Below, piece after piece: positions 1 to 64,000 of a stretch of DNA of 64,000 bases. The notes under the pieces are model-generated. The model made no database searches. It worked only from the letters and a program-made list of their open reading frames with translations, and was not told the origin of the DNA. This stretch comes from Kiritimatiellia bacterium (lineage in GTDB: Bacteria > Verrucomicrobiota > Kiritimatiellia > RFP12 > UBA1067): positions 6,277 through 70,276 of the forward strand of contig JAKSOW010000001.1 in assembly GCA_024405395.1 (NCBI GenBank), given 5' to 3'. The position numbers and the translations under genes were made by a program. How positions within the stretch are numbered: position 1 is the stretch's first letter; each line of letters starts with the position of its first letter.

Positions 1-130
1 TCCTATAACTCTGTACCGCATCGGCAAAAAGCGCTGGATCCTGTATTTTGTCCCATGACGCATAGACGAAGATTGCGGCAATCCCAATTCGCAACACGCC
101 CTCAACAACAAGAACAAGCTTCTGCTTCAT
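1..130 (-). CDS. DoxX/MauE-like membrane protein, N-terminal fragment (gene continues past the left edge)
   Basis: The ATG at 130..128 overlaps the stop of the preceding small ORF (ATGA). My reverse-complement translation is MKQKLVLVVEGVLRIGIAAIFVYASWDKIQDPALFADAVQSYR. It is hydrophobic, and the xxLRIxxxxxFxxAxxDKIxDPxxFAxxVxxY pattern resembles DoxX-family N-termini. Confidence 0.5.
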   Translation of the reverse strand, partial: MKQKLVLVVEGVLRIGIAAIFVYASWDKIQDPALFADAVQSYR

Positions 131-318
131 GGCTCATCTCCTGTTTCGGACTCTCCGCTCTGGTGTGTTTCCGGTCCCGTCCACGGTATGCGTTGCTCTT
201 CGTAGACGCGCAGATTGTTGGCGATGCCCAAAAGCATCGCCAACACGATAATCGCAACCACAACAATCCAATTGAATCGCCACCCCCAAAAAGAAATTTC
301 CAGCCTGCTCATGCGCAT
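127..318 (-). CDS. small single-pass membrane protein (hypothetical)
   Basis: This is part of track ORF 127..375. ATGs at 318 and 312 lie just downstream of the protease stop (333). The product MRMSRLEISFWGWRFNWIVVVAIIVLAMLLGIANNL... has one clear hydrophobic helix followed by an acidic tail. Its stop overlaps the next ATG. Confidence 0.35.
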   Translation of the reverse strand: MRMSRLEISFWGWRFNWIVVVAIIVLAMLLGIANNLRVYEEQRIPWTGPETHQSGESETGDEP

Positions 319-332
319 ATTCCGGGACGACT

Positions 333-2015
333 TCACTTCACCACCACGGGCCAGGACATTGCGGGTTTCTTGCATACGGCAACACCTCGACCAACGCCAT
401 CAACAACAAGCCCATTCACCGTAAATTTGTACTTCGCAAGTTTGGTGCGGCCATTATTCGTCTCTAGTGCATAAATTGTGAAAGTGCCCTTGAATATTCC
501 CGTCTTGGCCGCGAACGAAAGCTTCACACCCGCATTGTTCTCAGCTTCTGGATCATACTGAAGCTCCATCTCCTGGGTTTCGCGATTCTTTGCGTATTTC
601 ACCTTACCGGCCTTGGGGAAGGTCCACTTGGCGCCCGCGACATCAAAGGCCGTTCCGTCTGGCGTCAGGCTAGACAACCAATCAAATCCCTCAGAAGAAG
701 ATGCGTCAACGGAAAGGATCGCCGTACCGTTTTCCAATCCTCCGACAATTGCCTTCTTGACGGAATAACCTTCCGTGTGCAAACCATCGCTTTCAAGCAC
801 ATATCCCTGTGCCGGATCATAGTCCACAACAATCGCCACATCGTTCACTGGCGCCTTGAACGAGAGCAGGCCAGAGATTCGATTCCCCTTCGGAGTGAAA
901 GACTTGGCCTTGGCGGCAACCTTCTTGCCATTGGGCAGAATGATGGATCCGGACACCTTGACTTCATTCTTCTTCTGGTTGTATTTCCCAAGCTTCAGCT
1001 GTACAATTCCCGCAACTTCATCACCCGCATCAATGAGAGCGCCCGAAACGGTCACAGCCTTGGTGTAGGCTGTCGTCACGTCAGGAATCGGCGCAGGCGT
1101 GGGATCGTCCTTGGGATCCTGCGGATCTTTGGGGTCAACCACAGGATCTTTCGGCTTAACACTCTTGCGAAACGCCGCAACAATCGCAAAATTGTCCTTG
1201 ACGGTCTTGGCGTTGTTGTGATTGGCGTCACCCATCGGCACACCCTCGAAATCAATGTCCGGATTGGAGAAATAGGGGATCGTCTGCCAAATTTCAGAGC
1301 TTCCGGGTTTTGGCGTATAGGCAAGCAATGTCGCATAGTTGCCGCTTGACGTCGACAGATAGAATGCCGAGGAATAGGCATCATGGCAGGGGCCATCTGT
1401 CCCATCACCATCTCCATATGTGGAAACATCCGCATGACCCGCCCCCAAGAGATGCCCTATCTCATGCGGGACGACATAGCCATCCTCATGGGCAGCAGCC
1501 TCAACACTTGCGATACAGTAGGCATACGTCGAATATAGACTGGGGCTGGGCCACCCCGCATCAAACTCCCAACCAATACCTGCAGCCCCAGCGGCAATCC
1601 GCGTAAGCACGCAAACCACATCAGCACCCACTTTTTCACGGTACTGATGAACCTTATCCCAGTCATACCCATCTCGGACATGACCTTTTCCTGTATTGTC
1701 GCACACCACATCCGTCAGCATCGAAACGACGTCGCCCGTACCCGAGGACGGCACCAGCAATTCGCCTACCGAACGAAAATCACCTGCAGAAGAGATTCCA
1801 GAATTCGCCATGACGCGGTTGAGCTTCTCTACCGAACTGGCCGTAAGCTCCGAAGGCGACACGCCAGCATCACTTAGCCAATCCTGAGCTGATTTGTCGT
1901 ATACAAACAATACGTCAATTGTTGCGGCCATGGTTATGCCTGTTGCCATCAGGATCCATGCCGCCATTATCATTTTCTTCATGTCTTTATCCTTTCTTTC
2001 CCTGCTTGTGATCAT
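333..2015 (-). CDS. secreted zinc metalloprotease, metzincin (reprolysin/M12B-like) with long non-catalytic C-terminal region
   Basis: The zinc-binding motif HEIGHLLGAGHAD (HExxHxxGxxHxD) lies at about nt 1434-1466. The signal-like N-terminus is MKKMIMAAWILMATGITMAA. The ATG at 1982 is preceded by AGGA; the alternative ATG at 2015 overlaps the upstream stop as ATGA. The C-terminal ~250 aa share modules with neighbouring genes. Confidence 0.85.
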   Translation of the reverse strand: MITSRERKDKDMKKMIMAAWILMATGITMAATIDVLFVYDKSAQDWLSDAGVSPSELTASSVEKLNRVMANSGISSAGDFRSVGELLVPSSGTGDVVSMLTDVVCDNTGKGHVRDGYDWDKVHQYREKVGADVVCVLTRIAAGAAGIGWEFDAGWPSPSLYSTYAYCIASVEAAAHEDGYVVPHEIGHLLGAGHADVSTYGDGDGTDGPCHDAYSSAFYLSTSSGNYATLLAYTPKPGSSEIWQTIPYFSNPDIDFEGVPMGDANHNNAKTVKDNFAIVAAFRKSVKPKDPVVDPKDPQDPKDDPTPAPIPDVTTAYTKAVTVSGALIDAGDEVAGIVQLKLGKYNQKKNEVKVSGSIILPNGKKVAAKAKSFTPKGNRISGLLSFKAPVNDVAIVVDYDPAQGYVLESDGLHTEGYSVKKAIVGGLENGTAILSVDASSSEGFDWLSSLTPDGTAFDVAGAKWTFPKAGKVKYAKNRETQEMELQYDPEAENNAGVKLSFAAKTGIFKGTFTIYALETNNGRTKLAKYKFTVNGLVVDGVGRGVAVCKKPAMSWPVVVK

Positions 2016-5000
2016 TTTGCAAACATGTTAAACGGAACCGTAGAAGTCATTCGCTTCCCATTCACTTCTGTCTTGTAGCTGAAATAGCCGCTCGCAAAAG
2101 GCCGTTCTGCAAACTCTCCTGGAAAACTCTCTGCTATACACCCGCAGTCGATCCATCCAGGCGTCAATACTCCGCTAAAGTTCCCTTTGACTTCCTCTTC
2201 TCCAAAGTTAAATGTGGCTTTCCCAGAAACCAAACCTGAAGATGAATTTATCCGGCAAATTGCATCGGGGACTTCTTGACCCATGATTGAACAAACTACG
2301 GATTTCAAATCAAAAAGTCCAAGCCACGATTCAAGGGTAGTACGCTTTGCATAATATATGCCATAGCAGTCCAAGTCGGATGTAAATGCATCAAACTCAC
2401 CCACATGCCGCCATCGTGCGGCTACTCCTCTCACTGGACGAACAACCCGAGCAGTGGTCTCGTCTGCATAGTACTTTTCTCCGTTAGCATGAATTCGCAA
2501 TAAAGCCGAAAGAGAATCTCTCCTTTCCGCATGCAGAATCGGCAAGATTGCGTATTCCGAATCCTCTGGATCAATTGCCAACATTGATTTCGCGCTAAAT
2601 CTCGTACCTGAAGGAAGCGACCCCTTCAACCTAACAGTGCCAGTCTTCGAAACCGAAATCATTGCATATCCGGAACCTGTGAAATTACCGCCTGACACAT
2701 TTTCCACTCCAAATGCCATCGTGTAGTAACCAGCAAACGACCTCAGCTCTCCCATTGCCGAAGATCCAGAGGCACCACCAAACTCAACGCTCAAAACACC
2801 ACTGGCAGATAAGATCAACTTGAGGCTATGTTTGGGGGAAATGAGTTGCGCCGACGCCTCTCCTGAATCAGTATTCATGTATGACCAATAACCACTGAAG
2901 AACTTTGCTTGACTCGATAATTCAACAACCTTGGCCGAAAGTTTACCCGATTTGCTTTGTTTTAGGGTTACCATTCCCACCACATCCGAAGTTCCGTCAC
3001 CTGATGCCTTCACAAGAGGCACCGTCCACAAGCCGCCAACGCCAACAAATTGATTAAACTCACGTGGATCCATGATAGTTACCGTAACCGCCACAACGCC
3101 CGAAGGAATATTGGCATTGCCAATCTTTCTCGTCACCTCATACGAGAAATCAAATATTCCCTTTTTCTTTGCCTGGCCACGCAAACACACGGCTCCCGTC
3201 TGCTCATCAACGTAAAGCCTAAGCCCATTTGGCAATTGCCCCGATTTCTTCTTTACCGTAACCCGAGAGCAACCGTCAACCTCAACAGTTTCTAAAATGC
3301 ACTTCGTTTGGAATCCAACGTACGCGGAGGCCTCCTCATTACCGCTCCCTGGGACAAATTCACAGCTCACCTCCGCTGCATAACAAGAGGAGCCTCCCGC
3401 CACACGAGCAGGCATAGTTCCAGTCAATTTCAATACCGGTCGTAGTGATTGTGCATGTGATTTTCTAACTGCAAATTCCAGGGAATTAGTTCCACAGGCC
3501 ACCACAACTCCGTCTAAGACCAGAGATATCATCACGTCATGCGTGGAAGACACCGACACCGAGAAACTACCTGTTGAGAATCCCCGCAGAATAAACGCTT
3601 CAGCAGCATCACAGATTTGGAAATCAACTTGGGCTCGTCCCCCCGCTACCGACAGCTCCCGTCTAGTTGTGGAGACATAATCAGAAGACTCATCAGCACG
3701 ATTAGCCAATTTCAGAAGATCATCAAGCCGGGCGATGTTTTCCTCTGGATCATAGTAGCGAACATCAGAACCTATTTCACCATTACGGTCTCGCCATGTT
3801 GAGCAACGACCAACAACACGTCCCTTTCCGTCAATCAACAACAGCGTTGGTGTGCTGAGACGAGTCGCAGATGTTTCTGGTGCCTTCCACTCAGAAACTG
3901 AATTTCTGACACTTCGTTCGTGGGCGGCTAACACCAAAGGATCATCAGCATGCAACCCATGGCGAGACAAATATGCAGCACCACTAACCATCTTTCTTTC
4001 ATTCCCTGTATGGATGTGCTCCAAACCCGCGGCATAGGAAAGAAGATGCCCTGCATCTGCGTAAGTGTCGCTCTCTGAGAATGCCTGATCAAACAACACC
4101 AACTGTACCCGATTGTCCTCAAGCCAATCTCGGAATAGATCCGACGCAAAAAGTGATTGTTCCATCCCTTTACAATAGGGACACCATAAGACTCCTGAAT
4201 AAATCGCCAGGATTGCTTTAGCTTTACCCTCGACGACCTTACGACACGCAAGATCATAATCAAGTGTCCAATCCGAATACCTCAACTCCTCTATTGTGCT
4301 TTCCCCCACAAAATATGGATTTGTTGGCGAATTCACCTGGGCATCAACGCAATGCACAAATGAAGAAGAGACCACATCCCCCTTAGAGTCAATAAGAGAC
4401 AGCTCTATGCTCTTTCCTGTGGGAAACTCACATCCCAGAAACTTTTCAAGCGAGAGCGATACGATGGCATTCGTCTGTCCCATTGCCCAATGAATCGCAT
4501 TTGTAACTGGGGGCAGAACATTTCCAGGCCATGCAGCAACCAACAGATTATCGTCGGCAACACCTGGAAGACGCTTCAACGGAATATCAACAAACGACGT
4601 ATTCGACTCTATCTCAAGGCGATCACCCTCTCCGTCTGAGCATTGGAAACCAGCAACTGTACGATTTGTGGTGTAGGACCCGCAGAGTTTCTGAATGCTC
4701 TGTTCCAATTCTATCGCCAACAATTCCAACATTTCTGGATCATGCTCCGCAAGCGCGGAAAGAGACATCGCGGGGTCACGCGGCACAAGCATGCGTCCAG
4801 ATCTTCCAACAAAGCTCTCAGCCAAAGTCTCAACCCCATTCTTTGGCCACCATACACAGATGAACGGGAAACTGGTGAGCCAATTTCCTACAGATTTCGT
4901 GAATCCGGCACTACGAGCGAAATCACAGGCGCCCGTCCCCTCATTTACTTCAATATCCGCGCCAGAGGTACCTTGCACATAACAATAGACATAATCTGAA

Positions 5001-5269
5001 TGCTTCGTTTGCCAAGTGCGAAACGACTCGAGATTGACTGCCGTCTCAAGCTTTTCACACTCGCCACAAGAGGAATTAGCCCAAAACAACACCAGTGGAG
5101 CCTTAAGACTCTGTGCCAGGTTGGTAGCCGCGGTGAACGACTCAAGCCAAACGCCAGTCCTAGTTTCGTTCGAAACCTGGACTGGCGAATCAGCCTGCGC
5201 ATCCAGCGCCACCAAGGCGACAGTCACTGACAGTATCAGCGTGCCGATTCTTGAATGCAATACCGTCAA
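2012..5269 (-). CDS. large exported protein with two thioredoxin-like CxxC domains and an Ig-like segment
   Basis: The track ORF runs to 5419, but its first ~50 codons overlap the upstream gene and show no signal peptide. TTG starts at 5269 or 5260 give ...HSRIGTLILSVTVALVALDAQA, a signal peptide. The CxxC contexts are LVLFWANSSCGECEKLE and LAIYSGVLWCPYCKGMEQ. An Ig-like GQLPNGLRLYVDEQTGAV segment is present. The start codon is uncertain. Confidence 0.8.
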   Translation of the reverse strand: MTVLHSRIGTLILSVTVALVALDAQADSPVQVSNETRTGVWLESFTAATNLAQSLKAPLVLFWANSSCGECEKLETAVNLESFRTWQTKHSDYVYCYVQGTSGADIEVNEGTGACDFARSAGFTKSVGNWLTSFPFICVWWPKNGVETLAESFVGRSGRMLVPRDPAMSLSALAEHDPEMLELLAIELEQSIQKLCGSYTTNRTVAGFQCSDGEGDRLEIESNTSFVDIPLKRLPGVADDNLLVAAWPGNVLPPVTNAIHWAMGQTNAIVSLSLEKFLGCEFPTGKSIELSLIDSKGDVVSSSFVHCVDAQVNSPTNPYFVGESTIEELRYSDWTLDYDLACRKVVEGKAKAILAIYSGVLWCPYCKGMEQSLFASDLFRDWLEDNRVQLVLFDQAFSESDTYADAGHLLSYAAGLEHIHTGNERKMVSGAAYLSRHGLHADDPLVLAAHERSVRNSVSEWKAPETSATRLSTPTLLLIDGKGRVVGRCSTWRDRNGEIGSDVRYYDPEENIARLDDLLKLANRADESSDYVSTTRRELSVAGGRAQVDFQICDAAEAFILRGFSTGSFSVSVSSTHDVMISLVLDGVVVACGTNSLEFAVRKSHAQSLRPVLKLTGTMPARVAGGSSCYAAEVSCEFVPGSGNEEASAYVGFQTKCILETVEVDGCSRVTVKKKSGQLPNGLRLYVDEQTGAVCLRGQAKKKGIFDFSYEVTRKIGNANIPSGVVAVTVTIMDPREFNQFVGVGGLWTVPLVKASGDGTSDVVGMVTLKQSKSGKLSAKVVELSSQAKFFSGYWSYMNTDSGEASAQLISPKHSLKLILSASGVLSVEFGGASGSSAMGELRSFAGYYTMAFGVENVSGGNFTGSGYAMISVSKTGTVRLKGSLPSGTRFSAKSMLAIDPEDSEYAILPILHAERRDSLSALLRIHANGEKYYADETTARVVRPVRGVAARWRHVGEFDAFTSDLDCYGIYYAKRTTLESWLGLFDLKSVVCSIMGQEVPDAICRINSSSGLVSGKATFNFGEEEVKGNFSGVLTPGWIDCGCIAESFPGEFAERPFASGYFSYKTEVNGKRMTSTVPFNMFAK

Positions 5270-6048
5270 TCCATCACAGCCTTGACATACGCCGGGAAGG
5301 TATACGCTTCCGTGATTTTGGTTGCCTTCTGCAACTTGGCGGATATTTTCTTGTTGTACTTGATCTTCCAAGTTCCGAATGCCGAAGACCCTTGATTCAG
5401 CGAGCAAGTCTCCCCACACTCCAGACAGATAGGCCAGCCAGGTGCCGTAGCAGTGACGGCCTCCGTTCCCTCAATCTTCTCACACCAGTTGCAAGTCCCT
5501 GAAGTGGCTTTAGTGGTCACTACCGCACCCGGCAACATCCATCCGGCGAAGCTACCGCTGACAGGTGAAATGATTGAAGAAAGGAGCGTGCATGTATTCT
5601 TATCCTTGAGCACATTGTCCTTCAGAGACCCAAATCCTGATCCAACAAGATAGAATGTACCATCTTCTGAACTCAGAATCCATGTCAGTTCACATTTGGC
5701 GGCGCTTTTGTCAATACGATTGGCAATTGGCCACTCAAGCTTGACGTTCAAAGGTTTCTGACTGGTCACATTCCAGAAGAAGTAACCAAAAGCATTGGTG
5801 CTGCTCGTATAGGGCTCACCTTTGATCAACGTATCGCAGTCACATCCCCAGATCACACCCTTGATTGTGACAGATCCCTGTTTACGATACAACGTACTCT
5901 GATCAGTACGCATATCGCAAGCAACCATCTTGGGAGTTCCCGACTGCGTAACCGTAGTCTTAACCTTAATGTCTACTTCGTAGAACTGAGCATCTGCAGA
6001 AGCTGCTCCACAAAGCAGGAGCGCAAACAACATTACGATTGTCTTCAT
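5266..6048 (-). CDS. exported Cys-rich protein, unknown family (paralog of 13779..14657)
   Basis: The signal peptide is MKTIVMLFALLLCGAASADA. The protein has more than 10 Cys. It shares with the 13779 gene the motifs YEVDIKVKT/YDLTIKLKT, T[IL]KG[VI]IW.C, GTWK[IL]KY[NS]KKI and [FM]PAY.K at the C-terminus. Confidence 0.75.
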   Translation of the reverse strand: MKTIVMLFALLLCGAASADAQFYEVDIKVKTTVTQSGTPKMVACDMRTDQSTLYRKQGSVTIKGVIWGCDCDTLIKGEPYTSSTNAFGYFFWNVTSQKPLNVKLEWPIANRIDKSAAKCELTWILSSEDGTFYLVGSGFGSLKDNVLKDKNTCTLLSSIISPVSGSFAGWMLPGAVVTTKATSGTCNWCEKIEGTEAVTATAPGWPICLECGETCSLNQGSSAFGTWKIKYNKKISAKLQKATKITEAYTFPAYVKAVMD

Positions 6049-6078
6049 TGTCTTACATCCTTTTTCAATTTTACTAGC

Positions 6079-6612
6079 TTAATCAATGGAGAACTCGGAT
6101 GTCCCAAGTTTGCTGGAGGAAGCTGTACCATACCCCTCGCTGCCGTCAAACGTACCACTGATTTTGACCGTGTACTTTTTGAGCTTCATCTTGGTGACAC
6201 CCTTCTTGGTTTCATATTCCTGCACACCATAGACCTTGAAGGATCCCTTGACTGTTCCCTTCTTGCGGTTGTAGGAAAGCTTAAGACCGGCATAATTAGA
6301 GCTTTTGTCCGAATCCTTGAGCACCAACTCGTAATCCCCATCAACCTTTTTCACTTTGACAGAAAGGGCCTTATCGGTTTTCAACTTCTTGCCTGTGAAA
6401 TAGACAGGCTCGCCATCCGGGAAAAGATCAGACTGAATTTCGATTTCATCATCCGAAATATCAAATCCATCATCCAGTGTGAATGTGAATTCGGAATCCT
6501 CATAACTCTCATCATCTTTGTCCTTATTTTTGGCAAAAGCCGAAGAGATCGGCGCAAGCACCAATCCTAACGCCAAAACACCAATTGCTGTCTTTACCCA
6601 TTTCCTGTTCAT
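6079..6612 (-). CDS. small exported protein, unknown function (shares C-terminal module with the metalloprotease)
   Basis: An AGGAG sits 7 nt upstream of the ATG. The signal peptide is MNRKWVKTAIGVLALGLVLAPISSAFA, followed by an acidic stretch. Its GLKLSYNRKKGTVKGSFKVYGVQ...KMKLKKYTVKISGTFDGSEGYG aligns with GVKLSFAAKTGIFKGTFTIYAL...TKLAKYKFTVNGLVVDGVGRG of the 333..2015 product. Confidence 0.75.
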   Translation of the reverse strand: MNRKWVKTAIGVLALGLVLAPISSAFAKNKDKDDESYEDSEFTFTLDDGFDISDDEIEIQSDLFPDGEPVYFTGKKLKTDKALSVKVKKVDGDYELVLKDSDKSSNYAGLKLSYNRKKGTVKGSFKVYGVQEYETKKGVTKMKLKKYTVKISGTFDGSEGYGTASSSKLGTSEFSID

Positions 6613-6639
6613 GATCAGTTCTCCTTTTTTTGTAAGAAA

Positions 6640-7719
6640 TCAATCTTCAGCCCTTTTGGCTTCTACCACCAATTGAAACTCGCGAACTACCTTGGTTGCC
6701 GCCACATCTCTCCCTTCAGCGGTCACGGTAATATTATAACATCCTTTTCGCCAAAGTGTACCAGAAAAAACACCTTCTTCTGAATCCAGCGAAAGTCCGA
6801 ATGGCATACCCTCTGCGCTGAATTTCATCGGCCGCGTTGCCTCTTCAACTTCTAACCGGAACTTGAATTTCTTCCCTACCTTCGCAATGATCGGTTGTTC
6901 TGGAACCGAAAATACCGGCGGCCTACAAGCAGATACATTCCTGAAATTGGCTGTATAGGTTCCCTCAGTCATACCAGAGTCAATGACTAGCTTACGAGCA
7001 TAACCTACACACCTTCCATTAGGATCCATCCATCCCCAAAACACGCTACCAGAATCATCGGCAATTGCCGTGATTACAACTGTACCACGTTCATCCGCAA
7101 GCTCCCCAGAGACTGGATCCATCTCAATTTTTCCACTCCCTCCTGTTTGAGTGAATTTGAAATACTTTGAGTCAGGACTATGCAATATCTCTTTGGGATT
7201 GGATAATTTTGCCGTATAATCAATCAAAATCTTGTCCAGAGCGGAAATCAATTCCATCTGAAGAAATTTATGTCGAATTCCAGGCATCGTTCCACGACGA
7301 CCAGAGAAAGTCCTTTTTACCTCTGTCCCGTCTTCTTTCTTCCAATATACGCAAACTATCGGTATACCAGTTACCTCCTTGAACCCCTCTCGTTGAAAAG
7401 CTTCTGTTTGCTTGAACTGAGGATTCTTGTCATTTATATGTACCATAAAAATCTTACGGTCATCTTGCCACATCTTGAAATCCGTACTATTCATGGATTT
7501 GTTCAAGCGATAACAGAAACTACATTCAGTTCCAGCACTGATAACTAGAATCGGCTTATGAGCTGATTTCGCAACCGCTAGTGCATTAGTGAAATTATCG
7601 CTCCATACACCTGGCGTAACTTCATGTACGATAGGTATTTTGGCGCTTACTTCATCCCGTCCATGACACAAGGCTGTTACTAATAAAAAAATGAATACCA
7701 CGAGCTTACTCATCTTCAT
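6640..7719 (-). CDS. exported thioredoxin-fold (CxxC) + Ig-like domain protein
   Basis: The ATG at 7719 overlaps the upstream TAA (TAATG). The signal peptide is MKMSKLVVFIFLLVTALCHG. The CxxC context is ILVISAGTECSFCYRLNKSM. IPIVCVYWKKEDGTEVKRTFSGRRGTMP is conserved in the paralogs. The Ig-like segment is AEGMPFGLSLDSEEGVFSGTL. Confidence 0.8.
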   Translation of the reverse strand: MKMSKLVVFIFLLVTALCHGRDEVSAKIPIVHEVTPGVWSDNFTNALAVAKSAHKPILVISAGTECSFCYRLNKSMNSTDFKMWQDDRKIFMVHINDKNPQFKQTEAFQREGFKEVTGIPIVCVYWKKEDGTEVKRTFSGRRGTMPGIRHKFLQMELISALDKILIDYTAKLSNPKEILHSPDSKYFKFTQTGGSGKIEMDPVSGELADERGTVVITAIADDSGSVFWGWMDPNGRCVGYARKLVIDSGMTEGTYTANFRNVSACRPPVFSVPEQPIIAKVGKKFKFRLEVEEATRPMKFSAEGMPFGLSLDSEEGVFSGTLWRKGCYNITVTAEGRDVAATKVVREFQLVVEAKRAED

Positions 7720-9551
7720 TAATTCCCTTCTTTCGTAACCAAATCTAACCAATTCGGTATGTAGAGTTCTGCCCCTGGAACCTGTTCAACCCAAGAAGGT
7801 GGCAAATCATAATCAGAAGACAACCGCCCTGCCAGACGACCAAGAATAACCCGCACCTCCATTTTCTTCTGTAAAGACTCATCTATTTTTTTCCATGAGA
7901 ATGGAGGAGAAAGGAAAATCAGTTTTTCAGGGATGCAGAGACCATGATCCTGACGGTTAAACGTTTCAAGGTATTCAGCACCTCTCCATCCAGCAAGTAC
8001 TAACGTTCGTGTCTTATCTGGCAAAGCCGAAAGTTTCCGCACGAACGCAATTGCTGGGGCATTAGTATGGGACTGGAAAAACTGTCGCATCTCCTTGCCT
8101 TGATAAATCTGATATCCGCCATCAAGAACTGCGTCATCGCCTACAATCCACACTTTGGGATCTTCTCCGTTAAGCAAAACGTGATCTGGGAATCCCTTTA
8201 TGGATACCAACTGTCTGCAATTCCTTCCCCATATACCTACCACTACAACGGCACCAAGAGAAATAACCACAGCCATACATACAGCCACCAAAATCACCCG
8301 CCGTCCAAAAGGTCTAAAATCTTTGAACCCAGAAACAAGTGAAAATATCGGCAACACCCAAAGAAGTGGCTCCTCCAACTCATGTGTGAAACAGGCTGAT
8401 ACACCAAAAGCCACAAAGACCGCAAACGGCAAAGATTTCTTGTCGCGAAACGCCCACACCGCAAACAGGAACATGAAAAACAGCCAAGCAAACACATAGC
8501 CAACACGCTCCATACAACCCATCTCTACAAGCCATGTCAAATGGCTATTCTGCAGCTCAGACACCGCCAACGGCGTATCAAAGGACTGATACCAGTCAAC
8601 ATAGGCACGACCCCCATTACCATAGCCCCAACCTGTGGGAGCATCCGCCATCATTCTCGGTACAGCAGCCCACATTGTTCGCCGATCGGTGCGGGGGTCT
8701 TGGGCAAGAAAACCGCTGGTAAACCTAGTTCCACCAAACTTAAATGCAATGCCACCAAGGGCAACCAGCAGCAACAACGCTACCAGAATTCTGCGGAACG
8801 AAAATAAATCCTTGAATTCCCTAAAATGTGGTACAATAAGGGAAACAATACCCAAAACGAATCCGAGAAGACATCCCCGCGACTGCGTAAGGAACAAGAA
8901 GACCAATGACGCCAAGAAAGGGATGACGGCAACCATCCCGAGAATTAACCGACGACCATGAAACAACACCAATGCCACGGATAGGAACATCACCGACAAC
9001 ATCATAAAGATGGCTGCCGTCTTGTTTGGATTGATGAATTCCCCAAAAGGAATCCGGAACCGACCTGATTCTTTCCAGATGTCTACAGAAGTGACATCAT
9101 CCAACATTCCTCTTTGTTTCTGCTCCCAAAGCTTAGGTATGGCTTCATCCGACTGTACAGGCTTGATGCGCTTAACAACCATCTGCTCCCGATCGAAGGT
9201 CATCTTGCGCAACGTTCCATTATAAAACTCAAATTCCGTCTGTCCCCCAGTAAAGTCATCACGCGTACGAACGGTTGTCCGCCCATATTCAGAATAACCT
9301 TCCCACGGATCTTGGGCGAGTAAACGGGAAGGATTCTCCCGATCACGATACAAATAGCGAACCGTTTGGTCGGGTTGGGTCAATCGGCAAACCTCATAAT
9401 TTATCGGGACGAAAGTGGATTCAACTACATTAGTACCCCATTTAGTTGGGTCAGTTCGAAACCCATAGTAGGCGAATGACACCCATGACTGCAACAGAAC
9501 TATTGCAATCATAAAAATACGACGAATTGACCATGACTTAAACATATTCAC
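7719..9551 (-). CDS. polytopic membrane protein, O-antigen-ligase/Wzy_C-like core with extra N- and C-terminal soluble domains
   Basis: The central region has about 10 hydrophobic helices. It includes FLTQSRGCLLGFVLGIVSL, which resembles the Wzy_C/WaaL signature region. A ~170-aa region separates the first hydrophobic segment from the core, and a ~190-aa soluble tail follows it. The start is GTG 9551 or ATG 9545, 2-8 nt after the upstream stop. Confidence 0.7.
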   Translation of the reverse strand: MNMFKSWSIRRIFMIAIVLLQSWVSFAYYGFRTDPTKWGTNVVESTFVPINYEVCRLTQPDQTVRYLYRDRENPSRLLAQDPWEGYSEYGRTTVRTRDDFTGGQTEFEFYNGTLRKMTFDREQMVVKRIKPVQSDEAIPKLWEQKQRGMLDDVTSVDIWKESGRFRIPFGEFINPNKTAAIFMMLSVMFLSVALVLFHGRRLILGMVAVIPFLASLVFLFLTQSRGCLLGFVLGIVSLIVPHFREFKDLFSFRRILVALLLLVALGGIAFKFGGTRFTSGFLAQDPRTDRRTMWAAVPRMMADAPTGWGYGNGGRAYVDWYQSFDTPLAVSELQNSHLTWLVEMGCMERVGYVFAWLFFMFLFAVWAFRDKKSLPFAVFVAFGVSACFTHELEEPLLWVLPIFSLVSGFKDFRPFGRRVILVAVCMAVVISLGAVVVVGIWGRNCRQLVSIKGFPDHVLLNGEDPKVWIVGDDAVLDGGYQIYQGKEMRQFFQSHTNAPAIAFVRKLSALPDKTRTLVLAGWRGAEYLETFNRQDHGLCIPEKLIFLSPPFSWKKIDESLQKKMEVRVILGRLAGRLSSDYDLPPSWVEQVPGAELYIPNWLDLVTKEGN

Positions 9552-9553
9552 GA

Positions 9554-10195
9554 TTATTCGTCATCCTCTTCTTCTTGATTTTCCTCAAGCCATTTCTGAG
9601 CGGTGGCAACATTTTTCCAATCATCACCCGTCACGTATTCATAAGCTTCTTTCGCCGCCGCACGCGCAACACCATTACTGCTGGCAATAAGATGAACGAT
9701 GATATCAATAGACAAAGTAGGACGCAGATCGTTCAGTTGAAATGAAATTGATTCCATAACTTCACGATCACGAACCAACATCATGGTCTCCTCAATGAGT
9801 ACACCCTTTTCATGTTCATCCTCAATATCATTAATTGCCGAATCCCATTGATCCTGTGCCTCTGATCTAACGTCTTCATCGCGGTCAAGCAAAAACGGCA
9901 TCAACGCCCGTACAGATTTTTTTCCAAACCAGCCAATGGATTCAACACAACGCAAGCGAACTACTGCATTTTTCGAATTCTTGAGCTTTTCTACATAAGA
10001 CAATGCCTCCTGAAAATCTTCCTTCTCTACAGCATTCTCAAGATCAGAAACCTGCTTCTCTTCGCTAACCGTACATTCTGATGTCTCTACAACATTCTTT
10101 TGCATTTCCTTATCGGGTTCAGACTTGCCGCAACCGCTAAGTAGACAAACAACAACAGCAATACCGACTATATTCTTCATTTCTATCACCTTCAT
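9554..10195 (-). CDS. HEAT/PBS-lyase-like repeat lipoprotein
   Basis: The ATG at 10195 overlaps the upstream TGA (ATGA). The N-terminus MKVIEMKNIVGIAVVVCLLSGCGK contains the lipobox LSGC. VRLRCVESIGWFGKKSVRALMPFLLDRDEDVRSEAQDQW is HEAT-like. The tail is acidic. It is a paralog of 11688..12614. Confidence 0.75.
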   Translation of the reverse strand: MKVIEMKNIVGIAVVVCLLSGCGKSEPDKEMQKNVVETSECTVSEEKQVSDLENAVEKEDFQEALSYVEKLKNSKNAVVRLRCVESIGWFGKKSVRALMPFLLDRDEDVRSEAQDQWDSAINDIEDEHEKGVLIEETMMLVRDREVMESISFQLNDLRPTLSIDIIVHLIASSNGVARAAAKEAYEYVTGDDWKNVATAQKWLEENQEEEDDE

Positions 10196-11685
10196 GGCAA
10201 TGAGGCCAGAACTGTAACGTTGCCTTGACCCTGAATTTTTATTGTTCCTGTGATTTTGCCAGAATTCAAATCCAGACTTAACAAACCGATGACCACATTT
10301 TTCCCAGATTTCCTGAAAACAGGCAACCAGGTCGTTACGCAATCGGTACTCTCAACCAACACACTCTTGGTATTGATGCGAAGTCTATTTGGAAACGTTC
10401 CCTTTATTGAAACTACACCTGTCTTCGCTGCCGCCTTCTTCATTACCAACTGTAGTTCTGTTTCATTTTCAAGGATAATCTTACGGTCCATAACATAAAG
10501 ACTCGCAGGAGACTTTGCTGTCCAAAGTGTATGAGAGAAACAAATTCTACGCGACACACCATCTGTAGATATGAAATTTCCTATCAGCTGCCCTTCGGAT
10601 GTAACAGCTAACAAAAATGAACATCCCACTCCCGTTCCTGAAATTTCCAATATACCATCCGATGACAAACTTTTCCACCCTTTAGAAACCGCCTTCAACT
10701 TGTTATCGACACCATCATACTGGATTTTTGCCTGTCCTTTCTCCGAGAGTGTTAAGGATATTATTCCTTGCATCTCGCCATCCTCTGACAATATAAATCC
10801 ACTTGTCTTCACCGACTTTGTGATCGTGAAGGCAGAACAGACTTTAGAAACTGGAACCACAGTAATCGTTAGGGTAAATGTCTGACTGCCCTTCTCTATT
10901 CCTACATCGCGTTTTTCAGCCAGAATCCAAGAACTGGTAAACGTACCTGCTTTAGTTGGATTTCCTTTAAACAAAACCCGTTTAGAGACAGAATCATAGG
11001 ATACCTTTATTCCCGAAGGGAGTCTTCCAGAAGCCTTCTTTACCTGCACCATCCCACCTACCGTATTGGTTACTTGAAAGTATTCCTCAAAAGGAATATG
11101 CTGAACTGACTCAACAGTTGCATTCCGAAGCGCAAACGCCGGCATTGGCTGATCCATAGGTGCCGATGGTCTAGGAGAATCTAAAGTAGAGGAAAATGCA
11201 AAGCCCGAATCAACCAAAACCTTCTCAACTGAACTAGTCAACTGCAACGCTAGGGGCCCAAGTTTCACCGGCATGTATCCATCGCGACCAACAAAAGCTC
11301 TCTCAATTATCGTTCCATCTGTTTTTGGCCAATAGATGCAAAACAACGGCAACTCATTAATCCACGGATTAATAGATCGTATGAATTTAAGTCCTGCTTT
11401 TGCATCTGAATCGCCATCATGACATACGCTCATTATTATGCGGTGGTCATAAAGCCATTCCTGAAAATCAGCACTATCTAGTGCTGACTTCATCTGATTG
11501 CACATTGGACATGAGCTACGTGCCCACAATAACAACATAGGAGTGCATGTCTCGTTAGCATAGCTAAGACCCTTGGAAAACCCCGCATTCCACTCACCTA
11601 AACATATCTCTCCCCTAGAAAAAGAAAAAGCCCATACACTGAAAACTAGAATGATATTAAAAGACAGTACCAAAATTTTTTTCAT
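10192..11685 (-). CDS. exported thioredoxin-fold (CxxC) + Ig-like domain protein
   Basis: The signal peptide is MKKILVLSFNIILVFSVWAFS. The CxxC context is MLLLWARSSCPMCNQMKSAL. ELPLFCIYWPKTDGTIIERAFVGRDGYMP is conserved with the paralogs. The Ig-like segment is GRLPSGIKVSYDSVSKRVLFKGNPTKAGTF. The start lies 2 nt after the upstream TAG. Confidence 0.8.
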   Translation of the reverse strand: MKKILVLSFNIILVFSVWAFSFSRGEICLGEWNAGFSKGLSYANETCTPMLLLWARSSCPMCNQMKSALDSADFQEWLYDHRIIMSVCHDGDSDAKAGLKFIRSINPWINELPLFCIYWPKTDGTIIERAFVGRDGYMPVKLGPLALQLTSSVEKVLVDSGFAFSSTLDSPRPSAPMDQPMPAFALRNATVESVQHIPFEEYFQVTNTVGGMVQVKKASGRLPSGIKVSYDSVSKRVLFKGNPTKAGTFTSSWILAEKRDVGIEKGSQTFTLTITVVPVSKVCSAFTITKSVKTSGFILSEDGEMQGIISLTLSEKGQAKIQYDGVDNKLKAVSKGWKSLSSDGILEISGTGVGCSFLLAVTSEGQLIGNFISTDGVSRRICFSHTLWTAKSPASLYVMDRKIILENETELQLVMKKAAAKTGVVSIKGTFPNRLRINTKSVLVESTDCVTTWLPVFRKSGKNVVIGLLSLDLNSGKITGTIKIQGQGNVTVLASLP

Positions 11686-11687
11686 TG

Positions 11688-12614
11688 CTACTCTCCTTCA
11701 GAATTTTGCCCTTCTTCTTTTGAAATCGTTTTATCAAAATTTTTTCTCTCTGGTATATCGTACTCTGTGTCGTTTATGATTTTCATACCAGAAATATCTA
11801 TTTCTGGGTCAAATACCTCTGGGTGAAGAGATGCTCGATAGACTGGTATGTCATCAGATTCTTCTGACAAATCAATGTTCTCATTGACCCAGGCTTGTGC
11901 AGCCTCAAACGTCGTATACTCCTCCCCTGTTAGAAAAGAATAAGACTCAAGTGCTACATCCACAACATCTGGATTCTCACTATTAATCAAGGCTACCACT
12001 GACTCAATCGCCGTAAAAGTTGATAGTTCATTCAAATTAAAAGCGATATCTTCCAACATATCACGGTCTTTAATCACACCCATTGTAGCTTCAATAATTG
12101 TAGCCTTAACACGCTCATCTTCGACTTGACCTAAAGCAGATAACCAAAGATCTTGTGCAGCATCACGAACATTTTCATCCTGATCAACAAGAAAAGGCGT
12201 CAACTCAGGAAGGGCTTCCTCATTAAACCAACCAAGTGCCTCAATGGCTCTAAGGCGAACAATCTCATTTGTGGAATTTCCCATTAGTTTTGCAAGTTCT
12301 TGAACTGTAGTGAAATCCTCGGCATTAAGAGCTTTATCAACTTCATCAAACAACCGTCGATCCTGTGGCGAAACCTCATCAGGAATTTGAGATCGATCAA
12401 CTTTTCGTTTTTCCCGCCTTAATGTATTAACTTTAATGCTCGTATCCCTTATCTCAACTAGTTGCTTAACATTTGCCGGTTTGCGCCTTGATATACGCAT
12501 TCCAGTTCCAGATCTATTAGTTTGCCCCTCAGTCTCTTTATTGGTTGAAATATTGAAAATGAAAATGGCTATCGTGAATAAAATTACTGAAACTAAAAAA
12601 ATCTTAATTTTCAT
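11688..12614 (-). CDS. HEAT/PBS-lyase-like repeat protein with N-terminal membrane anchor
   Basis: The ATG at 12614 lies 1 nt after the upstream TAA. The N-terminus is MKIKIFLVSVILFTIAIFIFNIS. VRLRAIEALGWFNEEALPELTPFLVDQDENVRDAAQDLW aligns closely with the 9554 gene product. The tail is acidic. Confidence 0.75.
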   Translation of the reverse strand: MKIKIFLVSVILFTIAIFIFNISTNKETEGQTNRSGTGMRISRRKPANVKQLVEIRDTSIKVNTLRREKRKVDRSQIPDEVSPQDRRLFDEVDKALNAEDFTTVQELAKLMGNSTNEIVRLRAIEALGWFNEEALPELTPFLVDQDENVRDAAQDLWLSALGQVEDERVKATIIEATMGVIKDRDMLEDIAFNLNELSTFTAIESVVALINSENPDVVDVALESYSFLTGEEYTTFEAAQAWVNENIDLSEESDDIPVYRASLHPEVFDPEIDISGMKIINDTEYDIPERKNFDKTISKEEGQNSEGE

Positions 12615-12615
12615 T

Positions 12616-13692
12616 TTACTTCTTCCTTTTACGCGTTGGGAAAACGATACCTTCTCCATAAGGATATTTGATAATCGCTTTCTTACGCAAATCGCGAATA
12701 GTATTCCCGATAACCTCTTCCTGTCGTTCCTTAATCAATTCACGTTTTATGAATTCAGGATCCTCGTCAAATATTATGGCTGTTCGCCAAACAATGCGGG
12801 CAAGATGGCGAGCAAATACTGTTCCATCACCATTCACATCTTCTTTATCGCCCAAAAATTTTACTATCTCTATCCCATCATCGGTTGTCATAACATCTGT
12901 AATCTCACCAGGCTTTAAACATACTATGCTCTCCCAATAAACTGGGGCTTCCATTGAGAAGTCATCAGCCGTGCAAAAACCCAAGTCACCTCCTGGATTT
13001 TTTTCTTCATCCTGTGAAAAATCATCAGCCAGCTCAGAGAAATCTGCACCAGCCCTTGCCCTTGCCAAAACGTTAGTTGCTTCTGCATAAATGTGAATAT
13101 TTGTCTGCACCATACGCGCATTGTATGCAATCGTTTGCGCCACTTGATTTGAAATTGCTTCGGCAGATACCAGCATTTGAGTTGCCAATGCCGTCTTAAT
13201 GTAGTGCTGGCTCCATAAATCCAGCTCTAGCATCTCTTCAATCACATGACAATTAACACCTTTATCAAAGGAACAAAGTTGTTTGAAAGACATTCCTTTT
13301 TTACCATAGCTTAACGCATATTTTTCCTGAAGCTTCAACCTTTCTTCTTTTGTTGGCACAAAATTCATCCGTTTTGCTTCACTTGCCAACAATGCCATCG
13401 GAAAAAAGTTTTGATATTCTTTCTCCCGAAACCGCGTCTTTAGCATTTGAAACTTATGATCTGCTATAGTACCGACTTTCGCTTTGGCAAAACTCAATTT
13501 TGCCATAATTTGACCCTCATATTGTCCCTTGGTCAACTTTATACCATTGACTTCTACAAGCACCGAGTCAGAGTTGAGGCTACTATATGTTTCTCTCGTG
13601 CCTTTCGCACCATAAACATTGTTTATCCCGAAAGTAAGAAACAACAAAACTATACGAACAATTTTAAATGGAGTATAAGTTTTCATTTCCAC
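12616..13692 (-). CDS. exported SurA-N/parvulin-type peptidyl-prolyl cis-trans isomerase
   Basis: The N-terminus is signal-like (IVRIVLLFLTFGINNVYG). The PpiC/parvulin signature region is GGDLGFCTADDF...LKPGEITDVMTTDDGIEIVKFLG. The preceding helical region resembles the SurA/PrsA N-terminal chaperone part. Confidence 0.8.
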   Translation of the reverse strand: MEMKTYTPFKIVRIVLLFLTFGINNVYGAKGTRETYSSLNSDSVLVEVNGIKLTKGQYEGQIMAKLSFAKAKVGTIADHKFQMLKTRFREKEYQNFFPMALLASEAKRMNFVPTKEERLKLQEKYALSYGKKGMSFKQLCSFDKGVNCHVIEEMLELDLWSQHYIKTALATQMLVSAEAISNQVAQTIAYNARMVQTNIHIYAEATNVLARARAGADFSELADDFSQDEEKNPGGDLGFCTADDFSMEAPVYWESIVCLKPGEITDVMTTDDGIEIVKFLGDKEDVNGDGTVFARHLARIVWRTAIIFDEDPEFIKRELIKERQEEVIGNTIRDLRKKAIIKYPYGEGIVFPTRKRKK

Positions 13693-13705
13693 TGCTATCT
13701 CAAAT

Positions 13706-13744
13706 GTAAAAAGCGGGAGGAAGCACTTTCATGCATCCACCCGC
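13706..13744 (-). terminator. candidate rho-independent terminator after the 13779 gene
   Basis: On the minus strand, GCGGGTGGA pairs with TCCTCCCGC (one T:T mismatch) and is followed by TTTTT. A second perfect hairpin, TTATTCGCC-GAAG-GGCGAATAA, lies at 13757..13778 directly after the stop. Confidence 0.45.
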
Positions 13745-13778
13745 CTTGTCTCAATTATTCGCCCTTCGGCGAATAACC

Positions 13779-14657
13779 TTACTTAGCATACGCAGGCATA
13801 TAGGCAGCAACACCCTTAGTACCATTGGCAATCTTCTTGCTGTACTTCAGCTTCCACGTACCATACGCAGCAAGCAGTTCAGAACCAGCAGATTCGGTAA
13901 GATCGTCACAAACCGCACCGAAATCATCGCAGATACCAACAAGACCAGCCCAGTGATAGTCACACTCACGAATGGTAGGATCACCCGTCACCGAACCGGC
14001 AACACTACCAGAAACGTTCTTGACAACACCCTTCTTGACATCAAACGAACCAAGACCAGCGAGCTTAAGGTCGTAATCACTGAAATCAGCCGTTTCAGCA
14101 TTAAAACCACCTGCCCCATCCGAGACATTACGCCAAGCATAGTCAATCCAACCCATGTCACCATTCTCATCCTTGGCGTACACCTGCTCCTTACCAGCGA
14201 AGTCCCAGACCATGGAAACCTTGTTGGCCTTCTTCTCGTAACGATAAACCTCATCGCCAACAGCCGACTTGAAGTCATTAGCCTTGTATTTCTCAACAGT
14301 CTTACCGCCTTCGACAACAGTCTCCGTAGTGAGGTAATCACCAATCACGTGCTGGAAGCCCTTATCGGTACGCCAAATCACGTACTGGGCACCATCAAAA
14401 TCGCAAGCCGACTTGCAGTTCCAAATGATACCCTTCAGCGTACGCTTACCATTCTTGTAGTAGGAGACACACGTTTTCGTCTCACCCAAGCACGCACTAC
14501 CACCCTTGCACTTAAGGGTCTTGGGAGCGAGCGTCTTAAGCTTGATCGTAAGATCATAAGCCTGACAATCCGAACTCGGATCAATCGTGCAGAGGTCACC
14601 TGCAAAAACACCAATACCAGCAGCTGCAACAGCGGCAGCAATCATCAACTTCTTCAT
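13779..14657 (-). CDS. exported Cys-rich protein, unknown family (paralog of 5266..6048)
   Basis: The best start is the ATG at 14657 (MKKLMIAAAVAAAGIGVFAG, a signal peptide), preceded by an A-rich/GGA region. It shares motifs with the 5266 gene (see that entry). The overlapping plus-strand ORF 13731..14732 is judged an antisense artefact. Confidence 0.75.
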   Translation of the reverse strand: MKKLMIAAAVAAAGIGVFAGDLCTIDPSSDCQAYDLTIKLKTLAPKTLKCKGGSACLGETKTCVSYYKNGKRTLKGIIWNCKSACDFDGAQYVIWRTDKGFQHVIGDYLTTETVVEGGKTVEKYKANDFKSAVGDEVYRYEKKANKVSMVWDFAGKEQVYAKDENGDMGWIDYAWRNVSDGAGGFNAETADFSDYDLKLAGLGSFDVKKGVVKNVSGSVAGSVTGDPTIRECDYHWAGLVGICDDFGAVCDDLTESAGSELLAAYGTWKLKYSKKIANGTKGVAAYMPAYAK

Positions 14658-14899
14658 TTTTTTTCCTTTTTTAACCGGGTAGAATCCCGTGCCTTTACGA
14701 CGGTCGATCGTTTCCCAGATGAAAACCGCTGAGATATTCGGCCGGGCCACACTAGTATACCCGTACTTTTTTACAGGAGCTACCCTGATCTCTCACGCTT
14801 CGGGGCTGCATTCAGTAGCCCAGCACGTAACAATCTTTCGACCATTACTCCTAGGGTACTGGACTAATCCAGCCACCCTTCCACGGGAGAAACGCGCAT

Positions 14900-14928
14900 A
14901 TCATATCAAAAGTCGTTTTGCCTTGCAA
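14900..14928 (-). promoter_or_regulatory. candidate sigma70-type promoter (TTGCAA-17 nt-TATGAT) for the 13779 gene
   Basis: On the minus strand, TTGCAA is at 14928..14923 and TATGAT at 14905..14900, with a 17-nt spacer. This implies a 5' leader of about 235 nt before the ATG at 14657. Confidence 0.4.
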
Positions 14929-15046
14929 GTGGGAAATCAATTTTTTTTTCATTTTCTTTGTCACAACGCCACCAGGTGGATTTGCCTTGTAAGACTATTT
15001 AATGAGCGCACCATACACAATGCAAATGCAAAACTCTCTTGTTCAT

Positions 15047-15076
15047 AAACAGAACAGCTCGTCGGTTGACGAGCTG
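15047..15076 (-). terminator. candidate rho-independent terminator downstream of the bS22-like ORF
   Basis: A perfect 9-bp stem, CAGCTCGTC/GACGAGCTG (15055..15076), has a 4-nt loop and is followed on the minus strand by TTCTGTTT. It lies exactly at the high-GC/low-GC boundary. Confidence 0.5.
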
Positions 15077-15119
15077 CTTGTTGATTGATGCCTTGAAGCA
15101 TCTTATCCTATAATAAGGA

Positions 15120-15209
15120 TTACTTGTTTTTGTGGCGCTGCGCCTTCATGCGCTTGTCGTATTTGTGCTTCGACATTTTTTTCCGCCGTTTTTTCTTGAT
15201 CGAACCCAT
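15120..15209 (-). CDS. 29-aa highly basic micro-protein resembling ribosomal protein bS22 (AURKAIP1/COX24-like)
   Basis: It is below the ORF-track threshold. My translation is MGSIKKKRRKKMSKHKYDKRMKAQRHKNK. AGGAGA sits 6 nt upstream of the ATG. The MGS[IV]xKKRRxxMxKxKH pattern matches my recollection of bS22-type proteins. Confidence 0.6.
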   Translation of the reverse strand: MGSIKKKRRKKMSKHKYDKRMKAQRHKNK

Positions 15210-15279
15210 TTTGTTCTCCTTGGTTGAGGGTTTAAAGCAACTGAGGCCCCTTAGCCCAGATGCCTATTGGCCCGTTGCT

Positions 15280-16149
15280 TTAGAAGATGATCTTGTTGAG
15301 CGGCAGCTCAATGATGCCAGTAGCGCCCGCCGCGCTCAGAACCGGAATCAAATCGCGCACCTGCTTCTCCTCGACAACCGACTCCACCGCGAACCAGCCT
15401 GCGTCATTGAGCTTGTTCACCGTGGGCGCGTGCAACGCCGGAAGCGCCGCCACAATCTTATCGAGCTTCTTCTCAGGCGCGTTGAGCTTGATGAGCACGC
15501 GCTTCTGGGCTTCAAGCGCCGCCACAAGCAACATCTTGATCTGCTCGATCTTCGCACGCTTCGCCTTGTTGGCCCACGCCTTCTTGTTGGCGATGAGGCG
15601 CGTCGTCGACGTAAGGATCGTGTCGACGATGCGAAGGTTGTTCGCACGCAGCGACGAACCCGTCTCGGTAAGATCGACGATTGCGTCCACCAGCTCAGGC
15701 GCCTTCACTTCCGTGGCGCCCCAGCTGAATTCGACATCGGCCTTGACGCCGTTCTTCTTCAGATAACGCTTCACGATGCCCAGGGCTTCCGTGGAGATGC
15801 GCTTGCCCTGAAGATCCTTCACGCTCTTGATCTTGGAGTCGTTCGGAACCGCGAGAACCCAACGAACCGGATTGGACGTGGCCTTAGAATAGTTGAGCTC
15901 GCAGACGTCCTCGACGTCCGAACCATTTTCGTACACCCAGTCCCAACCGCAGATGCCCGCATCCAGGAGACCCATCTCAACATAGCGGCTCATTTCCTGC
16001 GGACGGAGCAGGCGGCACTTGATCTCCGCATCATCAATCGTGGGGAAATAGGAACGCGACGAGCAGGAAACATTAAACCCTGCGCGCTTGAAAAGCGCGA
16101 AGGTCGATTCCTGAAGGCTACCCTTCGGCAGACCAAGAACAATTGCCAT
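15280..16149 (-). CDS. hisG: ATP phosphoribosyltransferase (long form)
   Basis: The 289-aa product starts [25 protein letters not shown]...[26 protein letters not shown], a typical HisG N-terminus. The C-terminal regulatory-domain-length extension is present. Confidence 0.9.
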
Positions 16150-16247
16150 TTACAGTATCTCCATTTGTTCGAAAGCACCCATTATAACATAAAGTGCCTT
16201 GAACCGCAAGTAGTTGCGTTTACAGAATTTTCAGGCGGCAAAAATGG

Positions 16248-16829
16248 TCAAAGAGCCTGCAGCGAACGAAGCTCCGCCATTTCCGCACGACGTGCGCGTG
16301 CCCAAGCCGCCACATCGACTTCGGGCGGCAATGTGGGCGTCACATAAGGCATGCCGCATGTTGCGCAGCAGGCACCTTTGTTCAGCGGAGCACCACAAGA
16401 GGGACATCTCGTCTCAAGCACTTCGCCACAAATGGCGCACCGCTTGGCACCCACGAATGGCGCAGCCATGCCGGCAATCGGGCGGAGAAAAAGACGCCCC
16501 TCCAGCACATAGGGTGCATTCGAAAGGCAATGTGCGGACGGACAAAAGCCAATCAGCGCATCCGCAGGCAAAACCATGGAAGGCAAGGCGGGCATTGCAT
16601 TCTGGACTGCATCAGCCACTTTCTTGGCCGCGGGTTCCAAAGACACGCCCACTTTCTCGGCAAACTTCTTGATTACCTCTTCCGAGAGTTTTGTACCGTC
16701 TCCAGCTTCGAACATTGAAATGGCCGGCTGTTTGCAGCCAAGTTCACGCGCCAACGCGGACTGGGAAATACCCTGTTCGCGGCGTGCCTGGCCGATGCTG
16801 CGGCAAATCTCTGGAGAAATGTTCTTCAC
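16248..16829 (-). CDS. XRE-family helix-turn-helix regulator with C-terminal Cys-rich (zinc-ribbon-like) region
   Basis: The HTH is GISQSALARELGCKQPAISMFEAG. The C-terminal half contains CxxC pairs (CAICGEVLETRCPSCG...CCATCG). Confidence 0.8.
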   Translation of the reverse strand: MKNISPEICRSIGQARREQGISQSALARELGCKQPAISMFEAGDGTKLSEEVIKKFAEKVGVSLEPAAKKVADAVQNAMPALPSMVLPADALIGFCPSAHCLSNAPYVLEGRLFLRPIAGMAAPFVGAKRCAICGEVLETRCPSCGAPLNKGACCATCGMPYVTPTLPPEVDVAAWARARRAEMAELRSLQAL

Positions 16830-16894
16830 GTTACGTCTACTTTCGTCGGACGGCTAATAGTATGCTCTTTTTTCCGCCCAAAAGCAAGCATGAG

Positions 16895-17001
16895 TTATAA
16901 ACAGTTATAAACAGCCTTATAAACAATATGAGTTATAAACAACCTTTCATAACCATGTTTATAACCTACTTATAAACAACTGTTTATAACCTTGTGTATA
17001 A
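16895..17001. repeat. array of eight TTATAAACA-type 9-mers (operator or DnaA-box-like cluster)
   Basis: Forward TTATAAACA lies at 16895, 16905, 16917, 16933 and 16970. Reverse TGTTTATAA lies at 16956 and 16981. A degenerate TGTGTATAA lies at 16993. The segment 16970..16989 is a perfect inverted pair separated by 2 nt. The array sits 65-170 nt upstream of the XRE gene start. Confidence 0.85.
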
Positions 17002-17035
17002 GTTGTATATCCTTTGTTGGCTAAGCAATAACAAT

Positions 17036-17063
17036 GGGGCACATCTACTTGAGATAGTGCCCC
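17036..17063 (-). terminator. candidate terminator hairpin downstream of the methyltransferase gene
   Basis: A 7-bp GC-rich stem, GGGGCAC/GTGCCCC, has a 14-nt loop and is followed on the minus strand by ATTGTTATT. The T-tract is weak. Confidence 0.3.
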
Positions 17064-17112
17064 AATGCGTCCAAAAAAGCCAGACGCTACAGTTTGTGCC
17101 AATCAAACCGGC

Positions 17113-18375
17113 TTATTCGCCTTTGGCCTTGCAGCCTGGATACACAAAGAGTCTGCAATCGATCGGTCCGTTGAAGAACGGCACGCGCGCAATGTAATAG
17201 AGTTCCACAAGCTTCGCAAGATCCGGGTTTCCGGTGATCAAGCCGCCCGTCATTCCCGCACACTTGTCATGCATGAACGTGCCAATGCGCGTATAGATCG
17301 GCTCCAGCTCGGCGGCATCGCCCAGACGAATGCCATACTCGGGATTGAAGAACACCACTCCGTTGGGTGAACTCTTGGAACAGTCAGCCTCAGGGTTCGC
17401 CAAAGGCGGCACTGGCGTGTCGCCAAAATCGCAGGCCTTGAATGTGATGTACTCGTTGACGCCCGCTGCGTGCGCATTGATCTGCGCATTCTGAACCGCC
17501 TCGGGAGAGATGTCCGTCGCGTAGATAGGCGGCAGATTGTCCGTCTTCTCGTTTTCGGCGGCCTCCAGGACCATATCCTTCCAGATTTGCTCGGGCGTGA
17601 CGCCAAAACGCTGACGCGGAGCCGAACGCGGAGCCGTTTCGCCGGGAATGATCTGGTTCCACCCCTTTATCGACATGAAGGCAAAACGGCTGCGCAACGA
17701 GCCCGGCGCACGGCCGATGGCGGCCAGTGCCGCCTCAATGGCCGGCGTGCCGGAGCCGCACATCGGGGAAATGAAAGGCGTCTTGCGATCCCACTTGAGC
17801 GCATCGATGCAGGCGGCCGCCAAGGTCTCCTGCATAGGCGCCGAGCCCGGAATCTTGCGGTAGCCGCGTTTGGAAAGCGGGGAACCGCTTGTATCCAAAT
17901 AGATGATCACACGCCGATCTTCCCAATGCACGAAAACGGCGGCACCAAGGTCATAGTCGGGACCCGAGTCCGGACGCCGCCCCACCTTGCTGCGGATTCG
18001 GTCGGCAATGGCGTCCTTGGTCACAAGCGCCGGCAGACGCGTATCGCGCACGGTGTCATTATGGACAATCGACGAAACCGAAAAATAGCCATCCGCATCA
18101 AAGAGGTTTTCCCAGTCAATGGAGGCCACCTTGTCGTACAATTCGCGGATATGGCGGCAAGTCCCCCGCAGGAGCGGCACCAGGACACGGTGTGCCGTGC
18201 GCAGACGAAGATTAAGGCGCAGCATATCCCGCATGGCACCGCGAACGACAACGGTGTTGTCACTCTTGTCGATCACCTTGTATCCCATGCCCTCAACTTC
18301 CTGAATCGTCCAGGGAGCCAGATGCTTGGCGCACGAAATGATGATGGGATAGTTCTTATCTGTCCACAGTTTCAT
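17113..18375 (-). CDS. THUMP-domain class I SAM-dependent RNA methyltransferase (RlmL/RlmK N-half-like, COG0116 type)
   Basis: The best start is the ATG at 18375, preceded by AGGAG; the track ORF extends further upstream without support. The SAM motif I-like sequence is ISPMCGSGTPAIEAAL. The motif IV-like sequence is FFNPEYG, a variant of NPPY. Confidence 0.8.
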   Translation of the reverse strand: MKLWTDKNYPIIISCAKHLAPWTIQEVEGMGYKVIDKSDNTVVVRGAMRDMLRLNLRLRTAHRVLVPLLRGTCRHIRELYDKVASIDWENLFDADGYFSVSSIVHNDTVRDTRLPALVTKDAIADRIRSKVGRRPDSGPDYDLGAAVFVHWEDRRVIIYLDTSGSPLSKRGYRKIPGSAPMQETLAAACIDALKWDRKTPFISPMCGSGTPAIEAALAAIGRAPGSLRSRFAFMSIKGWNQIIPGETAPRSAPRQRFGVTPEQIWKDMVLEAAENEKTDNLPPIYATDISPEAVQNAQINAHAAGVNEYITFKACDFGDTPVPPLANPEADCSKSSPNGVVFFNPEYGIRLGDAAELEPIYTRIGTFMHDKCAGMTGGLITGNPDLAKLVELYYIARVPFFNGPIDCRLFVYPGCKAKGE

Positions 18376-18479
18376 GGTATCTCCTACTAAAGGGCACCCT
18401 TTGGCCCGATATTTTGGACAAGAGGCATTCCAGAAGCGTTTTTCTTCCAGAATGCCCTTTATTTCAGCGAATATTACTA

Positions 18480-19574
18480 TCAGCTGATGCGCAGCGGCAT
18501 CATAACGTACAGGAACGGCACCGAACACTTGATCAATGCCGGCGAAGAGCCGTTCTTGAGCTCGATGTAGACTTCATCCTCGTCAATGGCCTTCAGCGGA
18601 TCCATCACAAACTGGGGATTGAAGACAATCTCGATCGTCTCGCCGTCATACTTGATCGGCACCGTATCACGGGCCGCACCCACATCGGCGGCGGCTGACG
18701 CCACGGTGAGGCGATTGGACTCAAACGTGAGACGCGTAGAATTGGACTCATCCATCGTCATGACGCTGACGCGGTCAAGGGCCTCCAGCAGAAGCTTGCG
18801 CTCCACGGTGACGCGCTCGGTGCAGCCGGTGGGGATGACCTGACGATAGTTGGGATAGACATCATCCAGAAGCTTCGAGTAGATCTGCGTGTCGCCCAGA
18901 TTGAAGGACACCTGCGAGCGTTCCACGGTGACGCGCACATCGCCATCGGACGAAAGCGAACGCTGAAGCTCGGAGACCACCTTCGTGGGGAGCACGATGT
19001 CCTTCTCCGCATCGGCGGGGAATTCGACCTCATGCTCGACCAAGGCCAAACGCCGCCCATCCGTGGCCACCATGGTGAGCTTCGCGTCCTTGAAGCTCAT
19101 CAGAACGCCCTTCAGGGTCTTGCGCGTATCGTCCTGCGAGGCCGCGTACGAGGTCTTGCGCAGCATTTCGCGAAGCGCCATCTGCTTGATGATGTAGGCA
19201 AACGTGCCGGAATCCTTGGGGAGCTGCGGGAAGTCGGCGACATTCATGCCGGCGATGTTGAACACGGCGGAACCCGCCGACACAACCGCCTTGTCCTCCG
19301 CATCGGTCTCGAGCTCAACGGGGCCTTCCGCCGCCTTGGCGATCGTGGCCGCCAAAAGCTTCACGGGGAGCGTGGTCGCGCCTTCAGCCAGCACTTCGCA
19401 GGGAACGACGCTGCGGATCGAAATGTCAAGATCCGTGGTGGTGAGGAAGAGCTGCTTGTCCTTCGCCTCGATCAGCACATTCTGGATGATCTGCAGTGTA
19501 CCCTTTGACACCACGATGTTCTGAACCTTCTTGAGGCCTTCCAGAAACTTGGAACGTATAATCCTGATTTTCAT
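18480..19574 (-). CDS. dnaN: DNA polymerase III beta sliding clamp
   Basis: The 364-aa product starts MKIRIIRSKFLEGLKKVQNIV...LFLTTTDLDISI, a typical DnaN N-terminus. The gene lies immediately downstream of dnaA. Confidence 0.95.
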   Translation of the reverse strand: MKIRIIRSKFLEGLKKVQNIVVSKGTLQIIQNVLIEAKDKQLFLTTTDLDISIRSVVPCEVLAEGATTLPVKLLAATIAKAAEGPVELETDAEDKAVVSAGSAVFNIAGMNVADFPQLPKDSGTFAYIIKQMALREMLRKTSYAASQDDTRKTLKGVLMSFKDAKLTMVATDGRRLALVEHEVEFPADAEKDIVLPTKVVSELQRSLSSDGDVRVTVERSQVSFNLGDTQIYSKLLDDVYPNYRQVIPTGCTERVTVERKLLLEALDRVSVMTMDESNSTRLTFESNRLTVASAAADVGAARDTVPIKYDGETIEIVFNPQFVMDPLKAIDEDEVYIELKNGSSPALIKCSVPFLYVMMPLRIS

Positions 19575-19860
19575 TGCATGCTCCTGACACCATTTCGCCG
19601 GACAGTCCCGCTGTCAGCGATTCCTAAGATTGTACCTAATATTCCTTCTAAAGTAAAGAATGAATAATACTAATATTAGGTTGTTCAATAACTCCAATAA
19701 CTTCTTCAAGTACTGTAAAATCAAGGCCTGCGTGACTTTTCAGCTGTTCATTTCCCATTCAGTCGGATGTTCAGCGCTGTTGATGATTCGGCGGGCTTTA
19801 GACAACTGTCCACAAGTGGATGGGTTCTGCACAACTTCTCTACAGGGGATGAACAGATTA
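19575..19860. promoter_or_regulatory. dnaA-dnaN intergenic region with AT-rich tract and DnaA-box-like palindrome (possible oriC part)
   Basis: This 286-nt gap has an AT-rich run at about 19621-19725. CTGTCCACA (19806..19814) matches 7 of 9 positions of TTATCCACA. It abuts AGTGGAT to form TCCAC-AA-GTGGA. TGAACA/TGTTCA motifs are also present. Confidence 0.35.
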
Positions 19861-21297
19861 TCATTCGAGGACGTCGGAGATCTGGCGGCCCAGCTTGGAC
19901 ACAATCTGGCCGATTTCCTGCTTGAGGTCGGCCTCGACGCTGATGCGCTTCTGGATCTGCTGCGAACCGTAGAAAATCGTGGTGTGCTTGCGGTCGAAGG
20001 CCTTACCGATCGTCGGCAGCGAATCCGTGGTGAGCTTGCACGCCAGGAACATCGCGACTTGGCGGGGCTGGACAAGGGCCTGGGTGCGTCCGGGCGCCTT
20101 GATGTCCTTCACCGTGACGCCGTAGTGCTCCGCCACCGCATTGATGACCGCTTCCGGCGTAATGCTCTTGATTGTCACTTCCTCCTCTATCATGTCCTTG
20201 AGGAGATATTTCGAGATCTCGATGGTGAGCGGCGTATCGGGATTGACGTCCATGAAGGTGGTTACCCGGTTCAGGGCACCTTCAATGGCCCGCACATGCG
20301 AACGGATGTTTTCCGCAATGTAGTTGAGGATATCGTCCTGGATCAGACGATGGCGGGCCTGCATCTTGGACCTGAGGATCGCCAGACGCGTCTCATACGA
20401 GGGGGATTCGATTTCCACCACCATGCCCTGCTGGAAGCGCGAGATCAGCCTGTCCTCCAGACCTCCCTGGAGCTCCTTTGGCGCCTGGTCGCAGGTCATG
20501 ACTATCTGCTTGTTGTACATGAGCAGACTGCTGATGGTGTTGAAGAATTCCTCCTGGAAGCTCTTCTTGCCGACGATGAACTGAACGTCGTCGATGAGCA
20601 GAAGATCGTATTTCCTGTAGCGGGCGCGAAACGCGGGAAGCGCCGCCCCGGCGAGCGCATTGACGTATTCGTTGAGGAACGTCTCGGACGTGATGTAGCA
20701 AACCGACGCCTCGGCATTATGCTTCATGACATAATGGCCGATGGCCTCCATCAAGTGCGTTTTGCCCAGACCTGTGCCGCCCCAGATGAAAAGCGGATTG
20801 TAGGCGGTCCTTCCAAGCCCCTTCGCAACGGCGGTAGCCGCAGCATGGGCGAAGGAATTTGACGGGCCCCTCACGAAGTTCTCGAACGTATAGTTCTCGA
20901 GGAGCGGCAGAGTGGAAGGCAGTACACGCGCACGCCGAGGCGTCGGAGCTTTGGGAGCCGGCTTTTCCGAATTGGTCTGAACGGGAAGAACGGGCGGAAC
21001 CTCTACGGTTTTCTTGGTTTCCTCTTTCTTGATGACCTCAAAGACCACTTTGATGCCATCCCCCAGACCTGCCGCCCGAATCGTCTCCTCCAGAGCCTTG
21101 GCGTAGAGCCCCGTGAACCAATCCCTCTTCATCTCCGTGGTGACGCCGATCCTGAATTCGCTGCCCACCAGACTCTGAGTGAGGAACTGAGGAGAATGCA
21201 GTTCCCAGCGATTGATTTCCTCAGTCGTTTTCAGGCTCATTCTGTAGCTGGAAGCGATGGCTTGCCAGACAGATGTAAGGTTGCTTGTTTCTGACAT
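19861..21297 (-). CDS. dnaA: chromosomal replication initiator protein DnaA
   Basis: The Walker A motif is GGTGLGKTHLMEAIGH. The Walker B region is LLLIDDVQFIVGKK. The C-terminal DNA-binding signature is FDRKHTTIFYG. Confidence 0.95.
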   Translation of the reverse strand: MSETSNLTSVWQAIASSYRMSLKTTEEINRWELHSPQFLTQSLVGSEFRIGVTTEMKRDWFTGLYAKALEETIRAAGLGDGIKVVFEVIKKEETKKTVEVPPVLPVQTNSEKPAPKAPTPRRARVLPSTLPLLENYTFENFVRGPSNSFAHAAATAVAKGLGRTAYNPLFIWGGTGLGKTHLMEAIGHYVMKHNAEASVCYITSETFLNEYVNALAGAALPAFRARYRKYDLLLIDDVQFIVGKKSFQEEFFNTISSLLMYNKQIVMTCDQAPKELQGGLEDRLISRFQQGMVVEIESPSYETRLAILRSKMQARHRLIQDDILNYIAENIRSHVRAIEGALNRVTTFMDVNPDTPLTIEISKYLLKDMIEEEVTIKSITPEAVINAVAEHYGVTVKDIKAPGRTQALVQPRQVAMFLACKLTTDSLPTIGKAFDRKHTTIFYGSQQIQKRISVEADLKQEIGQIVSKLGRQISDVLE

Positions 21298-21435
21298 GAT
21301 CTTGTTGTCCTAGTGGACACTATTTAACCATATTTCCCGAACAAAACCACGCAAAAGAAATGAAAAGAAATGAACAAGTTGTGAACAGATACCTGTTCAT
21401 AGCTTAATGCAGGCTTTGCCTATCTGACTTGCGGA
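21298..21435 (-). promoter_or_regulatory. dnaA upstream region: extended -10-like TGGTTAAAT plus three TGAACA/TGTTCA sites
   Basis: The minus strand reads ...CTATGAACAGGTATCTGTTCACAACTTGTTCATTTC...ATATGGTTAAATAGTGTCCACTAGGACAACAAGATCATG. The TGn-extended -10 lies at 21322..21330. Confidence 0.35.
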
Positions 21436-23775
21436 TCAGTGGAAGAACTTCCGCATTTCCTCTTCCGTGTGGCAGGCGAGCAGATCCTGAGCCCCATTTT
21501 CGCTGCGAAGCTTCGAGCTGATGTAGGCCATCAGCTGGAGATAAGGCGACTGGGCCGTCTCAGGCGCCAAGGTCAGCACAATGATCTGAATGACCGAATG
21601 ATCAATGGTCTCATAGTCCGCGATGATGCCGTTTGAGTTCTCCGTGTTGTCCACGATGGCCACTGCACCAACGATCTCGTCCACGGCATCGGTACGGCCA
21701 TGCGGCACGGCAATGCCATGGTCCAATCCTGTTCCCATGGATTCTTCACGTGAGAAGACGGCCTCCTGGGCAGTCTGCACATCCTTGACGTGGTTCCCCG
21801 TTGCGTTCTTGACGGCCAGAACAAGTTCCTCAATTGCCTCACGCTTCGAATTGGCCTTGAACTTGGGCAGCATCACGAAGTTCTTGAGGTTCTTGGCGGC
21901 AGATCCAAGCACCTCCTTCTTGTCGTCCTGCTGGATGATGAGCTTTTCGATTGTGCCCTTCTCCTGCACAGGCTTGGAAATAACCTGAGCCAGCTTGTTC
22001 ATCTGCGAGACGACTTCCATCCAGGCCTGACGCACGACCGCCTCTTCCTCCGGCGTGCAGAACACCTGGATCTCCTTGCCCGTGCGCGTAATGGAAATCT
22101 CAATCGAATCCATCGACACTTCCCAGATGTCAAGATTGATTTCACGCGCCAGACGGCAGGTGAAGAAACCTTCTCTACGGAATTCGTCAACCAGCTTTTT
22201 GGCCATGATGGCGGCGACCTGCATGTCAGGCAGCTCGAAGATTACCGGACGCGACTCCTGCATGTTTTCCTTCTGCTTGCGCACGCCCTTGCGGTCGCTC
22301 TTGAAGAGCGCCACCAAGGCAGGCGGGGCAACAACGGTCGTGATGAGCGTCATGAGGATGCCGATGCCGAAAATCTCCTGCGACAGATAGCCGTTCGAAA
22401 GACCAAGGCCGGCGATGATGAGCGCCACTTCGCCACGGGGAATCATGCCCGTGCCAATGCGCACGCCGCCCAGCAGATTGAATCCGCAGAACATGGCGGG
22501 AATGGCACAGCCCGCCACCTTGGCGAAGACGGCCAACACGGTGTAGATGGCGCCAAAGTAGAGAACCGGCTTCGACATCAACGCCGAGCAGTCCACCATC
22601 ATGCCCATGACGCAGAAGAACACGGGAACGAGGAACGTGTAGACGGGAGCCAGCGTTTCCTGGATCATGTGCTTCAGGTCCGTGCGCGAAAGGGCCAGAC
22701 CCATGACGTAGGCGCCAATGATCATGGCCAATCCCATGAACTCGAAGAACCCGGCGAGAATCAGCGAGAGACCAAATGCCAAGGTGGCGATGGCCTGCGG
22801 ATTCTTGAAGAGCTTGAGCAGCCAGGAGATCTTGCGGGCGAGAAGCACGCCCACCAACGTGGCGCCCAGCCAGACGCCGAAGGCCTTGATGGCGACAATG
22901 CCGATGGCGCCCCAATTGACGCCGGCACTGGCCTCTCCGCCCTTTGCCGCCGCAGCCATCGTCGCCGCGATGACGCCGTTGCCGATGGCCAGGACAATCA
23001 GACCCAGAACGTCGTCAATCACAGCACCGGCCATGATCGAGACGCCCTCTTCCGAATCCATCTTCTTGCGCTCCGAAAGGATGCGTGCGGTGATGCCCAC
23101 CGAAGTGGCGGTCGACATGATGCCCATGTACATGGGGGCCGCATCCATCATCGCCTGAGCCAGCGGCATGGAGGAAAGCGCACCGAACTTAGCCGGGAAG
23201 AACTGCGGCAGCAGATAGACGGCACAGAGGTCGCCGAACAGGAACGACACGATAACGCCGCCCAGGCCAACCATCAGGCCGACGAACGAATACTTGAGGA
23301 AGAGCTTGAGATTGGTCTCAAGGCCCGAAAGGAAAAGAAGAATCACGGACGCCAAAGTGGCGATGCCGTACAAGGCGGGGCTTGTGGCGTCGAACATGAC
23401 GTTGTGGCCAGCCATCGTGCCGAACATGGCCGTGGCCGCCCCACCCGCCGCCTCGTTCATGGCCCGCAGAGCGGCACCGTTGAAGAGACCGTATTTGAAG
23501 AGACCATCGCCAAACCCGATGCCGCCCAATGCCCACGGGCCAATGACAATGCCGGCGGCAAGTTCGCCAAGGATCGACGGCAGCTTGAAGAAGGAGATGA
23601 GGGTGCCGCCGAGTTTGGCGGCGAAGATGATGATGCCGATCTGCAGCACCAGGAACATCATTTCCTCTACACGGGGCAAACCAAAATTCGGGTAAGCGGG
23701 AGCAGCCTCATGCGCAAACACGCCCATCGCAACCAGTGAAAACGCGATGGCAAAAAACAGTTTCTTGTTTTTCAT
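21436..23775 (-). CDS. CPA2-type cation/proton antiporter fused to a C-terminal PTS EIIA(type 2, PtsN/Fru-like) domain
   Basis: The N-terminal ~470 aa are polytopic, with the Kef/NapA-like sequence ILGELAAGIVIGPWALG. The C-terminus GTGLDHGIAVPHGRTDAVDEIVGAVAIV matches the EIIA-2 phosphorylatable-His region. Confidence 0.85.
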   Translation of the reverse strand: MKNKKLFFAIAFSLVAMGVFAHEAAPAYPNFGLPRVEEMMFLVLQIGIIIFAAKLGGTLISFFKLPSILGELAAGIVIGPWALGGIGFGDGLFKYGLFNGAALRAMNEAAGGAATAMFGTMAGHNVMFDATSPALYGIATLASVILLFLSGLETNLKLFLKYSFVGLMVGLGGVIVSFLFGDLCAVYLLPQFFPAKFGALSSMPLAQAMMDAAPMYMGIMSTATSVGITARILSERKKMDSEEGVSIMAGAVIDDVLGLIVLAIGNGVIAATMAAAAKGGEASAGVNWGAIGIVAIKAFGVWLGATLVGVLLARKISWLLKLFKNPQAIATLAFGLSLILAGFFEFMGLAMIIGAYVMGLALSRTDLKHMIQETLAPVYTFLVPVFFCVMGMMVDCSALMSKPVLYFGAIYTVLAVFAKVAGCAIPAMFCGFNLLGGVRIGTGMIPRGEVALIIAGLGLSNGYLSQEIFGIGILMTLITTVVAPPALVALFKSDRKGVRKQKENMQESRPVIFELPDMQVAAIMAKKLVDEFRREGFFTCRLAREINLDIWEVSMDSIEISITRTGKEIQVFCTPEEEAVVRQAWMEVVSQMNKLAQVISKPVQEKGTIEKLIIQQDDKKEVLGSAAKNLKNFVMLPKFKANSKREAIEELVLAVKNATGNHVKDVQTAQEAVFSREESMGTGLDHGIAVPHGRTDAVDEIVGAVAIVDNTENSNGIIADYETIDHSVIQIIVLTLAPETAQSPYLQLMAYISSKLRSENGAQDLLACHTEEEMRKFFH

Positions 23776-23875
23776 CTATAATGCCTTTTGTTTATGAACC
23801 AATATTTTCCCAAAAAGACGTGATTTTGGCAACCCTTTTATTTGACGCATAACGCATCATGTTCTACGGATCATC

Positions 23876-25843
23876 TTAGTGATGTCCCCTTTTGATGATG
23901 ATGGCCAGAACCGAAATGTCGGCAGGATTGACGCCCGGAATGCGGCCCGCCTGTGCCAAAGTCTCCGGACGATACTTCTTCATCTTTTCCCGGCTCTCAT
24001 ACCTGATGGCCGGACACTTGTCGTAATCCAGCCAATGGGGAATCTTGATGTTCTCGTCGCGCTTGGCCCGTTCGGCGGCAATGTTCTCCTGGCGAATGTA
24101 GCCGGCGTAGTGGTGACGGATTTTCACCTGTTCAACCACAGGATCAGGAACCTGAATGGAAGAGCCGCCGATTTCGATCTCGGCGTTAGGGTTACCGTCA
24201 GGCTGAACAGACAATACGCGTTTCAGCTTTTTGTTGTCCTGCTCGATGGTGTTGATCATATCGGCAAACGATTTGGTTTCCTCCCGAATGACCTTCGGCA
24301 GAATGCCTACCCTTTCCGCTGCTTCCTGCAGGCGGTAGCGGGCATTGTCCTGACGCAGGATCAGGCGGCGCTCGGCACGTGATGTGAACATGCGATAAGG
24401 TTCATCGGTTCCCTTGGTGACCAAGTCATCGATCAATACGCCAATGTACGCATCCTGGCGGCTGATCACAAGCGGGCTTTCATGCTTGACCTTGAAGGCG
24501 GCATTTATTCCCGCCATGATGCCCTGGGCGGCAGCTTCCTCATAACCCGTTGTCCCGTTGATTTGGCCGGCAAAGAACAGACCGGATATACGCTTGGATT
24601 CCAGCGAATGCGTCAGCTCACGGGCGTCAATTCCATCATACTCAATGGCGTAGGCATACGCAAGGAATTCGGCGTGCTCCAGACCTGGAACGGAATGGAC
24701 CAGTTCTTCCTGAACCTGACGAGGAAGAGAGTTGGATAGACCATTAGGATAGATGATCTGCCCTGCACGATCTTCGGGTTCAAGGATGACATGATGACCA
24801 TCAACACCCGCGAATCTGACTATCTTATCCTCAATCGATGGACAATACCTGACGCCCGTTCCACTTATCATTCCACCATAAAGAGATGAATCCTTAAGAT
24901 GCGAACGTATGATTTCATGGCTGATTGGCGTTGTATGGGTTGCCCAACAGATAGCTTTAGCGGAATTCAAAGGCCACGGAGCGAACAAATCCGCATTGTT
25001 CCACGTGGAACAGTCCGTTGAACTGGATTCTGATGCGGAATTGGCATTGTTCCACGTGGAACAAAGACCAGAAATGGGTTCAGATGAAGCTAAATCATGG
25101 TTGTTCCACGTGGAACAATTGATTCCGGGTGTTAAACCATGGGAAAGGAGGTATCTGGTTCTGAGGGAGAAATAAGGCGGATTATCCTCTCCTTCCTGCG
25201 GTGTACACACCGAAAAGTCGCAGCTTGATGCCTTTAAGCGTGGCGGTGTACCTGTTTTAAGCCGAATAAGCTGAAAACCGAGTTTGGAAAGCGAATCGGA
25301 TAGCTGATTGACGGCTGGCCGCCCATCTCCGCCAGATTCCGTGCATTCCTTGCCAATGAATATCCGCCCTCGCAAAGCCGTTCCGGAGGTTATCACCAAA
25401 GCCTCACAGTTGATCAGTCCGTTCTTCTCGGTTCTGATTCCGGTTACGGTGTCATGATTGGTTATCACCTCAAGGGCGGCATCCTCGATCACGGTCAGGT
25501 TTTTGGTGCTGTTGACAACCAACTGCATGCGCCGTGTGTATTCGCTCTTGTCGCATTGTGCTCGTGTTGCCTGCACGGCTGGACCACGGCTCAAGTTCAA
25601 TGTCTTTTCCTGGAGCGAAGTGAGGTCGGTGTTGAATCCCATTTCGCCGCCCAACGCATCCAACTCAAACACCAGATGACTTTTGGCAAGTCCGCCAATG
25701 GAAGGATTGCAGGGCATACGCGCAATGGCAGACTTGAGCCCCGTAACCAAAAGGGTGTCAATGCCCATGCGTGCAGCGGCCAATGCCGCTTCGGCTCCGG
25801 CATGGCCTCCACCAACCACAACAATTGAAAAATCTGTTTTCAT
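23876..25843 (-). CDS. mnmG: tRNA uridine-5-carboxymethylaminomethyl modification enzyme MnmG (GidA), with an internal repeat insertion
   Basis: The FAD motif is [19 protein letters not shown]. Other conserved stretches are [12 protein letters not shown] and [19 protein letters not shown]. The segment between PPYFSLR and ICWATHTT is about 68 aa long. Confidence 0.95.
24997..25117. repeat. three perfect copies of the 16-nt palindrome TGTTCCACGTGGAACA inside mnmG
   Basis: Copies lie at 24997..25012, 25048..25063 and 25102..25117, with spacings of 51 and 54 nt (in frame). Each encodes CSTWNN in the mnmG frame. The sequences between the copies are unrelated to each other. Confidence 0.9.
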
Positions 25844-25933
25844 TGCAGATATTATAACATGCTTTAAGACAAAATATAAGAGATAACAGATAAAAGATAA
25901 ACGAGGGCCTCTGCTTTTCTCGATGAAATCTTT

Positions 25934-26174
25934 AAGACAGGATTTACAAGATTAACAGGATTTAGAAGCCTGACCGATTGAGATAATTAATGTGGCGATT
26001 GCAAGTCGTGGTCGGTGGGTTCATTGAAACCAGTCCTGTCTGTTTAATAGGCGTAGGTTCAGGTAGGACAACATTGACGATGCCGCCGCTAATGAGATAT
26101 TGCAGTATCCTCAATAAATAAAGCAACATCGGGGAAATCCTGTTAATCCTGTTAATCCTGTCGGAAATCAGGAT
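25934..26174. repeat. inverted clusters of ACAGGATT(T/A) / (A/T)AATCCTGT 9-mers flanking ~165 nt
   Basis: ACAGGATTT lies at 25937 and 25955. Three contiguous copies, AAATCCTGT-TAATCCTGT-TAATCCTGT, span 26135..26161. AAATCAGGAT follows at 26165. The arms GACAGGATTTACAAGATTAACAGGATTT and GACAGGATTAACAGGATTAACAGGATTT (reverse complement of the right arm) are near-identical. Confidence 0.7.
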
Positions 26175-27191
26175 CTGCTCTGTCAGTCCAGTTCTCAGTT
26201 AGTTTCCGTTAAGATTTTGACTGAAAAGCCCGCCAGTAGAATTCATCAGTCAAAAACCTGAATCGCCTAAGCAATCAAGGAAAGGGGCTGGAAAAATCCC
26301 GGAATCATGAGCGTCATATTCACCTCGACAAAGGAGTGCGTGATTTGAGAATTGAGGGCTAAAAGGCGAATGTGTCTTGTCCAATCATATCGAAAACATC
26401 GCGATTGAATTGTCCGGAAGGGTTCATTCTCAATCGTTTTCCGTGGCCGCCAGATGGCGGTTTCCGTGTCCTTCCATGGTCTTCTACCTGGCGAAACAAC
26501 ATTATTCAACATATCAAATAACTTCTGGCTTTTTGGGAAAATGCAGATGCATTTGCCATACTGGAGATCCTCTCGTTCCGCTAAAACTTCAATGATCAAA
26601 TGATCCGATGAGATTCACTATCAACAGTTATTCACATTTATGAAACGAGCGATTATGCGACAAACAGAAGAGGCCCAAGTACGGGAAACCTTGATTTTAC
26701 GGGCTTTTATGCTTGTGCCGAAAAAGTCAACAGAAAGATATGCAAAATACTGTCATAATTATGAACTACTTATGAACAGGTTTTAGGCAACGGTTCAGAA
26801 CTATTGACAGGTGATTTCTGCAATGTAATTCACATTATCGGCCCATAAGCATGGAAGGGCCGAATGTTATGACGGAAACGGAAAGGAAACCCCTTATGAT
26901 CTGGGGTGTGGTCGTCAAAACGGAACTCACCGTAGAGCATCATCCCCTGCGGCAAGGCTCAGTACCTGAAGCATGGGGATTTGGTATCAGAAGCAGGAAT
27001 TCGTAGTATCTGAGTCAAATGAAACGGTATCTGAGATGAATTCCATTGTCTGGGTAGGATTGCAGTACATGTTCCATGACTGTTTCATTTGGAATGTCGG
27101 AAAAGGGGCTGAAAGCGTCTCATCTCAGAGTGTAATGCGTTATGCGTCAAATTGGCGGCAACGGAGCAGTTGCGAATACAACAAATTAAAA

Positions 27192-27221
27192 TTGTATACA
27201 TATTAAAGGATATGCTATACT
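27192..27221 (+). promoter_or_regulatory. candidate promoter TTGTAT-18 nt-TGcTATACT for the beta-helix gene
   Basis: The extended -10, TGCTATACT, lies at 27213..27221 within an AT-rich tract. An AGGAGG RBS lies at 27241, and the ATG is at 27253. Confidence 0.4.
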
Positions 27222-27252
27222 TTAAGCATCGTCAACCGCAAGGAGGAAAGAA

Positions 27253-28620
27253 ATGGGTCTTGTCAATAAAGTAGCTTGCATGGCATGCGCCATGTTGGGA
27301 GTCGCCGTGACCGCAGAAGCTGCGGACATCTATGTTTCGTTGGATGCCGGAAAGAACAAGAATCCCGGAACGAAGGAATCTCCGCTCAAGAATCTCTGGA
27401 AGGCGCTCGAGAAGGCGGAACATGGCGATGTCATCCATGTGGCCGAGGGCATCTATCCCGGCAAGATGAAGCAGAGCTGGTTCAAGATCGACAAGGCCGT
27501 CTCCATCATCGGCGGCTATGCGAAGGACTTTTCGGCCCGTCAGCCGCTCGTCCACAAGACGATGTTCCAGGCGCTGAACGACAACAACGACAAGAAGGGC
27601 AATGGCCTTGGCGTGTTCCACGTCGAGTTCGACCACACCAAGCCCGAGCCCGACGGCGTCAACATGGTTTTCGACGGTCTCATCTTCGATGAGGGCTTCG
27701 CGAATTCCTACCATGAGACCAAGGGCAAGCCCGAGGGGTTCGACACCGGCATGTGGCTGGAGGGCCCGGCATGGAACAAGAACCGCGACAAGTTCCCGTC
27801 CCCCAATCGCTATCTCGTCTATTCGGCTACGCAGAACCGTGCCACGGGCAATGTGACGTTCAAGAACTGCTCGTTCGTCAACTCCGGCAACATTGCGCTC
27901 AACTTCACGTGGTACAAGGGCAAGGTCACGGTCGAGAACTGCGTGTTCTGCAACAACCGCATGATTGGCGCCAACGTGCTCTGCTCGTCGGCGGTGCCGA
28001 TGGACGGCCCCAACAAGCCTCGTGCCGGCTGGAAGCCCGTCGTCGAATGGGAGTTCGCGCACAACACGGTGCTCTTCACCTGGAGCCGCCTCAACGATCT
28101 CGGCGACATGGGCTTCGGCATCCGCAACAACACGGGCGTCAAGGCCAACATCCATGACAACGTGATCGGCCTGAACGTCCTCACGGGCTTCGACAACACG
28201 AAGGGTGCCGGCAAGACGAAGATCACCAACCTCGACAACAACATCTTCTTCCTCAACCGCGAAAGCGATGTCCAGATGACGGTCTCGCCTTCGATCGCCA
28301 AGGTTCGTGTGGATGGCTTCGAGGATCTCGAGGGCACGGATGGCATCGAGTCCATCGAGGACAATGCGGACCTCAAGGATCCGTCCGTGTTCAAGGGCCG
28401 CCTCAATGCGAAGTACCTGAATTCCTTCCTCTCGATGAAGTACTCCGAGAAGACGAAGCTCGACGAGGGCAAGTGCAACGGGCTCCGTTCCGTCCTGGGT
28501 CTGCCGCTGCAGGGCACGATCACGACTAAGTGCGACATGTTCTGCAACCGCTATCCGCTTGAGGATGCCCTCAAGCTCTTCGGTGCGATCGCCGGCAAGG
28601 GTGCGCAGGACATCAAGTAA
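27253..28620 (+). CDS. exported right-handed parallel beta-helix protein (DUF1565/pectate-lyase-fold-like)
   Basis: The signal peptide is MGLVNKVACMACAMLGVAVTAEA. The sequence ADIYVSLDAGKNKNPGTKESPLKNLWKALEKAEHGDVIHVAEGIYPG is the usual N-terminal cap of DUF1565-type beta-helix proteins. Repeated N-rich turns such as VTFKNCSFVNSGN and VENCVFCNN follow. Confidence 0.8.
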   Translation: MGLVNKVACMACAMLGVAVTAEAADIYVSLDAGKNKNPGTKESPLKNLWKALEKAEHGDVIHVAEGIYPGKMKQSWFKIDKAVSIIGGYAKDFSARQPLVHKTMFQALNDNNDKKGNGLGVFHVEFDHTKPEPDGVNMVFDGLIFDEGFANSYHETKGKPEGFDTGMWLEGPAWNKNRDKFPSPNRYLVYSATQNRATGNVTFKNCSFVNSGNIALNFTWYKGKVTVENCVFCNNRMIGANVLCSSAVPMDGPNKPRAGWKPVVEWEFAHNTVLFTWSRLNDLGDMGFGIRNNTGVKANIHDNVIGLNVLTGFDNTKGAGKTKITNLDNNIFFLNRESDVQMTVSPSIAKVRVDGFEDLEGTDGIESIEDNADLKDPSVFKGRLNAKYLNSFLSMKYSEKTKLDEGKCNGLRSVLGLPLQGTITTKCDMFCNRYPLEDALKLFGAIAGKGAQDIK

Positions 28621-28765
28621 GATGGCGGGAATGTCCTTCACGAACGCCGCCCATTTCATTTGAGTTGTGCAGTGGGCGTGACGGCTGCCCGTCGGGGCAG
28701 CCGTCAACAGTTTGGGGTCGTGGAGATAAAGCGCATGAGGGCGCAATCCCCAAGAGGATGGCGAG

Positions 28766-30853
28766 ATGATAGTAGACAAAGTGAAATGGGGCGCAGGCTG
28801 TCTCATTGAAATCGCCGTGCTGCTGGCGGTTAGCGTGGTGTTCACCCAGGAGCAGCTGAACGCCTGCATCAGGTTCATGGTCATCCTCGCGATTCCGTCG
28901 TGGCTGCTGCGGCACTTTCTCTTCACGGAGCGCACGCCCGATTGGCTGCGCATGCTGTTCGGTCCCATGGGGCTGCTGCTGTGCGTTGTCCTGGGCTACT
29001 TCATTCCAATCTCGGTTTCGAACGCGGCGGATCCCGAAAACGTGGGCGGCAAGGCGGCGGAGACCGTCGAAACCAAAAAGGATGCCGAGCCGCCGGAATC
29101 GGCCGAGGCTGTGCTCGCCCAGCTTGATGATCTCGTTGGCCTTGAGGGCGTCAAGGCCGAGGTGAAGAAGATCGTCAATCTCGTCAAGATCAACGAAGCC
29201 CGCAAGGCCCAGGGCCTCAAGGTGCCGCCCATGACCTACCACATGGTCTTCACCGGCAATCCCGGAACGGGCAAGACCACGGTGGCTCGCCTCGTTGCGC
29301 GTGCGTTCGTGGCGTTGGGCATCATCGGAAACAGGACGATCGTCGAGGTTGACCGCTCGTCGCTGGTCGGACGCTACATGGGCGAGACGTCGGTGAAGAC
29401 GAACCAGAAGATCGATGAGGCCATGGGCATCAGGCCCAGGTTCGACAAGTCCGGCAAGCCCGTCGAGCTGACGGCCGAGCAGCGCATCCGCGAAACGGAA
29501 AAGGCCCCGGGCGGCGTGCTGTTCGTCGACGAAGCCTATCAGCTCGTGAACGGCGACAACGACGACTACGGCAAGGAGGCGATTGCCACGATACTCAAGC
29601 GGATGGAGGACAACCGCGACAAGCTGATCGTGATCGCCGCCGGCTACACGGATGAGATGCGCGACTTCCTGGACGCGAACTCCGGTCTTCGCAGCCGTTT
29701 TGCGCGCACGATCGAGTTCGCCGACTACACGGCCGTCGAACTCGCGAAGATCTTTCGGTCGATGGCCAAGAAGAACCAGTTCACGCTGGCGGAGGATCTG
29801 GACAAGGGCCTGGGGGCGGCCATCGAGAAACTCACGAAGAAGCGCGACCGCACATTTGGCAACGCCCGTTTCATCCGTCAGCTCTTCGAGGACGCCACGG
29901 GCCGCCAGGCCAACCGGCTGGCCGAGGCGGGGAAGATGGACGCCGCTGCGCTCACCACGCTCACGCTGGCCGATCTTGGTCTGAAGGAGAAGAAGGAAGA
30001 CGTGCGTGCGCCCACGATCGAGGAAGTGCTGGCCGAGCTCGATTCGCTCACGGGCATGCAGCCCGTCAAGGACGAGATTCGCCGCCTCATCGCCTCCTGC
30101 CGAGCCAACAAGCTGCGTGAGGAGAAGGGCGTTGAGGGCAATGTCACGATGAGCTACAACTTCGTCTTCACCGGCAACCCCGGCACAGGCAAGACCACCG
30201 TGGCCCGCATTCTCGGCAAAGCGTTTCGCGCCCTGGGGATTCTTGATCGCGCAAACTTCGTGGAGACGGATCGCTCGGGACTCGTCGCCAAGTACGAGGG
30301 GCAGACGGCTCTGAAGACGAACCGCCTGATCGATTCGGCCAAGGGCGGCATCCTGTTCATCGACGAAGCCTATCAGCTGAATCAGGGCGAGAACGACCAG
30401 TTCGGCTCCGAGGCGGTCGCCACGCTCCTCAAGCGCATGGAGGACTCGCGGGGATCGATGGTCGTGATCATCGCCGGCTACAAGGAGGAGATGAAGAAGT
30501 TCATGGCGATCAACTCCGGTCTCGAAAGCCGGTTCAACCGCACAATCGAATTTCCCGATTTCACCACCAAGGAGCTGGGCACCATCTTCCGCAGCATGGC
30601 CAAGAAGGGGAAGTACAAACTCTCGGCGGACGTGGAACACTGGTTGAATCCCTACATCGCCATGCTCACGAAGAAGAAGAGCAAGGCCTTCGGCAATGCG
30701 CGCTGGGTGCGCAATCTCTTCGAGAAGTCGGTCGAGCGCCAGTCGCTGCGCATCGTCGACCTGAAGGATCCCTCGGCCGAGGAGCTCGTCACGTTGCGTC
30801 TGAAGGATGTTGGCATTTCGCTCAAGGATCCCAATGCCTCGGCTGAGGACTAG
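28766..30853 (+). CDS. membrane-anchored tandem AAA+ ATPase (CbxX/SpoVK/EccA-type modules)
   Basis: The N-terminal ~90 aa contain 2-3 hydrophobic helices. There are two modules with the Walker A sequence FTGNPGTGKTTVAR (nt ~29251 and ~30166). The Walker B sequences are LFVDEAYQL and LFIDEAYQL. GYxxEM and SRF motifs typical of the CbxX/SpoVK group are present. Confidence 0.85.
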   Translation: MIVDKVKWGAGCLIEIAVLLAVSVVFTQEQLNACIRFMVILAIPSWLLRHFLFTERTPDWLRMLFGPMGLLLCVVLGYFIPISVSNAADPENVGGKAAETVETKKDAEPPESAEAVLAQLDDLVGLEGVKAEVKKIVNLVKINEARKAQGLKVPPMTYHMVFTGNPGTGKTTVARLVARAFVALGIIGNRTIVEVDRSSLVGRYMGETSVKTNQKIDEAMGIRPRFDKSGKPVELTAEQRIRETEKAPGGVLFVDEAYQLVNGDNDDYGKEAIATILKRMEDNRDKLIVIAAGYTDEMRDFLDANSGLRSRFARTIEFADYTAVELAKIFRSMAKKNQFTLAEDLDKGLGAAIEKLTKKRDRTFGNARFIRQLFEDATGRQANRLAEAGKMDAAALTTLTLADLGLKEKKEDVRAPTIEEVLAELDSLTGMQPVKDEIRRLIASCRANKLREEKGVEGNVTMSYNFVFTGNPGTGKTTVARILGKAFRALGILDRANFVETDRSGLVAKYEGQTALKTNRLIDSAKGGILFIDEAYQLNQGENDQFGSEAVATLLKRMEDSRGSMVVIIAGYKEEMKKFMAINSGLESRFNRTIEFPDFTTKELGTIFRSMAKKGKYKLSADVEHWLNPYIAMLTKKKSKAFGNARWVRNLFEKSVERQSLRIVDLKDPSAEELVTLRLKDVGISLKDPNASAED

Positions 30854-30932
30854 GCTCGTTGTGCGATAGGATGAATTTTAATAGTTGAAAACAAATCGGC
30901 ATGCGGTCATCCGCAGAAAGGCAGAAAGAAGA

Positions 30933-32099
30933 ATGGCAGTTACAGAAACGACAACCGTGTCCTGGGGTTCACGGCTTGGAAGCTCCATCAAGGGCGTGCT
31001 CTTTGGGTTGGTGCTTTTTGGCGTGGGCTTCCCCGTCCTCTTCTGGAACGAGGGCAATTCGGTCAAGACGGCCAAGGCGCTGGACGAGGGCGAAGGCGCC
31101 TGCATCCCCGTCGAGTCGAATGCGAAGATCGATGCGGAGATGGAAGGCCAGCTCGTGCACATGACGGGCATGGCGGACACCAAGGACGTGCTGACGGACG
31201 ACGCCTTCGGCATCTCCACGACGGCCATCGCCCTCTCCCGTGAGACGGAGATGTACCAGTGGGAGGAGGAGAGCCACACCACCGAGAAGAAGAACATGGG
31301 CGGCAGCGTCACGAAGACCACCACCTACACCTACAAGCAGGTGTGGTCGAGCCGGGCGATCGACTCCAGCAACTTCAAGGAAGCGGGCCACGACAACCCG
31401 GGCTTCATCGAATTCCCCTCCGAGGACAAGCGGGCGGCCAACGTCTCGTTCGGCGCTTTCCAGCTGAACGAAAAGCAGATCGGCCGCATCGGCTCCGCCC
31501 AGGCCTATCAGCTCCCCACCGGCTTCGTGTGCAAGGTTGCGCGCGTGCAGTATCAGGGGCAGTACATTCTCGTGCCGAACAAGGCCACCCGCGAGAACGC
31601 GCTCAACAACCGTGACGTGGCGTCGCAGCCGCGGGTGGGCGACATGCGCGTTTCCTTCAAGGTGATCCAGCCCCACAAGATCTCCATCGTCGCCAAGCAG
31701 CGGGGGAATTCCTTCGTGGGCTATCTGGCGAAGACGAAGAAGAAGGTGGACCTGCTGCAGGATGGCGTCGTCGATCTGCCGGAGATGTTCGAGGCGGCCC
31801 GTGATGCGAATGCGCTCCTGACCTGGCTGCTGCGTCTGGGCGGATTCCTCCTGATGTATGTCGGCCTCAGCATGGTCTTCAGGCCGCTGTCGGTTCTGGC
31901 GGATGTGCTGCCGATCCTCGGCGACATCGTTGGCATGGGCACGGGTCTCGTGGCCGGCGTCATCGCCCTCGTCTGCGCATTGGTGACAATCGCCATTGCC
32001 TGGATCTTCTACCGTCCCGTGCTGGCGATTGCGCTGCTCGTGGCGGCGGGTGCGCTGGTCTTCTTCATCATCAAGAAGAAGGCCGGGGCCAAGAAGTAG
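30933..32099 (+). CDS. TMEM43/DUF1625-like membrane protein
   Basis: WGSRLGSSIKGVLFGLVLFGVGFPVLFWNEGNSVKTAKALDEGEG matches my recollection of the DUF1625 N-terminus. The C-terminus has a cluster of hydrophobic helices. The start is ATG 30933 (MAVTETT...) or the upstream ATG at 30885. Confidence 0.65.
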   Translation: MAVTETTTVSWGSRLGSSIKGVLFGLVLFGVGFPVLFWNEGNSVKTAKALDEGEGACIPVESNAKIDAEMEGQLVHMTGMADTKDVLTDDAFGISTTAIALSRETEMYQWEEESHTTEKKNMGGSVTKTTTYTYKQVWSSRAIDSSNFKEAGHDNPGFIEFPSEDKRAANVSFGAFQLNEKQIGRIGSAQAYQLPTGFVCKVARVQYQGQYILVPNKATRENALNNRDVASQPRVGDMRVSFKVIQPHKISIVAKQRGNSFVGYLAKTKKKVDLLQDGVVDLPEMFEAARDANALLTWLLRLGGFLLMYVGLSMVFRPLSVLADVLPILGDIVGMGTGLVAGVIALVCALVTIAIAWIFYRPVLAIALLVAAGALVFFIIKKKAGAKK

Positions 32100-32130
32100 T
32101 CTGCGTCTGTCGCAGCATAAGGACTGATGG

Positions 32131-34035
32131 ATGTCGATCCGTTCCTTTAGGCGACTGATCATGGTGCTGGGCCTCGGCGTTTCTGCCGGGGCCCTCTCGC
32201 TCCACGGAGAGGTCGTAATCGAGAATGCCGCCTGCCGCCTGGTCATTTCCGATGCGGCGGAGGCCACTTCCCTTGTCGTGAAGGCCACCGGCGAAGAGTG
32301 TCTGGCGACGGATGTCGCCATTCCCTTCGCGTCGATTCTCCAGAACCGGCCCTACGACAACGAGCTCAAGCTGATCTACCCGGCCAAGTCTTGGCGTGTC
32401 CCCGCCAATCGGGTGACGCAGGAGGGCGACCTGCTCAAGCTCCGCTTCCGCGATGAGTTCTTCGTGCTGAAGGTTCGCGTGCGCCTCACGGATGACTACA
32501 TCGCCTTCACGCCCGAGGGCACCGACTACGAAGTGCCCGACTTCGGCGACAAGCGGCCGACGGAAATCGACGGCATCGAGTTTCTTCGCCTGCCGATCCG
32601 CTCGCGCACGCGCTATGGCAAATGCGCCAATGTCGCCTGGGACGAAAAGGCGGCGCTTGCCGTGATGGCGCTTGATCCCGCCACGGAAGTTTCGGGCGAC
32701 GTTCCGGAGGGCACGCGCAACTGGCGGCGGTTTGCCGCAGGCGCCGATGCGCGCATCGGCCTCTGGGAACATGGTGCCGCGCTTTTCGCCTGCCGTTCCG
32801 CGGAGTTCCTCGATCACGTTGATGCGCTTGAGCGCGACTACGATATGCCCAGGGGCGTGAAGATGCGCCGCGACCCGCTGCATCGGGCAAGCTACTGGTT
32901 CATGTCGGACATCTCACCTGCCAACATGCAGGAGCACATCGCCTGGATGAAGAAGGGCGGCTTCCGTCTGGGCGTCATTTCGTACACGGCCTTTGCGCGC
33001 ACCTGCGGACACTTTGACTGGCGAAGCTCCTACCCGAACGGAATGGATGACCTGAAGCGCGTGACCGGCGAAATGCGGAAGGCGGGCATCACGCCCGGCA
33101 TTCACATCCACTACTGCAAGGTGTCCACCAACGATCTCTACGTCACGAATGGCCGCCCGGATCCGCGGCTGGCCACGGCAAGTGAAGTCACGCTGGCGCG
33201 TGCCGTCGGCCCGGGCGACACGGAGTTCTTCGTGGAGGGCAATCCCGACGTCCTGCGCATGGAACGCGGGCGGCGGCTGATTCTCTTCGGGAACGAACTC
33301 GTCTCCTACGAAGGCGTCTCCTCGACACGCCCCTATCGGCTGACGGGCGTGGTGCGTGGTCTGCATGGCTCGCGGGCTGTGGCGCACGCCGCCCACGAAT
33401 ACGGCCGTCAGCCCGACGTCGATGATTGGCCCTATTTCATCCGCATCGATCCCCGGACGGATATCCAGGACGAAATCGCCGACCGCCTGGCCGCTATCAT
33501 TGACGGTGCTGGATTCGAGTTCATCTACTTTGATGGGGCGGAAGATGTGCCGCCGCCTTTCTGGCACTATGTCCCGATGGCCCAGCAGCGGGTCTGGAGC
33601 AAACTCAAGCGAAAGCCGCGGGCGGCCGAGGGCGCGCTCAAGAGCCATTGGGGCTGGCACATGCTCAGCCGCGGCAACGCCTTCGACTCCTTCATTCCGG
33701 AGCGGACGCGCAATGCCGCCGAGACCTACATCATCCCCTGCGCACGCGATGGGGCCGACGACTTCTCGGCGGTGAACTTCGGTTGGGTGCGGCCTTACTA
33801 CCCTGGTGAACGTCTCTGGCATCCGGCCACGAGTTTCCTCGTGAAGAATGCGCCGGTCAGCGTCACTCGGGGAACGACGGCGGAGGATCTCGACTACTTG
33901 TGTCAGGCGGCCGAACAGTGGAAGTGTCCGCTTTCGGTGAAGGGCGTATTGGGCGTCTTCCGGCAACATGCCGAGGCGGATGCACTCATGTCCGTGCTGA
34001 AGAAATGGGAGGACGAAAAGTGGATCACAAGGTGA
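32131..34035 (+). CDS. exported protein of unknown function (possibly TIM-barrel glycosidase-like)
   Basis: The signal peptide is MSIRSFRRLIMVLGLGVSAGALSLHG. I recognise no diagnostic motif. Segments such as GITPGIHIHYCKV and GFEFIYFDGAEDV suggest alternating beta/alpha units. Coding is supported by its length and by the weak antisense alternative. Confidence 0.65.
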   Translation: MSIRSFRRLIMVLGLGVSAGALSLHGEVVIENAACRLVISDAAEATSLVVKATGEECLATDVAIPFASILQNRPYDNELKLIYPAKSWRVPANRVTQEGDLLKLRFRDEFFVLKVRVRLTDDYIAFTPEGTDYEVPDFGDKRPTEIDGIEFLRLPIRSRTRYGKCANVAWDEKAALAVMALDPATEVSGDVPEGTRNWRRFAAGADARIGLWEHGAALFACRSAEFLDHVDALERDYDMPRGVKMRRDPLHRASYWFMSDISPANMQEHIAWMKKGGFRLGVISYTAFARTCGHFDWRSSYPNGMDDLKRVTGEMRKAGITPGIHIHYCKVSTNDLYVTNGRPDPRLATASEVTLARAVGPGDTEFFVEGNPDVLRMERGRRLILFGNELVSYEGVSSTRPYRLTGVVRGLHGSRAVAHAAHEYGRQPDVDDWPYFIRIDPRTDIQDEIADRLAAIIDGAGFEFIYFDGAEDVPPPFWHYVPMAQQRVWSKLKRKPRAAEGALKSHWGWHMLSRGNAFDSFIPERTRNAAETYIIPCARDGADDFSAVNFGWVRPYYPGERLWHPATSFLVKNAPVSVTRGTTAEDLDYLCQAAEQWKCPLSVKGVLGVFRQHAEADALMSVLKKWEDEKWITR

Positions 34036-34613
34036 TGGACATCCGCACCATGTTTGCGACGATGACGCCCGAGCAGATTCGGGAAGTGTCGCGTGAACGG
34101 GAACTGGACGAATGGCGTGCGGTGAATCGCTTCTGCGGCAAGTGCGGGGCGGCGATGCAGCCGCATGCCAATCCGGCGGAGCGTGCGTTCGTGTGCCCGA
34201 CCTGCGGGTACATGTCCTATCCCAAGCTCTCGCCGGCGGTGATTGCCCTGGTGGTGCGCGACGACAAGATCCTGCTGCAGCGGAACACGCACTACAAGAC
34301 CGCGAACTGGACGCTGGTGGCGGGCTTCGTGGATCCGGGCGAAAGTTTCGAGGAGGCCGTTCGCCGCGAAATCCATGAGGAGGCGTCGCTGGAAGTTGAG
34401 AACCTGCGCTACTTCGGTTCACAGACCTGGCCATTCCCCTCCAACATCATGGTGGCGTTCACGGCACGTTACGCCGGCGGTGAACTCAAGCCAGACGGTG
34501 AGGAAGTCGTCGAGTCGGGCTGGTTTGACCGCGACCATCTTCCGGCGATTCCCTACAAGGGCTCCATCGCCAGAAGGATGATCGATGCGTGGCTGGCAGG
34601 TGAAATCACCTGA
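34035..34613 (+). CDS. nudC: NADH pyrophosphatase-type Nudix hydrolase
   Basis: The start ATG overlaps the upstream TGA (TGATG). The zinc ribbon is CGKCGAAM...CPTCG. The Nudix box is GFVDPGESFEEAVRREIHEEASL. The downstream sequence QTWPFPSNIMVAF is as in NudC. Confidence 0.85.
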   Translation: MDIRTMFATMTPEQIREVSRERELDEWRAVNRFCGKCGAAMQPHANPAERAFVCPTCGYMSYPKLSPAVIALVVRDDKILLQRNTHYKTANWTLVAGFVDPGESFEEAVRREIHEEASLEVENLRYFGSQTWPFPSNIMVAFTARYAGGELKPDGEEVVESGWFDRDHLPAIPYKGSIARRMIDAWLAGEIT

Positions 34614-34646
34614 AAAAGCGGCTTGTCCCAATGGGGAGGATTTTGA

Positions 34647-36392
34647 ATGGCGCACATTGAAAGATGGATTGTCGGGTTGGCGCTTGTGGCATGTGGGATG
34701 GCTCAGGCCATGACGTGTGCCACAAAGGGCGACTATCTGGATCTGATGGAGGCGGCGGTCTCCGCCTATGACGATGCGCACATTGCCGCCTACGTCGAGG
34801 CCGCCGATCGCGATGGCGTGCAGGAGCATGGCTTCCCGCGTCTGGTGGCGAATGTCGGCGTGCTGGTGGCGAACGGACGCCTGTCCGAAAGGCGCGATCT
34901 CTTCCGGCGCATGATGACGATTGCCTGCCGCGATGCGGCGAAGGGCAAGATGCCGCCGAAGTCGGGCGGCAACGAGTTCTCGGTGAAGGAACTGGTGGTT
35001 GCGCTCGTGGCCCTGGAGAAGTCGGGCACGTTCCCCAAAGCCGAGACCGACGCCTGGCGCAAGGCGTTGACATCAGTCGACGCGAAGCGCTGCTATTCGA
35101 AGCTGCCGAAATGCGGGGCGAAGCTCGCCAACAACTGGTGCATCTTCGGCTGCGCAAGCGAACAGGCGCGTCTTGCCGCCCGTTGCGGCGGTGATGCGCA
35201 GCACATCGAGATGTATGTCGCCGACCAGCTGCGTTGGTTTGACGAGAACGGCATGTACAAAGATCCCAATCAGCCGGCCGTCTACGACTTCGTGACGCGT
35301 CTGCAGTTTGCGATGGTTCTCCACTATGGCTACGACGGGCCGTCTCGCGAGAGGTTGGAGGGGCTCATGGCCAAGTCGGCCGAGCCCACGTTGGCGATGC
35401 TGTCGGCCTGCGGCGAGATCCCCTACGGTGGGCGCTCCAATCAGTTCCTCCACAACAACACCTTCTATTCGGCGCTCTGCGAATGGTATGCCGCAGGCTT
35501 CGCGAAACGGGGCGATCTCCGTCAGGCCGCCCGTTTCCGCCGAGCCGCGAAGAAGTCGGTTGATGCGGTGCGCGAGTGGCTGGCCGTCAGGCCGATGCGT
35601 CACGTGAAGAACCTCTATCCGCGGAAGTCCGGCAAGGAGGTCTATTCCAGGGAAGCCGACATGGGCTGTGAGCGCTACGCCTATTTCAACAAGTACATGG
35701 TGACCATGGGCTCCTGGGCGATGAGCGCCTGGCTCTTTGCCGAGGATGTGGCCAAAGAACTTCCGGAGGAGGCCGAGGTCGCGGCGTCTTCGTTCCGGAC
35801 TTCTGACGACTTCCATTTCTTCTTCCTGAAGGCCGGCGACTATTCGGCCCAGTTCGATCCCAATGCCAACAGGACCTACGATGCCGATGGCCTGGGCCGA
35901 ATCTGCCGCAAGGGCGCCCCGGCGGCAATCTGCCTGTCGGTGCCGTGTGCGGTGAACCCGCACTATCGCATCGAGACGCCCAACGACGCTCCGCTCACCA
36001 TCGCCCCGGTTGCGAAGGGCGACCTCCAGCTTTCCTGCACGCGCTTCGGCAACGACGACAAGTCTGCCTGGGCCGACTGGAAATCGGCCGCCGGCGAATG
36101 GAGGAACACCCTCACCGGGCAGGGACTGGAGATGACGCTTGAAGGCGCTGGCCCCGTGGCGCTCGCGTTGCCTGCCTTTGCCTTCGATGGCGAATGCGAA
36201 ACGCGAATCGACTGCAAGGACACGACCCTTGCGATTGCCTACAGGGGCTGGCGCTGCGTGTACACGGTCAAGGCGGGAACGATCGTGGACACGGGACGGG
36301 TGGCCTGCAACCGCAACGGACGCTATCGCCGCTTTGAGTTACGTGGCGATGGACGCGTGGCCGCCTCGGTCACGATTGAGCGCATCCGCTAG
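34647..36392 (+). CDS. exported protein of unknown function
   Basis: The signal peptide is MAHIERWIVGLALVACGMAQA. The N-terminal half looks helical and the C-terminal half beta-rich, a layout seen in some polysaccharide lyase/hydrolase folds. I recognise no motif. Confidence 0.65.
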   Translation: MAHIERWIVGLALVACGMAQAMTCATKGDYLDLMEAAVSAYDDAHIAAYVEAADRDGVQEHGFPRLVANVGVLVANGRLSERRDLFRRMMTIACRDAAKGKMPPKSGGNEFSVKELVVALVALEKSGTFPKAETDAWRKALTSVDAKRCYSKLPKCGAKLANNWCIFGCASEQARLAARCGGDAQHIEMYVADQLRWFDENGMYKDPNQPAVYDFVTRLQFAMVLHYGYDGPSRERLEGLMAKSAEPTLAMLSACGEIPYGGRSNQFLHNNTFYSALCEWYAAGFAKRGDLRQAARFRRAAKKSVDAVREWLAVRPMRHVKNLYPRKSGKEVYSREADMGCERYAYFNKYMVTMGSWAMSAWLFAEDVAKELPEEAEVAASSFRTSDDFHFFFLKAGDYSAQFDPNANRTYDADGLGRICRKGAPAAICLSVPCAVNPHYRIETPNDAPLTIAPVAKGDLQLSCTRFGNDDKSAWADWKSAAGEWRNTLTGQGLEMTLEGAGPVALALPAFAFDGECETRIDCKDTTLAIAYRGWRCVYTVKAGTIVDTGRVACNRNGRYRRFELRGDGRVAASVTIERIR

Positions 36393-36400
36393 CGTTCCGC

Positions 36401-37756
36401 TCAGAGCTTGACGAAGACGCACGTCACGAAGATCAGCCCGATCAGGATCGGGGCCGCATAGCGCATCAGCACGCGGTAGAGTCCGTAGACGCGGAAGGGG
36501 TGCTCGCCGTCGGCGGTGATTTCGCGGCGAATGAACTCAGTCCCGATCACCCAGCCCACGAAGACGACCGTCAGGAATGCGCAGATCGGCATGAGGATGT
36601 TGTTGGTGACGTAGTCGGCCTTGTCGAGGAATCCCAGCGACCAGGCGCTGGGGATGGCGGCCAGCAGCGTGTAGGCCGCCACGACGAGGGTGCCTTTGCG
36701 GCGGCTCCAGTGCAGGCGGTCGCACACCGAGGCCACGCAGGTCTCGGCAATCGAGATGCAGCTGGTGAGCGCCGCGAAGAGGCAGAGCGCGAAGAACGCA
36801 AGCGCGATGACGCGCGTGCAGGGCATGGCGGCAAACACCTTGGGCAGCGAGACGAACATGAGTCCCGGCCCGGCGGACCGGGCCAGCTCTTCGCCGCCGA
36901 AGGCGAAGGCCGGGGGAATCACGATCACGCCGGCGAGAAACGCCACGAAGGTGTCGCAGATGCCGATGCGCAGGGCGGCCTTGGGGAGATTGGCGCTGCG
37001 GGGCAGGTAGGAGCCGTAGGTGATCATGATGCCCATCGCAAGGGAAAGCGAGAAGAACATCTGGCCCATGGCGGCGAGAATCGTCTTGGCGCACAGGAGC
37101 GGCGAGAAGGATCCGTTCACGCTGAGGCGGCTGAAGTCGGGGATGAAGAAGTACTTCAGGCCTTCGCGGGCGTTGGGCTGAAGGGCGGTGAAGAGGGCGA
37201 TGCCCACCGTCAGGATCAGCAGGGCGGGCATCAGGATCTTGTTGGAACGCTCGATGCCTTTCTTCACGCCCATGAGGATGAACGCGAAGCAGGCCCCGCC
37301 AAAGGCGCAGCAGAAGGAGAAGGCCTGGCCGAAGTCGCCGACGAAGCCCGAGAAGAAGGCGTCGTTGGCCGGATTGTCGGCGGCGGTCTCCGCAAGCGAG
37401 GCGAAGAAGTACTGGGCGAAGTATTTCGTCACCCAGCCGCCGATGACGCTGTAGTAGGGCAGAATGCCGAAGGGCACGAGCGTGCCGAGTATTCCCACAA
37501 TCACCCATTTGCGGTTGAGGGTTCGGAAGGCCTCAACGGGGGAAAGCTTCGTGGCGCGCCCGATGGCGATTTCGGTCATCAGCAGAAACACGCCGAATCC
37601 GAAGAAGAGAATCAGGTAGGCGATGAGGAAGATGCCGCCGCCATAGGTTGCCGCACTGGCGGGGAAACGCCAGAGGTTGCCCAATCCCACGGCCGAGGCC
37701 GCCGCCGCCAGGATGAAGCCAAGTTGCCCAGACCAGTTTTCACGCGTAGAATCCAT
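36401..37756 (-). CDS. sodium-dependent neurotransmitter:sodium symporter (NSS/SNF) family transporter
   Basis: The N-terminus WSGQLGFILAAAASAVGLGNLWRFPASAATYGGGIF is the NSS signature. The protein is polytopic throughout. Confidence 0.9.
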   Translation of the reverse strand: MDSTRENWSGQLGFILAAAASAVGLGNLWRFPASAATYGGGIFLIAYLILFFGFGVFLLMTEIAIGRATKLSPVEAFRTLNRKWVIVGILGTLVPFGILPYYSVIGGWVTKYFAQYFFASLAETAADNPANDAFFSGFVGDFGQAFSFCCAFGGACFAFILMGVKKGIERSNKILMPALLILTVGIALFTALQPNAREGLKYFFIPDFSRLSVNGSFSPLLCAKTILAAMGQMFFSLSLAMGIMITYGSYLPRSANLPKAALRIGICDTFVAFLAGVIVIPPAFAFGGEELARSAGPGLMFVSLPKVFAAMPCTRVIALAFFALCLFAALTSCISIAETCVASVCDRLHWSRRKGTLVVAAYTLLAAIPSAWSLGFLDKADYVTNNILMPICAFLTVVFVGWVIGTEFIRREITADGEHPFRVYGLYRVLMRYAAPILIGLIFVTCVFVKL

Positions 37757-37853
37757 AGGGGGCGGATTATATCACTAAACAGGGTATCCTGCAAGCGACC
37801 AGACAAAACAATTGCGTCCGCGGTCTGCGATTTGGTATCATTGAAGATGAGAA

Positions 37854-40800
37854 ATGGGAAACTATGGTCTCAAATCCGGTTTGGGTGGCCGCCTTGCGGC
37901 TGCCCTCTGCCTGTTTGCGACGGCGGTGCACGCCGCCTCCGCGACCTTTTCCCATGATGCCAATGCCACGGTGGCCGATTCCCGGCGCCTGACGGAGGCC
38001 ACCACGATTGCCGTCGCCAAGGATGCGCGTGTCGTCTACTCCGGCGTGTTGTCGGGGCCCGGCTCGTTGCGGCTGACGGGTGGTGGCACGCTGGTGCTGA
38101 CGGGCGCCAACACGTTCACGGGCGGCGTCACGGTTGAGGCGGGCTACCTCGTGTGCTCCAACGCCTTGGCCCTGGGCACGGGCACGGCAACCATCATGGG
38201 CCAGCGGGACGACTATTCGGGCCCCTGCGAGATTGGCTTCTGGGGTGTTGGCCCCGGCCGTTCGGATTCGGTGACGTACGCCAATCCGATTCGCGTGACG
38301 GGCTCCTCGACGGCCCTCTATCCGGCGCTCTACTTCTTCGGGCAGAACTGCGTCCTGAACGGCAGCGTCACCGCCGAGCAGGACCTTGTCTTCTACGAAG
38401 ACCACAATGCCGCCAAATCCATCAATAGCGCCAACTGGGACCGTTATCAGCATGTGCTTTCGGCCACCTTCAACGGTCCGGTGACCGCCGCCGGAATGAT
38501 CGGCTATCGCGGCATGACGCGCTGGGCCTTCAACGGCAAGGTCACGACCCCGCTTTTCCACACGGCGCTCACGCGCCCGAAACGTCCGGACGACATTGAC
38601 TCGACTGACGGCAACAACAATGCCCATGGCGCCTTCCTGCTCAATGCGGCCAACGCCATCGGCGAATTCAGGAATGCGCGTTCGCCCGTTTACCTGGGCG
38701 TGGAGAATGCGCTTGCGGGCTCGGTCCTTTCCTGGGAGAAGAACACCTCGCTCTGCACGGTGGGCTTCTTCTACAGTCAGCTTTACGGCGGCAGCTACCG
38801 CAACCAGCGTGTGGCCGGGCTTTCCAGCGTGTCGGCACCCGTGGCGGCCAGCTACGATTGGCGGGTTCATGGCGCCTCTTCGGCGAATCGGTTTGTGCTG
38901 GCGGGCACAGGCGCAGCGGCGGAGACTTTCGCGGCCAGTGCCGCCCTCACGGGATCGATGTCCTTCATTGTGGATGCGAGGCCCGACTACTCGCAGACGC
39001 TTCAAGACCGCCACCACACGTTTTCGGGCACGCTCGCCGTCTCCAACGGAACCCTGAACGTGGAACGTGGTTCGTTCTCCAATGTGACGGCGCTTGTGGT
39101 GGGCGCACACGGCACCCTGCGCCTCGACACGCCGCTCTCGGGCGGGCAGGTCTTCCCCAAGCTGTCTTCGCTGGAGATCGTGAAGGGCGGTGTGCTGGCC
39201 GTGCCCGAAACCATGCTGCTCACCACGAAGACGCTCATTGTGAACGGCACGAAGAAATCGCCCGGTCTCCATTACGCCGAAAGCGTGCCCGGCTTCACGG
39301 GGGCGGCGATAGTCTGCCTCAATGCCGACGGCTCCATGCCGGTGGTGGGCGATCTGACGGGCGCTCAGACGATCCGCGAACCGTTTGCGGCTCTGGGTGA
39401 CCGCATGTGGCGGCTTGCCGCGGGCGAGACGCTCACGTTTGAGGGAACGCTTCGCCGTGTCGAGGGCATGGTCACGGTGGTGAGCCCCAAGAACACCGCC
39501 AATCCGGCACGCGTGGTGCTCAAGGGCACCAACTCGATCGACGGGGCGCTCGTCACCACGGCGGCGGTGCTGCAGGTCTCCGGTCTGCTGGCGAACTCCT
39601 TGCGTCAGGACCAGGGCCAGGCCGCCAATCGCGGCGGGAGTGTGGTCACGGTGGATGGCTATCCGGGGGGCGGCTATCTTTTCGTCTCCAATGCCGTCAT
39701 CGAAAAGCCGGTCTATCTGCATGGCTCGGGCTATGGCATTCTGAGGAGTGCCGCCGCCACCACCACCATCCTGAAGGGCCACGTCGCCTGGCCCACGCCC
39801 TGGCCCGGCTTTACGGCGGCGAAGGATTCGGAGATCGTCTTCGAGGGCGGCTTCACGAGTGGCCACACCCTGCGCACAAACGGACAGGGCACATTCCGTG
39901 TGCGCAATACGCCGGTGACGGCCACGGCGAGCGTGGGCTGGAACATCGGCGGCGGCACCGTGGCGTTGGATGTGTGCGGCAACAAGTTCAGCTATCTGTG
40001 CGCCGGGCACTACAACGGCGACACGGCGGCGATTGTGTGCAACGCCGATCGGGCCTTTGACGTCACCGCGAACGCGGGCCTGGTGAACGGCTGCTGGTGG
40101 AACGATGGCTACAGCGGATTCTCGGTGATGACGTCTGGCTCCGGAATCGTGGACCTGAAGGGCACGGTGCAGCAGGTGAACAAGTACGCGGGCAGCAGCC
40201 GTTCGACCCTGCGGGGCGAGGCGGGCGCCCGGCTGGAGATTCTCCAGCAGACGCCGGACTCGCGGCTCAAGGCCCCCGAGCTCTACTTCGCGTCCGCGAT
40301 CGAAGGCGAGGTGACGGTGGCGATGTACGGCCCCGGCAGACTCGTCCTCACCAACCGCGTATTTGAGACGACGGGCGGATTGGAGGCCACGAACGGCATT
40401 GTGGAGATTGCCCGGGGGGCGCGTTGGCTGGGCACGGGTGACGTGACCTTGCGTGGCTCGGCCAGGCTGGTGCTGCATGAGCGCGACCAGCTGGCCCCCT
40501 CGGTGCATCTGCGGATCGGTGAGGCGGCGAAGATCGAGATTCCCGCCGGCACGTCCCTGACGGTAAAGACCGTGGACGTGTGGGATGGCACGGGCTGGCT
40601 GCCGCTGAAGACGGCCGGCAGCCATGCGGCGGGCGACGGCGGTATGCTTGCGGGATTCATCACGGGCGGCGGCACGCTGAACATTGTTGGCGAAGAGGTC
40701 GCCGCAGGCGTGGCGATGCCGCTGGAGTGGAATGTCACCTATCCGGTGGATGTGCCGTATGAGGTGGAGATCGACACGGCCAAACTTCATGCGCTGGGCG

Positions 40801-43800
40801 GCATTGCCGCCAACACGGGCTTCCGTGTGTTCGCCACCGTGGCGGGCGCCATGCGCGAAGTGGGCGTCAGCTGTCTGGCGGGACGCGTCCCCGGCAGGGT
40901 CGCCCTGCGCTTCTCGGTGCCGGCCGGGACGACGGCCCTGACGTGTCGGGCGGGCGTGGGGCGGCTGGAGCTGCTGGACGCACAGACGGCCGACAATCTC
41001 TTTGCGGGCGTGTTGGCGTCCGCCACGGGATGGGTATGCGACAAGACCGTTTCCTGTGCTGTGCGCACGAATGGTCTGTCCATCGCCTCGACGGGTGCGG
41101 GCAACTATTATGCGAAGTGCAGCGTGCCCGTGCCCGCCGATTGGCGGGGCAAGAGCGTGCGCCTGGAAATCGACGCCACGAGCGAGAGCGTGCTGCCGTG
41201 GGGCGGCTTCATCCGCCTGTGGCAGTATGACGCCAACGGCACGCGCCTGCCCGAGAGTGTCTCCGATGTGCGTTGGACGAGTCACATGCGCCCGCCGGAG
41301 AAGCTCGCCCAATATCGCGAGAATGGCCGCATCCATCCAGACTGTGCCACCGTGGAGGCGCGTTTCGAGGTGCGGGGCACGTCGACGGCCTTTGACCTCT
41401 ATGGTCTGCCGCTGGCGGATGAGGAGGACACGAAGGCCCGCCTGCTGGTTTCGCGTCTGGTGCTGCGGCGGGCGGCGGAATTGCCGTTCCCGAAATATGA
41501 CGACCGCTTCTTCTCCGCGGGCGTCTCGGGGGATGCGGGCGATACGGCGCTTCGCCTGGGCGGCGAAGACCACAACGGCTTCTTCTACGCCACGCACAGC
41601 CAGGCGGTTTGGAGCGAGGGAATGGATTCGCGTGATGAGGCGCAGAATTTCTTCCCGGCGGGAGATGGCACCGTCGAGGCGTGGTTCAGGGCCGATGCCT
41701 GGCCAAGCAAGGAGACGTATCTCTTCCAGGGGTTCCAGGGCTACTCGGCCCAGAAGTCCGCCAATGGGCGAAGCGAACTCTTCTCGTTGCGGTACACGCA
41801 TTCCTCGAAGCGCCTTTACCTTTATATGAAGGATCGGCAGAACACGGTGTTCTCAGCGCAAGCCACACAGGCGCTGCCGGTGGGCGAGTGGGTGCACATC
41901 GCCGCCCAGTGGAGCGTCAACGGCCAGGCCAGGGTCTTCGTGAACGGCAAGGAGGCGCTGGCACGCGACATCACGGGCTTCAGGCCGGTTGACCTCAGTG
42001 CCGAGCAGTATCCCGATGAGGAGATTGTGACGGAGTTCTTCCTTGGCTCGACTTCCGCCTCGGCCCGCAACACCGAAACGGCGGAGAATGCGGGCGCGCC
42101 TTTCTTCCAGGGGGCCGTGGATCAGCTGCGCGTCTCCACGGGCACGCGCTATGCGGGCGCGTTCACGCCGGCCAGACGTCATGTGCCGGATGCCGCCACA
42201 CGTGCGCTCTTCGCGTTCGACCGATCCTACGATGGCGAGTCGGGCGGCGGATGCCGATTCATCCGCGGTTCGATCCGCTCGTTTGCGGACCGTGTGCGGC
42301 ACACGCTTGACCTTGGCGGCAATGAGGTTCCGTACTGGCCCGCCGAGATCCTGCCCGAGAACGACCACCGCCAGGTCCTGAACATCGACAACTATCCCGA
42401 TCTGCCGACGGTGGACGAATTCCTCTCGGCCCGCCGAGCCACAAATGCGGTCTTCGATGTCTCCCCGGGCGCCACGTTCACGTTGAATCTTCCGGGCACG
42501 GTCTACCGCGACTACGTGGAGATCGCGAACACGGGAACATCGCCGCTGCTCTACCCCACGGTCGTCAACGCCGGCGAGATCGATCCCCGCAGCTTTGGCG
42601 ACATCCGCGACACGCTGGGGCTGGCCGAGCTGGATGATCGGGCATGCGCCAACAAGATTTTCCAGTTCGTGCTGGGCGCAAGCGACTACTTCATGAACCA
42701 CAGCGCCTTCTTTGCGCCCGGCACCGACACGCCGGGCGATGTGGAGTACCAGGCACTCATGATGCTCAACGGCTACTGCGGCTTCGAGTGCGGCCCGCTG
42801 AACAGCATGACGAAGAATCTCTTCACCTGTTCGGGCGGGCTGCCCTCTTCGCAGACGGGCGGCTATGGCCACAGCTTCGAGCAGGTGTTCTATGACGGCA
42901 AGAACCACATCTACGATCTGTCGGCCCAGAAGTTCTTTCCCGCGATGGACAACGAGACGGCGGCCTATCTTGAGGAAGCGGGCGATCAGCCGGGCATCTT
43001 CCACCGGATCGGCGGCAATCCCGACCACTTCATCCGCAAGTCCCGCCGTGGTGCCGATGCGTCTTCGCCGTCGTTCAGCGAGAAGGTGGCGATGAGCCTC
43101 AATCCTGGCGAGCGCCTGCGCGTGTGGTTCGACAATGACGGCGAAGGCAACGACCTCCAGTGCAGCAAGAGCTCCGTGCAGAACGATTCCGCCCTCCACA
43201 AGGAGAACTACGACGACCGCTGCCATGCCGTTGCGGGATCGGCCGGCAGCATCTGGCGTGTGCACCGCCACTTCCCGCACTACGGCAATGGATTCCTCGT
43301 GTACGAAGGACCGGTGGATGTGGCGAATCCCGCCTTTGCCGCCTCGACGAAGTCCTCTGCCGTCTATGCGGTGAAGAGCTGCTATCCCATCACCGCGGCC
43401 GAGTACTCGGCCAAGCTGCAGGATGGCACCTATGCGCCAATGCAGCTCTCCACCGACAGGGGCGCAACCTGGCGTGCGCTGCCGGCTGGCAAGGTGCGCT
43501 ATCCCGTGCGTGCGCGCACCGAATACCTTGTGCGGGCGATGGCAGATCCCGCGAAGGTCGTGCGTTTCTCGGCCATCACCGAGGTGCAGGTGAACGTGCG
43601 CATCTTCACGGGCGGCGTGCACGCCGGGGCCAATGCCCTGACCTTCAAGGCCAATGGCGGAGAGGCGGCTCGCGTCACGCTGGGCTGGCGTGAGCCGGCG
43701 AAGCGCCTGGAGATCCGGGGCGGCGTCTATTCGGGCACGATCCCCGGCAGCGAACGGCAGCTCGTGCTGCTTGATCCGGCCAGCACGCTGACGCTTGACG

Positions 43801-46800
43801 TGGCGGGGGCCTCCGAGCAGGCGGTTGTGCGTGCCTATGGCGGACTGTCCGCCACGCTGGCGGATGGGCGGCTCACGCTGGCGGCCGGAACGTTGGCGCG
43901 TGGCTTCGGGGCCGTGGACGTGATCGACGGCGATGCCGTCAAGCAGTTCACCGTGCTGGTGCTGGCGAATGCGCGCCTGGCCACGGCGGCGAATGGCGGG
44001 CTTGTGCCCGCGGGCACGACGCATCTGCTGCAGCCCGATGTGGAGCGCGTGCAGCCCTGCCTCAACTTCACGAACGCGGCTTCGTCGGCCACCGTCGGCT
44101 TTGCCGAATTGCCGGCGGGCAAGTACGCGGTTCTGCCGCTCGACCGTTTTGAAAGCCATCCGGCCGTGGTGGGGAGCGCACCCCTGCTTGTGTCGGTGCC
44201 GGGCATTGCCGGCAGCTTCAAGATGAGCTATGGCGCCAACGGCACCTGCACGTTCCTCAAGGCCCAATACGGCAAGGCGGGCGTCACGAAGCGCGCCAAC
44301 TTCAAGTGGGGACACGTCACCACGACCGAAGGCAACTCCTACTACTCGGGCCAGATGCGCGTGTTCGACGTGCCGCAGGCGTTCTCGTCGTTGGCGGTGT
44401 CGTGCAATGCCACGGTCACGAACGGCGTTGAGCTGGCGGCCGTGCTGGTGGCGCCCTGCGACAGGGCGGGCGAAACCGAAGAGCTCTACTGCGATCTCCT
44501 GAAGGTGCTCTGCGGCTACAACTGTCAGCCGTGGCGCGTGAACGCCGGCACAGAGGCGGCGAAGGGAACGCTGACGCTGCACCCCACCTACGTGAACTGC
44601 AGCGTCGACTTCGAGTACGCCGAGGACATCGCGGGCCTGGCGGTCGAATACCGGGCCGCGGGCGCGAACGCCGCCTGGAGCCGTGCGCCGCGCTTCCCGC
44701 GCTTCACCGACAAGTGCGAGAACCGCGGCTCCATCCTTGATCTTGCCGAGGACACGGCCTACGAGGTGCGGATCGTGACGCCCGGCGGTGCCGTGCTGGC
44801 GCACGACACGTTCCGCACCTGGCGGAGCGACGTGCCGGTGGCGCGCACGGTGACGATCGACCCCGCCACCAGCTCGGTGCCGATCACGATCTCCGCCCGT
44901 GGCACGGAAGACGGTTGGATCCGCTATGTGCTCAAGCCCGGCAGCGTGCTCACGAACAGGACGGTCTCGGTTGGCGGCAGTTCGGCGGCGGTGACGTTTG
45001 ACGTGACGGGCGCAAGGAACGTGCTTCTCGACGACATGCGGCTGGTGGGCGGCGCACGCTACGTCATCCGCGTCACGAATTCGCAGGGCGTGCGGATCCG
45101 CAACTGTGACCTCTCCGGCTGGGGACGCGTGGGCGTGCCGCGATATGATCTGCCGGAAGGCGGAAAGTTCTACTACGACTACAACGGCACGACCAAGGCA
45201 ATCAACGGCGACCCGGCCATCTACATCGGATCGGGCGCGTCTGCGGTCACGGTGGAGCGCTGCTATGTGCACGATCCCCGTGGGCACGCCAACAGCTGGT
45301 ACTACTCGCATCCGGCCGGTCCGCAGGCGGTGATGATGTTCCGCCCCGACCATTCCGTCGTCTTGCGCTGGAACGACTTCTGCGGCGGCGATTGGCACCG
45401 CTACAACGACGTCGTTGAGGGGGATGGAAACTTCTTCGCCAACGGCGGCTTCAACCGCGATGCCGACGTCTACGGCAACTACATGGCCTTCTCGCAGGAC
45501 GATGCGATTGAGCTCGACGGCGGACAGCGGAATGTGCGCTGCTTCGACAATCGCTTCGAGTACAACTACTGCGGCGTCTCCGTGCAGGGCTGCATGACGA
45601 GCCCCTCCTACGTCTACCGCAATCTGTTCTCCGGGATGTGCGACGTCTTTTCGCTGAAGGGCCAGACCCTGAAGACCTCCACCAACACCTCGGGCGTGGA
45701 CGCCGTCACCTACGTGTGGGACAATTTCATGTGGGGCGGCGGATCGGGCACGTCCTTCCCCAATGCGAGCAAGTACGACTGGACACTTGAGGTGACGGGC
45801 AATGTGCTTTGCGCCAACCAGAAGATCTCCAACTTCGGGATTGCGACCGCCCGCAGCGTGAATGAAGGCAATGTTGAGGGTGCCCAGGTCAACGAAGGCC
45901 AGCTCGACGCCTCCTTCCCCAGGCGCAGTCTGCCGTTCGTCCTTGACCGTGCGCGCCTCACGGGACCGCGGGTGGTGGGCGGCAAGGCGGGGGCGTCGCG
46001 GCCCCTCGGGTCCGTTGACGTCGGGGCGGCGGTGTTCCGGTGGGAGGGCGCGAATGGCGTGACGTCGCACTGGCCGTTTGTCTGCACCGCCCCCGTCGCG
46101 ATTTCCACCAACGCCGTCTGCACCTACGATCTGCGGCGGGATCTCGTCTTTGCCGCCGATGTCTCCTCTGGGCCGTTGCCGTTCGTCAAGACGGGCCCGG
46201 GCGCCATGGTGCTCGCCGGCGACACGGATGGCACGGCCTTCAGCTTCGGCACTTCCCAGACGGGCAATGGCTATCCGGCGTTGCCGGGCTATGCGACGCG
46301 CTTCTTCCTGCCCGCGGACGGCTCCATGCCCACCACGGGCTTCGCCGGGATCTTCTCGCTGATGGACGGGCGGTTCGTCGTGAACCGCGGGCGCATGACG
46401 GTGAAGCAGACGAGTTCGCGGGCGTTCATCGGCGGCTGGACGGCCGATGCCGGCGAGACGGAGAAGGATGTGGCCTTTGAGGTGAATGGCGGCAGGGTGG
46501 ACTTCAACACCATCGTCTACCTCGGCCATCGCCACGGCCTGCTCAACTTCAATACGCCGAATGGTCCGGCGAAGGCCTGCCTCAACGTCAACGGCGGAAC
46601 GTTCTTCATGGGTTCGTCGAAGAGTTTTGTCATGGGCAGCTATGACGTCCCCTCGGGGCGTGTGCTCAACAGCGACCTTCGGCTAAACGTGGGCCGGGAT
46701 GGCGAGTTCGCCATGTCGCCGCAGTACTATGCGCCGTTCAGCGTTCCGCAGCGTCGTGGACAGGCCGCCGCCATCACCGTGAACGGCGGTCGTTTCCGCA

Positions 46801-48383
46801 GCAACGTGGTGCTTGTGGGCACCGCCGCCAGTGCCGACGACGTCACCGCTCCAGTTTCGGTCACGGTGGCGAATGGCGGCGAATTCCGCTGCGAATCGTT
46901 CACCAACAATCTTCTGCAGAAAACCTCCGCGTCTCCGCTCACGATTGTCGTCGGCGAGGGCGGGGCGTTCCTGGTGGACCACTTCGCGAATCTTCCCGGC
47001 GGCATCGTCGACATGACCGTGGACGGCGGCATTCTGGGCAATGCGCAGATCAACGGGCGGCAGCTGGGCGCGCGCAAGATTCTTGCGGCCGCAAACTTCG
47101 CGAAGCTGGCGGTGGGGCCGAAGGGCATGACCGTTCGGGCAAAGGGGAAGACGCCGGCGGGCGAGGCGATCACCTGTGTGGTCGGCACGCCGCTTTCCGG
47201 CTCGGGCCCGATCACGATTGACGCCGACCGCGGCAACAGGGTGGAGTTCGCGGACGGCAGCGCCTTTGAGGGCCGCCTGGTGATGAACGCCGGTGCGTTG
47301 CGCATTCCGGCGGGGATGACGCTCACGGCCGACGACATCTCCGGGCTGGACGCGCTTGAGCTTGAGGGCACGCTCGTCTGCCAGGTCGCCGATGGCGCCA
47401 AGATCTCACTGAATTGTCCGGTGACGGGTGGCGGCCGGATCGTCAAGACGGGCGGCGGCACGTTGCGCCTGGCCGCCCATGTGGCGGCAGACGTCCTGGA
47501 GGCACGCGAGGGCGTGGTGGAGGTGGGGGCTTCCTTCAATGCCGTTCGCCGGGTGCGCTTCGGACGCGGCATCGTGAAGCTCGCCGCCAAGGAGGCCCTG
47601 TCGCTCGCGGAACTGGAATGGACGGATCCTTTGGCGGCAATGGACACGTGCGCCTATCTGGACCTGAATGGCTTCGCCAACACCAATGGCGTGCTCGTCT
47701 CGGTGACGCCCGCTGCGGCGGACGGACACTTCTGGGTGAAGAACAGCGGGTCCGGTACGGTCGTGTGGACGCTCGTCAATCGTGCACCGGGCACGAATGT
47801 TGCCTATCTGGCCACCGCCGAACGCGTGCGCGTGAACATCAAGCGCGTTTCCGTCCCGAGCCCCCGGGGCACGCAGATCATGAGCAATCTGGTGGTGAGG
47901 GCCAATGGCTATGGTTTCACCGCCGCCTGCGAGAACTATGTGCTGGCGGGCGATTGCCATTTCCCCAACCTTGAGAATCTGCAGTTCAACAGCGGGGCGA
48001 AGACTGTGCTCGAGTTCGCGAACCCGAAGCCAGACGCGTTTCCGTCGCTGCGGCAGATCGTCATCGACAGCCACACGCTCACGCTCAACGACCGGGCCCT
48101 CGCCTCGCTGTATGCCCGGCGGCGGAAGTGGACGTACTCCAGCAATCAGGCCTCCAGCCTTGTGCTGCCGCCGAACAGCCGTCTGGTTGCGGCCGCCTGG
48201 ATCGAGCGTGGCGTCTCGCCCAGCGTGAATCACGCCAAGGGCGTGTACGGCCCCGAACAGTATGCCGAGGGCTGGCCCAATCGCACGCTCAAGCCCGCCT
48301 CGGCCGGCATTCGCGTGCTGTCCTCCGGTCCGGGGGCGGTGACGCTGCCCGACGAGGCCAACTTCATGTTCTTCATGCGATAG
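37854..48383 (+). CDS. giant (3509 aa) exported multidomain surface protein
   Basis: The signal peptide is ...LAAALCLFATAVHAASA. PATR-type repeats such as GGGTLVLTGANTFTGGVTVEAGYL occur at the N-terminus and again near the C-terminus (GGGTLRLAAHV). The LamG_3-like sequence is DGTVEAWFRADAW...GEWVHIAAQW...GAVDQLRVS (~41560-42150). A Cys-His-Asp core lies at ~42770-42920. An FN3-like region plus a beta-helix (VIRVTNSQGVRIRNCDLSG...) lies at ~44530-45850. Confidence 0.85.
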   Translation: MGNYGLKSGLGGRLAAALCLFATAVHAASATFSHDANATVADSRRLTEATTIAVAKDARVVYSGVLSGPGSLRLTGGGTLVLTGANTFTGGVTVEAGYLVCSNALALGTGTATIMGQRDDYSGPCEIGFWGVGPGRSDSVTYANPIRVTGSSTALYPALYFFGQNCVLNGSVTAEQDLVFYEDHNAAKSINSANWDRYQHVLSATFNGPVTAAGMIGYRGMTRWAFNGKVTTPLFHTALTRPKRPDDIDSTDGNNNAHGAFLLNAANAIGEFRNARSPVYLGVENALAGSVLSWEKNTSLCTVGFFYSQLYGGSYRNQRVAGLSSVSAPVAASYDWRVHGASSANRFVLAGTGAAAETFAASAALTGSMSFIVDARPDYSQTLQDRHHTFSGTLAVSNGTLNVERGSFSNVTALVVGAHGTLRLDTPLSGGQVFPKLSSLEIVKGGVLAVPETMLLTTKTLIVNGTKKSPGLHYAESVPGFTGAAIVCLNADGSMPVVGDLTGAQTIREPFAALGDRMWRLAAGETLTFEGTLRRVEGMVTVVSPKNTANPARVVLKGTNSIDGALVTTAAVLQVSGLLANSLRQDQGQAANRGGSVVTVDGYPGGGYLFVSNAVIEKPVYLHGSGYGILRSAAATTTILKGHVAWPTPWPGFTAAKDSEIVFEGGFTSGHTLRTNGQGTFRVRNTPVTATASVGWNIGGGTVALDVCGNKFSYLCAGHYNGDTAAIVCNADRAFDVTANAGLVNGCWWNDGYSGFSVMTSGSGIVDLKGTVQQVNKYAGSSRSTLRGEAGARLEILQQTPDSRLKAPELYFASAIEGEVTVAMYGPGRLVLTNRVFETTGGLEATNGIVEIARGARWLGTGDVTLRGSARLVLHERDQLAPSVHLRIGEAAKIEIPAGTSLTVKTVDVWDGTGWLPLKTAGSHAAGDGGMLAGFITGGGTLNIVGEEVAAGVAMPLEWNVTYPVDVPYEVEIDTAKLHALGGIAANTGFRVFATVAGAMREVGVSCLAGRVPGRVALRFSVPAGTTALTCRAGVGRLELLDAQTADNLFAGVLASATGWVCDKTVSCAVRTNGLSIASTGAGNYYAKCSVPVPADWRGKSVRLEIDATSESVLPWGGFIRLWQYDANGTRLPESVSDVRWTSHMRPPEKLAQYRENGRIHPDCATVEARFEVRGTSTAFDLYGLPLADEEDTKARLLVSRLVLRRAAELPFPKYDDRFFSAGVSGDAGDTALRLGGEDHNGFFYATHSQAVWSEGMDSRDEAQNFFPAGDGTVEAWFRADAWPSKETYLFQGFQGYSAQKSANGRSELFSLRYTHSSKRLYLYMKDRQNTVFSAQATQALPVGEWVHIAAQWSVNGQARVFVNGKEALARDITGFRPVDLSAEQYPDEEIVTEFFLGSTSASARNTETAENAGAPFFQGAVDQLRVSTGTRYAGAFTPARRHVPDAATRALFAFDRSYDGESGGGCRFIRGSIRSFADRVRHTLDLGGNEVPYWPAEILPENDHRQVLNIDNYPDLPTVDEFLSARRATNAVFDVSPGATFTLNLPGTVYRDYVEIANTGTSPLLYPTVVNAGEIDPRSFGDIRDTLGLAELDDRACANKIFQFVLGASDYFMNHSAFFAPGTDTPGDVEYQALMMLNGYCGFECGPLNSMTKNLFTCSGGLPSSQTGGYGHSFEQVFYDGKNHIYDLSAQKFFPAMDNETAAYLEEAGDQPGIFHRIGGNPDHFIRKSRRGADASSPSFSEKVAMSLNPGERLRVWFDNDGEGNDLQCSKSSVQNDSALHKENYDDRCHAVAGSAGSIWRVHRHFPHYGNGFLVYEGPVDVANPAFAASTKSSAVYAVKSCYPITAAEYSAKLQDGTYAPMQLSTDRGATWRALPAGKVRYPVRARTEYLVRAMADPAKVVRFSAITEVQVNVRIFTGGVHAGANALTFKANGGEAARVTLGWREPAKRLEIRGGVYSGTIPGSERQLVLLDPASTLTLDVAGASEQAVVRAYGGLSATLADGRLTLAAGTLARGFGAVDVIDGDAVKQFTVLVLANARLATAANGGLVPAGTTHLLQPDVERVQPCLNFTNAASSATVGFAELPAGKYAVLPLDRFESHPAVVGSAPLLVSVPGIAGSFKMSYGANGTCTFLKAQYGKAGVTKRANFKWGHVTTTEGNSYYSGQMRVFDVPQAFSSLAVSCNATVTNGVELAAVLVAPCDRAGETEELYCDLLKVLCGYNCQPWRVNAGTEAAKGTLTLHPTYVNCSVDFEYAEDIAGLAVEYRAAGANAAWSRAPRFPRFTDKCENRGSILDLAEDTAYEVRIVTPGGAVLAHDTFRTWRSDVPVARTVTIDPATSSVPITISARGTEDGWIRYVLKPGSVLTNRTVSVGGSSAAVTFDVTGARNVLLDDMRLVGGARYVIRVTNSQGVRIRNCDLSGWGRVGVPRYDLPEGGKFYYDYNGTTKAINGDPAIYIGSGASAVTVERCYVHDPRGHANSWYYSHPAGPQAVMMFRPDHSVVLRWNDFCGGDWHRYNDVVEGDGNFFANGGFNRDADVYGNYMAFSQDDAIELDGGQRNVRCFDNRFEYNYCGVSVQGCMTSPSYVYRNLFSGMCDVFSLKGQTLKTSTNTSGVDAVTYVWDNFMWGGGSGTSFPNASKYDWTLEVTGNVLCANQKISNFGIATARSVNEGNVEGAQVNEGQLDASFPRRSLPFVLDRARLTGPRVVGGKAGASRPLGSVDVGAAVFRWEGANGVTSHWPFVCTAPVAISTNAVCTYDLRRDLVFAADVSSGPLPFVKTGPGAMVLAGDTDGTAFSFGTSQTGNGYPALPGYATRFFLPADGSMPTTGFAGIFSLMDGRFVVNRGRMTVKQTSSRAFIGGWTADAGETEKDVAFEVNGGRVDFNTIVYLGHRHGLLNFNTPNGPAKACLNVNGGTFFMGSSKSFVMGSYDVPSGRVLNSDLRLNVGRDGEFAMSPQYYAPFSVPQRRGQAAAITVNGGRFRSNVVLVGTAASADDVTAPVSVTVANGGEFRCESFTNNLLQKTSASPLTIVVGEGGAFLVDHFANLPGGIVDMTVDGGILGNAQINGRQLGARKILAAANFAKLAVGPKGMTVRAKGKTPAGEAITCVVGTPLSGSGPITIDADRGNRVEFADGSAFEGRLVMNAGALRIPAGMTLTADDISGLDALELEGTLVCQVADGAKISLNCPVTGGGRIVKTGGGTLRLAAHVAADVLEAREGVVEVGASFNAVRRVRFGRGIVKLAAKEALSLAELEWTDPLAAMDTCAYLDLNGFANTNGVLVSVTPAAADGHFWVKNSGSGTVVWTLVNRAPGTNVAYLATAERVRVNIKRVSVPSPRGTQIMSNLVVRANGYGFTAACENYVLAGDCHFPNLENLQFNSGAKTVLEFANPKPDAFPSLRQIVIDSHTLTLNDRALASLYARRRKWTYSSNQASSLVLPPNSRLVAAAWIERGVSPSVNHAKGVYGPEQYAEGWPNRTLKPASAGIRVLSSGPGAVTLPDEANFMFFMR

Positions 48384-48386
48384 GGG

Positions 48387-49271
48387 ATGCAGACGAGAAT
48401 GAACAGGATCTTCATGATGGTGGTGGCCGCAGTTGGCCTGGCGCATGCCACGGTGGTCGACCCCGGTGCCGGCGTTGCCGTGAACCTGGGCACGCTCACG
48501 GGCATGGAGAACGTGGAGACGTGCTCCGGCATCGTCACCGCCAGGCTTGGCAACGACTTCGGCGGCACGCTGAAGGCCTCGGGCGGCACGTTGGCGCTTA
48601 CGGGATTTGGTGCGCCCACGGCGCTTACGGTGCGAACGAAGTGGACGGATGCCGATGCGCCGCGTTCCCTGCCGTTCACGGTGCGCAAGAATGCGGAGTT
48701 CGACTGGTTTGAGGTGGAGCCCGCGGGCGGCATCCTCTCGCCTGGCACCGAGACGGAGTTCACCGTGCTGCTCAACACGGCGGTGATGACCAATCGCCAT
48801 TTCTATCGCGGGGCGTTCTTCGTGGCGGCCACGAATGGCCTGTCTCGTCCGGTGAGCGTAAGTGTGGAGACGGACTTCGTGCCGCCGTTTCACGCCGAGC
48901 GCCCTGGCGACATCGCCCTCTATGCCGATGTCGCCCATCCGGCTTCCGGCTCGGCCGAGGCGGGAGAGGCGGAATATGCCTTTGACGTCACCGTGGCCAC
49001 GAACTACTATTTCATGATCCACGGATCGGCGATGACAAAGCAGACGATTGCCGCCGCCGTGGACGGCGACTCCTATGCGAACAGCGTACAGCAGGTGATG
49101 TACTATCCCATTTGGACGATGATCGCCCCAGGCAAGGCCTTTGGCGACTACATGCGCGCCTATCCGCTGACGGTCGGGCGCCATGTGATCCGCATCAAGG
49201 CGGACTATGCCGCCTTCCCCTATGACGGGGTGGTGCTCACCACCAATCCCACCTCCTTCGAACCACGGTGA
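48387..49271 (+). CDS. exported protein, Ig-like + jelly-roll/CBM-like (hypothetical), coupled to the giant gene
   Basis: The start is 3 nt after the giant gene's TAG. The signal peptide is MNRIFMMVVAAVGLAHA. FDWFEVEPAGGILSPGTETEFTVLLN resembles BACON/Ig-like modules. The C-terminal YYFMIHG...GRHVIRIKADYAAFPYDGVVLT looks CBM-like. Confidence 0.65.
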   Translation: MQTRMNRIFMMVVAAVGLAHATVVDPGAGVAVNLGTLTGMENVETCSGIVTARLGNDFGGTLKASGGTLALTGFGAPTALTVRTKWTDADAPRSLPFTVRKNAEFDWFEVEPAGGILSPGTETEFTVLLNTAVMTNRHFYRGAFFVAATNGLSRPVSVSVETDFVPPFHAERPGDIALYADVAHPASGSAEAGEAEYAFDVTVATNYYFMIHGSAMTKQTIAAAVDGDSYANSVQQVMYYPIWTMIAPGKAFGDYMRAYPLTVGRHVIRIKADYAAFPYDGVVLTTNPTSFEPR

Positions 49272-49328
49272 ACAAATTGTGAATACCGCAAAATCGTTCA
49301 TTATTGTGAACAATGAACCGAAACGGGA

Positions 49329-49344
49329 GGGCTTATGGTATACT
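49329..49344 (+). promoter_or_regulatory. candidate extended -10 promoter GGGCTTATGGTATACT upstream of the 2015-aa gene
   Basis: The TGn-TATACT element lies at 49336..49344 in a low-GC 266-nt gap. The same 12-mer, GGGCTTATGGTA, recurs at 57762. It would give a leader of about 190 nt. Confidence 0.35.
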
Positions 49345-49536
49345 ATTCGAGCTTCTTGGACACGGCATCGGGAGTTGAAGGAAGAAATGTGGTCATATTT
49401 AAGCAGATTACGGAGCTCGGTTCGGGAAATGAACCGTCGGACGAAATCGCACGGAGAACGTGTAACCTTAAGGTGAGACGCACGTAGACAAGACAAAAGG
49501 GCAAATTCAACGATTTAAAGGAAGGCAAGGATCCCA

Positions 49537-52500
49537 ATGAGTTTGACAATCAACGATTTCCGCAATGTCCTCGGCAAGGTGAATGATGGTGACGTCGTCT
49601 TCGGACGGACCGCGGCTGGCCTGGAGGACAAGAACGCCATCGAAAAGGCCAATTACGGCGGCACAATCGCCAAGCTGTTCCGCAACTACCGCACTGTGGT
49701 CTCGGATCCTGCCCGCAACCGCGAGATCCGTCAGGCCTTCATGAGCGCCATCGAGAATTCGCGGGAAGGTCGTGCGGCTCAGGCGGAGACGCTGAACGCC
49801 ATCCGGCAGCAGCTTGGCCTCGAGCCGGCGGACCAAATTGCCGCCCGACCGCTCACCCGACGCGACGTGCAGGCGATCCTGGAGCGTCTTGACGCCGACG
49901 TGAAGGTGCACAAGCTGGTTGTTAAGGAATTCGCCTCGCTCGCCAACCGCGGACTTTATGACGCCAACATGCTGAATGAGGTCACGGCGATTCTGGATGA
50001 ACCCCAGATGCGGACGATCAAGGCCTACAAGTCGCTTCTGCCGAAGAACTATCTGGGCCTGACGTCGGACGCCGCCACCAAGTTCGTCAAGAACAACATC
50101 AACGTGATCCGTGCCAATGTGGCCGGCGAGCTCTACATGCTGCTGCGTGAAGGACGTTTGAAAAATCCCGCCGCCCGTTTGACGCGGTATGACGTCGAAC
50201 TGACCGTCCGCCAGGTCGTACGCGACATCATGAAGGCCTATGCGGCGGGCGTTCCGGCACAGTCGAGCGTGACGCGCCTTCCGAAGGTGCCTGAGCAGCC
50301 GCAGGAACTGGATGCGAATCTTAAGGCGCGTTTCGACGTCCAGCCTGGCGAGGAGGGGGGCGGGACCAAGGCGGTGCCCAAGCTGAAGGCTATTCTGCCG
50401 GTGATTTTCGGTGATGCCGGCGAGGCTCCCGAGAATGGCCTCAGCTACGCCAAGCTGGCGGCCAAGGGGCTCTCGGCCATGCTGATGGACGACCTCTCGC
50501 GTCTGTTGGTGCGCCTTTCCGACGAAAACCACCACAACCTGAATGTCGTGAGCGACCAGGCCAACGCCGTGGCCGGTGGTCTGCTGGGGGTCGATCTCGC
50601 CGAGCTGGCCGCACTTGATCCTGCGGACCTGAAGAAGCTCGGCCGTCGGATTCTGCGTGAACTCGCGGGCGCAGGCGTCGATCTGGCTGCGCTGCCGCCT
50701 GGGGCGCTTCTTCAGCGGGTGGGCACGAAGATCCAGGAGGCGCTCCACCCCGCCGCGACCGACAAGCTGATCGCCGACCGTGTCGCGAACCTCTTCCCGA
50801 ACGCAACGAACGAGGTGAAGGAGAACGCCACGAAGGCGATCAAGGAACGCCTCGCAGGGGCGACGGACATCCAGAAGATGTCGGTGGCGGCCTACCGCAA
50901 GGCGGTGTTCAAGGCAGCTCTGCAGGGCGTGGCGGTGCCCGCCGAGGCGGATTCAAGCGTGCTCGACGAAATCGCACGCGATGTGGAGATGTCGATGAAC
51001 GAGACGGCCGAGACGCGTCGCAATCGTTTCATCGAGATAGGAAGCGACAAGGCCTGCAGCATGTTCTTCGCACTGTTCTCCGTCCACAAAGATGAAACGA
51101 AGGAACTTCTCGGCATGCTGTTGGCGCTCGTGGTGAAGTTCGGCCCAACGCGTTTGTACGAGGCCGGGATTCTTGAGAATGACCAGAGTTTCGGGGTCAA
51201 GGACGTGACAGGTAACGCAGCAAAGGAGGAGTTGTTGGTGTCGCGCATCCGTACGCTTGCCAACGAACTGAGCACCGCCGATGCGCGTTTGGTTGCCGAC
51301 TACGTGAAGTGTGGTGCCGCAGCCGCCGACAGTGGCATCCGCCTTGGCTTCGCCAATGCCTGGACGGACAAGCCGAAAGGGTACATGCCCGTGTTGGAGG
51401 CCTTCCGAGAGGGGCTTATCGATTTCGCGAATCTCAATCCTGTCGCCTGCCGTCGTCTGCTGCCCATATTCGTGAGTGTGTTCGCCGTGCAGGGCGGCGA
51501 AGAGACCAGTGGTTATGTCGAGCGCATTCCTCTGAACGAGTCGGATGAGGCCGTCGCTAATGGCGAAGATGTGGAGACGATCCGCGTGATCTATCCCGAG
51601 GTGCGTACGGCCCAGCTGAAGATGGGGAGCGACCTCTCGCGGTTCAGCATTGGGGAGCCGGAGCCTGATATGCGCAAGCGTCAGCTCTTCAACGCACCCG
51701 GCGCCCGATTCTCGTTGTCGTGCGGCTTCGGAACGGTTGACGTGGCGGCGATTCTGAAGCTTCTTTCGGAATGCGGCATCGATCCAGCTCGCCTCAACGA
51801 GCCTGAGACCTACCGGCAGTTCCTCGTCCTGCAGCATCTGGCGTCCGCCAACGGCTTCCACCTTGAGGGGCTCAAGGAATGGAGCGAGCGCACGGTGGGC
51901 AAGCCGTTTGCCGAGATCCACCTGATTGACATCGCCAAGCTGCTTGTGAAGCAAGGTGACGCGGACGCCGTGATCAAGGACAAGATGGACGACTACGGCA
52001 TCTTCTCCGGCAACAAGCCCAAGGTGGCGAACTTCGTCCGCGGACGCGTCACGCTGCAGGAGGCGAAGCTGTCCAAGGAGGAGATGGTGCAGCTTCGTCA
52101 GGCGCTTCTGTCGCTGACGGGCGCAGACGCCACCGTCACAACAAAGGTGATGGGCTATGACGTTACGCTCAGCCGCAGCGTGAACGGCACGCTGACGGGT
52201 GTCTTCGACGGGATGCCGTTCGCCTATCCGCGTCCGCTGAACGAGCTGGTGGCCGAGATCGAGAACGCGATCGTCGCCCAGGCCGGCGAATATTCGGTGG
52301 ACGACGTGAAGGCCATTCTGCCGCAGATCGAGAACGGCGTGCCTGTGGGGATGCCGATTGGCCGTGCCCGCGAGCTCGCCGTCGGCGTGCTCGCCGCCAA
52401 GCTCGGTGAGCTGCCCGTGACGTTCAGTGCCTTCTCCACGGTCGATCTCGTCACGAAGGCCGTAGCCGCCCTTGATGGCCGCTTCACGAAGGCGAACCTG

Positions 52501-64000: not shown

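Follow-up and report, generated by a model that had tools for sequence, protein, structure and literature searches.

A cluster of parS-like palindromes carried in frame by an expanded loop of mnmG near a candidate replication origin in Kiritimatiellae

RESULTS

The mnmG locus and the neighboring candidate origin

The DNA analyzed here is a stretch of 64 kb (the window), in which mnmG, a Na+/H+ antiporter-EIIA gene, dnaA, dnaN, and rlmL follow each other in this order on the minus strand. The mnmG (gidA) coding sequence (positions 23876 to 25843, minus strand) encodes a protein of 655 amino acids (aa) with the Pfam domains GIDA (E-value of 1.4e-139) and SAM_GIDA_C, which matches the MnmG chains in the PDB with E-values of 2e-151 to 1e-139 and is 100% identical to NCBI entry MCQ2389800.1 (a Kiritimatiellae MAG). 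It is a full-length member of the MnmG/GidA family, containing the FAD domain, the RYCPS catalytic-cysteine motif, and the C-terminal helical domain. The dnaA gene (19861 to 21297, minus strand) was identified by the Pfam domains Bac_DnaA and Bac_DnaA_C, and dnaN (18480 to 19574, minus strand) by DNA_pol3_beta domains.

Upstream of mnmG, a non-coding region of 1.4 kb (25844 to 27252; no open reading frame [ORF] of ≥200 aa, GC content of 41 to 45%) separates two divergent gene blocks: most genes before ∼25.8 kb lie on the minus strand, and genes beyond 27.2 kb lie on the plus strand. In the window, the cumulative GC skew is lowest at ∼22 to 24 kb, and we regard the region from 25844 to 27252 as a candidate origin region. 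The gene order mnmG-antiporter-dnaA-dnaN-rlmL is kept in three relatives (L001 to L003, contigs of 74 to 330 kb), in which mnmG is likewise preceded by a non-coding stretch of 1 to 1.7 kb. Repeats of AATCCTGT(T) are clustered at 25937 to 26161 in the window, and this cluster is not conserved in L001 to L003. In the candidate origin region, no enrichment of canonical (E. coli-type) DnaA boxes was seen.

Alignment of the window MnmG to solved MnmG structures (2ZXH and 3CP2) breaks between residues 227 and 297, and the segment in between is an in-frame expansion of 69 aa (about residues 228 to 297; positions 24953 to 25159, minus strand) that falls into insertion domain 2, the limits of which have been published (PMC12397908). 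Its counterpart is found at positions 250 to 259 of 3CP2_A, which correspond to E. coli residues 230 to 239 after a 20-residue tag. In this structure alignment, the insert thus has 69 residues versus 10 in E. coli MnmG, i.e., 59 extra residues, close to the ∼68 versus about ten estimated in the initial annotation of this DNA. The distance between the TGTPPR and RYCPS motifs is likewise 129 aa, compared to 68 to 73 aa in 73 control mnmG genes. AlphaFold2 (with 30 homologs) predicted the insert as coil with low pLDDT, in a model that is poor overall (mean of 64.6) and in which known structured regions also score below 50.

Three identical palindromes in the mnmG insert

The insert contains three identical copies of TGTTCCACGTGGAACA, a perfect palindrome of 16 bp, at 24997 to 25012, 25048 to 25063, and 25102 to 25117, i.e., at intervals of 51 and 54 nucleotides (nt). 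The initial annotation had placed three palindromes at these positions and with this spacing and had read each copy as CSTWNN; both were recovered here, the latter from the translation of the mnmG ORF. Site 1 is limited to the 16 bp of TGTTCCACGTGGAACA, and sites 2 (25047 to 25064) and 3 (25101 to 25118) extend to TTGTTCCACGTGGAACAA, a perfect palindrome of 18 bp around the same core. When up to two mismatches to TGTTCCACGTGGAACA were allowed, the three copies were the only matches in the 64 kb, with a chance expectation of 0.03.

The spacers had been described as unrelated. Tandem Repeats Finder detected no tandem repeat in the insert, which agrees with this description, but the likeness between the copies runs ∼9 nt beyond the palindrome on one side (a 25-nt family with 84 to 92% identity). 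A further suggestion, that the half-site recurs near dnaA, did not hold up: the heptamer GTTCCAC occurs 12 times outside the three sites (7.9 ± 2.9 expected in total) and is absent from dnaA.

The palindromes match parS

In Bacillus subtilis, the consensus of the centromeric site parS is TGTTNCACGTGAAACA. Letter for letter, TGTTCCACGTGGAACA is identical to the perfect sites parS2 and parS3 of Pseudomonas aeruginosa and to P. putida parS, and the parS of Myxococcus xanthus differs from it by one base (PMC4368675, PMC7022226). It fits the parS consensus TGTTNCACGTGNAACA (PMC7022226), so that the window holds three perfect copies of the 16-bp dyad-symmetric sequence that defines chromosomal parS. 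With the degenerate consensus and up to three mismatches, one additional match was obtained in the 64 kb, which is at the level of chance. Chromosomal parS sites are also few, clustered, and close to the origin rather than dispersed, and the same is observed here for the three copies in 64 kb as well as for the related loci described below; the array lies 4 to 6 kb from dnaA and dnaN (∼4 kb from dnaA).

To see where this motif occurs in other bacteria, one genome per species was scanned for two TTCCACGTGGAA cores 22 to 52 nt apart, a search for which fewer than one chance match is estimated, and at least 120 loci from many phyla were obtained. Among the 120 loci listed, the pair is located within 1.5 kb of parA/parB (soj/spo0J) homologs in 54, within 600 bp of mnmG but outside the gene in 27, and inside mnmG in 6, all of which belong to Verrucomicrobiota or Kiritimatiellae. 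One locus is contained in both the parA/parB and the near-mnmG counts, and in most of the remaining loci the pair sits at the end of the locus. As expected of parS, the motif is thus associated with parA-parB operons across genomes (54 of the 120 listed). Five of the matches to the Soj and Spo0J queries used to find these homologs were verified with Pfam; four were ParB (ParB_N, HTH_ParB, and ParB_C) and one was ParA.

In the 64-kb window, no ParA or ParB was detected by motif regular expressions or by tblastn with B. subtilis Soj and Spo0J sequences, queries whose validity is supported by the matches that Pfam confirmed as ParA and ParB elsewhere. Likewise, neither gene was detected in ∼370 kb of related PVC-type loci (PVC, Planctomycetota-Verrucomicrobiota-Chlamydiota superphylum); a six-frame search of these loci with a hidden Markov model of 58 ParB proteins gave an MscS-ParB_N fusion in locus L146 as its single match.

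The expanded loop and its sites in relatives

All of the best 120 protein homologs (61 to 74% identity) have an expanded loop with one to five copies of a short motif, which is CSTWN in 28, VSTWK in 82, and CATWH in 10. The locus set was widened by 80 further metagenome loci. In the 73 control loci, with their short TGTPPR-to-RYCPS distance, no loop palindromes were found, whereas the 43 loci with PVC-type mnmG, in which this distance is 74 to 320 aa, contain 104 loop palindromes (counting perfect palindromes of ≥14 nt), distributed over 40 loci. The insertion is not specific to a narrow lineage, a point that the initial annotation had left open, and spans Kiritimatiellae and Verrucomicrobiota. 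The orthologs showed no conserved structured domain with diverged DNA at this position, and the 16-mer is not a common dispersed repeat: in the PVC-type loci, 114 sites were counted in 16.8 kb of insert DNA versus 10 in 355 kb of other DNA (∼240-fold). The same architecture is present in dozens of independent assemblies, and an assembly artifact was rejected for this reason.

The palindromes are translated in all three reading frames. Frame 0 (CSTWN/VSTWK/CATWH) is used by 46 of the 104, frame 1 ([LMV]FHVE[HQ]) by 48, and frame 2 (xVPRGT) by 10. Reading frames are mixed in 14 genes; locus L014, for example, combines FHVEQ and VPRGT, and L067 contains all three. In these relatives, neighboring sites are 28 to 420 nt apart (median of 60), a spacing that in 17 of 64 cases is not divisible by three. 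Codon choice is also restricted: of the 49 in-frame [SA]TW tripeptides, 47 are encoded with TCC or GCC plus ACG, codons that elsewhere in the same genes make up 23% (TCC), 42% (GCC), and 29% (ACG) of their synonymous sets. Among relatives with ≥90% identity, conservation is 100% for the motif residues, 65 to 69% for the remainder of the insert, and ∼95% for the remainder of the protein.

The number of copies changes fast, as illustrated by two proteins of 679 and 705 aa that differ by exactly one unit, and by L158, in which a 237-nt unit is repeated 2.9 times with 97% identity. In the CATWH lineage, the loop additionally carries GC-rich hairpin elements as well as a tandem repeat of 237 nt. 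Native codons are overlapped by a site in some lineages, with LFHVEH in place of PP[YF]FS or FHVER just before TGTPPR. In L117 and L152, the sites are located just outside mnmG, and residence within the gene is thus common but not obligatory. The cultured strain Rubritalea profundi SAORIC-165 (L051) carries a single site within the loop and two more upstream.

Three types of sites were distinguished: type A (TGTTCCACGTGGAACA), type B (TGTTTCCACGTGGAAACA), and type C (TGTGCCACGTGGCACA). All copies examined of the three types are perfect palindromes, and the types differ from each other by compensatory changes in both arms. The lineage change from TGTTCC/GGAACA to TGTGCC/GGCACA, for instance, alters both arms together. 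Within one genome, all copies are of one type, as would be expected if they track a single binding protein. Type B is a palindrome of 18 bp, with one extra base pair per half-site. Invariant half-site positions have been reported for P. aeruginosa parS, and type B conflicts with these, so that at least the type B lineage would need an altered binding specificity.

DISCUSSION

A putative parS array within a coding sequence

Three observations make ParB-binding parS the best explanation of the palindromes in the mnmG insert: the identity to known parS, the proximity to dnaA, dnaN, and the GC-skew minimum, and the association of the motif with parAB in other phyla. Judged from these sequence data, the three palindromes are very probably chromosomal parS sites bound by ParB. 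At parS, ParB is loaded as a dimer, closes on CTP, and then spreads; partitioning is brought about by ParA (PMC13438810). By extension, this genome would encode a cognate ParB that binds these sites, with the array acting as a centromere. The CTP-closed clamp of ParB leaves parS and spreads on the adjacent DNA, and in model bacteria the complex also recruits SMC.

Under this interpretation, the tolerant loop of MnmG insertion domain 2 would carry an origin-proximal array for the loading of ParB. Selection for binding would keep the DNA sites constant, and the encoded peptides (CSTWN, FHVEQ, or VPRGT) would be by-products set by the frame. The spacers would drift near-neutrally, and duplications and deletions between sites would alter the copy number. 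Pairs of parS in other phyla are often found just outside mnmG; the PVC lineages may have incorporated theirs into a loop that is permissive to arbitrary sequence. Carrying the sites appears to be the main reason why the loop exists.

What is conserved: DNA, peptide, or RNA

In the comparisons made here, it is the DNA rather than the peptide that is conserved. The initial annotation had already proposed constraint at the level of the nucleic acid, with a protein-binding site as one option, in place of peptide-repeat drift, and the use of three frames, the fixed codons, and the 100% conservation of the motif bear this out. Selection of the repeats at the protein level, as Cys- and Trp-containing peptide motifs of MnmG, would account for the presence of CSTWN, VSTWK, or CATWH in every one of the best 120 homologs, but can be given almost no probability: the same DNA yields FHVEQ or VPRGT in other relatives with frames mixed within genes, synonymous codons are fixed where a peptide tandem repeat would keep the amino acids and vary the codons, and lineage changes are compensatory on both arms of the palindrome. 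Hairpins in the mnmG mRNA that control translation, stability, or pausing are very unlikely. The RNA of the insert does fold with −74.4 kcal/mol (z = −4.8 versus shuffles), but repeated palindromes always give such a z-score because the copies pair with each other, and the value is therefore uninformative. In a hairpin, G-U pairs would be permitted and the loop could vary, whereas all of the 104 sites consist of Watson-Crick pairs throughout and share an invariant CACGTG center, and the motif is also found in intergenic DNA, beside parAB and flanking mnmG, in other phyla; these features argue against RNA hairpins, an option that the initial annotation had listed. Neither G-U covariation nor a variable loop, strand specificity, or a known family, which would mark a structured RNA element, was observed, and Rfam returned only chance-level matches for the insert, none of them near the gathering score. 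Conservation concerns a site in double-stranded DNA, with two-fold symmetry about its center, and not a peptide or an RNA hairpin.

Constraint on a symmetric DNA site is also what would be seen if the palindromes bound another dimeric protein, such as a Noc-type ParB paralog or a transcription factor for mnmG, dnaA, or the origin. The lack of a ParB gene seen near the sites and the deviation of types B and C from usual parS fit such a binder as well. We nevertheless regard this as improbable, given that parS sites verified by experiment have this very sequence and that in other phyla the motif adjoins parAB operons (54 of the 120 listed loci); moreover, the gene neighborhood points to no alternative binder. 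A selfish palindromic repeat of the REP/MITE kind, inserted in frame and merely tolerated, has a precedent in the in-frame palindromic insertions in genes of Rickettsia, and the hairpin elements and the 237-nt repeat in the loop of the CATWH lineage would suit it. Such repeats occur as many dispersed copies of 100 to 150 bp with a family consensus. Here, the units are only 14 to 18 bp with unrelated adjoining spacers and no longer consensus, all three sites in the 64 kb lie in mnmG, and the sites are enriched ∼240-fold in the inserts of the 43 loci. Their presence at the same gene position in two phyla, with a uniform type per genome, speaks against such a repeat too, and we consider a selfish repeat, which had also been among the initial suggestions, highly unlikely.

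Relation to known parS systems

Taking the sites as parS, their arrangement resembles that of the chromosomal parS sites of the ParABS systems of P. aeruginosa, P. putida, and M. xanthus in being few, clustered, and origin-proximal, and in that such sites may be intragenic. Nine of the 10 predicted parS sites of P. aeruginosa PAO1 have been reported to be most likely inside coding sequences, and intragenic parS is thus not new by itself. Unlike in those species, the sites stand in tandem in an expansion of one gene that is specific to the lineage, can be read in each of the frames, and have no parAB next to them; in addition, type B has 18 bp, and type C is a different sequence. The parS pairs next to mnmG or parAB in Bacteroidota, Acidobacteriota, Bacillota, and other phyla share the motif, a similar spacing, and origin-region neighbors with the sites studied here. 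Those pairs are intergenic or at gene ends, whereas, among the loci listed, pairs inside the mnmG frame, where they occupy the loop of insertion domain 2, are confined to Verrucomicrobiota and Kiritimatiellae.

We found no description of parS within mnmG, or of parS in Kiritimatiellae or Verrucomicrobiota, in the open-access literature. While parS and intragenic parS are known, a conserved, expandable, frame-independent parS array carried by an enzyme loop in two phyla seems to be a new arrangement. A more far-reaching proposal, which we offer tentatively as a possibility, is that Kiritimatiellae and Verrucomicrobiota house their main centromere in a maintained expansion loop of mnmG rather than in intergenic DNA. 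A cis-acting DNA site would then have remodeled a conserved enzyme, with one to seven parS in any frame and rapid turnover of copies, and the specificity of ParB would have diversified as well, including toward the 18-bp type B and type C (TGTGCCACGTGGCACA).

If the sites are parS, sequence data suffice to locate the centromere, and hence the region of the origin, in PVC bacteria, which are largely uncultured. The uniformity of types A, B, and C within genomes and their differences between lineages predict matching changes in ParB. The array would also be a natural example of dual coding, in which a DNA-binding site dictates protein sequence and one palindrome is read in three frames, and the loop shows how much arbitrary peptide MnmG can carry. 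The Cys/Trp-rich "repeats" in these MnmG proteins, as by-products, should not be annotated as functional motifs.

For translated palindromic insertions, the nearest analogy is provided by the Rickettsia palindromic elements (RPEs), which are ∼150 bp long, form families, are spread over dozens of genes unrelated to each other, and are translated into a conserved peptide (PMC10969869). Like RPEs, the mnmG sites are palindromic DNA that has entered a housekeeping gene in frame and is translated along with it, at a position that is apparently compatible with the fold of the protein. They differ from RPEs in size, dispersal, and function: the units measure 14 to 18 bp, are confined to one gene, lack a common peptide product, and correspond to a known protein-binding site.

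Variant parS-like sites in and around MnmG

Besides the sites of the window, which encode CSTWN, the compared loci carry a second type (type B) composed of 18-bp palindromes (TGTTTCCACGTGGAAACA), found at positions 10716 to 11001 of locus L001 and also in loci L151 and L154. Type B sites differ from the usual parS in that each half-site is longer by one base pair, which implies that either the binding specificity is altered or the half-site spacing is tolerated. The matching peptide, VSTWK, is encoded by 82 of the best 120 MnmG homologs. A further peptide, [EK]YDNF[VI], is conserved and recurs within type B inserts whose remaining sequence is unconserved. The DNA behind this peptide in L001 (10832 to 10846) is TACGACAAATTTGTT, which includes the 10-bp palindrome ACAAATTTGT, and could represent a further DNA-level motif.

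In the lineage with CATWH-encoding sites, the mnmG insert of locus L158 contains a tandem repeat (3860 to 4553) consisting of 2.9 copies of a 237-nt unit with 97% identity. Each unit comprises two parS-like sites and GC-rich hairpins, the latter translating to CGRSKLRPSR and GRDAIYCVR. These hairpins look like a second type of palindromic element carried in the same mnmG loop as the parS-like sites. The same observation extends to the MnmG homologs P0029, P0047, P0051, and P0057.

In some lineages, the parS core is embedded in the conserved MnmG sequence proper. Loci L150, L152, and L153 encode FHVER in place of the window's FQLIR, 11 codons before the end of the conserved TGTPPR motif, and loci L128 to L147 encode P[LMV]FHVEH in place of PP[YF]FS, 24 codons after its end. 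A parS-like variant, TATTCCACGTGGAATA, is present in three copies with 40- to 41-nt spacing in a Competibacteraceae MAG (L027, 455 to 551); position 2 of its half-site is A, whereas it is G in parS. Both parAB and mnmG are absent from the L027 locus sequence.

Short repeats upstream of mnmG

Within the 1.4 kb of noncoding DNA upstream of mnmG in the window, a AATCCTGT(T) motif is clustered at 25937 to 26161, as an inverted trio (25937 to 25963) and a tandem trio with a 9-bp period (26136 to 26161). The 64-kb window holds eight exact copies of the motif, five of them in this cluster, which is a possible origin or regulatory element. The corresponding noncoding DNA of locus L002 (8311 to 10000) contains approximately 10 copies of GGACACTGAAA-like 8-mers; the short repeat family found there seems to differ from one lineage to the next.

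Additional ORFs and base composition

An 88-amino-acid ORF on the plus strand (24909 to 25175), antisense to mnmG, translates the palindromes as LFHVEQ three times. The ORF arises as a side effect of the palindromes' dyad symmetry and does not warrant annotation as a gene. Downstream of mnmG in locus L146, a 427-amino-acid ORF (3086 to 4369) has a C terminus that gives a match to the ParB N-terminal domain (5.9e-12, ParB HMM) and N-terminal segments that are hydrophobic and membrane protein-like. This protein is not a canonical ParB. The GC content of the window is strongly uneven, with 41 to 52% at the left (1 to 14000) versus 57 to 66% at the right (28000 to 64000). The GC-rich part contains very long ORFs of 3,509 (37854 to 48383) and 2,015 (49537 to 55584) amino acids, overlapped by long antisense ORFs.

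Follow-up and report, generated by a model that had tools for sequence, protein, structure and literature searches.

The mnmG-upstream spacer near the origin of a Kiritimatiellae chromosome bears DnaA-box-like sites and is probably regulatory rather than the site of origin opening

The low-GC spacer upstream of mnmG at 25844-27252 is probably an origin-proximal regulatory region of that gene which bears DnaA-box-like sites, and not the site at which the chromosome opens. Unwinding would most likely take place in the spacer between dnaA and dnaN, some 6 kb further left. The window, by which we mean the whole 64-kb stretch of DNA analysed, does hold the chromosomal origin neighbourhood of a Kiritimatiellae chromosome, since it combines dnaA and dnaN, parS sites in mnmG, a skew minimum at about 24 kb and a conserved spacer upstream of mnmG. 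The initial annotation had put the mnmG spacer forward as a candidate oriC. Its location by skew and strand switch, the proximity of dnaA, dnaN and parS, and a conserved box module all fit that proposal, but the number of boxes over the whole region does not exceed chance, a module of box and DnaA-trios is missing, and the predicted unwinding elements lie outside it. The features discussed are collected in Table 1.

Table 1. Features of the mnmG spacer and of its surroundings in the window.
Feature	Position	Strand	Basis or remark
XRE-HTH/zinc-ribbon gene	16248-16829	-	directly downstream of box cluster
Seven perfect TTATAAACA boxes and one TTATACACA	16895..17001	.	upstream of HTH gene
dnaN	18480-19574		present in window
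dnaA-dnaN spacer, best oriC candidate	19575..19860	-	least stable 60-mer and conserved layout
Candidate basal unwinding module	19656..19700	-	box pair, gap, trios
dnaA	19861-21297		present in window
Box pair and triplet CTATGAACA-N6-TGTTCACAA-ct-TGTTCATTT	21368..21402	-	upstream of dnaA
mnmG	23876-25843	-	Pfam GIDA, E = 1.4e-139
Three exact parS-type palindromes TGTTCCACGTGGAACA	24997..25117	.	within in-frame mnmG insertion, outside spacer
Spacer between mnmG (-) and DUF1565-type gene (+)	25844..27252	.	non-coding, low-GC
Putative mnmG promoter, extended -10 TGtTATAAT	25851..25859	-	predicted from sequence and comparison with relatives
Three tandem 7-nt units AGATAAC AGATAAA AGATAAA	25881..25901	+	read from sequence
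Foldback left arm, 9-nt ACAGGATTA-type repeats	25931..25963	.	33 nt, 88% complementary
Foldback right arm, AATCCTGTT x3	26135..26167	.	171 nt from left arm
Hairpin element TTTCCGTG-GCCGCCA-GA-TGGCGG-TTTCCGTG	26425..26482	.	blastn
Box-like 9-mers CTATCAACA (26618), TTATTCACA (26628)	26618..26636	+	
Conserved mnmG-upstream module	26652..26788	-	nhmmer profile, E = 1e-4; alignment
Box-like 9-mers TTATGAACT (26759), TTATGAACA (26770)	26759..26778	+	
Box-like 9-mer TAATTCACA	26826..26834	+	
Perfect 18-nt inverted repeat arm ATGCGTTATGCGTCAAAT	27135..27152	.	partner 23840-23857
AT-rich tract, probable promoter of the 27253 gene	27175..27234	+	predicted
Secreted DUF1565-type protein gene	start 27253	+	neighbour of spacer, divergent from mnmG

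By its position the spacer resembles an origin. Family-supported genes at 1-25843 all lie on the minus strand and those from 27253 onward all on the plus strand, with the single exception of a RecQ-like ORF (62927-63970), which confirms that the gene-orientation switch falls exactly at the spacer. The adjoining gene is a true mnmG, as had been assumed. Over the 64-kb window the cumulative G-C minimum is found at 24.0 kb, near the spacer, but the valley around it hardly changes in depth between 18 and 26 kb, and in the window and eight relatives alike three candidate sites are not separable, the valley being flat across mnmG-rlmL. Within these 64 kb the spacer thus lies by skew and strand switch near dnaA, dnaN and mnmG, with dnaA-dnaN 4.5-7 kb to its left. 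Many relatives have the order mnmG-(Na+/H+ exchanger)-dnaA-dnaN-rlmL-[boxes]-HTH in common with the window, and relatives are found in which mnmG is directly followed by dnaA-dnaN; the orientation of mnmG relative to dnaA varies among them.

At 0.42, the GC content of the spacer is below that of the window (0.57) and of the DNA to the right of the spacer (about 0.6). In agreement with the first description, the spacer contains no convincing ORF. All ORFs within it are at most 110 aa; six of them gave no Pfam match even at E <= 1, and the longest (110 aa) has no homologue among 5.8 billion proteins. Rfam searches at gathering and permissive thresholds returned no family, only chance-level matches to eukaryotic miRNA and snoRNA, and scans of the spacer for tRNA, tmRNA and terminators found none. 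The number of promoter-like sequences in the spacer does not exceed that in shuffles.

Across the clade a low-GC spacer upstream of mnmG is conserved: most of the related Kiritimatiellae contigs examined have one. It spans 235-1400 nt in the relatives, with one exception of 35 nt (L003), and is flanked by a divergent gene on its far side in 14 of 23 loci; in four (L002, L007, L008, L112) it sits directly between divergent dnaA and mnmG. Because the relatives are too diverged for DNA alignment beyond short blocks, the closest mnmG proteins being about 60-70% identical, we used profile searches. An nhmmer profile built only from the mnmG-upstream DNA of 10 relatives, with the window left out, has its sole significant match in the 64 kb at 26788-26652 (E = 1e-4), a match that covers the distal two-thirds of the module only. 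The alignment with relatives called for at the outset thus bears out both a recurring long low-GC gap and a retained module. Within the module lie boxes of the form TGTTCATAA-N4-TTCATAA, a TTGAC element and a conserved 10-mer, TGTCGCATAA. We considered and dropped a functional pairing of TGTCGCATAA with its reverse complement in the 3′ part of the relatives' mnmG, because the coding copy is explicable by a conserved LMRQ peptide.

The box-like 9-mers named in the initial annotation all lie where they were placed (26628, 26759, 26770 and 26826), and we add a fifth, CTATCAACA, at 26618. Five relaxed boxes in 1.4 kb compare with 3.1 expected from Markov simulations (sd 1.85), and 23% of the simulations reach at least five, so that the count for the whole region does not rise above composition; a scan for the canonical TTATCCACA box likewise revealed no enrichment in the spacer. 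All five nevertheless share one strand and crowd into 217 nt (26618-26834). Two of them lie inside the conserved module and the other three flank it, and TTATGAACT and TTATGAACA align with a TGTTGATAA box that at least 10 relatives carry about 175-195 nt ahead of mnmG. In the relatives the module directly abuts mnmG, with the boxes about 20 to 195 nt upstream of the gene and overlapping a TTCACA-17-TATAAT promoter: a TGTTNATAA box at about 175-195 nt (at least 10 relatives) is followed by TGTTCACAA..GTTGATAAT, which overlaps the TATAAT promoter. A purely promoter reading of TGTTCACAA/TTGACA, as hexamers, was dropped; the promoter and box readings are not exclusive, because the relatives' copies overlap both the promoter and box-like sites. 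As such, DnaA-box-like sites precede a predicted promoter upstream of gidA/mnmG, the arrangement of an oriCII-like region.

In the window the module lies 810-945 nt upstream of mnmG, separated from the mnmG promoter by about 750 bp (roughly 25900-26650, foldback arrays included) that is absent at the equivalent position in relatives and is best read as lineage-specific, repeat-rich DNA added to the spacer. Here the foldback arms fold as a hairpin (z = -3.8), and an array similar to the left arm occurs in L112 (12491-12520). The hairpin element has two similar intergenic copies in the relative L027 (7479-7535 and 9326-9363; blastn, 79-82% identity), and the partner of the 18-nt repeat lies just downstream of mnmG, so that the repeat brackets mnmG and the spacer. 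Such heptad foldback arrays are species-specific, concentrated around mnmG, and shift in position between species. The reading proposed below assigns a role neither to about 320 nt of the spacer (26860-27180) nor to the foldback arrays.

The alternative raised at the outset, that the region is inserted DNA, is correct insofar as about 750 bp is extra relative to the relatives. One could go further and regard most of the spacer as functionless decayed foreign or selfish DNA, such as MITE-like foldback repeats or what is left of an inserted element; we consider this improbable. The low GC, the 750 nt missing from relatives, the species-to-species variation of arrays that shift around mnmG, the short hairpin element copied in another genome, and the bracketing 18-nt repeat together with the variable mnmG/dnaA orientation are all consistent with it. 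Against it, the spacer holds no remnant of a transposase, integrase or other gene and does not resemble known mobile DNA; blastn found no match among plasmids and phages; and tblastn of all ORFs of at least 30 aa against 160 related loci found only the short repeat shared with L027. A pseudogene remnant finds no support in the same Pfam, protein and tblastn searches, which show no trace of a decayed gene. Moreover, part of the spacer is demonstrably conserved, and low GC is common to the equivalent spacers of relatives.

For the regulatory reading we propose a spacer of four parts. Adjoining mnmG would be its promoter, whose extended -10 lies 7 nt upstream of the ATG, with TATAAT at the equivalent place in relatives; an mRNA from this putative start would be near-leaderless. 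The second part would be the clade-conserved module of TTATNAACA/TTNTTCACA type, within the wider set of 9-mers at 26618-26834, and between the two would lie the roughly 750 bp of lineage-specific repeats with the 9-nt-repeat foldback. The promoter of the divergent neighbour would occupy the far end. The AT-rich tract there (27180-27225), first listed as an origin element, is indeed unstable DNA, 27175-27234 ranking in the bottom five of the window's 60-mers for stability, but it resembles the neighbour's promoter: TATACT at about 27216-27221 precedes an AAGGAGG ribosome-binding site, and the tract probably serves the gene at 27253 as its promoter. DnaA would bind the box module and thereby regulate transcription into mnmG, and the module may also buffer DnaA near the origin. 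Direct control of the proximal mnmG promoter is doubtful, because the box-like 9-mers lie 770-990 nt from the mnmG start.

For the opening site itself, the basal unwinding system of Richardson, Pelliciari and Murray provides the comparison: by its published definition, a DnaA box that deviates from the species motif at no more than 2 positions, either single or one of a co-oriented tandem pair, lies 0-16 nt from three or more NAN trios of the complementary strand, and these typically begin with 3′-GAT-5′ (PMC8287927). All of these sequence elements are found at 19656-19700 on the minus strand, where TTATTGGAG and TTATTGAACA are followed by a 2-nt gap (AC) and CTA ATA TTA GTA TTA TTC ATT CTT. 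Opening would thus proceed from a co-oriented box pair through 2 nt and eight trios, of which the first, CTA, would read 3′-GAT-5′ on the bound strand, into the least stable DNA; no 60-mer in the 64 kb is less stable than 19619-19678. In a scan for such systems the best intergenic match falls at 19690 (-), with 8 trios and CTA first; two higher-scoring matches fall inside genes, the (NTN)n definition of trios being permissive in AT-rich DNA. The layout of box pair, CCTA..., AT-rich DNA and TATTTGATACAAT is present in 17 relatives, and a profile of their dnaA-dnaN spacers matches the window with E = 1.3e-10. At least three trios occur in 16 of 18 dnaA-dnaN spacers, with CTA first in 12 of the 18. 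In L004 the trios remain upstream of dnaN despite an altered gene order. The layout could in part reflect a DnaA-regulated dnaN promoter.

The boxes at 21368..21402 correspond to a TTATNAACA-N5-TGTTNATAA pair that precedes dnaA in relatives. The TTATNAACA-type box is supported as the local DnaA box because relatives and window alike carry it as an inverted pair ahead of dnaA, and because it recurs in the dnaA-dnaN spacer; the published Akkermansia box is TTATTAACA. In the mnmG spacer, the same scan for unwinding systems gave only weak matches, with boxes of 2 mismatches and at most 4 trios, and no trio run that starts with CTA; 25844-27252 does not combine an AT-rich unwinding element with a box and DnaA-trios.

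Some observations favour the mnmG spacer over our placement of the opening. The strand switch coincides with it and the skew minimum is nearer to it than to 19.7 kb. Were the origin at 19.7 kb, the rightward fork would meet 6 kb of genes (dnaA, the exchanger gene and mnmG) head-on. The spacer could be the chromosomal origin itself or one lobe of a multipartite origin, which we judge unlikely. In the multipartite variant, DnaA at 26618-26834 would cooperate with the boxes upstream of dnaA and between dnaA and dnaN, after the models of H. pylori oriC1/oriC2 and B. subtilis incAB/incC; in the other, the spacer would open alone, as E. coli oriC does beside gidA. Beyond switch and skew (minimum within 2 kb), this reading is consistent with parS sites 0.7-0.85 kb away, the conservation of a low-GC spacer and box module upstream of mnmG, the AT-rich centre between the box groups of the relatives' module, the placement between divergent dnaA and mnmG in the four loci named above, and the fact that cloned Pseudomonas oriCII does replicate. 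The missing box-trio module and a box count that does not exceed chance for the whole region argue against it, as do a window module that is less AT-rich and split from mnmG by about 750 nt, the far better conserved canonical unwinding module at dnaA-dnaN, and the coincidence of the spacer's two least stable tracts with the two flanking promoters.

A further set of boxes, at 16.9 kb, is by far the densest cluster of the window, with seven perfect TTATAAACA copies at 16895-16989. That this cluster is the origin's main DnaA platform, which would make the mnmG spacer irrelevant, or else a datA-like titration site or an operator array of the HTH protein, has in our estimate only a slim chance. Seven perfect boxes and a near-perfect one are packed into 107 nt, with no other perfect copy in the 64 kb. 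Among all 60-mers of the window, the second least stable lies there. In at least 10 relatives the cluster immediately precedes the HTH gene, and it travels with that gene, inverted in L085 and relocated beside mnmG in L004. As an origin platform, however, it has no strand switch and no convincing trio array after the boxes, and its 283-nt gap must also accommodate the HTH promoter and the terminator of rlmL. That the cluster is so closely tied to the 5′ end of the HTH gene points instead to a part in regulation or titration.

The palindromes inside mnmG match the 16-bp parS consensus TGTTNCACGTGNAACA (PMC7383237), with several origin-proximal copies: three exact copies of TGTTCCACGTGGAACA compare with 0.21 expected. 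A parS-type palindrome occurs in 43 of 48 Kiritimatiellae-type mnmG loci, against 5 of 112 other loci. The copies in mnmG are translated in any of the three frames; the sites are maintained in coding sequence regardless of reading frame. Relative to known parS/ParB sites, TGTTCCACGTGGAACA equals the idealised TGTTTCAC-GTGAAACA except at one symmetric position, and the copies are likewise clustered and origin-proximal. They differ in that all window copies lie in the mnmG reading frame, within a variable in-frame insertion. No parB gene or ParB domain was found among the proteins scanned in the 64 kb.

Finally, the mnmG spacer might be a second functional origin-like element of oriCII type, or the lobe of a tripartite origin with the dnaA flanks and the TTATAAACA cluster, though we hold this to be quite unlikely. 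Inverted arrays of 7-9-nt repeats adjoin mnmG in most relatives, and in that event these fast-evolving arrays would be functional: they might serve a heptad-reading DNA-binding protein, or form cruciforms that act together with the parS array inside mnmG. The spacer itself is of moderate interest; the parS sites in coding sequence and the foldback heptad arrays may merit more attention.

A full-text literature search returned no description of origin architecture in Kiritimatiellae. The arrangement proposed here would therefore be a first origin map for the class, in which a B. subtilis-type module for unwinding would separate dnaA from dnaN, the local box would be a TTATNAACA variant, mnmG and the HTH gene would each be preceded by an accessory box cluster, and mnmG would harbour a parS array. 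The B. subtilis origin, which reads TTATCCACA-AATCCACA-GGCC-CTA CTA TTA CTT... (PMC8287927, Tables S1/S2), shares with the window the dnaA-dnaN tandem box pair, short gap, CTA-led trios and AT-rich DNA in matching order and orientation, boxes upstream of dnaA, and extra box clusters in nearby intergenic regions (here at 16.9 and 26.7 kb). In contrast, the Kiritimatiellae box consensus ends in AACA and not CACA, the gap consists of 2-4 nt of A/C instead of GGCC, and mnmG and the exchanger gene take the upstream place of rpmH. E. coli oriC is also an intergenic region beside and divergent from mnmG, with DnaA-box-like sites. Unlike it, the spacer lacks a DUE with an adjacent high-affinity box or trios and has a box density not above chance, and dnaA lies only 4.5 kb away with canonical origin elements in its flanks.

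For the spacer, the nearest precedents would be oriCII, the gidA promoter region of Pseudomonas, and the DnaA-box clusters near the B. subtilis origin. Pseudomonas oriCII resembles an origin but is not the one that the chromosome uses; it acts as a DnaA-regulated promoter region at gidA, with a proposed role in DnaA control of gidA-operon transcription (PMC13438810). Both regions carry box-like 9-mers upstream of gidA/mnmG near the true origin and a parS/ParB domain, and both would be origin-like sequences on a chromosome that initiates elsewhere. They differ in that mnmG is followed here by dnaA-dnaN and not by gidB-parAB, the putative boxes are of TTATNAACA type, and the module lies about 0.8 kb from mnmG because of the extra repeat DNA. 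A strand switch and a gene-free AT-rich gap beside mnmG are thus insufficient to call an oriC: as in Pseudomonas, the gidA side can resemble an origin without being the opening site.

The initial annotation placed a candidate oriC in the low-GC, non-coding stretch next to mnmG, where gene orientation switches. Our analysis bears out this description of the spacer (25844-27252), which lies between mnmG and a gene of DUF1565 type: its GC content is 0.42, where the whole window has 0.57 and the DNA to its right some 0.6-0.68, none of its ORFs exceeds 110 aa, and searches of it for Rfam families and tRNAs returned none. Six spacer ORFs gave no Pfam match at a threshold of E ≤ 1, the longest had no homologue in a collection of 5.8 billion proteins, and those of at least 30 aa matched nothing but one short repeat in 160 related loci. 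The supported genes to the left all lie on the minus strand and those to the right on the plus strand, with one exception near the end of the window, a RecQ-like ORF. On the reading that we favour, the spacer is probably origin-proximal mnmG-upstream DNA with a DnaA-box module, and the chromosome would open in the dnaA-dnaN spacer (19575-19860).

Features of the mnmG region and inverted arrays of related contigs (L numbers); coordinates are window positions unless a contig is named
Feature	Position	Strand	Remarks
Box cluster	16895-17001 (107 nt)		seven perfect TTATAAACA, one TTATACACA
dnaN	18480-19574	-	left of mnmG, same strand
dnaA	19861-21297	-	left of mnmG, same strand
Inverted box pair	21379-21402		CTATGAACA-N6-TGTTCACAA; upstream of dnaA
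Perfect 14-nt inverted repeat	23804-23817 and 26529-26542
Perfect 18-nt inverted repeat	23840-23857 and 27135-27152		first copy just downstream of mnmG
mnmG	23876-25843	-	Pfam GIDA, E = 1.4e-139; C-terminal helical bundle
parS-type palindrome TGTTCCACGTGGAACA	24997, 25048, 25102		three exact copies within mnmG; span 24997-25117
Three AGATAA(C/A) heptads	25881-25901
Foldback arms	25931-25963 and 26135-26167		ACAGGATTA-type 9-mers; 88% complementary; 171 nt apart
Hairpin element TTTCCGTG-GCCGCCA-NN-TGGCGG-TTTCCGTG	26425-26482		two L027 copies, ~80% identity
Hairpin-element copies, L027	7479-7535 and 9326-9363		both intergenic
Secreted DUF1565-type gene	start 27253	+	right-hand neighbour of spacer
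Inverted array, 7-9-nt units, window (the foldback)	25931-26167
Inverted array, L002	9240-9385
Inverted array, L087	9400-9740
Inverted array, L090	1140-1440
Inverted array, L091	1070-1800
Inverted array, L101	9600-9700
Inverted arrays, L112	9240-9380 and 11925-12880

The 9-mers reported in the initial annotation were each found at the position given. The canonical box TTATCCACA has a single 1-mismatch match in the spacer and no local excess, and a relaxed, clade-suited pattern (TTATNMACA, at most one mismatch) has five, all on the plus strand within 26618-26834; composition-matched simulations of 1.4 kb yield 3.1 ± 1.85 and reach five in 23% of cases. A list of boxes without comparison to relatives is weak evidence, and its value derives from conservation. 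Low-GC DNA of 235-1400 nt precedes mnmG in the relatives, with the exception of L003 (35 nt only), and a divergent gene lies past it in 14/23 loci. At least ten relatives share a layout in the final ~200 nt ahead of mnmG, consisting of TGTTGATAA-N4-TT(A/G)ATAA-..TGTTGACA, a TTGACA element, an AT/T-rich stretch, (T)GTCGCATAA, a T-run, and TGTTCACAA-N5-GTTGATAAT-..-TATAAT followed by the start codon; its final block can be taken for a putative TTCACA-17-TATAAT promoter, and two box-like 9-mers overlap it. A profile of ten relatives' sequences, with the window left out, matches the 64 kb at 26788-26652 (-) with E = 1e-4 and has no other significant match. Hence the TTATGAACT/TTATGAACA pair of the initial annotation corresponds to a box pair that the relatives conserve. 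The match runs from the first box to TGTCGCATAA, leaving the promoter-proximal third uncovered, and the module lies 810-945 nt from mnmG, which retains an extended -10 element for itself (TGtTATAAT, 25851-25859), 7 nt away from its ATG; the ~750 nt between this element and the module are lineage-specific. Through the conserved module, DnaA would control transcription into mnmG(-dnaA-dnaN), and/or the module would buffer DnaA near the origin.

The 10-mer TGTCGCATAA (26653-26662) is itself conserved upstream of mnmG in L084, L087, L088, L090, L091 and L101, at ~60-70 nt in five of them and ~360 nt in L084. Several relatives also have the reverse complement of this 10-mer towards the 3′ end of the mnmG coding sequence, and there it may just encode LMRQ; near-copies (TTATGCGTCA) lie at 27140 and 23845-23854.

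The rest of the spacer would be lineage-specific repeat DNA and two promoters. The AT-rich tract, proposed earlier as an origin element, is present (27175-27234), but is best read as the putative promoter of the 27253 gene, since TATACT and a strong ribosome-binding site come after it. The foldback segment has a folding energy of -34.9 kcal/mol as single-stranded DNA (z = -3.8). Comparable inverted arrays are found in relatives, built of tandem, species-specific 7-nt units (GGTAGAT, GAGTTGG, CAGGGGT, CGTAAAT and others; L112 likewise has an ACAGGATT array), located upstream of mnmG, in the mnmG-dnaA interval or downstream of mnmG, and in most relatives they cluster around this gene. Array length varies between close relatives (L002 and L112, L090 and L091), and the arrays behave like unstable repeats; they resemble either the heptad arrays that ribbon-helix-helix proteins recognise or satellites that form hairpins and are unstable. 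The hairpin element may be a small dispersed repeat. The 18-nt and 14-nt inverted repeats enclose mnmG and most of its upstream spacer; recombination between repeats of this kind could conceivably have inverted mnmG, because the gene is inverted, diverging from dnaA, in L002, L007, L008 and L112 as opposed to the rest. That most of the spacer is inserted or selfish DNA without function seems improbable, and for the ~750-nt insert this is partly compatible with our preferred reading. The inserted-element alternative of the initial annotation has partial support for the central ~750 nt; no gene was found in the spacer, and its sequence resembled none of the plasmid or phage records searched.

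Of all 60-mers in the window, the one with the lowest stability (19619-19678) falls within the dnaA-dnaN spacer. The end of this spacer, in dnaA sense, comprises a co-oriented tandem box pair (gTTATTGGAgTTATTGAACA), the 2-nt gap AC, eight trios (CTA ATA TTA GTA TTA TTC ATT CTT), and AT-rich DNA with TATTAGGTACAAT, followed by dnaN. This layout matches the published basal unwinding system, in which a co-oriented box pair and a short gap precede at least three trinucleotides whose middle base is A when read on the complementary strand; the first of them is usually 3′-GAT-5′ (PMC8287927). The orientation is that of B. subtilis, whose box-sense strand reads TTATCCACA-AATCCACA-GGCC-CTA CTA TTA CTT CTA CTA (converted from the tables of PMC8287927), and CTA CTA TTA CTT is also present in L002. 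When the whole window was scanned by the rules of this system with the local box, the best intergenic match was at 19690 (-), two higher scores fell inside genes, and 25844-27252 gave marginal matches only, under a trio rule that is permissive in AT-rich DNA. The layout is kept in 17/17 relatives with the spacer available (consensus GACTTATCnACATTGTCAACAAnCCTAATAnTA...ACTCTTTAT...TATTTGATACAAT), and a profile built without the window matches 19691-19604 with E = 1.3e-10. At least three trios are found in 16/18 dnaA-dnaN spacers, with CTA first in 12/18, and L004, which has another gene order, carries a CTA CTT CTA CTA CTT run ahead of dnaN. These features make the dnaA-dnaN spacer the best oriC candidate, although its layout could in part be a dnaN promoter.

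Upstream of dnaA, relatives have an inverted box pair, TTATNAACA-N5-TGTTNATAA, similarly placed to that of the window; such pairs typically accompany bipartite origins and dnaA genes under autoregulation. Boxes of the AACA type also occur outside the Kiritimatiellae clade, since the Akkermansia box is listed as TTATTAACA (PMC8287927). The box cluster at 16.9 kb holds every perfect TTATAAACA of the 64 kb, and we regard it as doubtful that it serves as the main platform: the unwinding-module scan found no convincing trio array in it, the 283-nt gap around it has to accommodate a terminator and a promoter as well, and in relatives it lies directly upstream of an XRE-HTH/zinc-ribbon gene, moving along with that gene. 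We read it as an accessory cluster of DnaA boxes or an operator array; it could also serve for titration.

The spacer 25844-27252 might itself be the origin or one lobe of it, a less likely reading that draws on the conserved DnaA-box module and the origin neighbourhood. The gene order mnmG-dnaA-dnaN-rlmL-...-HTH is common to Kiritimatiellae relatives, whose metagenome-assembled genomes supply the closest mnmG genes (52-70% protein identity); the window's own protein has a record from one NCBI assembly only, GCA_024500545.1. A Na+/H+ exchanger-EIIA gene sits between dnaA and mnmG. Against our preferred reading stand the positions of the strand switch and of the skew minimum, both closer to 25844-27252, and with an origin at 19.7 kb three genes would face the fork that moves rightwards head-on. 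The cumulative G-C curve of the 64-kb window reaches its minimum at 24.0 kb, in a nearly flat stretch with a change of only ~60 counts from 18 to 26 kb. The oriC interpretation of the initial annotation is partly borne out: it has the neighbourhood right, and a conserved DnaA-box module is present, but the unwinding signature sits in the dnaA-dnaN spacer.

GC skew is much stronger (about -0.2) in window 1-15000, where GC is much lower (0.39-0.53 compared with 0.6-0.68 in the rest). Proteins encoded there include thioredoxin-like, HEAT-repeat, O-antigen-ligase-like and PPIase types. Either composition varies along the window, or these 15 kb were acquired and adjoin the origin region. At 15124-15212 (-), a 29-aa, highly basic ORF matching Pfam COX24_C (E = 2e-8) probably encodes a small protein of ribosomal type and is easily overlooked in annotation.

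The parS-type palindromes inside mnmG (expected count at ≤ 2 mismatches, 0.21) deviate at a single symmetric position from the idealised parS, TGTTTCAC-GTGAAACA (PMC7383237). All copies fall in an insertion of MnmG that is in frame and variable, where the Pfam alignment is interrupted after residue 230; protein length ranges from 625 to 962 aa among relatives, and 17/19 of them (L001-L008, L027, L059, L084-L091, L112 examined) carry 1-5 copies in mnmG. The 14-nt core is read as CSTWN, FHVEH/Q or VPRGT, that is, in three frames, between species and sometimes within one gene, which points to selection on the DNA, not the peptide. Sites of this kind occur in 43/48 Kiritimatiellae-type mnmG loci versus 5/112 loci of other taxa, where they lie outside mnmG in all four of the five loci with a listed mnmG position. 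Thus mnmG looks like the carrier of a putative centromere array of the origin domain, inside a housekeeping ORF. L055, a contig labelled uncultured Clostridia bacterium, has five TGTTCCACGTGGAACA-type sites at 4981-5546, ~3 kb from mnmG and outside the gene; its bin label may be wrong, as these sites represent the Kiritimatiellae parS variant.

ParB loaded on the mnmG array would be expected to spread across the spacer 25844-27252. Pseudomonas oriCII comes closest to this spacer as a precedent: this DnaA-box region at gidA is origin-like and replicates once cloned, yet is not the chromosomal origin and works as a DnaA-regulated gidAB-parAB promoter region (PMC13438810).

Follow-up and report, generated by a model that had tools for sequence, protein, structure and literature searches.

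Contiguous short repeats that are bound by small dimeric proteins include the omega heptads of pSM19035, the ParR/parC iterons and the MetJ metboxes. The cyanobacterial STRR repeats are tandem 7-nt units, intergenic and often inverted, that have no known function; we know of no reported link between STRR and GxxExxY proteins. The 23S rRNA intervening-sequence elements consist of a small ORF located between inverted repeats that are able to form a long stem. The GxxExxY proteins and the "four helix bundle/IVS" proteins are both small and are present in multiple copies in many environmental bacteria.

The closest described analogue of the element analyzed here is REPIN-RAYT, in which REP doublets are combined with a REP-associated tyrosine transposase (PMC3116915, PMC3337134), although the enzyme class and the repeat architecture are different. 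The element was detected in a 64-kb stretch of DNA (hereinafter the window, i.e., the whole stretch that was analyzed) and, judging by its sequence, is probably one ORF-less, MITE/REPIN-like copy of a dispersed inverted nonamer element that is linked to GxxExxY nucleases.

The inverted nonamer element and its neighborhood

The nonamer ACAGGATTW has five exact matches in the 64-kb window, with a shuffle expectation of 0.45 (0 of 100 shuffles reach five), and all five belong to the stretch that the first-pass annotation described as inverted clusters of a 9-mer, with two copies on the left facing three on the right (Table 1). The clusters are real, but that count missed one unit: ACAAGATTA, with a single mismatch to ACAGGATTW, lies between the two exact left units, and therefore the element consists of 3+3 contiguous 9-mers, three per side. 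The terminal repeats are imperfect and inverted, as described, but measure 33 nt each rather than ~28 nt; the arms are 88% complementary and 171 nt apart, in an element of 237 nt, and form the longest short-range inverted repeat anywhere in the window. The related sequence reported at the right end is present as well. In addition, GAAATC is found just outside the left arm (25925-25930), and a second GAAATC on the right side overlaps the right arm. The AAATCAGGAT unit and GAAATC outside the arms could be a chance direct repeat or a remnant of a further arm; multi-arm arrays of alternating orientation are known at another locus, L081. No clear target-site duplication was found at the window copy.

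The bracketed sequence had been said to contain no ORF, which is essentially right. Two mechanical ORFs (55 and 43 aa) are present within the element; they were compared with the GxxExxY profile only, with a best E of 14, that is, the profile gives no signal of a decayed GxxExxY pseudogene inside the window copy. With its terminal inverted repeats, small size and lack of a transposase ORF, the element resembles a MITE. A profile derived from 213 arms of unrelated metagenome contigs matches the window at the two arms only (E=1.5e-9 for the left arm and 1.3e-10 for the right arm), and both arms, which converge, contain the T-rich lead, the G and the three tandem ACAGGATTW units. The window copy is a member of this arm family, which is dispersed across unrelated loci and phyla.

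Table 1. Coordinates of the features discussed in the text (positions refer to the sequence named in the first column)
Sequence	Feature	Position	Strand	Remarks
Window	DnaA-box-like cluster	16893-17001	both	seven exact TTATAAACA and one TTATACACA (1 mismatch)
Window	dnaN	18480-19574	-	
Window	dnaA	19861-21297	-	
Window	mnmG/gidA	23876..25843	-	Pfam GIDA, E=1.4e-139
Window	heptad tandem repeat	25866-25901		AAGATAA-like, ~5 copies (TTATCT-type on the mnmG strand)
Window	left arm	25931..25963	+	lead TTTAAG, then ACAGGATTT (25937), ACAAGATTA (25946, 1 mismatch), ACAGGATTT (25955), head-to-tail
Window	exact ACAGGATTW, left	25937, 25955	+	
Window	interior spacer	25964..26134		171 nt; no credible ORF, no GxxExxY remnant detected
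Window	right arm	26135..26167	-	read on the - strand: lead TTTCCG, then ACAGGATTA, ACAGGATTA, ACAGGATTT
Window	exact ACAGGATTW, right	26135, 26144, 26153	-	
Window	extra degenerate unit AAATCAGGAT	26165-26174	+	TCAGGAT, 1 mismatch; opposite orientation, just beyond the right arm
Window	conserved intergenic segment	26687-26833		
L007, L004, L009	counterparts of the conserved intergenic segment	3496-3641, 4424-4558, 3553-3721		in the order of the contigs
Window	paired TTATGAAC boxes	26757-26778		relatives have TAGATAACTAGTAGATAA there
Window	divergent DUF1565-like ORF	27253..28620	+	far boundary of the 1.4-kb intergenic region
L007	inverted arrays	3838-3900 and 4054-4108		heptad ACATGAG/GTCTCAT
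L066	inverted arms	4494-4513 and 4695-4716		GGTTAAGGTGTG-type
L109, L173, L130, L107, L081	long whole-arm arrays	13355-13840, 9640-10350, 455-630, 6550-6910, 4150-4400		in the order of the contigs
L143, L098, L105, L117	other period-9 arrays	6922-7018, 555-610, 59-85, 6578-6604		in the order of the contigs; others exist
L096, L133, L136, L158, L180, L185	~200-nt palindromic family	2617-2820, 3608-3811, 15-216, 9567-9759, 4596-4798, 1108-1250		in the order of the contigs
L099, L186, L142	orthologous site 1	3952-4071, ~455-560, 985-1064		in the order of the contigs
L142, L099	orthologous site 2	3541-3617, ~1290-1400		in the order of the contigs

The element is embedded in a 1.4-kb non-coding region, with mnmG/gidA on one side and a DUF1565-like ORF on the other; the mnmG start codon is 87 nt away from the start of the left arm (25931) and 93 nt away from the first nonamer (25937). 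A Na+/H+ exchanger-EIIA gene, dnaA and dnaN are located farther to the left, with 4.6 kb between the element and dnaA, and the cumulative GC skew reaches its lowest value at ~23-25 kb in the window. Given the dnaA/mnmG context and the GC-skew minimum, an origin role was a fair initial guess, and the first-pass annotation accordingly listed iterons for a replication initiator or a partition protein among its models. More generally, the nonamers might be locus-specific host sites, namely iterons, a partition centromere or operators for an mnmG regulator. This location notwithstanding, such a role is highly improbable. Neither ACAGGATTW nor an arm-profile match is found at the orthologous locus in any of the nine Kiritimatiellae relatives with shared mnmG-NaH-dnaA-dnaN synteny, so that the motif fails the conservation check that had been proposed. 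None of the first 80 metagenome loci with the arm is near dnaA or mnmG; identical arms are present at many loci unrelated to replication; and no par or rep gene adjoins the element. Many copies, which had been named as evidence of a mobile repeat rather than origin iterons, do exist across other genomes. The DnaA-box and iteron candidates were also rejected on the grounds of sequence, with at most five of the nine positions in common between ACAGGATTW and TTATCCACA, along with the lack of conservation in relatives and the dispersal of the arms elsewhere.

In contrast to the nonamer, a DnaA-box-like cluster located 9 kb from the element, downstream of dnaA-dnaN and of the 17113-18528 ORF, is conserved. 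Matches of the TTATAAACA type number 12, compared to 3.5 expected; the gene order mnmG-exchanger-dnaA-dnaN-ORF is kept among the Kiritimatiellae relatives, as is the TTATAAACA cluster downstream of the conserved gene block. This cluster probably represents the DnaA-box region of oriC, in which the box would be specific to the lineage. The window comes from a Kiritimatiellae bacterium, whose DnaA protein is 69% identical to its closest match and up to ~55-58% identical to those of rumen/gut MAGs; its domain IV reads DRKHTTIFYG, the corresponding E. coli sequence being GRDHTTVLHA.

Two of the relatives, L007 and L066, also possess an inverted repeat, of other units, that brackets ~185-220 nt upstream of mnmG, as might be expected of resident host sites. 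However, their arm sequences are quite different from those in the window, and no comparable inverted element is present upstream of mnmG in L004, L005 and L006. The L007 and L066 arrays could reflect an insertion hot spot, replacement, or concerted change of a resident element. Most likely, the window element has no dedicated host function at this locus and sits in a large permissive intergenic region upstream of mnmG. For the window, a tempting mis-annotation is thus removed: the inverted 9-mers near mnmG/dnaA are not origin iterons.

Several other features of the window can be mentioned. The space that separates the left arm from the mnmG start contains a heptad tandem repeat; shortly downstream of this repeat, a TATAAT adjoins the start codon. 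Upstream of mnmG, conservation in relatives is detectable in a single intergenic segment (window 26687-26833), which has counterparts in three relatives and might be a second DnaA-related or regulatory site. There is a break in composition: positions 1-15000 have 40-52% G+C and a GC skew of about -0.2, with all genes on the - strand, and positions 27000-64000 have 60-67% G+C. The left 15 kb might have been acquired as an island, or might be a block of genes with a strong strand bias. Two very long ORFs are located on the + strand (37854-48383, 3509 aa, and 49537-55584, 2015 aa).

The arm family and the GxxExxY gene

A metagenome scan with the exact 23-nt pattern ACAGGATTWACAGGATTWACAGG finds matches in at least 120 stretches of 35-71% G+C from peat, soil, sediment, lake, termite gut and rumen; four of the matches listed are collagen-like coding repeats. 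The 36 pattern matches in viral contigs, many of them in giant-virus bins, may by analogy be collagen-like coding repeats, as at L087 and L138. The arm is also present on plasmids of Spirosoma oryzicola (Bacteroidota), Ca. Thiodictyon syntrophicum (Gammaproteobacteria) and Rhizobium rhododendri, with seven matching places, each arm being counted separately, on the 485-kb Thiodictyon plasmid. Thus, copies at unrelated loci, a hallmark of MITEs, are seen across metagenomes and on single plasmids; the 64-kb window holds one copy.

The arms share the consensus ttT[a/g/t]G ACAGGATTa ACAGGATTw ACAGGATt. Among the matches listed, 201 of 287 arms contain exactly three units, and adjacent arms form 79 convergent and 17 divergent pairs; solo arms are common. 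The spacer, again among the matches listed, is at most 30 nt in 35 pairs, 31-60 nt in 19, 61-120 nt in 12, 121-250 nt in eight (8/79, the class of the window copy) and 264-576 nt in five. Gene-less spacers are continuous from 2 to 215 nt. These lengths bear on the possibility of an invertible promoter switch, in which a site-specific recombinase would flip the ~170 bp between the inverted repeats. The geometry of the window copy, 33-nt inverted repeats 171 nt apart upstream of mnmG, fits such a switch, and the interior includes a weak sigma-70-like match (26074-26101). However, most spacers of the family, at 2-60 nt, are too short to invert, no recombinase gene is found near the element, and the promoter-like matches around it are not above the shuffle expectation, which makes a switch extremely improbable.

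All five arm pairs with 264-576-nt spacers (L097, L109, L128, L130 and L173) enclose a ~125-aa GxxExxY ORF, which fits closely between the arms in either orientation. The enclosed protein matches TIGR04256 (E down to 5e-42) and PF13366 (PDDEXK_3), a family of 16,276 representative clusters (at 50% identity) at E<=0.001, and residues D66, E76 and K78 are invariant among 31 homologues. An AlphaFold (AF2) model with a pLDDT of 86 resembles Cas4 and lambda-exonuclease-type PD-(D/E)XK folds; no sequence relative was found among solved structures. The protein is predicted, from the conserved residues and the model, to be a minimal PD-(D/E)XK nuclease domain in which the D...ExK motif is intact. Some members of the family (P0241-P0245 etc.) comprise two GxxExxY domains fused in tandem and are ~250-280 aa in length. 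The function of the GxxExxY family is listed as "Unknown" (PMC3424549). In the searchable literature, which leaves subscription-only papers outside, "GxxExxY", "PF13366" and "TIGR04256" are mentioned only in passing, and neither a match for the repeat sequence nor a description of the association between the arrays and GxxExxY was found.

GxxExxY is the only gene seen between arms; longer versions with the same arms encode nothing else. Forms intermediate between the gene-bearing and the ORF-less ones exist, namely a truncated GxxExxY ORF in L130 (E=5.5e-33) and a GxxExxY remnant in the 129-nt spacer of L154 (E=2.9e-5). When ORFs up to 4 kb away from the first 80 metagenome loci were clustered all against all, GxxExxY was the only recurrent neighbor. 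Most arm copies have no GxxExxY gene inside 4 kb. None was found in the 64-kb window or in ~160 kb of the relatives' loci, and GxxExxY relatives in viral contigs are limited to one locus.

Homologues chosen from protein similarity alone provide an independent test of the link between arrays and proteins. For subfamily A, all four proteins that are ~70% identical to the L128 protein (L233 from Spirochaetota (Alkalispirochaeta), L237 and L239 from Planctomycetota, and L242) have ACAGGAT-type arrays on both sides. Subfamily B, from Bacteroidota, was seeded with a Bernardetia plasmid gene flanked by CACAGAG/CTCTGTG nonamers; in four of four further genomes (L244, L245, L247 and L249), the arrays are of the CACAGAG type, with no ACAGGAT. 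A more distant gene from Gemmatirosa is accompanied by ACGCGGATC nonamers, and the L226/viral-contig gene by CGCAGAT/CGCTGAT arrays. Altogether, the arms flank the gene at nine type-A and five type-B loci, of which only 4+4 are independent: five of the nine subfamily-A loci are circular evidence because the motif was their search route. Given that the array counts partition cleanly, the nonamer type tracks the GxxExxY subfamily at all eight independent loci. A very large family without an assigned function, PF13366/TIGR04256, is hereby tied to a defined DNA motif architecture that follows its subfamilies, and the link leads to a testable hypothesis on what the GxxExxY proteins recognize. In L242 (a contig of GCA_902386115.1, labelled uncultured archaeon), the cassette is inserted so that it separates hsdS from hsdM in a type I restriction-modification system and is accompanied by several type-A hairpins on either side.

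Dispersal is also apparent from ORF-less families of ~110-200 nt, whose members are 77-98% identical within the element only, with unrelated flanks. One such family from peat metagenomes is palindromic, ~200 nt long and 84-98% identical, again with unrelated flanks. Its ends carry the direct repeat CTAAG/CTAAG (CTTAG/CTTAG in L136), a candidate target-site duplication, and its nonamer arrays are central rather than terminal. Of the three models in the first-pass annotation, a MITE-like element is the closest, given the dispersed arms and the ORF-less families. A conventional MITE would be moved by an ordinary transposase (e.g., of the IS5/PIF or IS630 type), and the GxxExxY gene would be cargo picked up incidentally or a favored target of insertion. 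This explanation is compatible with the terminal inverted repeats, the small size, the dispersed copies, the candidate CTWAG/TWA direct repeat in one subfamily and the TA dinucleotides that often adjoin the arms. Nevertheless, it appears quite unlikely, considering that the 4-kb surroundings of the first 80 loci contain no recurrent transposase, that no gene other than GxxExxY is found between the arms, that the nonamer type follows the GxxExxY subfamily, and that the nonamer arrays are internal in the very subfamily with the candidate duplication.

Sequence constraint, turnover and a possible mechanism

Either strand of the window element folds into a structure closed by a long stem (z=-3.9 and -5.0). 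This fold raises the question of a structural hairpin, in which the arms would pair as RNA (an RNase III site, an mRNA 3'-end stabilizer, an insulator or a REP-like structure) or as a DNA cruciform, and GxxExxY would be a passenger. The neighborhoods are in part compatible with such a role: 34 of the 38 classifiable ORF-less doublets are downstream of at least one gene (22 have co-directional, 12 convergent and 4 divergent neighbors, the window copy, between divergent genes, being in the minority class), the cassettes occur within co-oriented gene strings, and in some subfamilies the inverted repeat reaches well past the nonamers. Most cassettes have the same orientation as both neighbors, which is likewise compatible with the arms acting at the RNA level. 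The variable positions of the arms, however, do not behave as expected of a stem. They form complementary pairs in 31 of 80 cases, with 34.5 expected from composition, and in 22 of 80 cases, with 31.9 expected, and the mismatches (75 G.U-type, 81 A.C-type and 321 other) show no G.U bias. Furthermore, the sequence is kept across phyla and across 35-71% G+C, which a pure stem does not need, and solo arms are frequent. On the whole, a purely structural role is unlikely.

An intrinsic terminator is rejected because the T-run precedes each arm on both strands and so is on the wrong side of the hairpin; no terminator-like site was found in 25700-27400. A search of Rfam with the window and 11 related loci yields nothing at gathering scores and nothing meaningful at E<=10. 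With no match to a curated model and no covariation that would keep the stem, a structured RNA (an Rfam family, a 6S-like RNA or a riboswitch) was dismissed. A CsrA sponge with CAGGAUG-like repeats was dropped as well: the arms occur in Bacteroidota, which to our knowledge have no CsrA, and the type-B arrays lack GGA. Reading the arm as a sigma-70 promoter (T[T/A/G]GACA-N16-CAGGAT) is possible for type A and is not transferable to type B.

Because the variable positions of the two arms do not covary, the constraint is on the sequence of the nonamers, not on their pairing, and this conservation suggests that a protein recognizes them, as opposed to their forming a stem. Accordingly, the early suggestion of a recombinase or regulator binding array is plausible insofar as it implies a protein-binding array.

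At two orthologous sites, related genomes differ in the type of array (Table 1). At site 1, L099 has a type-A element, L186 a CGCAGAT-type element, with flanks 87-89% identical, and L142 none. At site 2, L142 has type A versus the CCAGGACGC type in L099, and the flanks align right up to the arms. This pattern mirrors the situation of the window, L007 and L066. Simple transposition does not account for the presence, in related genomes, of unlike repeats at one intergenic position.

Whole-arm arrays in tandem or alternating orientation, with up to ~14 copies and periods of ~33-95 nt, are found beside GxxExxY genes. Contigs with type-A arms also contain other triple arrays of period 9 (e.g., CACGAAG, CGCAAAG, CGCCAAG and AAGAAGATT), some of which form inverted pairs or directly adjoin type-A arms. 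These arrays suggest that many nonamer "types" are present inside one genome.

The preferred reading, a dispersed nonamer element linked to GxxExxY nucleases, can be cast as a mechanism. The functional unit would be the arm, composed of a T-rich lead, a G and three head-to-tail ACAGGATTW units, with two arms normally facing each other; a complete cassette consists of two arms tightly placed around the gene for the ~125-aa GxxExxY protein. The nonamers are the putative recognition sites of the cognate GxxExxY protein, perhaps with each 9-bp unit binding roughly one protomer. The arms might then be spread or homogenized through cleavage and ensuing repair or transposition. ORF-less doublets would arise through internal deletion and subsequently persist or propagate in trans, as REPINs do by means of RAYTs and MITEs by means of a parent transposase. 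Action in trans must be assumed because of the many arm copies without a GxxExxY gene in the vicinity.

A broader proposal, which we put forward only tentatively, is that the GxxExxY/PDDEXK_3 proteins and the three-tandem-nonamer arrays constitute a previously undescribed class of nuclease-driven selfish elements, in which each subfamily reads its own nonamer "code" and spreads, homogenizes or replaces arrays by cleavage and templated repair. Nuclease-driven array replacement, if true, would explain why different array types occupy the same site in related genomes. Such elements would also account for many of the intergenic short tandem-repeat hairpins of environmental bacteria, which are a source of spurious ORF calls.

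Comparison with known systems

Similarly to the omega, ParR and MetJ sites, the arrays form blocks, direct and inverted, in which units of 7-11 bp follow each other head-to-tail, and the constraint falls on their sequence and not on pairing. Those sites, however, adjoin the genes under their control and are specific to a plasmid or a regulon, whereas the arrays described here are dispersed and mostly lack a nearby cognate gene. The heptad (ACATGAG) arrays of L007 at the orthologous site are reminiscent of STRR, from which the element differs in unit length and sequence. With the 23S rRNA intervening-sequence elements, it has in common a small ORF enclosed by inverted repeats, but the copies are intergenic rather than inserted in rRNA, and the protein belongs to another family.

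The element resembles MITEs, such as Correia/NEMIS, RUP and Nezha, in that it is small and ORF-less, with terminal inverted repeats and copies at unrelated loci, and in that one subfamily has a possible short target duplication. Unlike for MITEs, no DDE-transposase parent was found and GxxExxY is not a known transposase; moreover, the arm sequence is common to several phyla rather than species-specific, and the spacers are as short as 2 nt.

As in REPIN-RAYT, the repeats are short and conserved, form inverted doublets in most cases, with spacers of variable length, are scattered through intergenic regions and exist as singlets too; a small associated gene is itself located between inverted repeats, and the repeat type goes with the protein type. 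The differences concern the protein, which is a PF13366/TIGR04256 member of the PD-(D/E)XK type instead of a HUH/Y1 (IS200-like) transposase, and the repeat, which comprises three tandem nonamers instead of an imperfect palindrome with a GTAG tetranucleotide, without detectable selection for pairing between the arms. Also unlike in REPIN-RAYT, a given repeat type, together with ~70%-identical proteins, is shared by different phyla, suggestive of horizontal spread. Taken together, this comparison points to a REPIN/RAYT-like relationship in which a PD-(D/E)XK nuclease would take the place of the HUH transposase.

Follow-up and report, generated by a model that had tools for sequence, protein, structure and literature searches.

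Each member of the SpoVK/CbbX/EccA clade of AAA+ ATPases is believed to serve one client, often an envelope-related one, as its dedicated chaperone. CbbX, the activase of red-type Rubisco (3SYL, 3ZUH), is a remodeller dedicated to one client: it is soluble, contains one ATPase module and acts on the RbcL tail (PMC11513918). [quoted passage not shown] The beta-helix polysaccharide lyases, among them Pel9A (1RU4), RbmB (9OZL), rhamnogalacturonan lyase (5OLQ) and the PL6 alginate lyases, are secreted proteins with a right-handed parallel fold. Human TMEM43, or LUMA, has been linked to cardiomyopathy. It resides in the inner nuclear membrane and the ER, has lamins, emerin and SUN2 as binding partners, and consists of one TM helix, a large non-cytoplasmic domain and three further TM helices (PMC3198171).

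Relatives of all three protein types are neighbors in the DNA analysed here (the window), a stretch of 64,000 nucleotides from a Kiritimatiellae metagenome-assembled genome (MAG; contig JAKSOW010000001.1), where the following features were located:

27253-28620, + strand: DUF1565 beta-helix gene (ORF, 455 aa)
28678-28708, + strand: GC-rich hairpin, ~13 bp stem and 4-nt loop (sequence and RNA fold)
28766-30853, + strand: tandem AAA+ gene (ORF, 695 aa)
30885/30933-32099, + strand: TMEM43 gene (ORF; 388 aa from 30933)

All three ORFs are present on the + strand as the earlier note had placed them, and Pfam matches together with hydropathy bear out its domain calls: a predicted exported beta-helix protein, a membrane-anchored tandem ATPase of the SpoVK/CbbX type and a TMEM43/DUF1625 protein. 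Its description of a co-directional trio with short gaps is accurate for the genes themselves but draws the boundary too early: the run goes beyond three genes, through 32131-36392, and the trio opens a long series of co-directional genes. In the gene tables of the ortholog loci nearly every gene is co-directional with its neighbors regardless of function; since these genomes pack their genes densely and co-directionally by default, shared direction and short gaps say little, and genes that are co-directional and closely spaced here should not be equated with an operon. The hairpin lies in the 145 bp that part the beta-helix gene from the AAA+ gene, and RNA folding of 28655-28735 gives -32.6 kcal/mol (z = -2.25 vs. 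shuffles); it has no U-tract and was not called by a consensus terminator scan, and it may mark a transcript boundary. A strand switch precedes the trio. Together with a sign change in GC skew it would fit a replication origin (oriC), which may explain the switch, but a scan with the E. coli-type consensus found no enrichment of DnaA boxes. An anti-phage defence reading was dropped: PADLOC returned only generic AAA matches (IetA, TRIP13) for the ATPase and none for the other proteins.

The ATPase can be divided as follows:

28790-29011, + strand: N-terminal membrane anchor, residues 9-82 (Kyte-Doolittle scan)
29096-29980, + strand: AAA+ module D1, residues ~111-405 (motif search, ortholog conservation)
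29426-29509, + strand: 28-aa insert in D1, residues 221-248, GIRPRFDKSGKPVELTAEQRIRETEKAP (D1/D2 alignment)
29981-30853, + strand: AAA+ module D2, residues ~406-695 (motif search)

Hydropathy, Pfam and motif searches agree on the proposed order of a two- to three-helix anchor followed by two complete modules. In the anchor, two strongly hydrophobic segments (residues 9-27 and 64-82) enclose a less hydrophobic one at ~34-50 (Kyte-Doolittle); eight of nine orthologs can be aligned over this region, the ninth (P0097) having a shorter N-terminus with one hydrophobic segment. Beyond it, two AAA (PF00004) and two AAA_lid_6 (PF17866) matches delineate modules that are 47% identical to each other by BLASTP and that both carry intact Walker A, Walker B, GY sensor-1 and GNAR sensor-2 motifs. 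These lie in D1 at residues 164 (Walker A, GNPGTGKT), 202 (pore loop, GRYMG), 251 (Walker B, VLFVDEA), 291 (AAGY), 305 (NSGLRSR) and 365 (GNAR), and in D2 at 470 (Walker A), 508 (pore loop, AKYEG), 529 (Walker B, ILFIDEA), 569 (IAGY), 583 (NSGLESR) and 643 (GNAR). Both predicted rings thus retain the motifs for ATP binding and hydrolysis. The NSGLESR motif of D2 has a Glu in place of the first Arg of D1 (N305-S-G-L-R309) and keeps N583 and the second Arg, R589; E587, S588 and R589 are invariant in nine aligned orthologs, as AAGY 291 and IAGY 569 are among the aligned orthologs. [quoted passage not shown] The 28-aa insert that had been noted in D1 does exist, no other large gap being present when D1 and D2 are aligned, but it does not border a sensor motif: the helix after pore loop 1 (GRYMG) precedes it and the Walker B strand follows it. 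It is found in six of nine aligned orthologs (the carriers include the window protein, P0002, P0004, P0010, P0013 and P0097), 672-aa forms do not, and L012/L014 have a 27-aa insert at the same site; judged by this alignment, only some members of the family have the insert.

Among proteins of solved structure CbbX is the closest relative of both modules (E ~3e-51), with the AAA_lid_6 lid, GY sensor-1 and GNAR sensor-2 in common, followed by the homologous module of EccA1 from type VII secretion (9LUR; E = 9e-48), a protein with a secretion/envelope role; SpoVK of Bacillus subtilis belongs to the same higher-order clade. Nevertheless, the window protein is none of these in the strict sense. Each of the three family profiles matches it in several stretches: TIGR02880 (CbbX) scores 417.9, which falls short of its 459.25 cut-off even with both modules added up; TIGR02881 (SpoVK) scores 514.7 and exceeds its cut-off of 422.95 only by summing two modules over three stretches; and TIGR03922 (EccA) scores 453.9, below 466.65, with no TPR match in Pfam. 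CbbX lacks the anchor and the second module, and a TM-helix N-terminus, two modules and a Kiritimatiellae host set the protein apart from SpoVK proper; no Rubisco genes were seen near the AAA+ gene, and no ESX genes are among its neighbors. An N-terminal TM anchor with an AAA+ ring at the cytoplasmic face is a plan it shares with FtsH and Msp1/ATAD1. FtsH, however, joins a protease domain to one AAA module, and Msp1, which extracts tail-anchored proteins, contains a single module; a Pfam search detected no protease domain in the window protein.

The earlier note had taken such ATPases to be usually soluble and single-module, which is true of the studied members but does not extend to the clade at large: Ignavibacteria have a three-module form, and Methylobacterium bullatum encodes a 651-aa protein (NZ_LR743510.1, L106:5971-7926) with two N-terminal hydrophobic helices and two SpoVK-type modules. 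The latter is 38% identical to the window protein over residues 40-663 and differs from it by the absence of the 28-aa insert and by an extra single-module AAA+ gene located 5' of its own; the record is unannotated and the protein unstudied. More than 100 orthologs at 70-78% identity occur in Kiritimatiellae metagenomes, and the TM-anchored tandem form, which Kiritimatiellae and Methylobacterium at least possess, is an uncharacterised architecture. Its N-terminal helices would tether the protein to the cytoplasmic face of the inner membrane. If CbbX, SpoVK and EccA are a guide, it would assemble into a hexamer with two stacked rings and remodel a small number of dedicated clients close to the membrane. 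The client of this anchored form is worth finding precisely because members of the clade are thought to be dedicated chaperones of this kind.

The third gene resembles TMEM43/DUF1625, as suspected, over the full length of the Pfam model (PF07787, the family of LUMA; E = 3.7e-73, 246.4 bits vs. a cut-off of 23.3, profile positions 1-250 of 250). Its mechanical ORF starts with the TTG at 30885, but alignments to homologues begin only at residue 17, which makes the ATG at 30933 the most likely start. Hydropathy and the AF2 model (pLDDT 71) agree on four TM helices with a large TM1-TM2 loop, the same plan as that of LUMA: a helix at 11-36, a beta domain at 58-277 (pLDDT ~75-94) and helices at 294-322, 337-357 and 362-387. 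The protein would accordingly sit in the inner membrane and expose a beta-rich domain of ~220 aa to the periplasm. Its N-terminal tail (SWGSRLG) is strongly conserved. The lamins, emerin and SUN2 that LUMA binds do not exist in bacteria, and our literature search, in keeping with the earlier note, found no functional data on bacterial members of the family.

The first gene is preceded by an AGGAGG ribosome-binding site and begins with a predicted export signal:

27253-27321, + strand: putative Sec signal peptide of the beta-helix protein, residues 1-23, MGLVNKVACMACAMLGVAVTAEA followed by AD

The protein, probably exported via the Sec pathway, matches Pfam DUF1565 (PF07602) at 25.6 bits against a cut-off of 20.3, the match being limited to residues 32-89 and profile positions 2-60 of 257; its orthologs (66-87% identity) bear the annotation DUF1565 or right-handed beta-helix and have weak precomputed matches to PF22842 (Pel9A-like). 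Its AF2 model, of moderate confidence (pLDDT 65.7, pTM 0.77), shows repeated short strands of a right-handed beta-helix across residues 60-334, and the best PDB neighbors found by Foldseek are beta-helix lyases and esterases (RbmB, rhamnogalacturonan lyase, Pel9A and PL6 lyases), all of them weak matches (E ≥ 8e-4, TM 0.2-0.4, 11-13% identity). From this moderate-confidence model and these weak fold matches we infer that the protein most likely acts on or binds carbohydrates in the periplasm or at the surface and is folded like a polysaccharide lyase; it would then share right-handed fold and secretion with the lyases introduced above. Its orthologs adjoin GH88, GH28 or GH43 genes at some loci and unrelated genes at others. 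A Streptomyces protein (WP_331737556.1), in which a Beta_helix/NosD domain is fused to a SpoVK-type module with AAA_lid_6, shows that a beta-helix can take the place of the N-terminal domain in the SpoVK clade. There, however, beta-helix and ATPase form one polypeptide, whereas the window beta-helix has a signal peptide and is expected on the other side of the membrane; we also discarded the fusion as a Rosetta-stone link between the two window genes, the fused beta-helix not being detectably similar to that of the window (E = 0.8).

The suggestion that the three genes form an envelope or export module fares unevenly in other genomes: adjacency, whose lack the earlier note had named as refuting the idea, is not conserved in most of them, but the trio recurs on one contig and TMEM43/beta-helix pairs occur elsewhere. 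In ortholog locus samples drawn without regard to co-occurrence, which are small and include some contigs with short flanks, TMEM43 was near the AAA+ gene in 0/9 AAA+ lineages, a SpoVK-type AAA+ gene lay within 10 kb in 0/13 close, Kiritimatiellae-type and 0/69 distant TMEM43 loci (0/82 in total), and neither partner accompanied the beta-helix gene in any of three lineages. By tblastn, phmmer and profile search, none of 80 TMEM43 loci from GTDB species representatives had a SpoVK-type AAA+ gene within 10 kb. AAA+ orthologs at 67-78% identity reside in varied contexts devoid of TMEM43 (L003, L004/5/105, L006, L009-L015), with TrxB-like, OPT-transporter or aminotransferase, VIT/YfaP_C and ABC1 genes as neighbors in L003, L004/5, L105 and L006, and the closest relatives of the window AAA+ protein in the tree (L006, L003) are among those lacking the cluster. 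TMEM43 orthologs at 61-78% identity are in turn found apart from the AAA+ gene (L007, L017-L028), as they are at the 69 distant loci from many phyla. A search for conserved neighbors of TMEM43 across the 82 loci yielded only generic families at varying distances (response regulators/histidine kinases, ABC transporters, dehydrogenases), and no neighbor family is kept across phyla. One ortholog (P0149) lies between mutS/rubredoxin and tig-clpP-clpX, and a link to Clp ATPases was considered and dropped, ClpC beside TMEM43 in L029 and tig-clpP-clpX nearby in L007 being single cases that do not recur.

The sole other instance of the trio is a metagenome contig (L102) on which AAA+, TMEM43 and beta-helix genes follow in that order, at 67%, 72% and 79% identity to those of the window; its flanks are unrelated and no other gene is common to the two loci. 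Such a recurrence cannot be chance and agrees with a functional unit of three parts whose genes are frequently scattered. Matching of longest-contig values across three homologue tables, meant to reveal proteins encoded on one contig, was valid for the values 10729 and 5070, in a number of matches close to chance expectation; the candidates 4235, 3672, 3548 and 3239 were discarded for that reason, and a co-location of P0077 with P0123, deduced from the shared value 4022, was abandoned when the fetched contig (L105) proved to have no TMEM43 gene.

Comparison lends real support to one linkage only: TMEM43 and the beta-helix gene are loosely, not obligately, paired. Besides L102, the two are adjacent in L026, L027, L103/L104 and a gammaproteobacterial MAG (L085), with the beta-helix gene first in L027 and TMEM43 first in L026, L102, L103 and L085, and with different flanks; the pair is absent from 11/13 close and 68/69 distant TMEM43 loci and from all three beta-helix-anchored lineages. 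We slightly favor the reading in which the trio consists of separately conserved envelope-related genes that are found together here, and not of an obligate operon or machine, with TMEM43 and the beta-helix gene loosely paired and the AAA+ gene joining that pair only occasionally. All three families are widely conserved in Kiritimatiellae (66-87% identity). The pairing suggests that TMEM43 and the beta-helix protein meet in the periplasm, where TMEM43 could perhaps serve as the latter's membrane anchor or partner, and its recurrence constitutes a modest lead.

Rather less probable, in our judgment, is the absence of any functional link, with all adjacencies representing a decaying remnant of ancestral Kiritimatiellae gene order plus a chance or transferred pair in L085. 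Few loci are positive, genes have been extensively reordered and the flanks differ at each locus examined; in the TMEM43 tree the window protein is sister to L103/L104 and L026 to L027, which puts part of the signal down to shared ancestry, and the L085 protein groups with PVC sequences, as would fit transfer of a pair. Nevertheless, the pair has been kept while its surroundings changed, and in both orders, the pattern that selection for proximity usually leaves, and the L085 beta-helix protein, directly beside TMEM43, is 34% identical to that of the window, a juxtaposition whose chance probability we roughly estimate at ~0.002 over the 69 distant loci if the beta-helix family is rare.

A trans-envelope system, in which the AAA+ protein acts on TMEM43 (for example on its conserved cytoplasmic tail) and TMEM43 controls or positions the beta-helix enzyme, strikes us as unlikely. 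It does not require adjacency, hence the scattering of the genes in most genomes; the recurrence of the trio in permuted order between unrelated flanks, the pairs in four further lineages and the wide conservation of all three families agree with it, as do the conserved SWGSRLG tail, the complementary predicted locations at the cytoplasmic face, in the membrane and in the periplasm, and the dedicated clients reported for CbbX-clade chaperones (PMC11513918). Against it stand the complete lack of AAA+/TMEM43 adjacency in the sampled lineages and loci, the presence of the same tail in phyla with no such AAA+ gene nearby, the M. bullatum locus (L106), whose anchored tandem AAA+ gene has neither a TMEM43 nor a beta-helix gene within 6 kb, and the hairpin that separates the beta-helix gene from the AAA+ gene. 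More specific and very improbable is a cytoplasmic AAA+ motor that grips the TMEM43 tail and gates the periplasmic domain and the glycan-active beta-helix protein, which, if true, would give the TMEM43 family, human LUMA included, its first mechanistic partner.

In the favored reading of separately conserved genes with a loosely paired TMEM43 and beta-helix, the TMEM43 family, which comprises 5687 clusters at 50% identity (E ≤ 1e-3) and has thousands of bacterial members, gains a small testable lead in its secreted DUF1565 beta-helix partner.

The adjacency of AAA+ and TMEM43 genes seen in the window is rare and does not represent a conserved operon: it recurs at none of 22 unbiased ortholog loci and none of 69 distant ones, so that the outcome which the earlier note named as refuting its module, adjacency not kept in other genomes, is largely borne out. 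The three genes in question and the other large features of the region are laid out as follows.

Main features of the window
23876-25843, - strand: mnmG/gidA, divergent from gene 1
27253-28620, + strand: gene 1, ORF for the beta-helix protein, 455 aa
28766-30853, + strand: gene 2, ORF for the AAA+ protein, 695 aa
30885-32099, + strand: gene 3, ORF for the TMEM43 homologue, 404 aa as ORF
37854-48383, + strand: giant ORF, 3509 aa
49537-55584, + strand: giant ORF, 2015 aa
58449-62222: ORF, 1257 aa

As had been noted from the sequence, the trio comprises the first genes past a strand switch, here a 1.4-kb AT-rich non-coding gap (25844-27252) between the divergent mnmG (-) and gene 1 (+), and its members are indeed co-directional and closely spaced, with 145 bp between genes 1 and 2 and 31-79 bp between genes 2 and 3. 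A 31-bp gap beyond gene 3 leads to further co-directional genes for a 634-aa unknown protein, a NUDIX protein and a 581-aa unknown protein, and because this run extends to 36392 the three-gene cut-off is arbitrary. Between genes 1 and 2, positions 28678-28708 contain a strong GC hairpin lacking a U-tract, a terminator-consensus scan returned no site in the trio’s intergenic gaps, and a defence-system search of the trio gave no match.

The second gene encodes a protein fully (100%) identical to one from the Kiritimatiellae MAG GCA_024500545.1 (NCBI), and the two complete AAA+ modules described earlier behind a 2-3-helix anchor are confirmed by paired PF00004 and AAA_lid_6 matches, by motif content and by hydropathy, the N-terminus featuring two strongly hydrophobic segments and a weaker one in a region that aligns in eight of nine orthologs. 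The first and second modules (D1 and D2) share 47% identity and both keep the Walker A GNPGTGKT, Walker B DEA, GY sensor-1 and GNAR sensor-2 motifs. GY sensor-1, Asn-x3-Arg and sensor-2 signatures define the SpoVK-EccA-like clade (Delerue et al., PMC11513918); the Asn-x3-Arg signature is complete in D1, whereas D2 retains only the Asn, with Glu replacing the first Arg (NSGLESR vs. NSGLRSR in D1), a substitution invariant in the nine aligned orthologs. The ~28-aa insert reported for the first module is likewise present (residues 221-248) and constitutes the sole large indel between D1 and D2, but it sits past the pore-loop helix and ahead of the Walker B strand rather than at the sensor region; only part of the ortholog family carries it, 672-aa forms being without it. 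Among solved structures, CbbX and EccA1 are its closest relatives. The protein does not truly fit the equivalog definition of SpoVK, CbbX or EccA and is an unnamed branch of the SpoVK/CbbX/EccA clade. By analogy with that clade, it would form a membrane-tethered hexamer with two rings and remodel a dedicated client.

A 651-aa protein of Methylobacterium bullatum likewise combines two TM helices with two SpoVK-type modules, and the anchored tandem architecture is thus not unique to Kiritimatiellae; there (L106:4813-7926, NZ_LR743510.1, unannotated) a 363-aa single-module paralogue directly precedes it. In an Ignavibacteriaceae MAG (L001:5999-14716), a SpoVK-type protein of 1113 aa has a zinc ribbon ahead of three AAA+ modules; it is flanked by a Ser/Thr kinase, a DZR/FHA protein and a PP2C phosphatase, and is a multi-module clade member in a signalling context. 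Streptomyces features a beta-helix fused to a SpoVK-type AAA+ protein, although that beta-helix is unrelated in sequence to gene 1.

Gene 3 matches the full length of PF07787 (E=3.7e-73), which bears out its earlier likening to TMEM43/DUF1625, and its homologues begin at the ATG at 30933. In the structural model a single N-terminal helix precedes a beta-rich domain, predicted with confidence and resembling none of the solved structures, and three C-terminal helices follow. Bacterial members of the family are numerous (5687 clusters at 50% identity), and our literature search agrees with the stated dearth of bacterial functional data, having found no paper on the function of any bacterial member. 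Variants include a 686-aa homologue with an LRR_4 match (P0234) and, on Roseobacter plasmids of Ruegeria and Phaeobacter (L108:4385-8483 and L109:4386-7495), genes within a common cassette of hypothetical genes (~190 aa, TMEM43, ~155 aa, ~272 aa), a lineage-specific neighbourhood unlike that of the window.

The description of gene 1 as encoding an exported beta-helix protein is a fair one, drawing on an N-terminus, MGLVNKVACMACAMLGVAVTAEA|AD, that reads as a Sec signal peptide, on a DUF1565 match confined to the first 60 positions, and on an AF2 model of moderate confidence (25 orthologs; pLDDT 65.7, pTM 0.77) with a long series of short strands. A strong AGGAGG site precedes its ATG, NCBIfam weakly matches the N-terminus to a Leptospira surface-protein family, and orthologs with weak Pel9A-like beta-helix matches abound in Kiritimatiellae metagenomes at 66-87% identity. 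The best PDB neighbours of the model, each of them a right-handed beta-helix enzyme, are RbmB, rhamnogalacturonan lyase, Pel9A, PL6 alginate lyases and pectin methylesterases; their scores are weak (E of at least 8e-4, TM 0.2-0.4), and the product is probably carbohydrate-active.

To survey neighbourhoods we anchored on each trio gene in turn. On long contigs, the AAA+ orthologs neighbour a TrxB-like reductase (L003), an aminotransferase and OPT transporter (L004, L005 and L105), or a VIT/YfaP_C protein and giant ABC1 kinase (L006), and seven metagenome loci display four further arrangements; no TMEM43 or beta-helix gene was found in the flanks of these long-contig and metagenome loci. At L006 (5542-10106) the ATPase closest to the window’s (78% identity) overlaps the end of the 820-aa VIT + YfaP_C gene by 4 bp and is followed by the 2004-aa ABC1-kinase-like gene, making these neighbours candidates for a different partner of the same ATPase. 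One TMEM43 ortholog (78% identity) has mutS/rubredoxin on one side and tig-clpP-clpX on the other, and beta-helix orthologs on long contigs stand beside GH88/GH28 and GH43 genes or unrelated ones. A scan with a diverse TMEM43 alignment, covering a single genome for each GTDB species, yielded 80 loci from Kiritimatiellae, Lentisphaerae, Verrucomicrobia, Planctomycetes, Acidobacteria, Myxococcota, Proteobacteria, Patescibacteria and other phyla; tblastn, phmmer and profile searches placed a SpoVK-type AAA+ within 10 kb of TMEM43 at none of them, and an all-against-all comparison of the flanking ORFs revealed no conserved neighbour family. Nearly all genes across the surveyed loci are co-directional with short gaps, so the same feature of the window carries no weight.

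The TMEM43/beta-helix pair, by contrast with the AAA+/TMEM43 one, does recur: roughly one close locus in six has it, either gene may come first, the flanks differ, and another phylum provides a single case. The order at L103 and L104 is LRR gene, TMEM43, beta-helix gene; in the GTDB scan a beta-helix gene lies directly upstream of TMEM43 at L027 and downstream at L026, and a 34%-identical homologue directly follows TMEM43 in a gammaproteobacterial MAG (L085). Locus L102 carries all three genes, in the order AAA+ (67% identity), TMEM43 (72%, extended at its C-terminus) and beta-helix (79%), amid flanks unrelated to the window’s; its 545-aa TMEM43 protein (4861-6498) owes its length to ~150 additional residues that match DUF5763 (E=2e-8). 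As L102 and L103 were picked on suspected co-occurrence, a beta-helix protein and a TMEM43 match having contigs of equal length, both were left out of the frequency estimates. A suspected AAA+/TMEM43 co-location at L105, selected in the same way, failed, and this selection was rejected as a general method. The positive loci are dispersed over the neighbour-joining trees, and the window’s nearest AAA+ relatives lack the cluster.

Together, the rare AAA+/TMEM43 adjacency and the recurrent TMEM43/beta-helix pairing lead us to favour, by somewhat more than an even chance, three independent genes with a weak link between TMEM43 and the beta-helix gene; pairing that recurs in this way is commonly read as pointing to a loose functional tie. 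That the adjacency is purely an ancestral remnant and the genes are functionally unlinked is rather unlikely. The envelope module of the earlier note, taken as a genuine system of three parts with usually dispersed genes, has the repeated trio at L102 and the recurring pair in its favour but, with AAA+ and TMEM43 forming no conserved operon, is slightly less likely still.

Beyond the three independent, weakly linked genes favoured here, the surrounding region has features of its own. GC skew sign and gene orientation (- to +) both flip at the 25844-27252 gap, which is therefore a candidate origin of replication; E. coli-type DnaA boxes, however, show no enrichment over the whole window (7 vs. 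7.2 expected), and only one lies inside the gap. A fused Na+/H+ exchanger-PTS EIIA gene (21436-23775, -) adjoins mnmG, and its counterpart in a relative (L007:13265-15598) adjoins mnmE/trmE, ~4 kb from TMEM43, placements that hint at an ancestral block rearranged around the region. Positions 1-14000, with 41-52% G+C vs. 60-66% in most of the window, strongly negative GC skew and every large ORF on the - strand, may be an acquired island. Within mnmG/gidA itself (24997-25117), the 16-bp perfect palindrome TGTTCCACGTGGAACA occurs in three exact copies spaced by 51 and 54 bp, where 0.03 would be expected by chance; the copies sit in an ~80-aa in-frame insertion that splits the Pfam GIDA match and repeats the protein motif CSTWNN three times, and they could represent an array of protein-binding sites or a small palindromic mobile element in coding sequence.

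What the first reader, a model, noticed from the sequence alone, without database searches (positions are those of the whole stretch)
37854..48383. 3509-aa exported protein with an unusual domain mix and no recognisable anchor
The protein combines, in order:
- PATR (autotransporter-associated beta-strand) repeats at both ends;
- a LamG_3-type lectin fold;
- a transglutaminase-like core;
- an FN3-like module;
- a pectate-lyase-type beta-helix.

It ends in ...GAVTLPDEANFMFFMR, without an autotransporter beta-barrel, LPxTG, PEP-CTERM-length hydrophobic tail or T9SS-like CTD that I can recognise. How it is exported and retained is unclear. The 294-aa exported protein starting 3 nt downstream is a candidate partner.
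Basis: partly seen in the sequence, partly recalled or inferred. Interest (0 to 1): 0.6.

Follow-up and report, generated by a model that had tools for sequence, protein, structure and literature searches.

The report
Giant fused exoenzyme with new C-tail
A real 3,509-residue exported protein of an uncultured gut Kiritimatiellae bacterium is three normally separate neighbouring genes fused into one (a beta-helical stalk protein, an uncharacterised 1,300-residue lectin plus Cys-His-Asp enzyme, and a beta-helix glycanase-like enzyme). It ends in a seven-residue hydrophobic-basic tail shared by this whole class of proteins, which may be their unknown sorting or anchoring signal.

Summary
The ORF 37854..48383 is real. 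It is uninterrupted and has a Sec-type signal peptide. An end-to-end orthologue (59.5% identity, 3496 aa) occurs in an independent metagenome, followed by the same 294-aa gene.

The unusual domain mix is a fusion of a gene set that recurs in gut and rumen Kiritimatiellae/Lentisphaeria MAGs, usually as separate adjacent genes:
- A: a PATR beta-helix protein.
- B: a ~1300-aa LamG protein with invariant Cys/His/Asp.
- C: FN3, a pectate-lyase-fold beta-helix, and a BACON/CBM-like module.

In this window C is split. Its binding module is the downstream 294-aa protein, which carries the N-terminal cap of a PATR protein. The rest of that PATR protein forms the giant's C-terminus, so the two genes are reciprocal chimeras.

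No barrel, PEP-CTERM, LPXTG or T9SS domain is present. However, every complete PATR-bearing relative ends in a tail of the form G-x-x-hydrophobic(3)-[R/K]-COOH (here NFMFFMR). The loci held 26 strict matches against 0.34 expected. The tail reappears at the new C-terminus after fusions, and no model describes it.

The function of the tail, the substrate and the route across the outer membrane remain inferred. The likely context is glycan degradation, based on GH88, GH20 and GH28 neighbours and fusions.

The parts
37854..37943 (+). Signal peptide (aa 1-30, likely cleavage after AHA or ASA)
   Evidence: Sequence shows a basic n-region, a 12-residue hydrophobic core and an A-x-A motif. Orthologues P0003 and P0251 also start with signal peptides.
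37944..40658 (+). Module A: N-terminal PATR beta-helix region (aa 31-935), ending GGGTLNIVGEE. This is the spot where stand-alone PATR proteins terminate with the tail.
   Evidence: Pfam PATR and TIGR02601 above threshold. BLAST: aa 507-945 match P0122 853-1284; aa 51-2243 match P0003. Junction comparison.
40665..44582 (+). Module B: core family (aa 938 MPLEWN... to aa 2243 ...LCGYNCQPWRV). It is the equivalent of the stand-alone ~1300-aa proteins.
   Evidence: 312 homologues at 40-57% identity, all starting SP+PLEWN and ending LCGLNCxPWRV. AlphaFold model of aa 1044-2243 has pLDDT 92.9. There is no solved full-length analogue.
41652..42137 (+). LamG/pentraxin-like lectin domain inside the core (aa 1267-1428)
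42606..43043 (+). Candidate catalytic segment with invariant YCGFECGPLN (C1642, C1646), H1673 and D1688
   Evidence: Invariant in alignments of 66 and 70 sequences. Cys lies at the N-terminus of a helix, and His and Asp lie on the next hairpin in the model. Transglut_core is only weakly hit.
44616..44873 (+). FN3-like domain (aa ~2255-2340), the first part of module C
   Evidence: Profile of the stand-alone C family matches titin FN3 domains (E 6.7e-5) and FN3con.
44886..45923 (+). Right-handed parallel beta-helix, a candidate glycanase or lyase (aa ~2345-2690)
45954..48191 (+). C-terminal PATR-type beta-helix body (aa 2701-3446)
   Evidence: aa 2701-3160 match P0122 63-550 at 37% identity. 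aa 2236-3509 match P0121 and P0252 at 49-51%. The model is all-beta, with pLDDT above 90 for aa ~2720-3250 and 50-75 beyond.
48192..48380 (+). Low-confidence C-terminal stretch (aa 3447-3509) ending in the tail ...LPDEANFMFFMR. The tail itself is encoded at 48360-48380.
   Evidence: pLDDT below 50 and no secondary structure. The tail family is documented. No NCBIfam sorting-domain hit.
48387..49271 (+). 294-aa partner: signal peptide, the N-cap of PATR proteins (aa ~21-86), then a BACON-like plus CBM-like module (aa ~87-294) ending TTNPTSFEPR. A second ATG at 48399 has better spacing to the AGGGG upstream.
   Evidence: aa 4-69 match P0122 3-69 at 45% identity. aa 86-294 match the C-termini of P0011, P0006 and P0002 and of the stand-alone C family at 31-45%. 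Orthologues follow P0121 (55% identity) and P0251 (61%). Pfam BACON_2 is sub-threshold.

Best explanation
The 3509-aa ORF is a genuine Sec-exported protein of an uncultured gut or rumen Kiritimatiellae bacterium. It arose by in-frame fusion of a gene set that is conserved in this lineage.

The three gene types are:
- Module A: a PATR beta-helix 'stalk' protein.
- Module B: a ~1300-aa protein of unknown function, built from beta-sandwich domains, a LamG lectin domain and a domain with an invariant Cys-His-Asp triad.
- Module C: FN3, a pectate-lyase-fold beta-helix, and a BACON/CBM-like binding module.

In this lineage C was also recombined reciprocally with a PATR gene. The beta-helix now continues into a PATR body that forms the giant's C-terminus. 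The next gene, the 294-aa protein, carries that PATR protein's signal peptide and N-terminal cap joined to C's binding module.

Inferred mechanism:
1. The protein crosses the inner membrane by Sec.
2. It acts outside the cytoplasm as a multi-enzyme on a complex acidic or host/plant glycan. The LamG and BACON/CBM modules bind substrate, and the PATR helices act as rigid spacers or adhesive stalks.
3. Localisation does not depend on any known anchor. It depends on the seven-residue C-terminal tail G/N-x-x-hydrophobic(3)-R that all complete PATR-bearing relatives share.
4. The 294-aa protein works with the giant, possibly by docking its PATR N-cap onto the giant's C-terminal PATR body.

Shown: the architecture, the homologies, the gene order, the fusions and the enrichment of the tail. 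Inferred: the catalytic activities, the substrate, the route across the outer membrane, the role of the tail and the physical association with the partner.
For: The ORF is intact and has an end-to-end orthologue with the same partner gene.

Module map from BLAST:
- giant 51-2243 = P0003 (A+B)
- giant 945-2724 = P0002 (B+C)
- giant 2236-3509 = P0121 (C 5' part plus PATR)
- giant 2701-3160 = P0122 63-550
- giant 507-945 = P0122 853-1284
- 294-aa 4-69 = P0122 3-69
- 294-aa 86-294 = C-termini of P0002, P0006 and P0011

Stand-alone families exist: B (312 hits) and C (311 hits of 660-750 aa ending FEPR).

Gene order A->B->C or parts of it recurs in loci from species-representative genomes (L006, L007, L014, L016, L020, L024-L028, L033, L039, L054, L056, L058, L062). 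Of 71 core genes, 16 are adjacent to or fused with PATR and 9 with C. See also L003 and L004.

Evidence for a glycan context:
- Family members are fused to GH28, GH88 and GH78.
- Neighbours include GH88 (6), GH20 (3), GH95, GH28 and DUF4838.
- GH20 is encoded in the window and in L005.
- LamG is present.

Invariant Cys/His/Asp.

Tail evidence:
- G at position -7 in 18 of 24 proteins, hydrophobic residues at -6 to -2, R/K/H at -1 in 18 of 24.
- 21 of 25 PATR ORFs in independent loci carry it. The four exceptions are frameshift fragments.
- 33 observed against 1.9 expected; 26 against 0.34 for the strict motif.
- It is absent from 120 of 120 C-family proteins and from most B-family proteins.
- It is regenerated after the core in A-B fusions (P0003, P0004, P0255), while the former tail site becomes an ordinary GGGTLxIxG strand (Fisher p 3e-4).
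- Tail proteins are enriched for signal-peptide-like N-termini: 23 of 33 against 187 of 660.
Against: - No enzymatic activity is demonstrated for B or C.
- The transglutaminase/papain-like assignment of the Cys-His-Asp domain is not supported by HMMs at threshold or by fold search.
- The top beta-helix hit is an adhesin (PfbA), so C could bind rather than cleave.
- The tail resembles the first strand of a PATR repeat (G-T-L-x-L-x) and could simply be a structural end-cap.
- The statistics count homologous proteins that are not independent.
- The last 63 residues are modelled with low confidence, possibly only because the alignment is shallow there.
- No secretion-system or barrel gene lies in the window or the fetched loci, so the route across the outer membrane is unknown.
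- Physical association of the 294-aa protein with the giant is untested.
Confidence: 0.6

Rival explanations
1. It is a barrel-less passenger of an autotransporter-like or two-partner system. A separately encoded outer-membrane barrel (TamA/BamA/TpsB-like) recognises the C-terminal strand-like tail as a beta-signal and exports or holds the protein at the surface.
Against: No barrel domain is found in the protein. No barrel gene lies in the 64-kb window or among 109 neighbours of related genes. Canonical beta-signals end in an aromatic residue, whereas here R or K is usual. TPS substrates use an N-terminal TPS domain, which is absent.
Confidence: 0.15
2. There is no sorting signal. The protein is a soluble periplasmic or freely secreted (for example T2SS-dependent) multi-enzyme, and the tail is only the last beta-strand or cap of PATR-type beta-helices.
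For: The tail looks like a truncated PATR repeat start (GGGTLMIIR against G-x-G-T-L-x-L). It is too short to span a membrane. Pseudopilin-like DUF1559/N_methyl genes are the commonest neighbours of these loci, which hints at a T2SS-related apparatus.
Against: The tail also follows the non-PATR core module in A-B fusions, and it occurs on proteins with no detectable PATR (L004 479 aa, L005 593 aa, L008 1024 aa, L020 599 and 793 aa). When a PATR end becomes internal it loses the run of hydrophobics and the basic residue. In the model the tail sits at the end of an unstructured 60-residue stretch rather than packed on the helix.
Confidence: 0.2
3. The giant ORF is an artefact of metagenomic assembly or binning (a chimeric join, or loss of stops between three genes). 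GenBank's 2253-aa call is then the real gene.
For: GenBank annotates only aa 1257-3509 (P0001). In relatives the modules are often separate genes.
Against: An independent assembly carries a 3496-aa orthologue aligned end to end at 59.5% identity with the same downstream gene. Each junction type also exists separately in other samples: A-B in P0003 and P0004, B-C in P0002, P0006 and P0011, and C-PATR in P0121 and P0252. The GenBank start removes the signal peptide and the first ~320 residues of the conserved core, so it is the annotation that is truncated.
Confidence: 0.03

Closest known systems
Type Va (classical) autotransporters and their PATR-containing passengers (pertactin, IcsA, Vag8)
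   Same: N-terminal Sec signal. Long right-handed beta-helical regions with PATR/TIGR02601 repeats. Enzymatic or adhesive modules carried on a beta-helical stalk.
   Different: There is no C-terminal 12-stranded barrel or alpha-helical linker. The protein ends in a 7-residue tail instead. PATR regions flank large non-helical enzyme modules on both sides.
PEP-CTERM/exosortase and other C-terminal tripartite sorting signals (LPXTG, GlyGly-CTERM and similar), common on PATR proteins of Verrucomicrobia
   Same: A strictly C-terminal, portable signature on exported proteins: a small or Gly residue, then hydrophobic residues, then a basic residue. In the giant's own subfamily an LP[DP][DE] motif precedes it, reminiscent of PEP.
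   Different: The hydrophobic run has 3-5 residues, not the ~20 needed to span a membrane. Usually a single basic residue follows. No NCBIfam or Pfam sorting model matches. No exosortase or sortase gene was seen nearby.
Multimodular polysaccharide-degrading enzymes with pectate-lyase-fold catalytic domains (PL1/PL6/PL9, GH28, GH87, GH110) plus CBM, FN3 and BACON modules
   Same: FN3, right-handed beta-helix and a BACON/CBM-like module in the C family. Genomic association and fusions with GH28, GH88, GH78 and GH20. LamG-type lectin domain.
   Different: No sequence-level membership in any CAZy-linked Pfam family. The catalytic residues are undefined. The enzyme is fused to a 1300-aa module with no characterised relative.
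Transglutaminase-like / papain-like Cys-His-Asp hydrolases (Pfam Transglut_core; includes PNGase and bacterial TGase-like proteases)
   Same: Invariant Cys at a helix N-terminus, followed about 31 residues later by His and about 15 further on by Asp, both on a beta-hairpin. The order and spacing are those of bacterial TGase-like cores.
   Different: HMM scores lie far below threshold, and no structural match was recovered. A second invariant Cys (CGFEC) and the GPLN motif are not features of the family.
OMP C-terminal beta-signal recognised by BamA
   Same: Gly followed by a pattern of alternating strong hydrophobic positions at the extreme C-terminus.
   Different: The terminal residue is usually Arg or Lys instead of Phe or Trp. 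The proteins carrying it are not beta-barrels.

Membership tests
Type Va autotransporter | C-terminal 12-stranded beta-barrel translocator (Pfam Autotransporter PF03797 / TIGR01414) | tested here: not met
   No hit in Pfam or NCBIfam at E<=0.1. The model of aa 2310-3509 shows no barrel, and the last 63 aa are unstructured.
Type Va autotransporter | Sec signal peptide and a beta-helical passenger with PATR repeats | tested here: met
   Signal-peptide-like N-terminus. PATR and TIGR02601 above threshold at aa 75-100. All-beta helical models.
PEP-CTERM / exosortase substrates | PEP motif, a ~20-residue transmembrane helix and an Arg-rich cluster at the C-terminus (TIGR02595) | tested here: not met
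   The C-terminal 70-mers of the giant and nine relatives gave no NCBIfam hit at E<=10. The hydrophobic run is 5-6 residues.
T9SS cargo | C-terminal ~80-100-aa beta-sandwich CTD (TIGR04183 and related) | tested here: not met
   No hit. The C-terminal 63 aa are predicted to be unstructured.
LPXTG / sortase substrates | LPXTG motif, a transmembrane segment and a basic tail | tested here: not met
   The sequence shows no LPXTG near the C-terminus, and no model hit.
Laminin_G_3 (concanavalin A-like lectin/glucanase superfamily) | Pfam PF13385 match above the gathering score | tested here: met
Transglutaminase-like superfamily (PF01841) | HMM match above the gathering score | tested here: not met
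   Best E 0.034 to 0.24, about 12 bits against a cut-off of 23, in 3 of 30 members.
Transglutaminase-like superfamily (PF01841) | Cys-His-Asp triad: Cys at a helix N-terminus, His and Asp on adjacent strands | tested here: inconclusive
   The invariant residues and predicted secondary structure fit. Fold searches returned only LamG and CBM matches for the multidomain model, and hhalign against the human TG2 core found nothing.
Pectin lyase-like right-handed beta-helix enzymes (PL/GH28-type) | Right-handed parallel beta-helix fold | tested here: met
Pectin lyase-like right-handed beta-helix enzymes (PL/GH28-type) | Membership of a defined CAZy family with its catalytic residues | tested here: inconclusive
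   No family-level HMM hit (Pectate_lyase_4 E 0.045). The family profile finds no solved beta-helix enzyme by sequence. Invariant acidic and His residues exist but are unassigned.
Fibronectin type III | Sequence-profile similarity to FN3 domains | tested here: met
   The C-family profile matches titin FN3 at E 6.7e-5 and FN3con at E 0.014, at the positions equivalent to giant aa ~2255-2335. Pfam itself gave no fn3 hit.
BACON / CBM (294-aa partner) | HMM match above threshold | tested here: not met
   BACON_2 scores 15.5 bits against a cut-off of 25. Assignment rests on homology to the C-terminal module of the C family, whose fold was not modelled.
Type I secretion (RTX-type) substrates | No N-terminal signal peptide, Gly-rich nonapeptide repeats, an uncleaved C-terminal signal and an adjacent ABC/MFP | tested here: not met
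   A signal peptide is present. No RTX/HemolysinCabind hit. No ABC exporter or MFP gene lies in the window.

The most novel reading that the evidence does not exclude
The seven-residue C-terminal tail ([K/R]-x-G-[T/S/L/F]-x-hydrophobic-hydrophobic-hydrophobic-[R/K]-COOH) is a new, minimal sorting or retention signal of gut Kiritimatiellae/Lentisphaeria. It would direct barrel-less PATR 'passengers' and the giant enzymes fused to them to the cell surface. It might do so by beta-augmentation of an outer-membrane partner or by direct insertion into anionic lipid or LPS. The A-B-C gene set would then encode a previously unrecognised surface-displayed glycan-processing machine, whose 1300-aa core is a new Cys-His-Asp enzyme family.
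Probability: 0.3. Interest if true: 0.75.

Novelty: new variant of a known kind. Interest (0 to 1): 0.58.

Why it matters
Kiritimatiellae and Lentisphaeria are common but uncultured glycan degraders of rumen and gut, and how they export and hold their very large enzymes is unknown.

This locus yields three testable results:
- Two large, paralogue-rich protein families have no characterised member. B has an invariant Cys-His-Asp set, and C has a pectate-lyase fold. The two are genetically linked and repeatedly fused, so they probably act on the same substrate.
- A short C-terminal tail is strongly enriched and position-specific. It could be the sorting or anchoring determinant that replaces the autotransporter barrel or PEP-CTERM in these bacteria.
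- A reciprocal domain swap between a PATR gene and an enzyme gene has been conserved across species. It gives a natural split-protein pair with which to test module docking.

The work also corrects a truncated GenBank gene model.

Tried and rejected
- A whole-protein homologue search timed out.
- The first genome-contig scan, using the single protein, found nothing. The second, using the core alignment, succeeded.
- An exact look-up of the GenBank protein P0001 found no contig on record.
- A PDB sequence search with the whole protein gave only chance-level hits to formylglycine-generating enzyme (E ~0.5) and was rejected.
- A profile search of the core against the PDB found only LamG relatives.
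- Pfam on the Cys-His-Asp segment gave weak Transglut_core hits in 3 of 30 members. It also gave more frequent but equally weak MCH hits in 13 of 30 members (E >= 0.01), treated as noise.
- NCBIfam found no sorting-domain model on ten C-terminal 70-mers.
- Literature searches on Kiritimatiellae with autotransporter, PEP-CTERM or LamG, and on PATR, found nothing on these families or on the tail.
- Considered and rejected: lipoprotein (AALC is not a lipobox); stop-codon read-through linking the giant to the in-frame 294-aa ORF (the L001 pair is out of frame); an assembly chimera.
Full report
**1. Observation**

The + strand ORF 37854..48383 is open for 3509 codons and ends ...GAVTLPDEANFMFFMR. 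Its first 30 residues have the layout of a Sec signal peptide: a basic n-region, the hydrophobic core LAAALCLFATAV, then AHA/ASA. A 294-aa ORF starts 3 nt after the stop, in the same frame.

Domain hits on the giant:
- Pfam and NCBIfam place a PATR/TIGR02601 repeat at aa 75-100.
- Laminin_G_3 lies at aa 1267-1428 (E 4e-14).
- A near-threshold Beta_helix match lies at aa 2405-2578.

GenBank holds this sequence as a 2253-aa 'MAG: LamG domain-containing protein [Kiritimatiellae bacterium]'. It is identical to aa 1257-3509. That start removes the signal peptide and the first ~320 residues of a conserved module, so the GenBank model is truncated.

The long ORF is not an assembly artefact. P0251 (3496 aa, ENA ERZ27247153) aligns from residue 14 to 3509 at 59.5% identity. 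It is followed 12 nt later by a 294-aa orthologue at 61% identity.

**2. Anatomy**

Homologue searches and BLAST divide the protein into modules that exist elsewhere as separate proteins.

| Module | Position in giant (aa) | Stand-alone equivalent |
|---|---|---|
| A | 31-935 | ~1000-1300-aa PATR proteins; giant 507-945 matches P0122 853-1284 |
| B | 938-2243 (MPLEWN... to ...LCGYNCQPWRV) | ~1300-aa family (SP + PLEWN ... LCGLNCxPWRV[RK]); 312 database clusters at 40-57% identity |
| C, 5' part | 2250-2690 | First ~470 residues of a 660-750-aa family (311 clusters) |
| PATR body | 2701-3509 | P0122 63-550 (37% identity), then a region shared with P0121, P0251 and P0252 |

The stand-alone C family continues into a ~215-residue module ending ...TDxPxSFEPR.

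The 294-aa protein has two parts. Residues 4-69 match the signal peptide and N-terminal cap of P0122-type PATR proteins (45% identity). Residues 86-294 match the C-terminal module of the C family and of the B-C fusions P0002, P0006 and P0011 (31-45% identity).

The giant's 3' part and the 294-aa gene are therefore reciprocal chimeras of a C-type gene and an A-type gene:
- SP-FN3-beta-helix | PATR body-tail
- SP-N-cap | BACON/CBM-like module

The same pair occurs in L001, where P0121 (1299 aa) is followed by a 300-aa gene with 55% identity to the 294-aa protein. It also occurs in L005. The swap is therefore old and has been maintained.

**3. Gene set and its distribution**

A scan of one genome per species, using the core alignment, returned 63 loci. 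All come from gut, rumen or faecal MAGs of Kiritimatiellae, Lentisphaeria or Victivallales. Many paralogues occur per genome.

I called ORFs in all loci and mapped them with HMMs of the modules. The order A->B, B->C or A->B->C recurs in L006, L007, L014, L016, L020, L024-L028, L033, L039, L040, L054, L056, L058, L061 and L062. Of 71 core genes, 16 are adjacent to or fused with a PATR gene and 9 with a C gene.

L003 shows A followed within ~10 nt by B, with B frameshifted in that assembly. L004 shows C followed by B.

Fusions occur in every permutation:
- A-B: P0003, P0004
- B-C: P0002, P0006, P0011-P0015
- C-A: P0253, P0254
- C-A-A-B: P0255
- A-B-C'-A': the giant and P0251

The 'unusual domain mix' is thus a fused operon.

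**4. What the modules are**

*Core (B).* The AlphaFold model of aa 1044-2243, built on a 70-sequence alignment, is confident (pLDDT 92.9, pTM 0.92). It consists of beta-sandwich domains, the LamG domain and one alpha/beta domain.

The alpha/beta domain carries invariant residues: YCGFECGPLN (C1642, C1646), H1673 and D1688. The Cys sits at the N-terminus of a helix, and the His and Asp sit on the following hairpin. This matches the topology and spacing of transglutaminase/papain-like hydrolases. Pfam Transglut_core is hit only weakly, in 3 of 30 members with best E 0.034.

*FN3 and beta-helix (C).*
- The FN3 call is supported by the C-family profile matching titin FN3 domains (E 6.7e-5).
- It belongs to no defined family.
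- Its many invariant Asp/Glu/His/Arg residues suggest an active or metal-binding site.

*Context.* The genomic context points to glycan breakdown:
- B is fused to GH28, GH88 and GH78 in some proteins.
- Among 109 same-strand neighbours of A/B/C genes, GH88 (6), GH20 (3) and GH95 occur.
- GH28 and DUF4838 lie in L004.
- GH20 lies in the window at 58449-62222 and next to the orthologue in L005.

GH88 acts on the unsaturated uronates made by polysaccharide lyases (established knowledge). That makes a lyase role for C an attractive but untested inference.

The commonest neighbours are pseudopilin-like DUF1559/N_methyl proteins, with 11 and 9 of the 109.

**5. The C-terminus**

No known anchor was found:
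- There are no barrel, PEP-CTERM, LPXTG or T9SS hits on the whole protein.
- None appear on the last 70 residues of the giant and nine relatives.
- The model of aa 2310-3509 has no barrel, and its last 63 residues have low confidence and no secondary structure.

The ends of relatives, however, are far from random. All complete PATR-bearing proteins retrieved end in a short tail. Examples are GGGTLMIIR, PRGTCLYMLLK, RRGTMFVLW, SRGTVLIFK, GQGTLVIFR, TFGTVIVVR, KPFVIWFH and, for the giant, ANFMFFMR.

The tail profile over 24 non-redundant proteins is:
- Position -7 is Gly in 18.
- Positions -6 to -2 are hydrophobic (mean Kyte-Doolittle 2.5, against -0.5 for the B and C families).
- Position -1 is R, K or H in 18.
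- A basic residue often precedes the Gly.

Enrichment in the independent genome loci:
- 21 of 25 ORFs with PATR modules carry the tail. The four exceptions are ~500-aa frameshift fragments.
- 12 of 668 other ORFs carry it, and two of those are PATR proteins by Pfam.
- Against the frequency of the same pattern at internal positions, 33 tails were observed where 1.9 were expected.
- For the strict pattern, 26 were observed where 0.34 were expected.
- These probabilities are inflated because the proteins are related.

The tail is position-specific rather than domain-specific:
- In A-B fusions the old tail site becomes an ordinary PATR strand (GGGTLNIVGEE, GGGTLRIVGAD).
- A new tail then appears after the core's normal end: P0003 ...PWKVGTGKPPRGSTCMLR, P0004 ...GFGVFLK, P0255 ...TGQTYFYLR.
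- Stand-alone cores stop at PWRV[RK] (Fisher p 3e-4).

The tail also occurs on exported proteins with no detectable PATR, such as L004 479 aa ...KPRGLMLIFR and L005 593 aa ...LTSCIIFR. Tail proteins are enriched for signal-peptide-like N-termini: 23 of 33 against 187 of 660 by a crude heuristic.

The tail is too short to span a membrane. It resembles a PATR strand start (G-T-L-x-L) or an OMP beta-signal with an added basic residue. I found no model or paper describing it.

**6. Mechanism**

*Shown:*
- The ORF is intact and exported.
- It is a fusion of A, B and C.
- C is split by a reciprocal swap with a PATR gene, which produced the conserved 294-aa partner.
- A specific C-terminal tail marks the class.

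*Inferred:*
- The protein is a multi-enzyme acting on a complex glycan outside the cytoplasm.
- The LamG and BACON/CBM-like modules bind substrate, and the PATR helices act as spacers or adhesive stalks.
- The tail is the retention or sorting determinant.
- The partner's N-cap may dock on the giant's PATR body, since the two are contiguous in P0122-type proteins.

*Unknown:* the route across the outer membrane. No secretion genes lie in the window, which sits near the replication origin (dnaA, dnaN, mnmG).

*Rivals:*
- A trans-acting barrel reads the tail as a beta-signal.
- There is no signal at all, and the tail is a structural cap.
- The ORF is an assembly artefact, which the orthologue excludes.

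**7. Comparison and novelty**

It works most like a barrel-less autotransporter passenger fused to multimodular CAZyme-like enzymes. It fails the defining test for autotransporters, PEP-CTERM, LPXTG, T9SS and T1SS substrates.

The B and C families are uncharacterised and appear in databases only as 'LamG domain-containing', 'right-handed parallel beta-helix repeat-containing' or 'hypothetical' proteins.

I rate the locus as a new variant of a known kind: a multimodular exported glycan-active protein with a C-terminal signal. It carries one potentially new element, the mini-tail.

Interest is moderate to high for specialists in PVC cell biology and gut glycan degradation. It would be higher if the tail proves to be a sorting signal.

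Noticed in passing
window 18480-25843 (- strand) and the GC-skew profile: dnaN (18480-19574), dnaA (19861-21297) and mnmG/gidA (23876-25843) lie together. Cumulative GC skew reaches its minimum at about 22-24 kb, so the window probably spans the chromosomal replication origin.
   Followed up: partly
window 1-14000: A block with much lower G+C (41-49%, against 61-66% to the right) and strong negative GC skew. All genes are on the - strand and mostly encode exported proteins: a reprolysin-like metallopeptidase (333-2015, ending ...SWPVVVK, which is tail-like), thioredoxin-like proteins, a Wzy_C/O-antigen-ligase-like membrane protein, HEAT-repeat proteins and a SurA-like PPIase. It may be a horizontally acquired or compositionally distinct island next to the origin.
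   Followed up: partly
window 49537-57536: Directly downstream of the pair lies a 2015-aa protein without a signal peptide. It has an ABC1/APH atypical-kinase domain only near aa 1470-1550, and the rest has no Pfam match. It is followed by a HAD hydrolase with a signal peptide and a zeta-toxin/AAA_33-like kinase. This giant cytoplasmic kinase-like protein is unexplained.
   Followed up: no
window 41622 (codon 1257 of the giant): The GenBank protein for this gene (P0001, 2253 aa) starts at internal Met1257. That start lacks the signal peptide, module A and the first ~320 residues of the conserved core, so the public gene model is truncated.
   Followed up: yes
L001 8454-9946: Immediately upstream of the P0121 gene are a 315-aa reverse transcriptase (RVT_1, E 6e-23) and a 170-aa cpYpsA-domain protein. 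The pairing looks like a retron- or DRT-type defence module.
   Followed up: no
L003 ~13870-14450: The core-family gene following PATR protein P0127 is broken by a frameshift at about 14440: MKKTIDRV...PLEWN in one frame, ...VLPETLCDVRWTSHMRPP in another. This is either an assembly error or a pseudogene.
   Followed up: partly
L011, L025, L056 (CAVJWR01...) and L052, L054 (CAVFWS01...): Species-representative records titled 'Limosilactobacillus gorillae' and 'Clostridium sp. CAG:138' carry typical Kiritimatiellae/Lentisphaeria A-B-C loci with high G+C content. These bins are probably mislabelled or contaminated.
   Followed up: no
Neighbours of A/B/C genes in L006-L068: The commonest flanking genes are small (~200-290 aa) DUF1559/N_methyl pseudopilin-like proteins: 11 and 9 of 109 neighbours. 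They often come in pairs just upstream of the core gene (for example L044, L046, L047, L048). A functional link between these T2SS-pseudopilin-like proteins and the core family is possible.
   Followed up: partly
window 28766-32099: A double-AAA ATPase with AAA_lid_6 (695 aa) is followed by a TMEM43-family membrane protein (404 aa, E 4e-73). This eukaryote-named family is rarely discussed in bacteria.
   Followed up: no
C-termini of the B and C families (P0005-P0250): Both non-PATR families also have strongly conserved extreme C-termini ending in a basic residue: ...LCGLNCxPWRV[RK] and ...TDxPxSFEPR. In some C-family members (for example P0151, P0153, P0179) a few extra residues follow FEPN. 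Whether these ends have a role is unknown.
   Followed up: no
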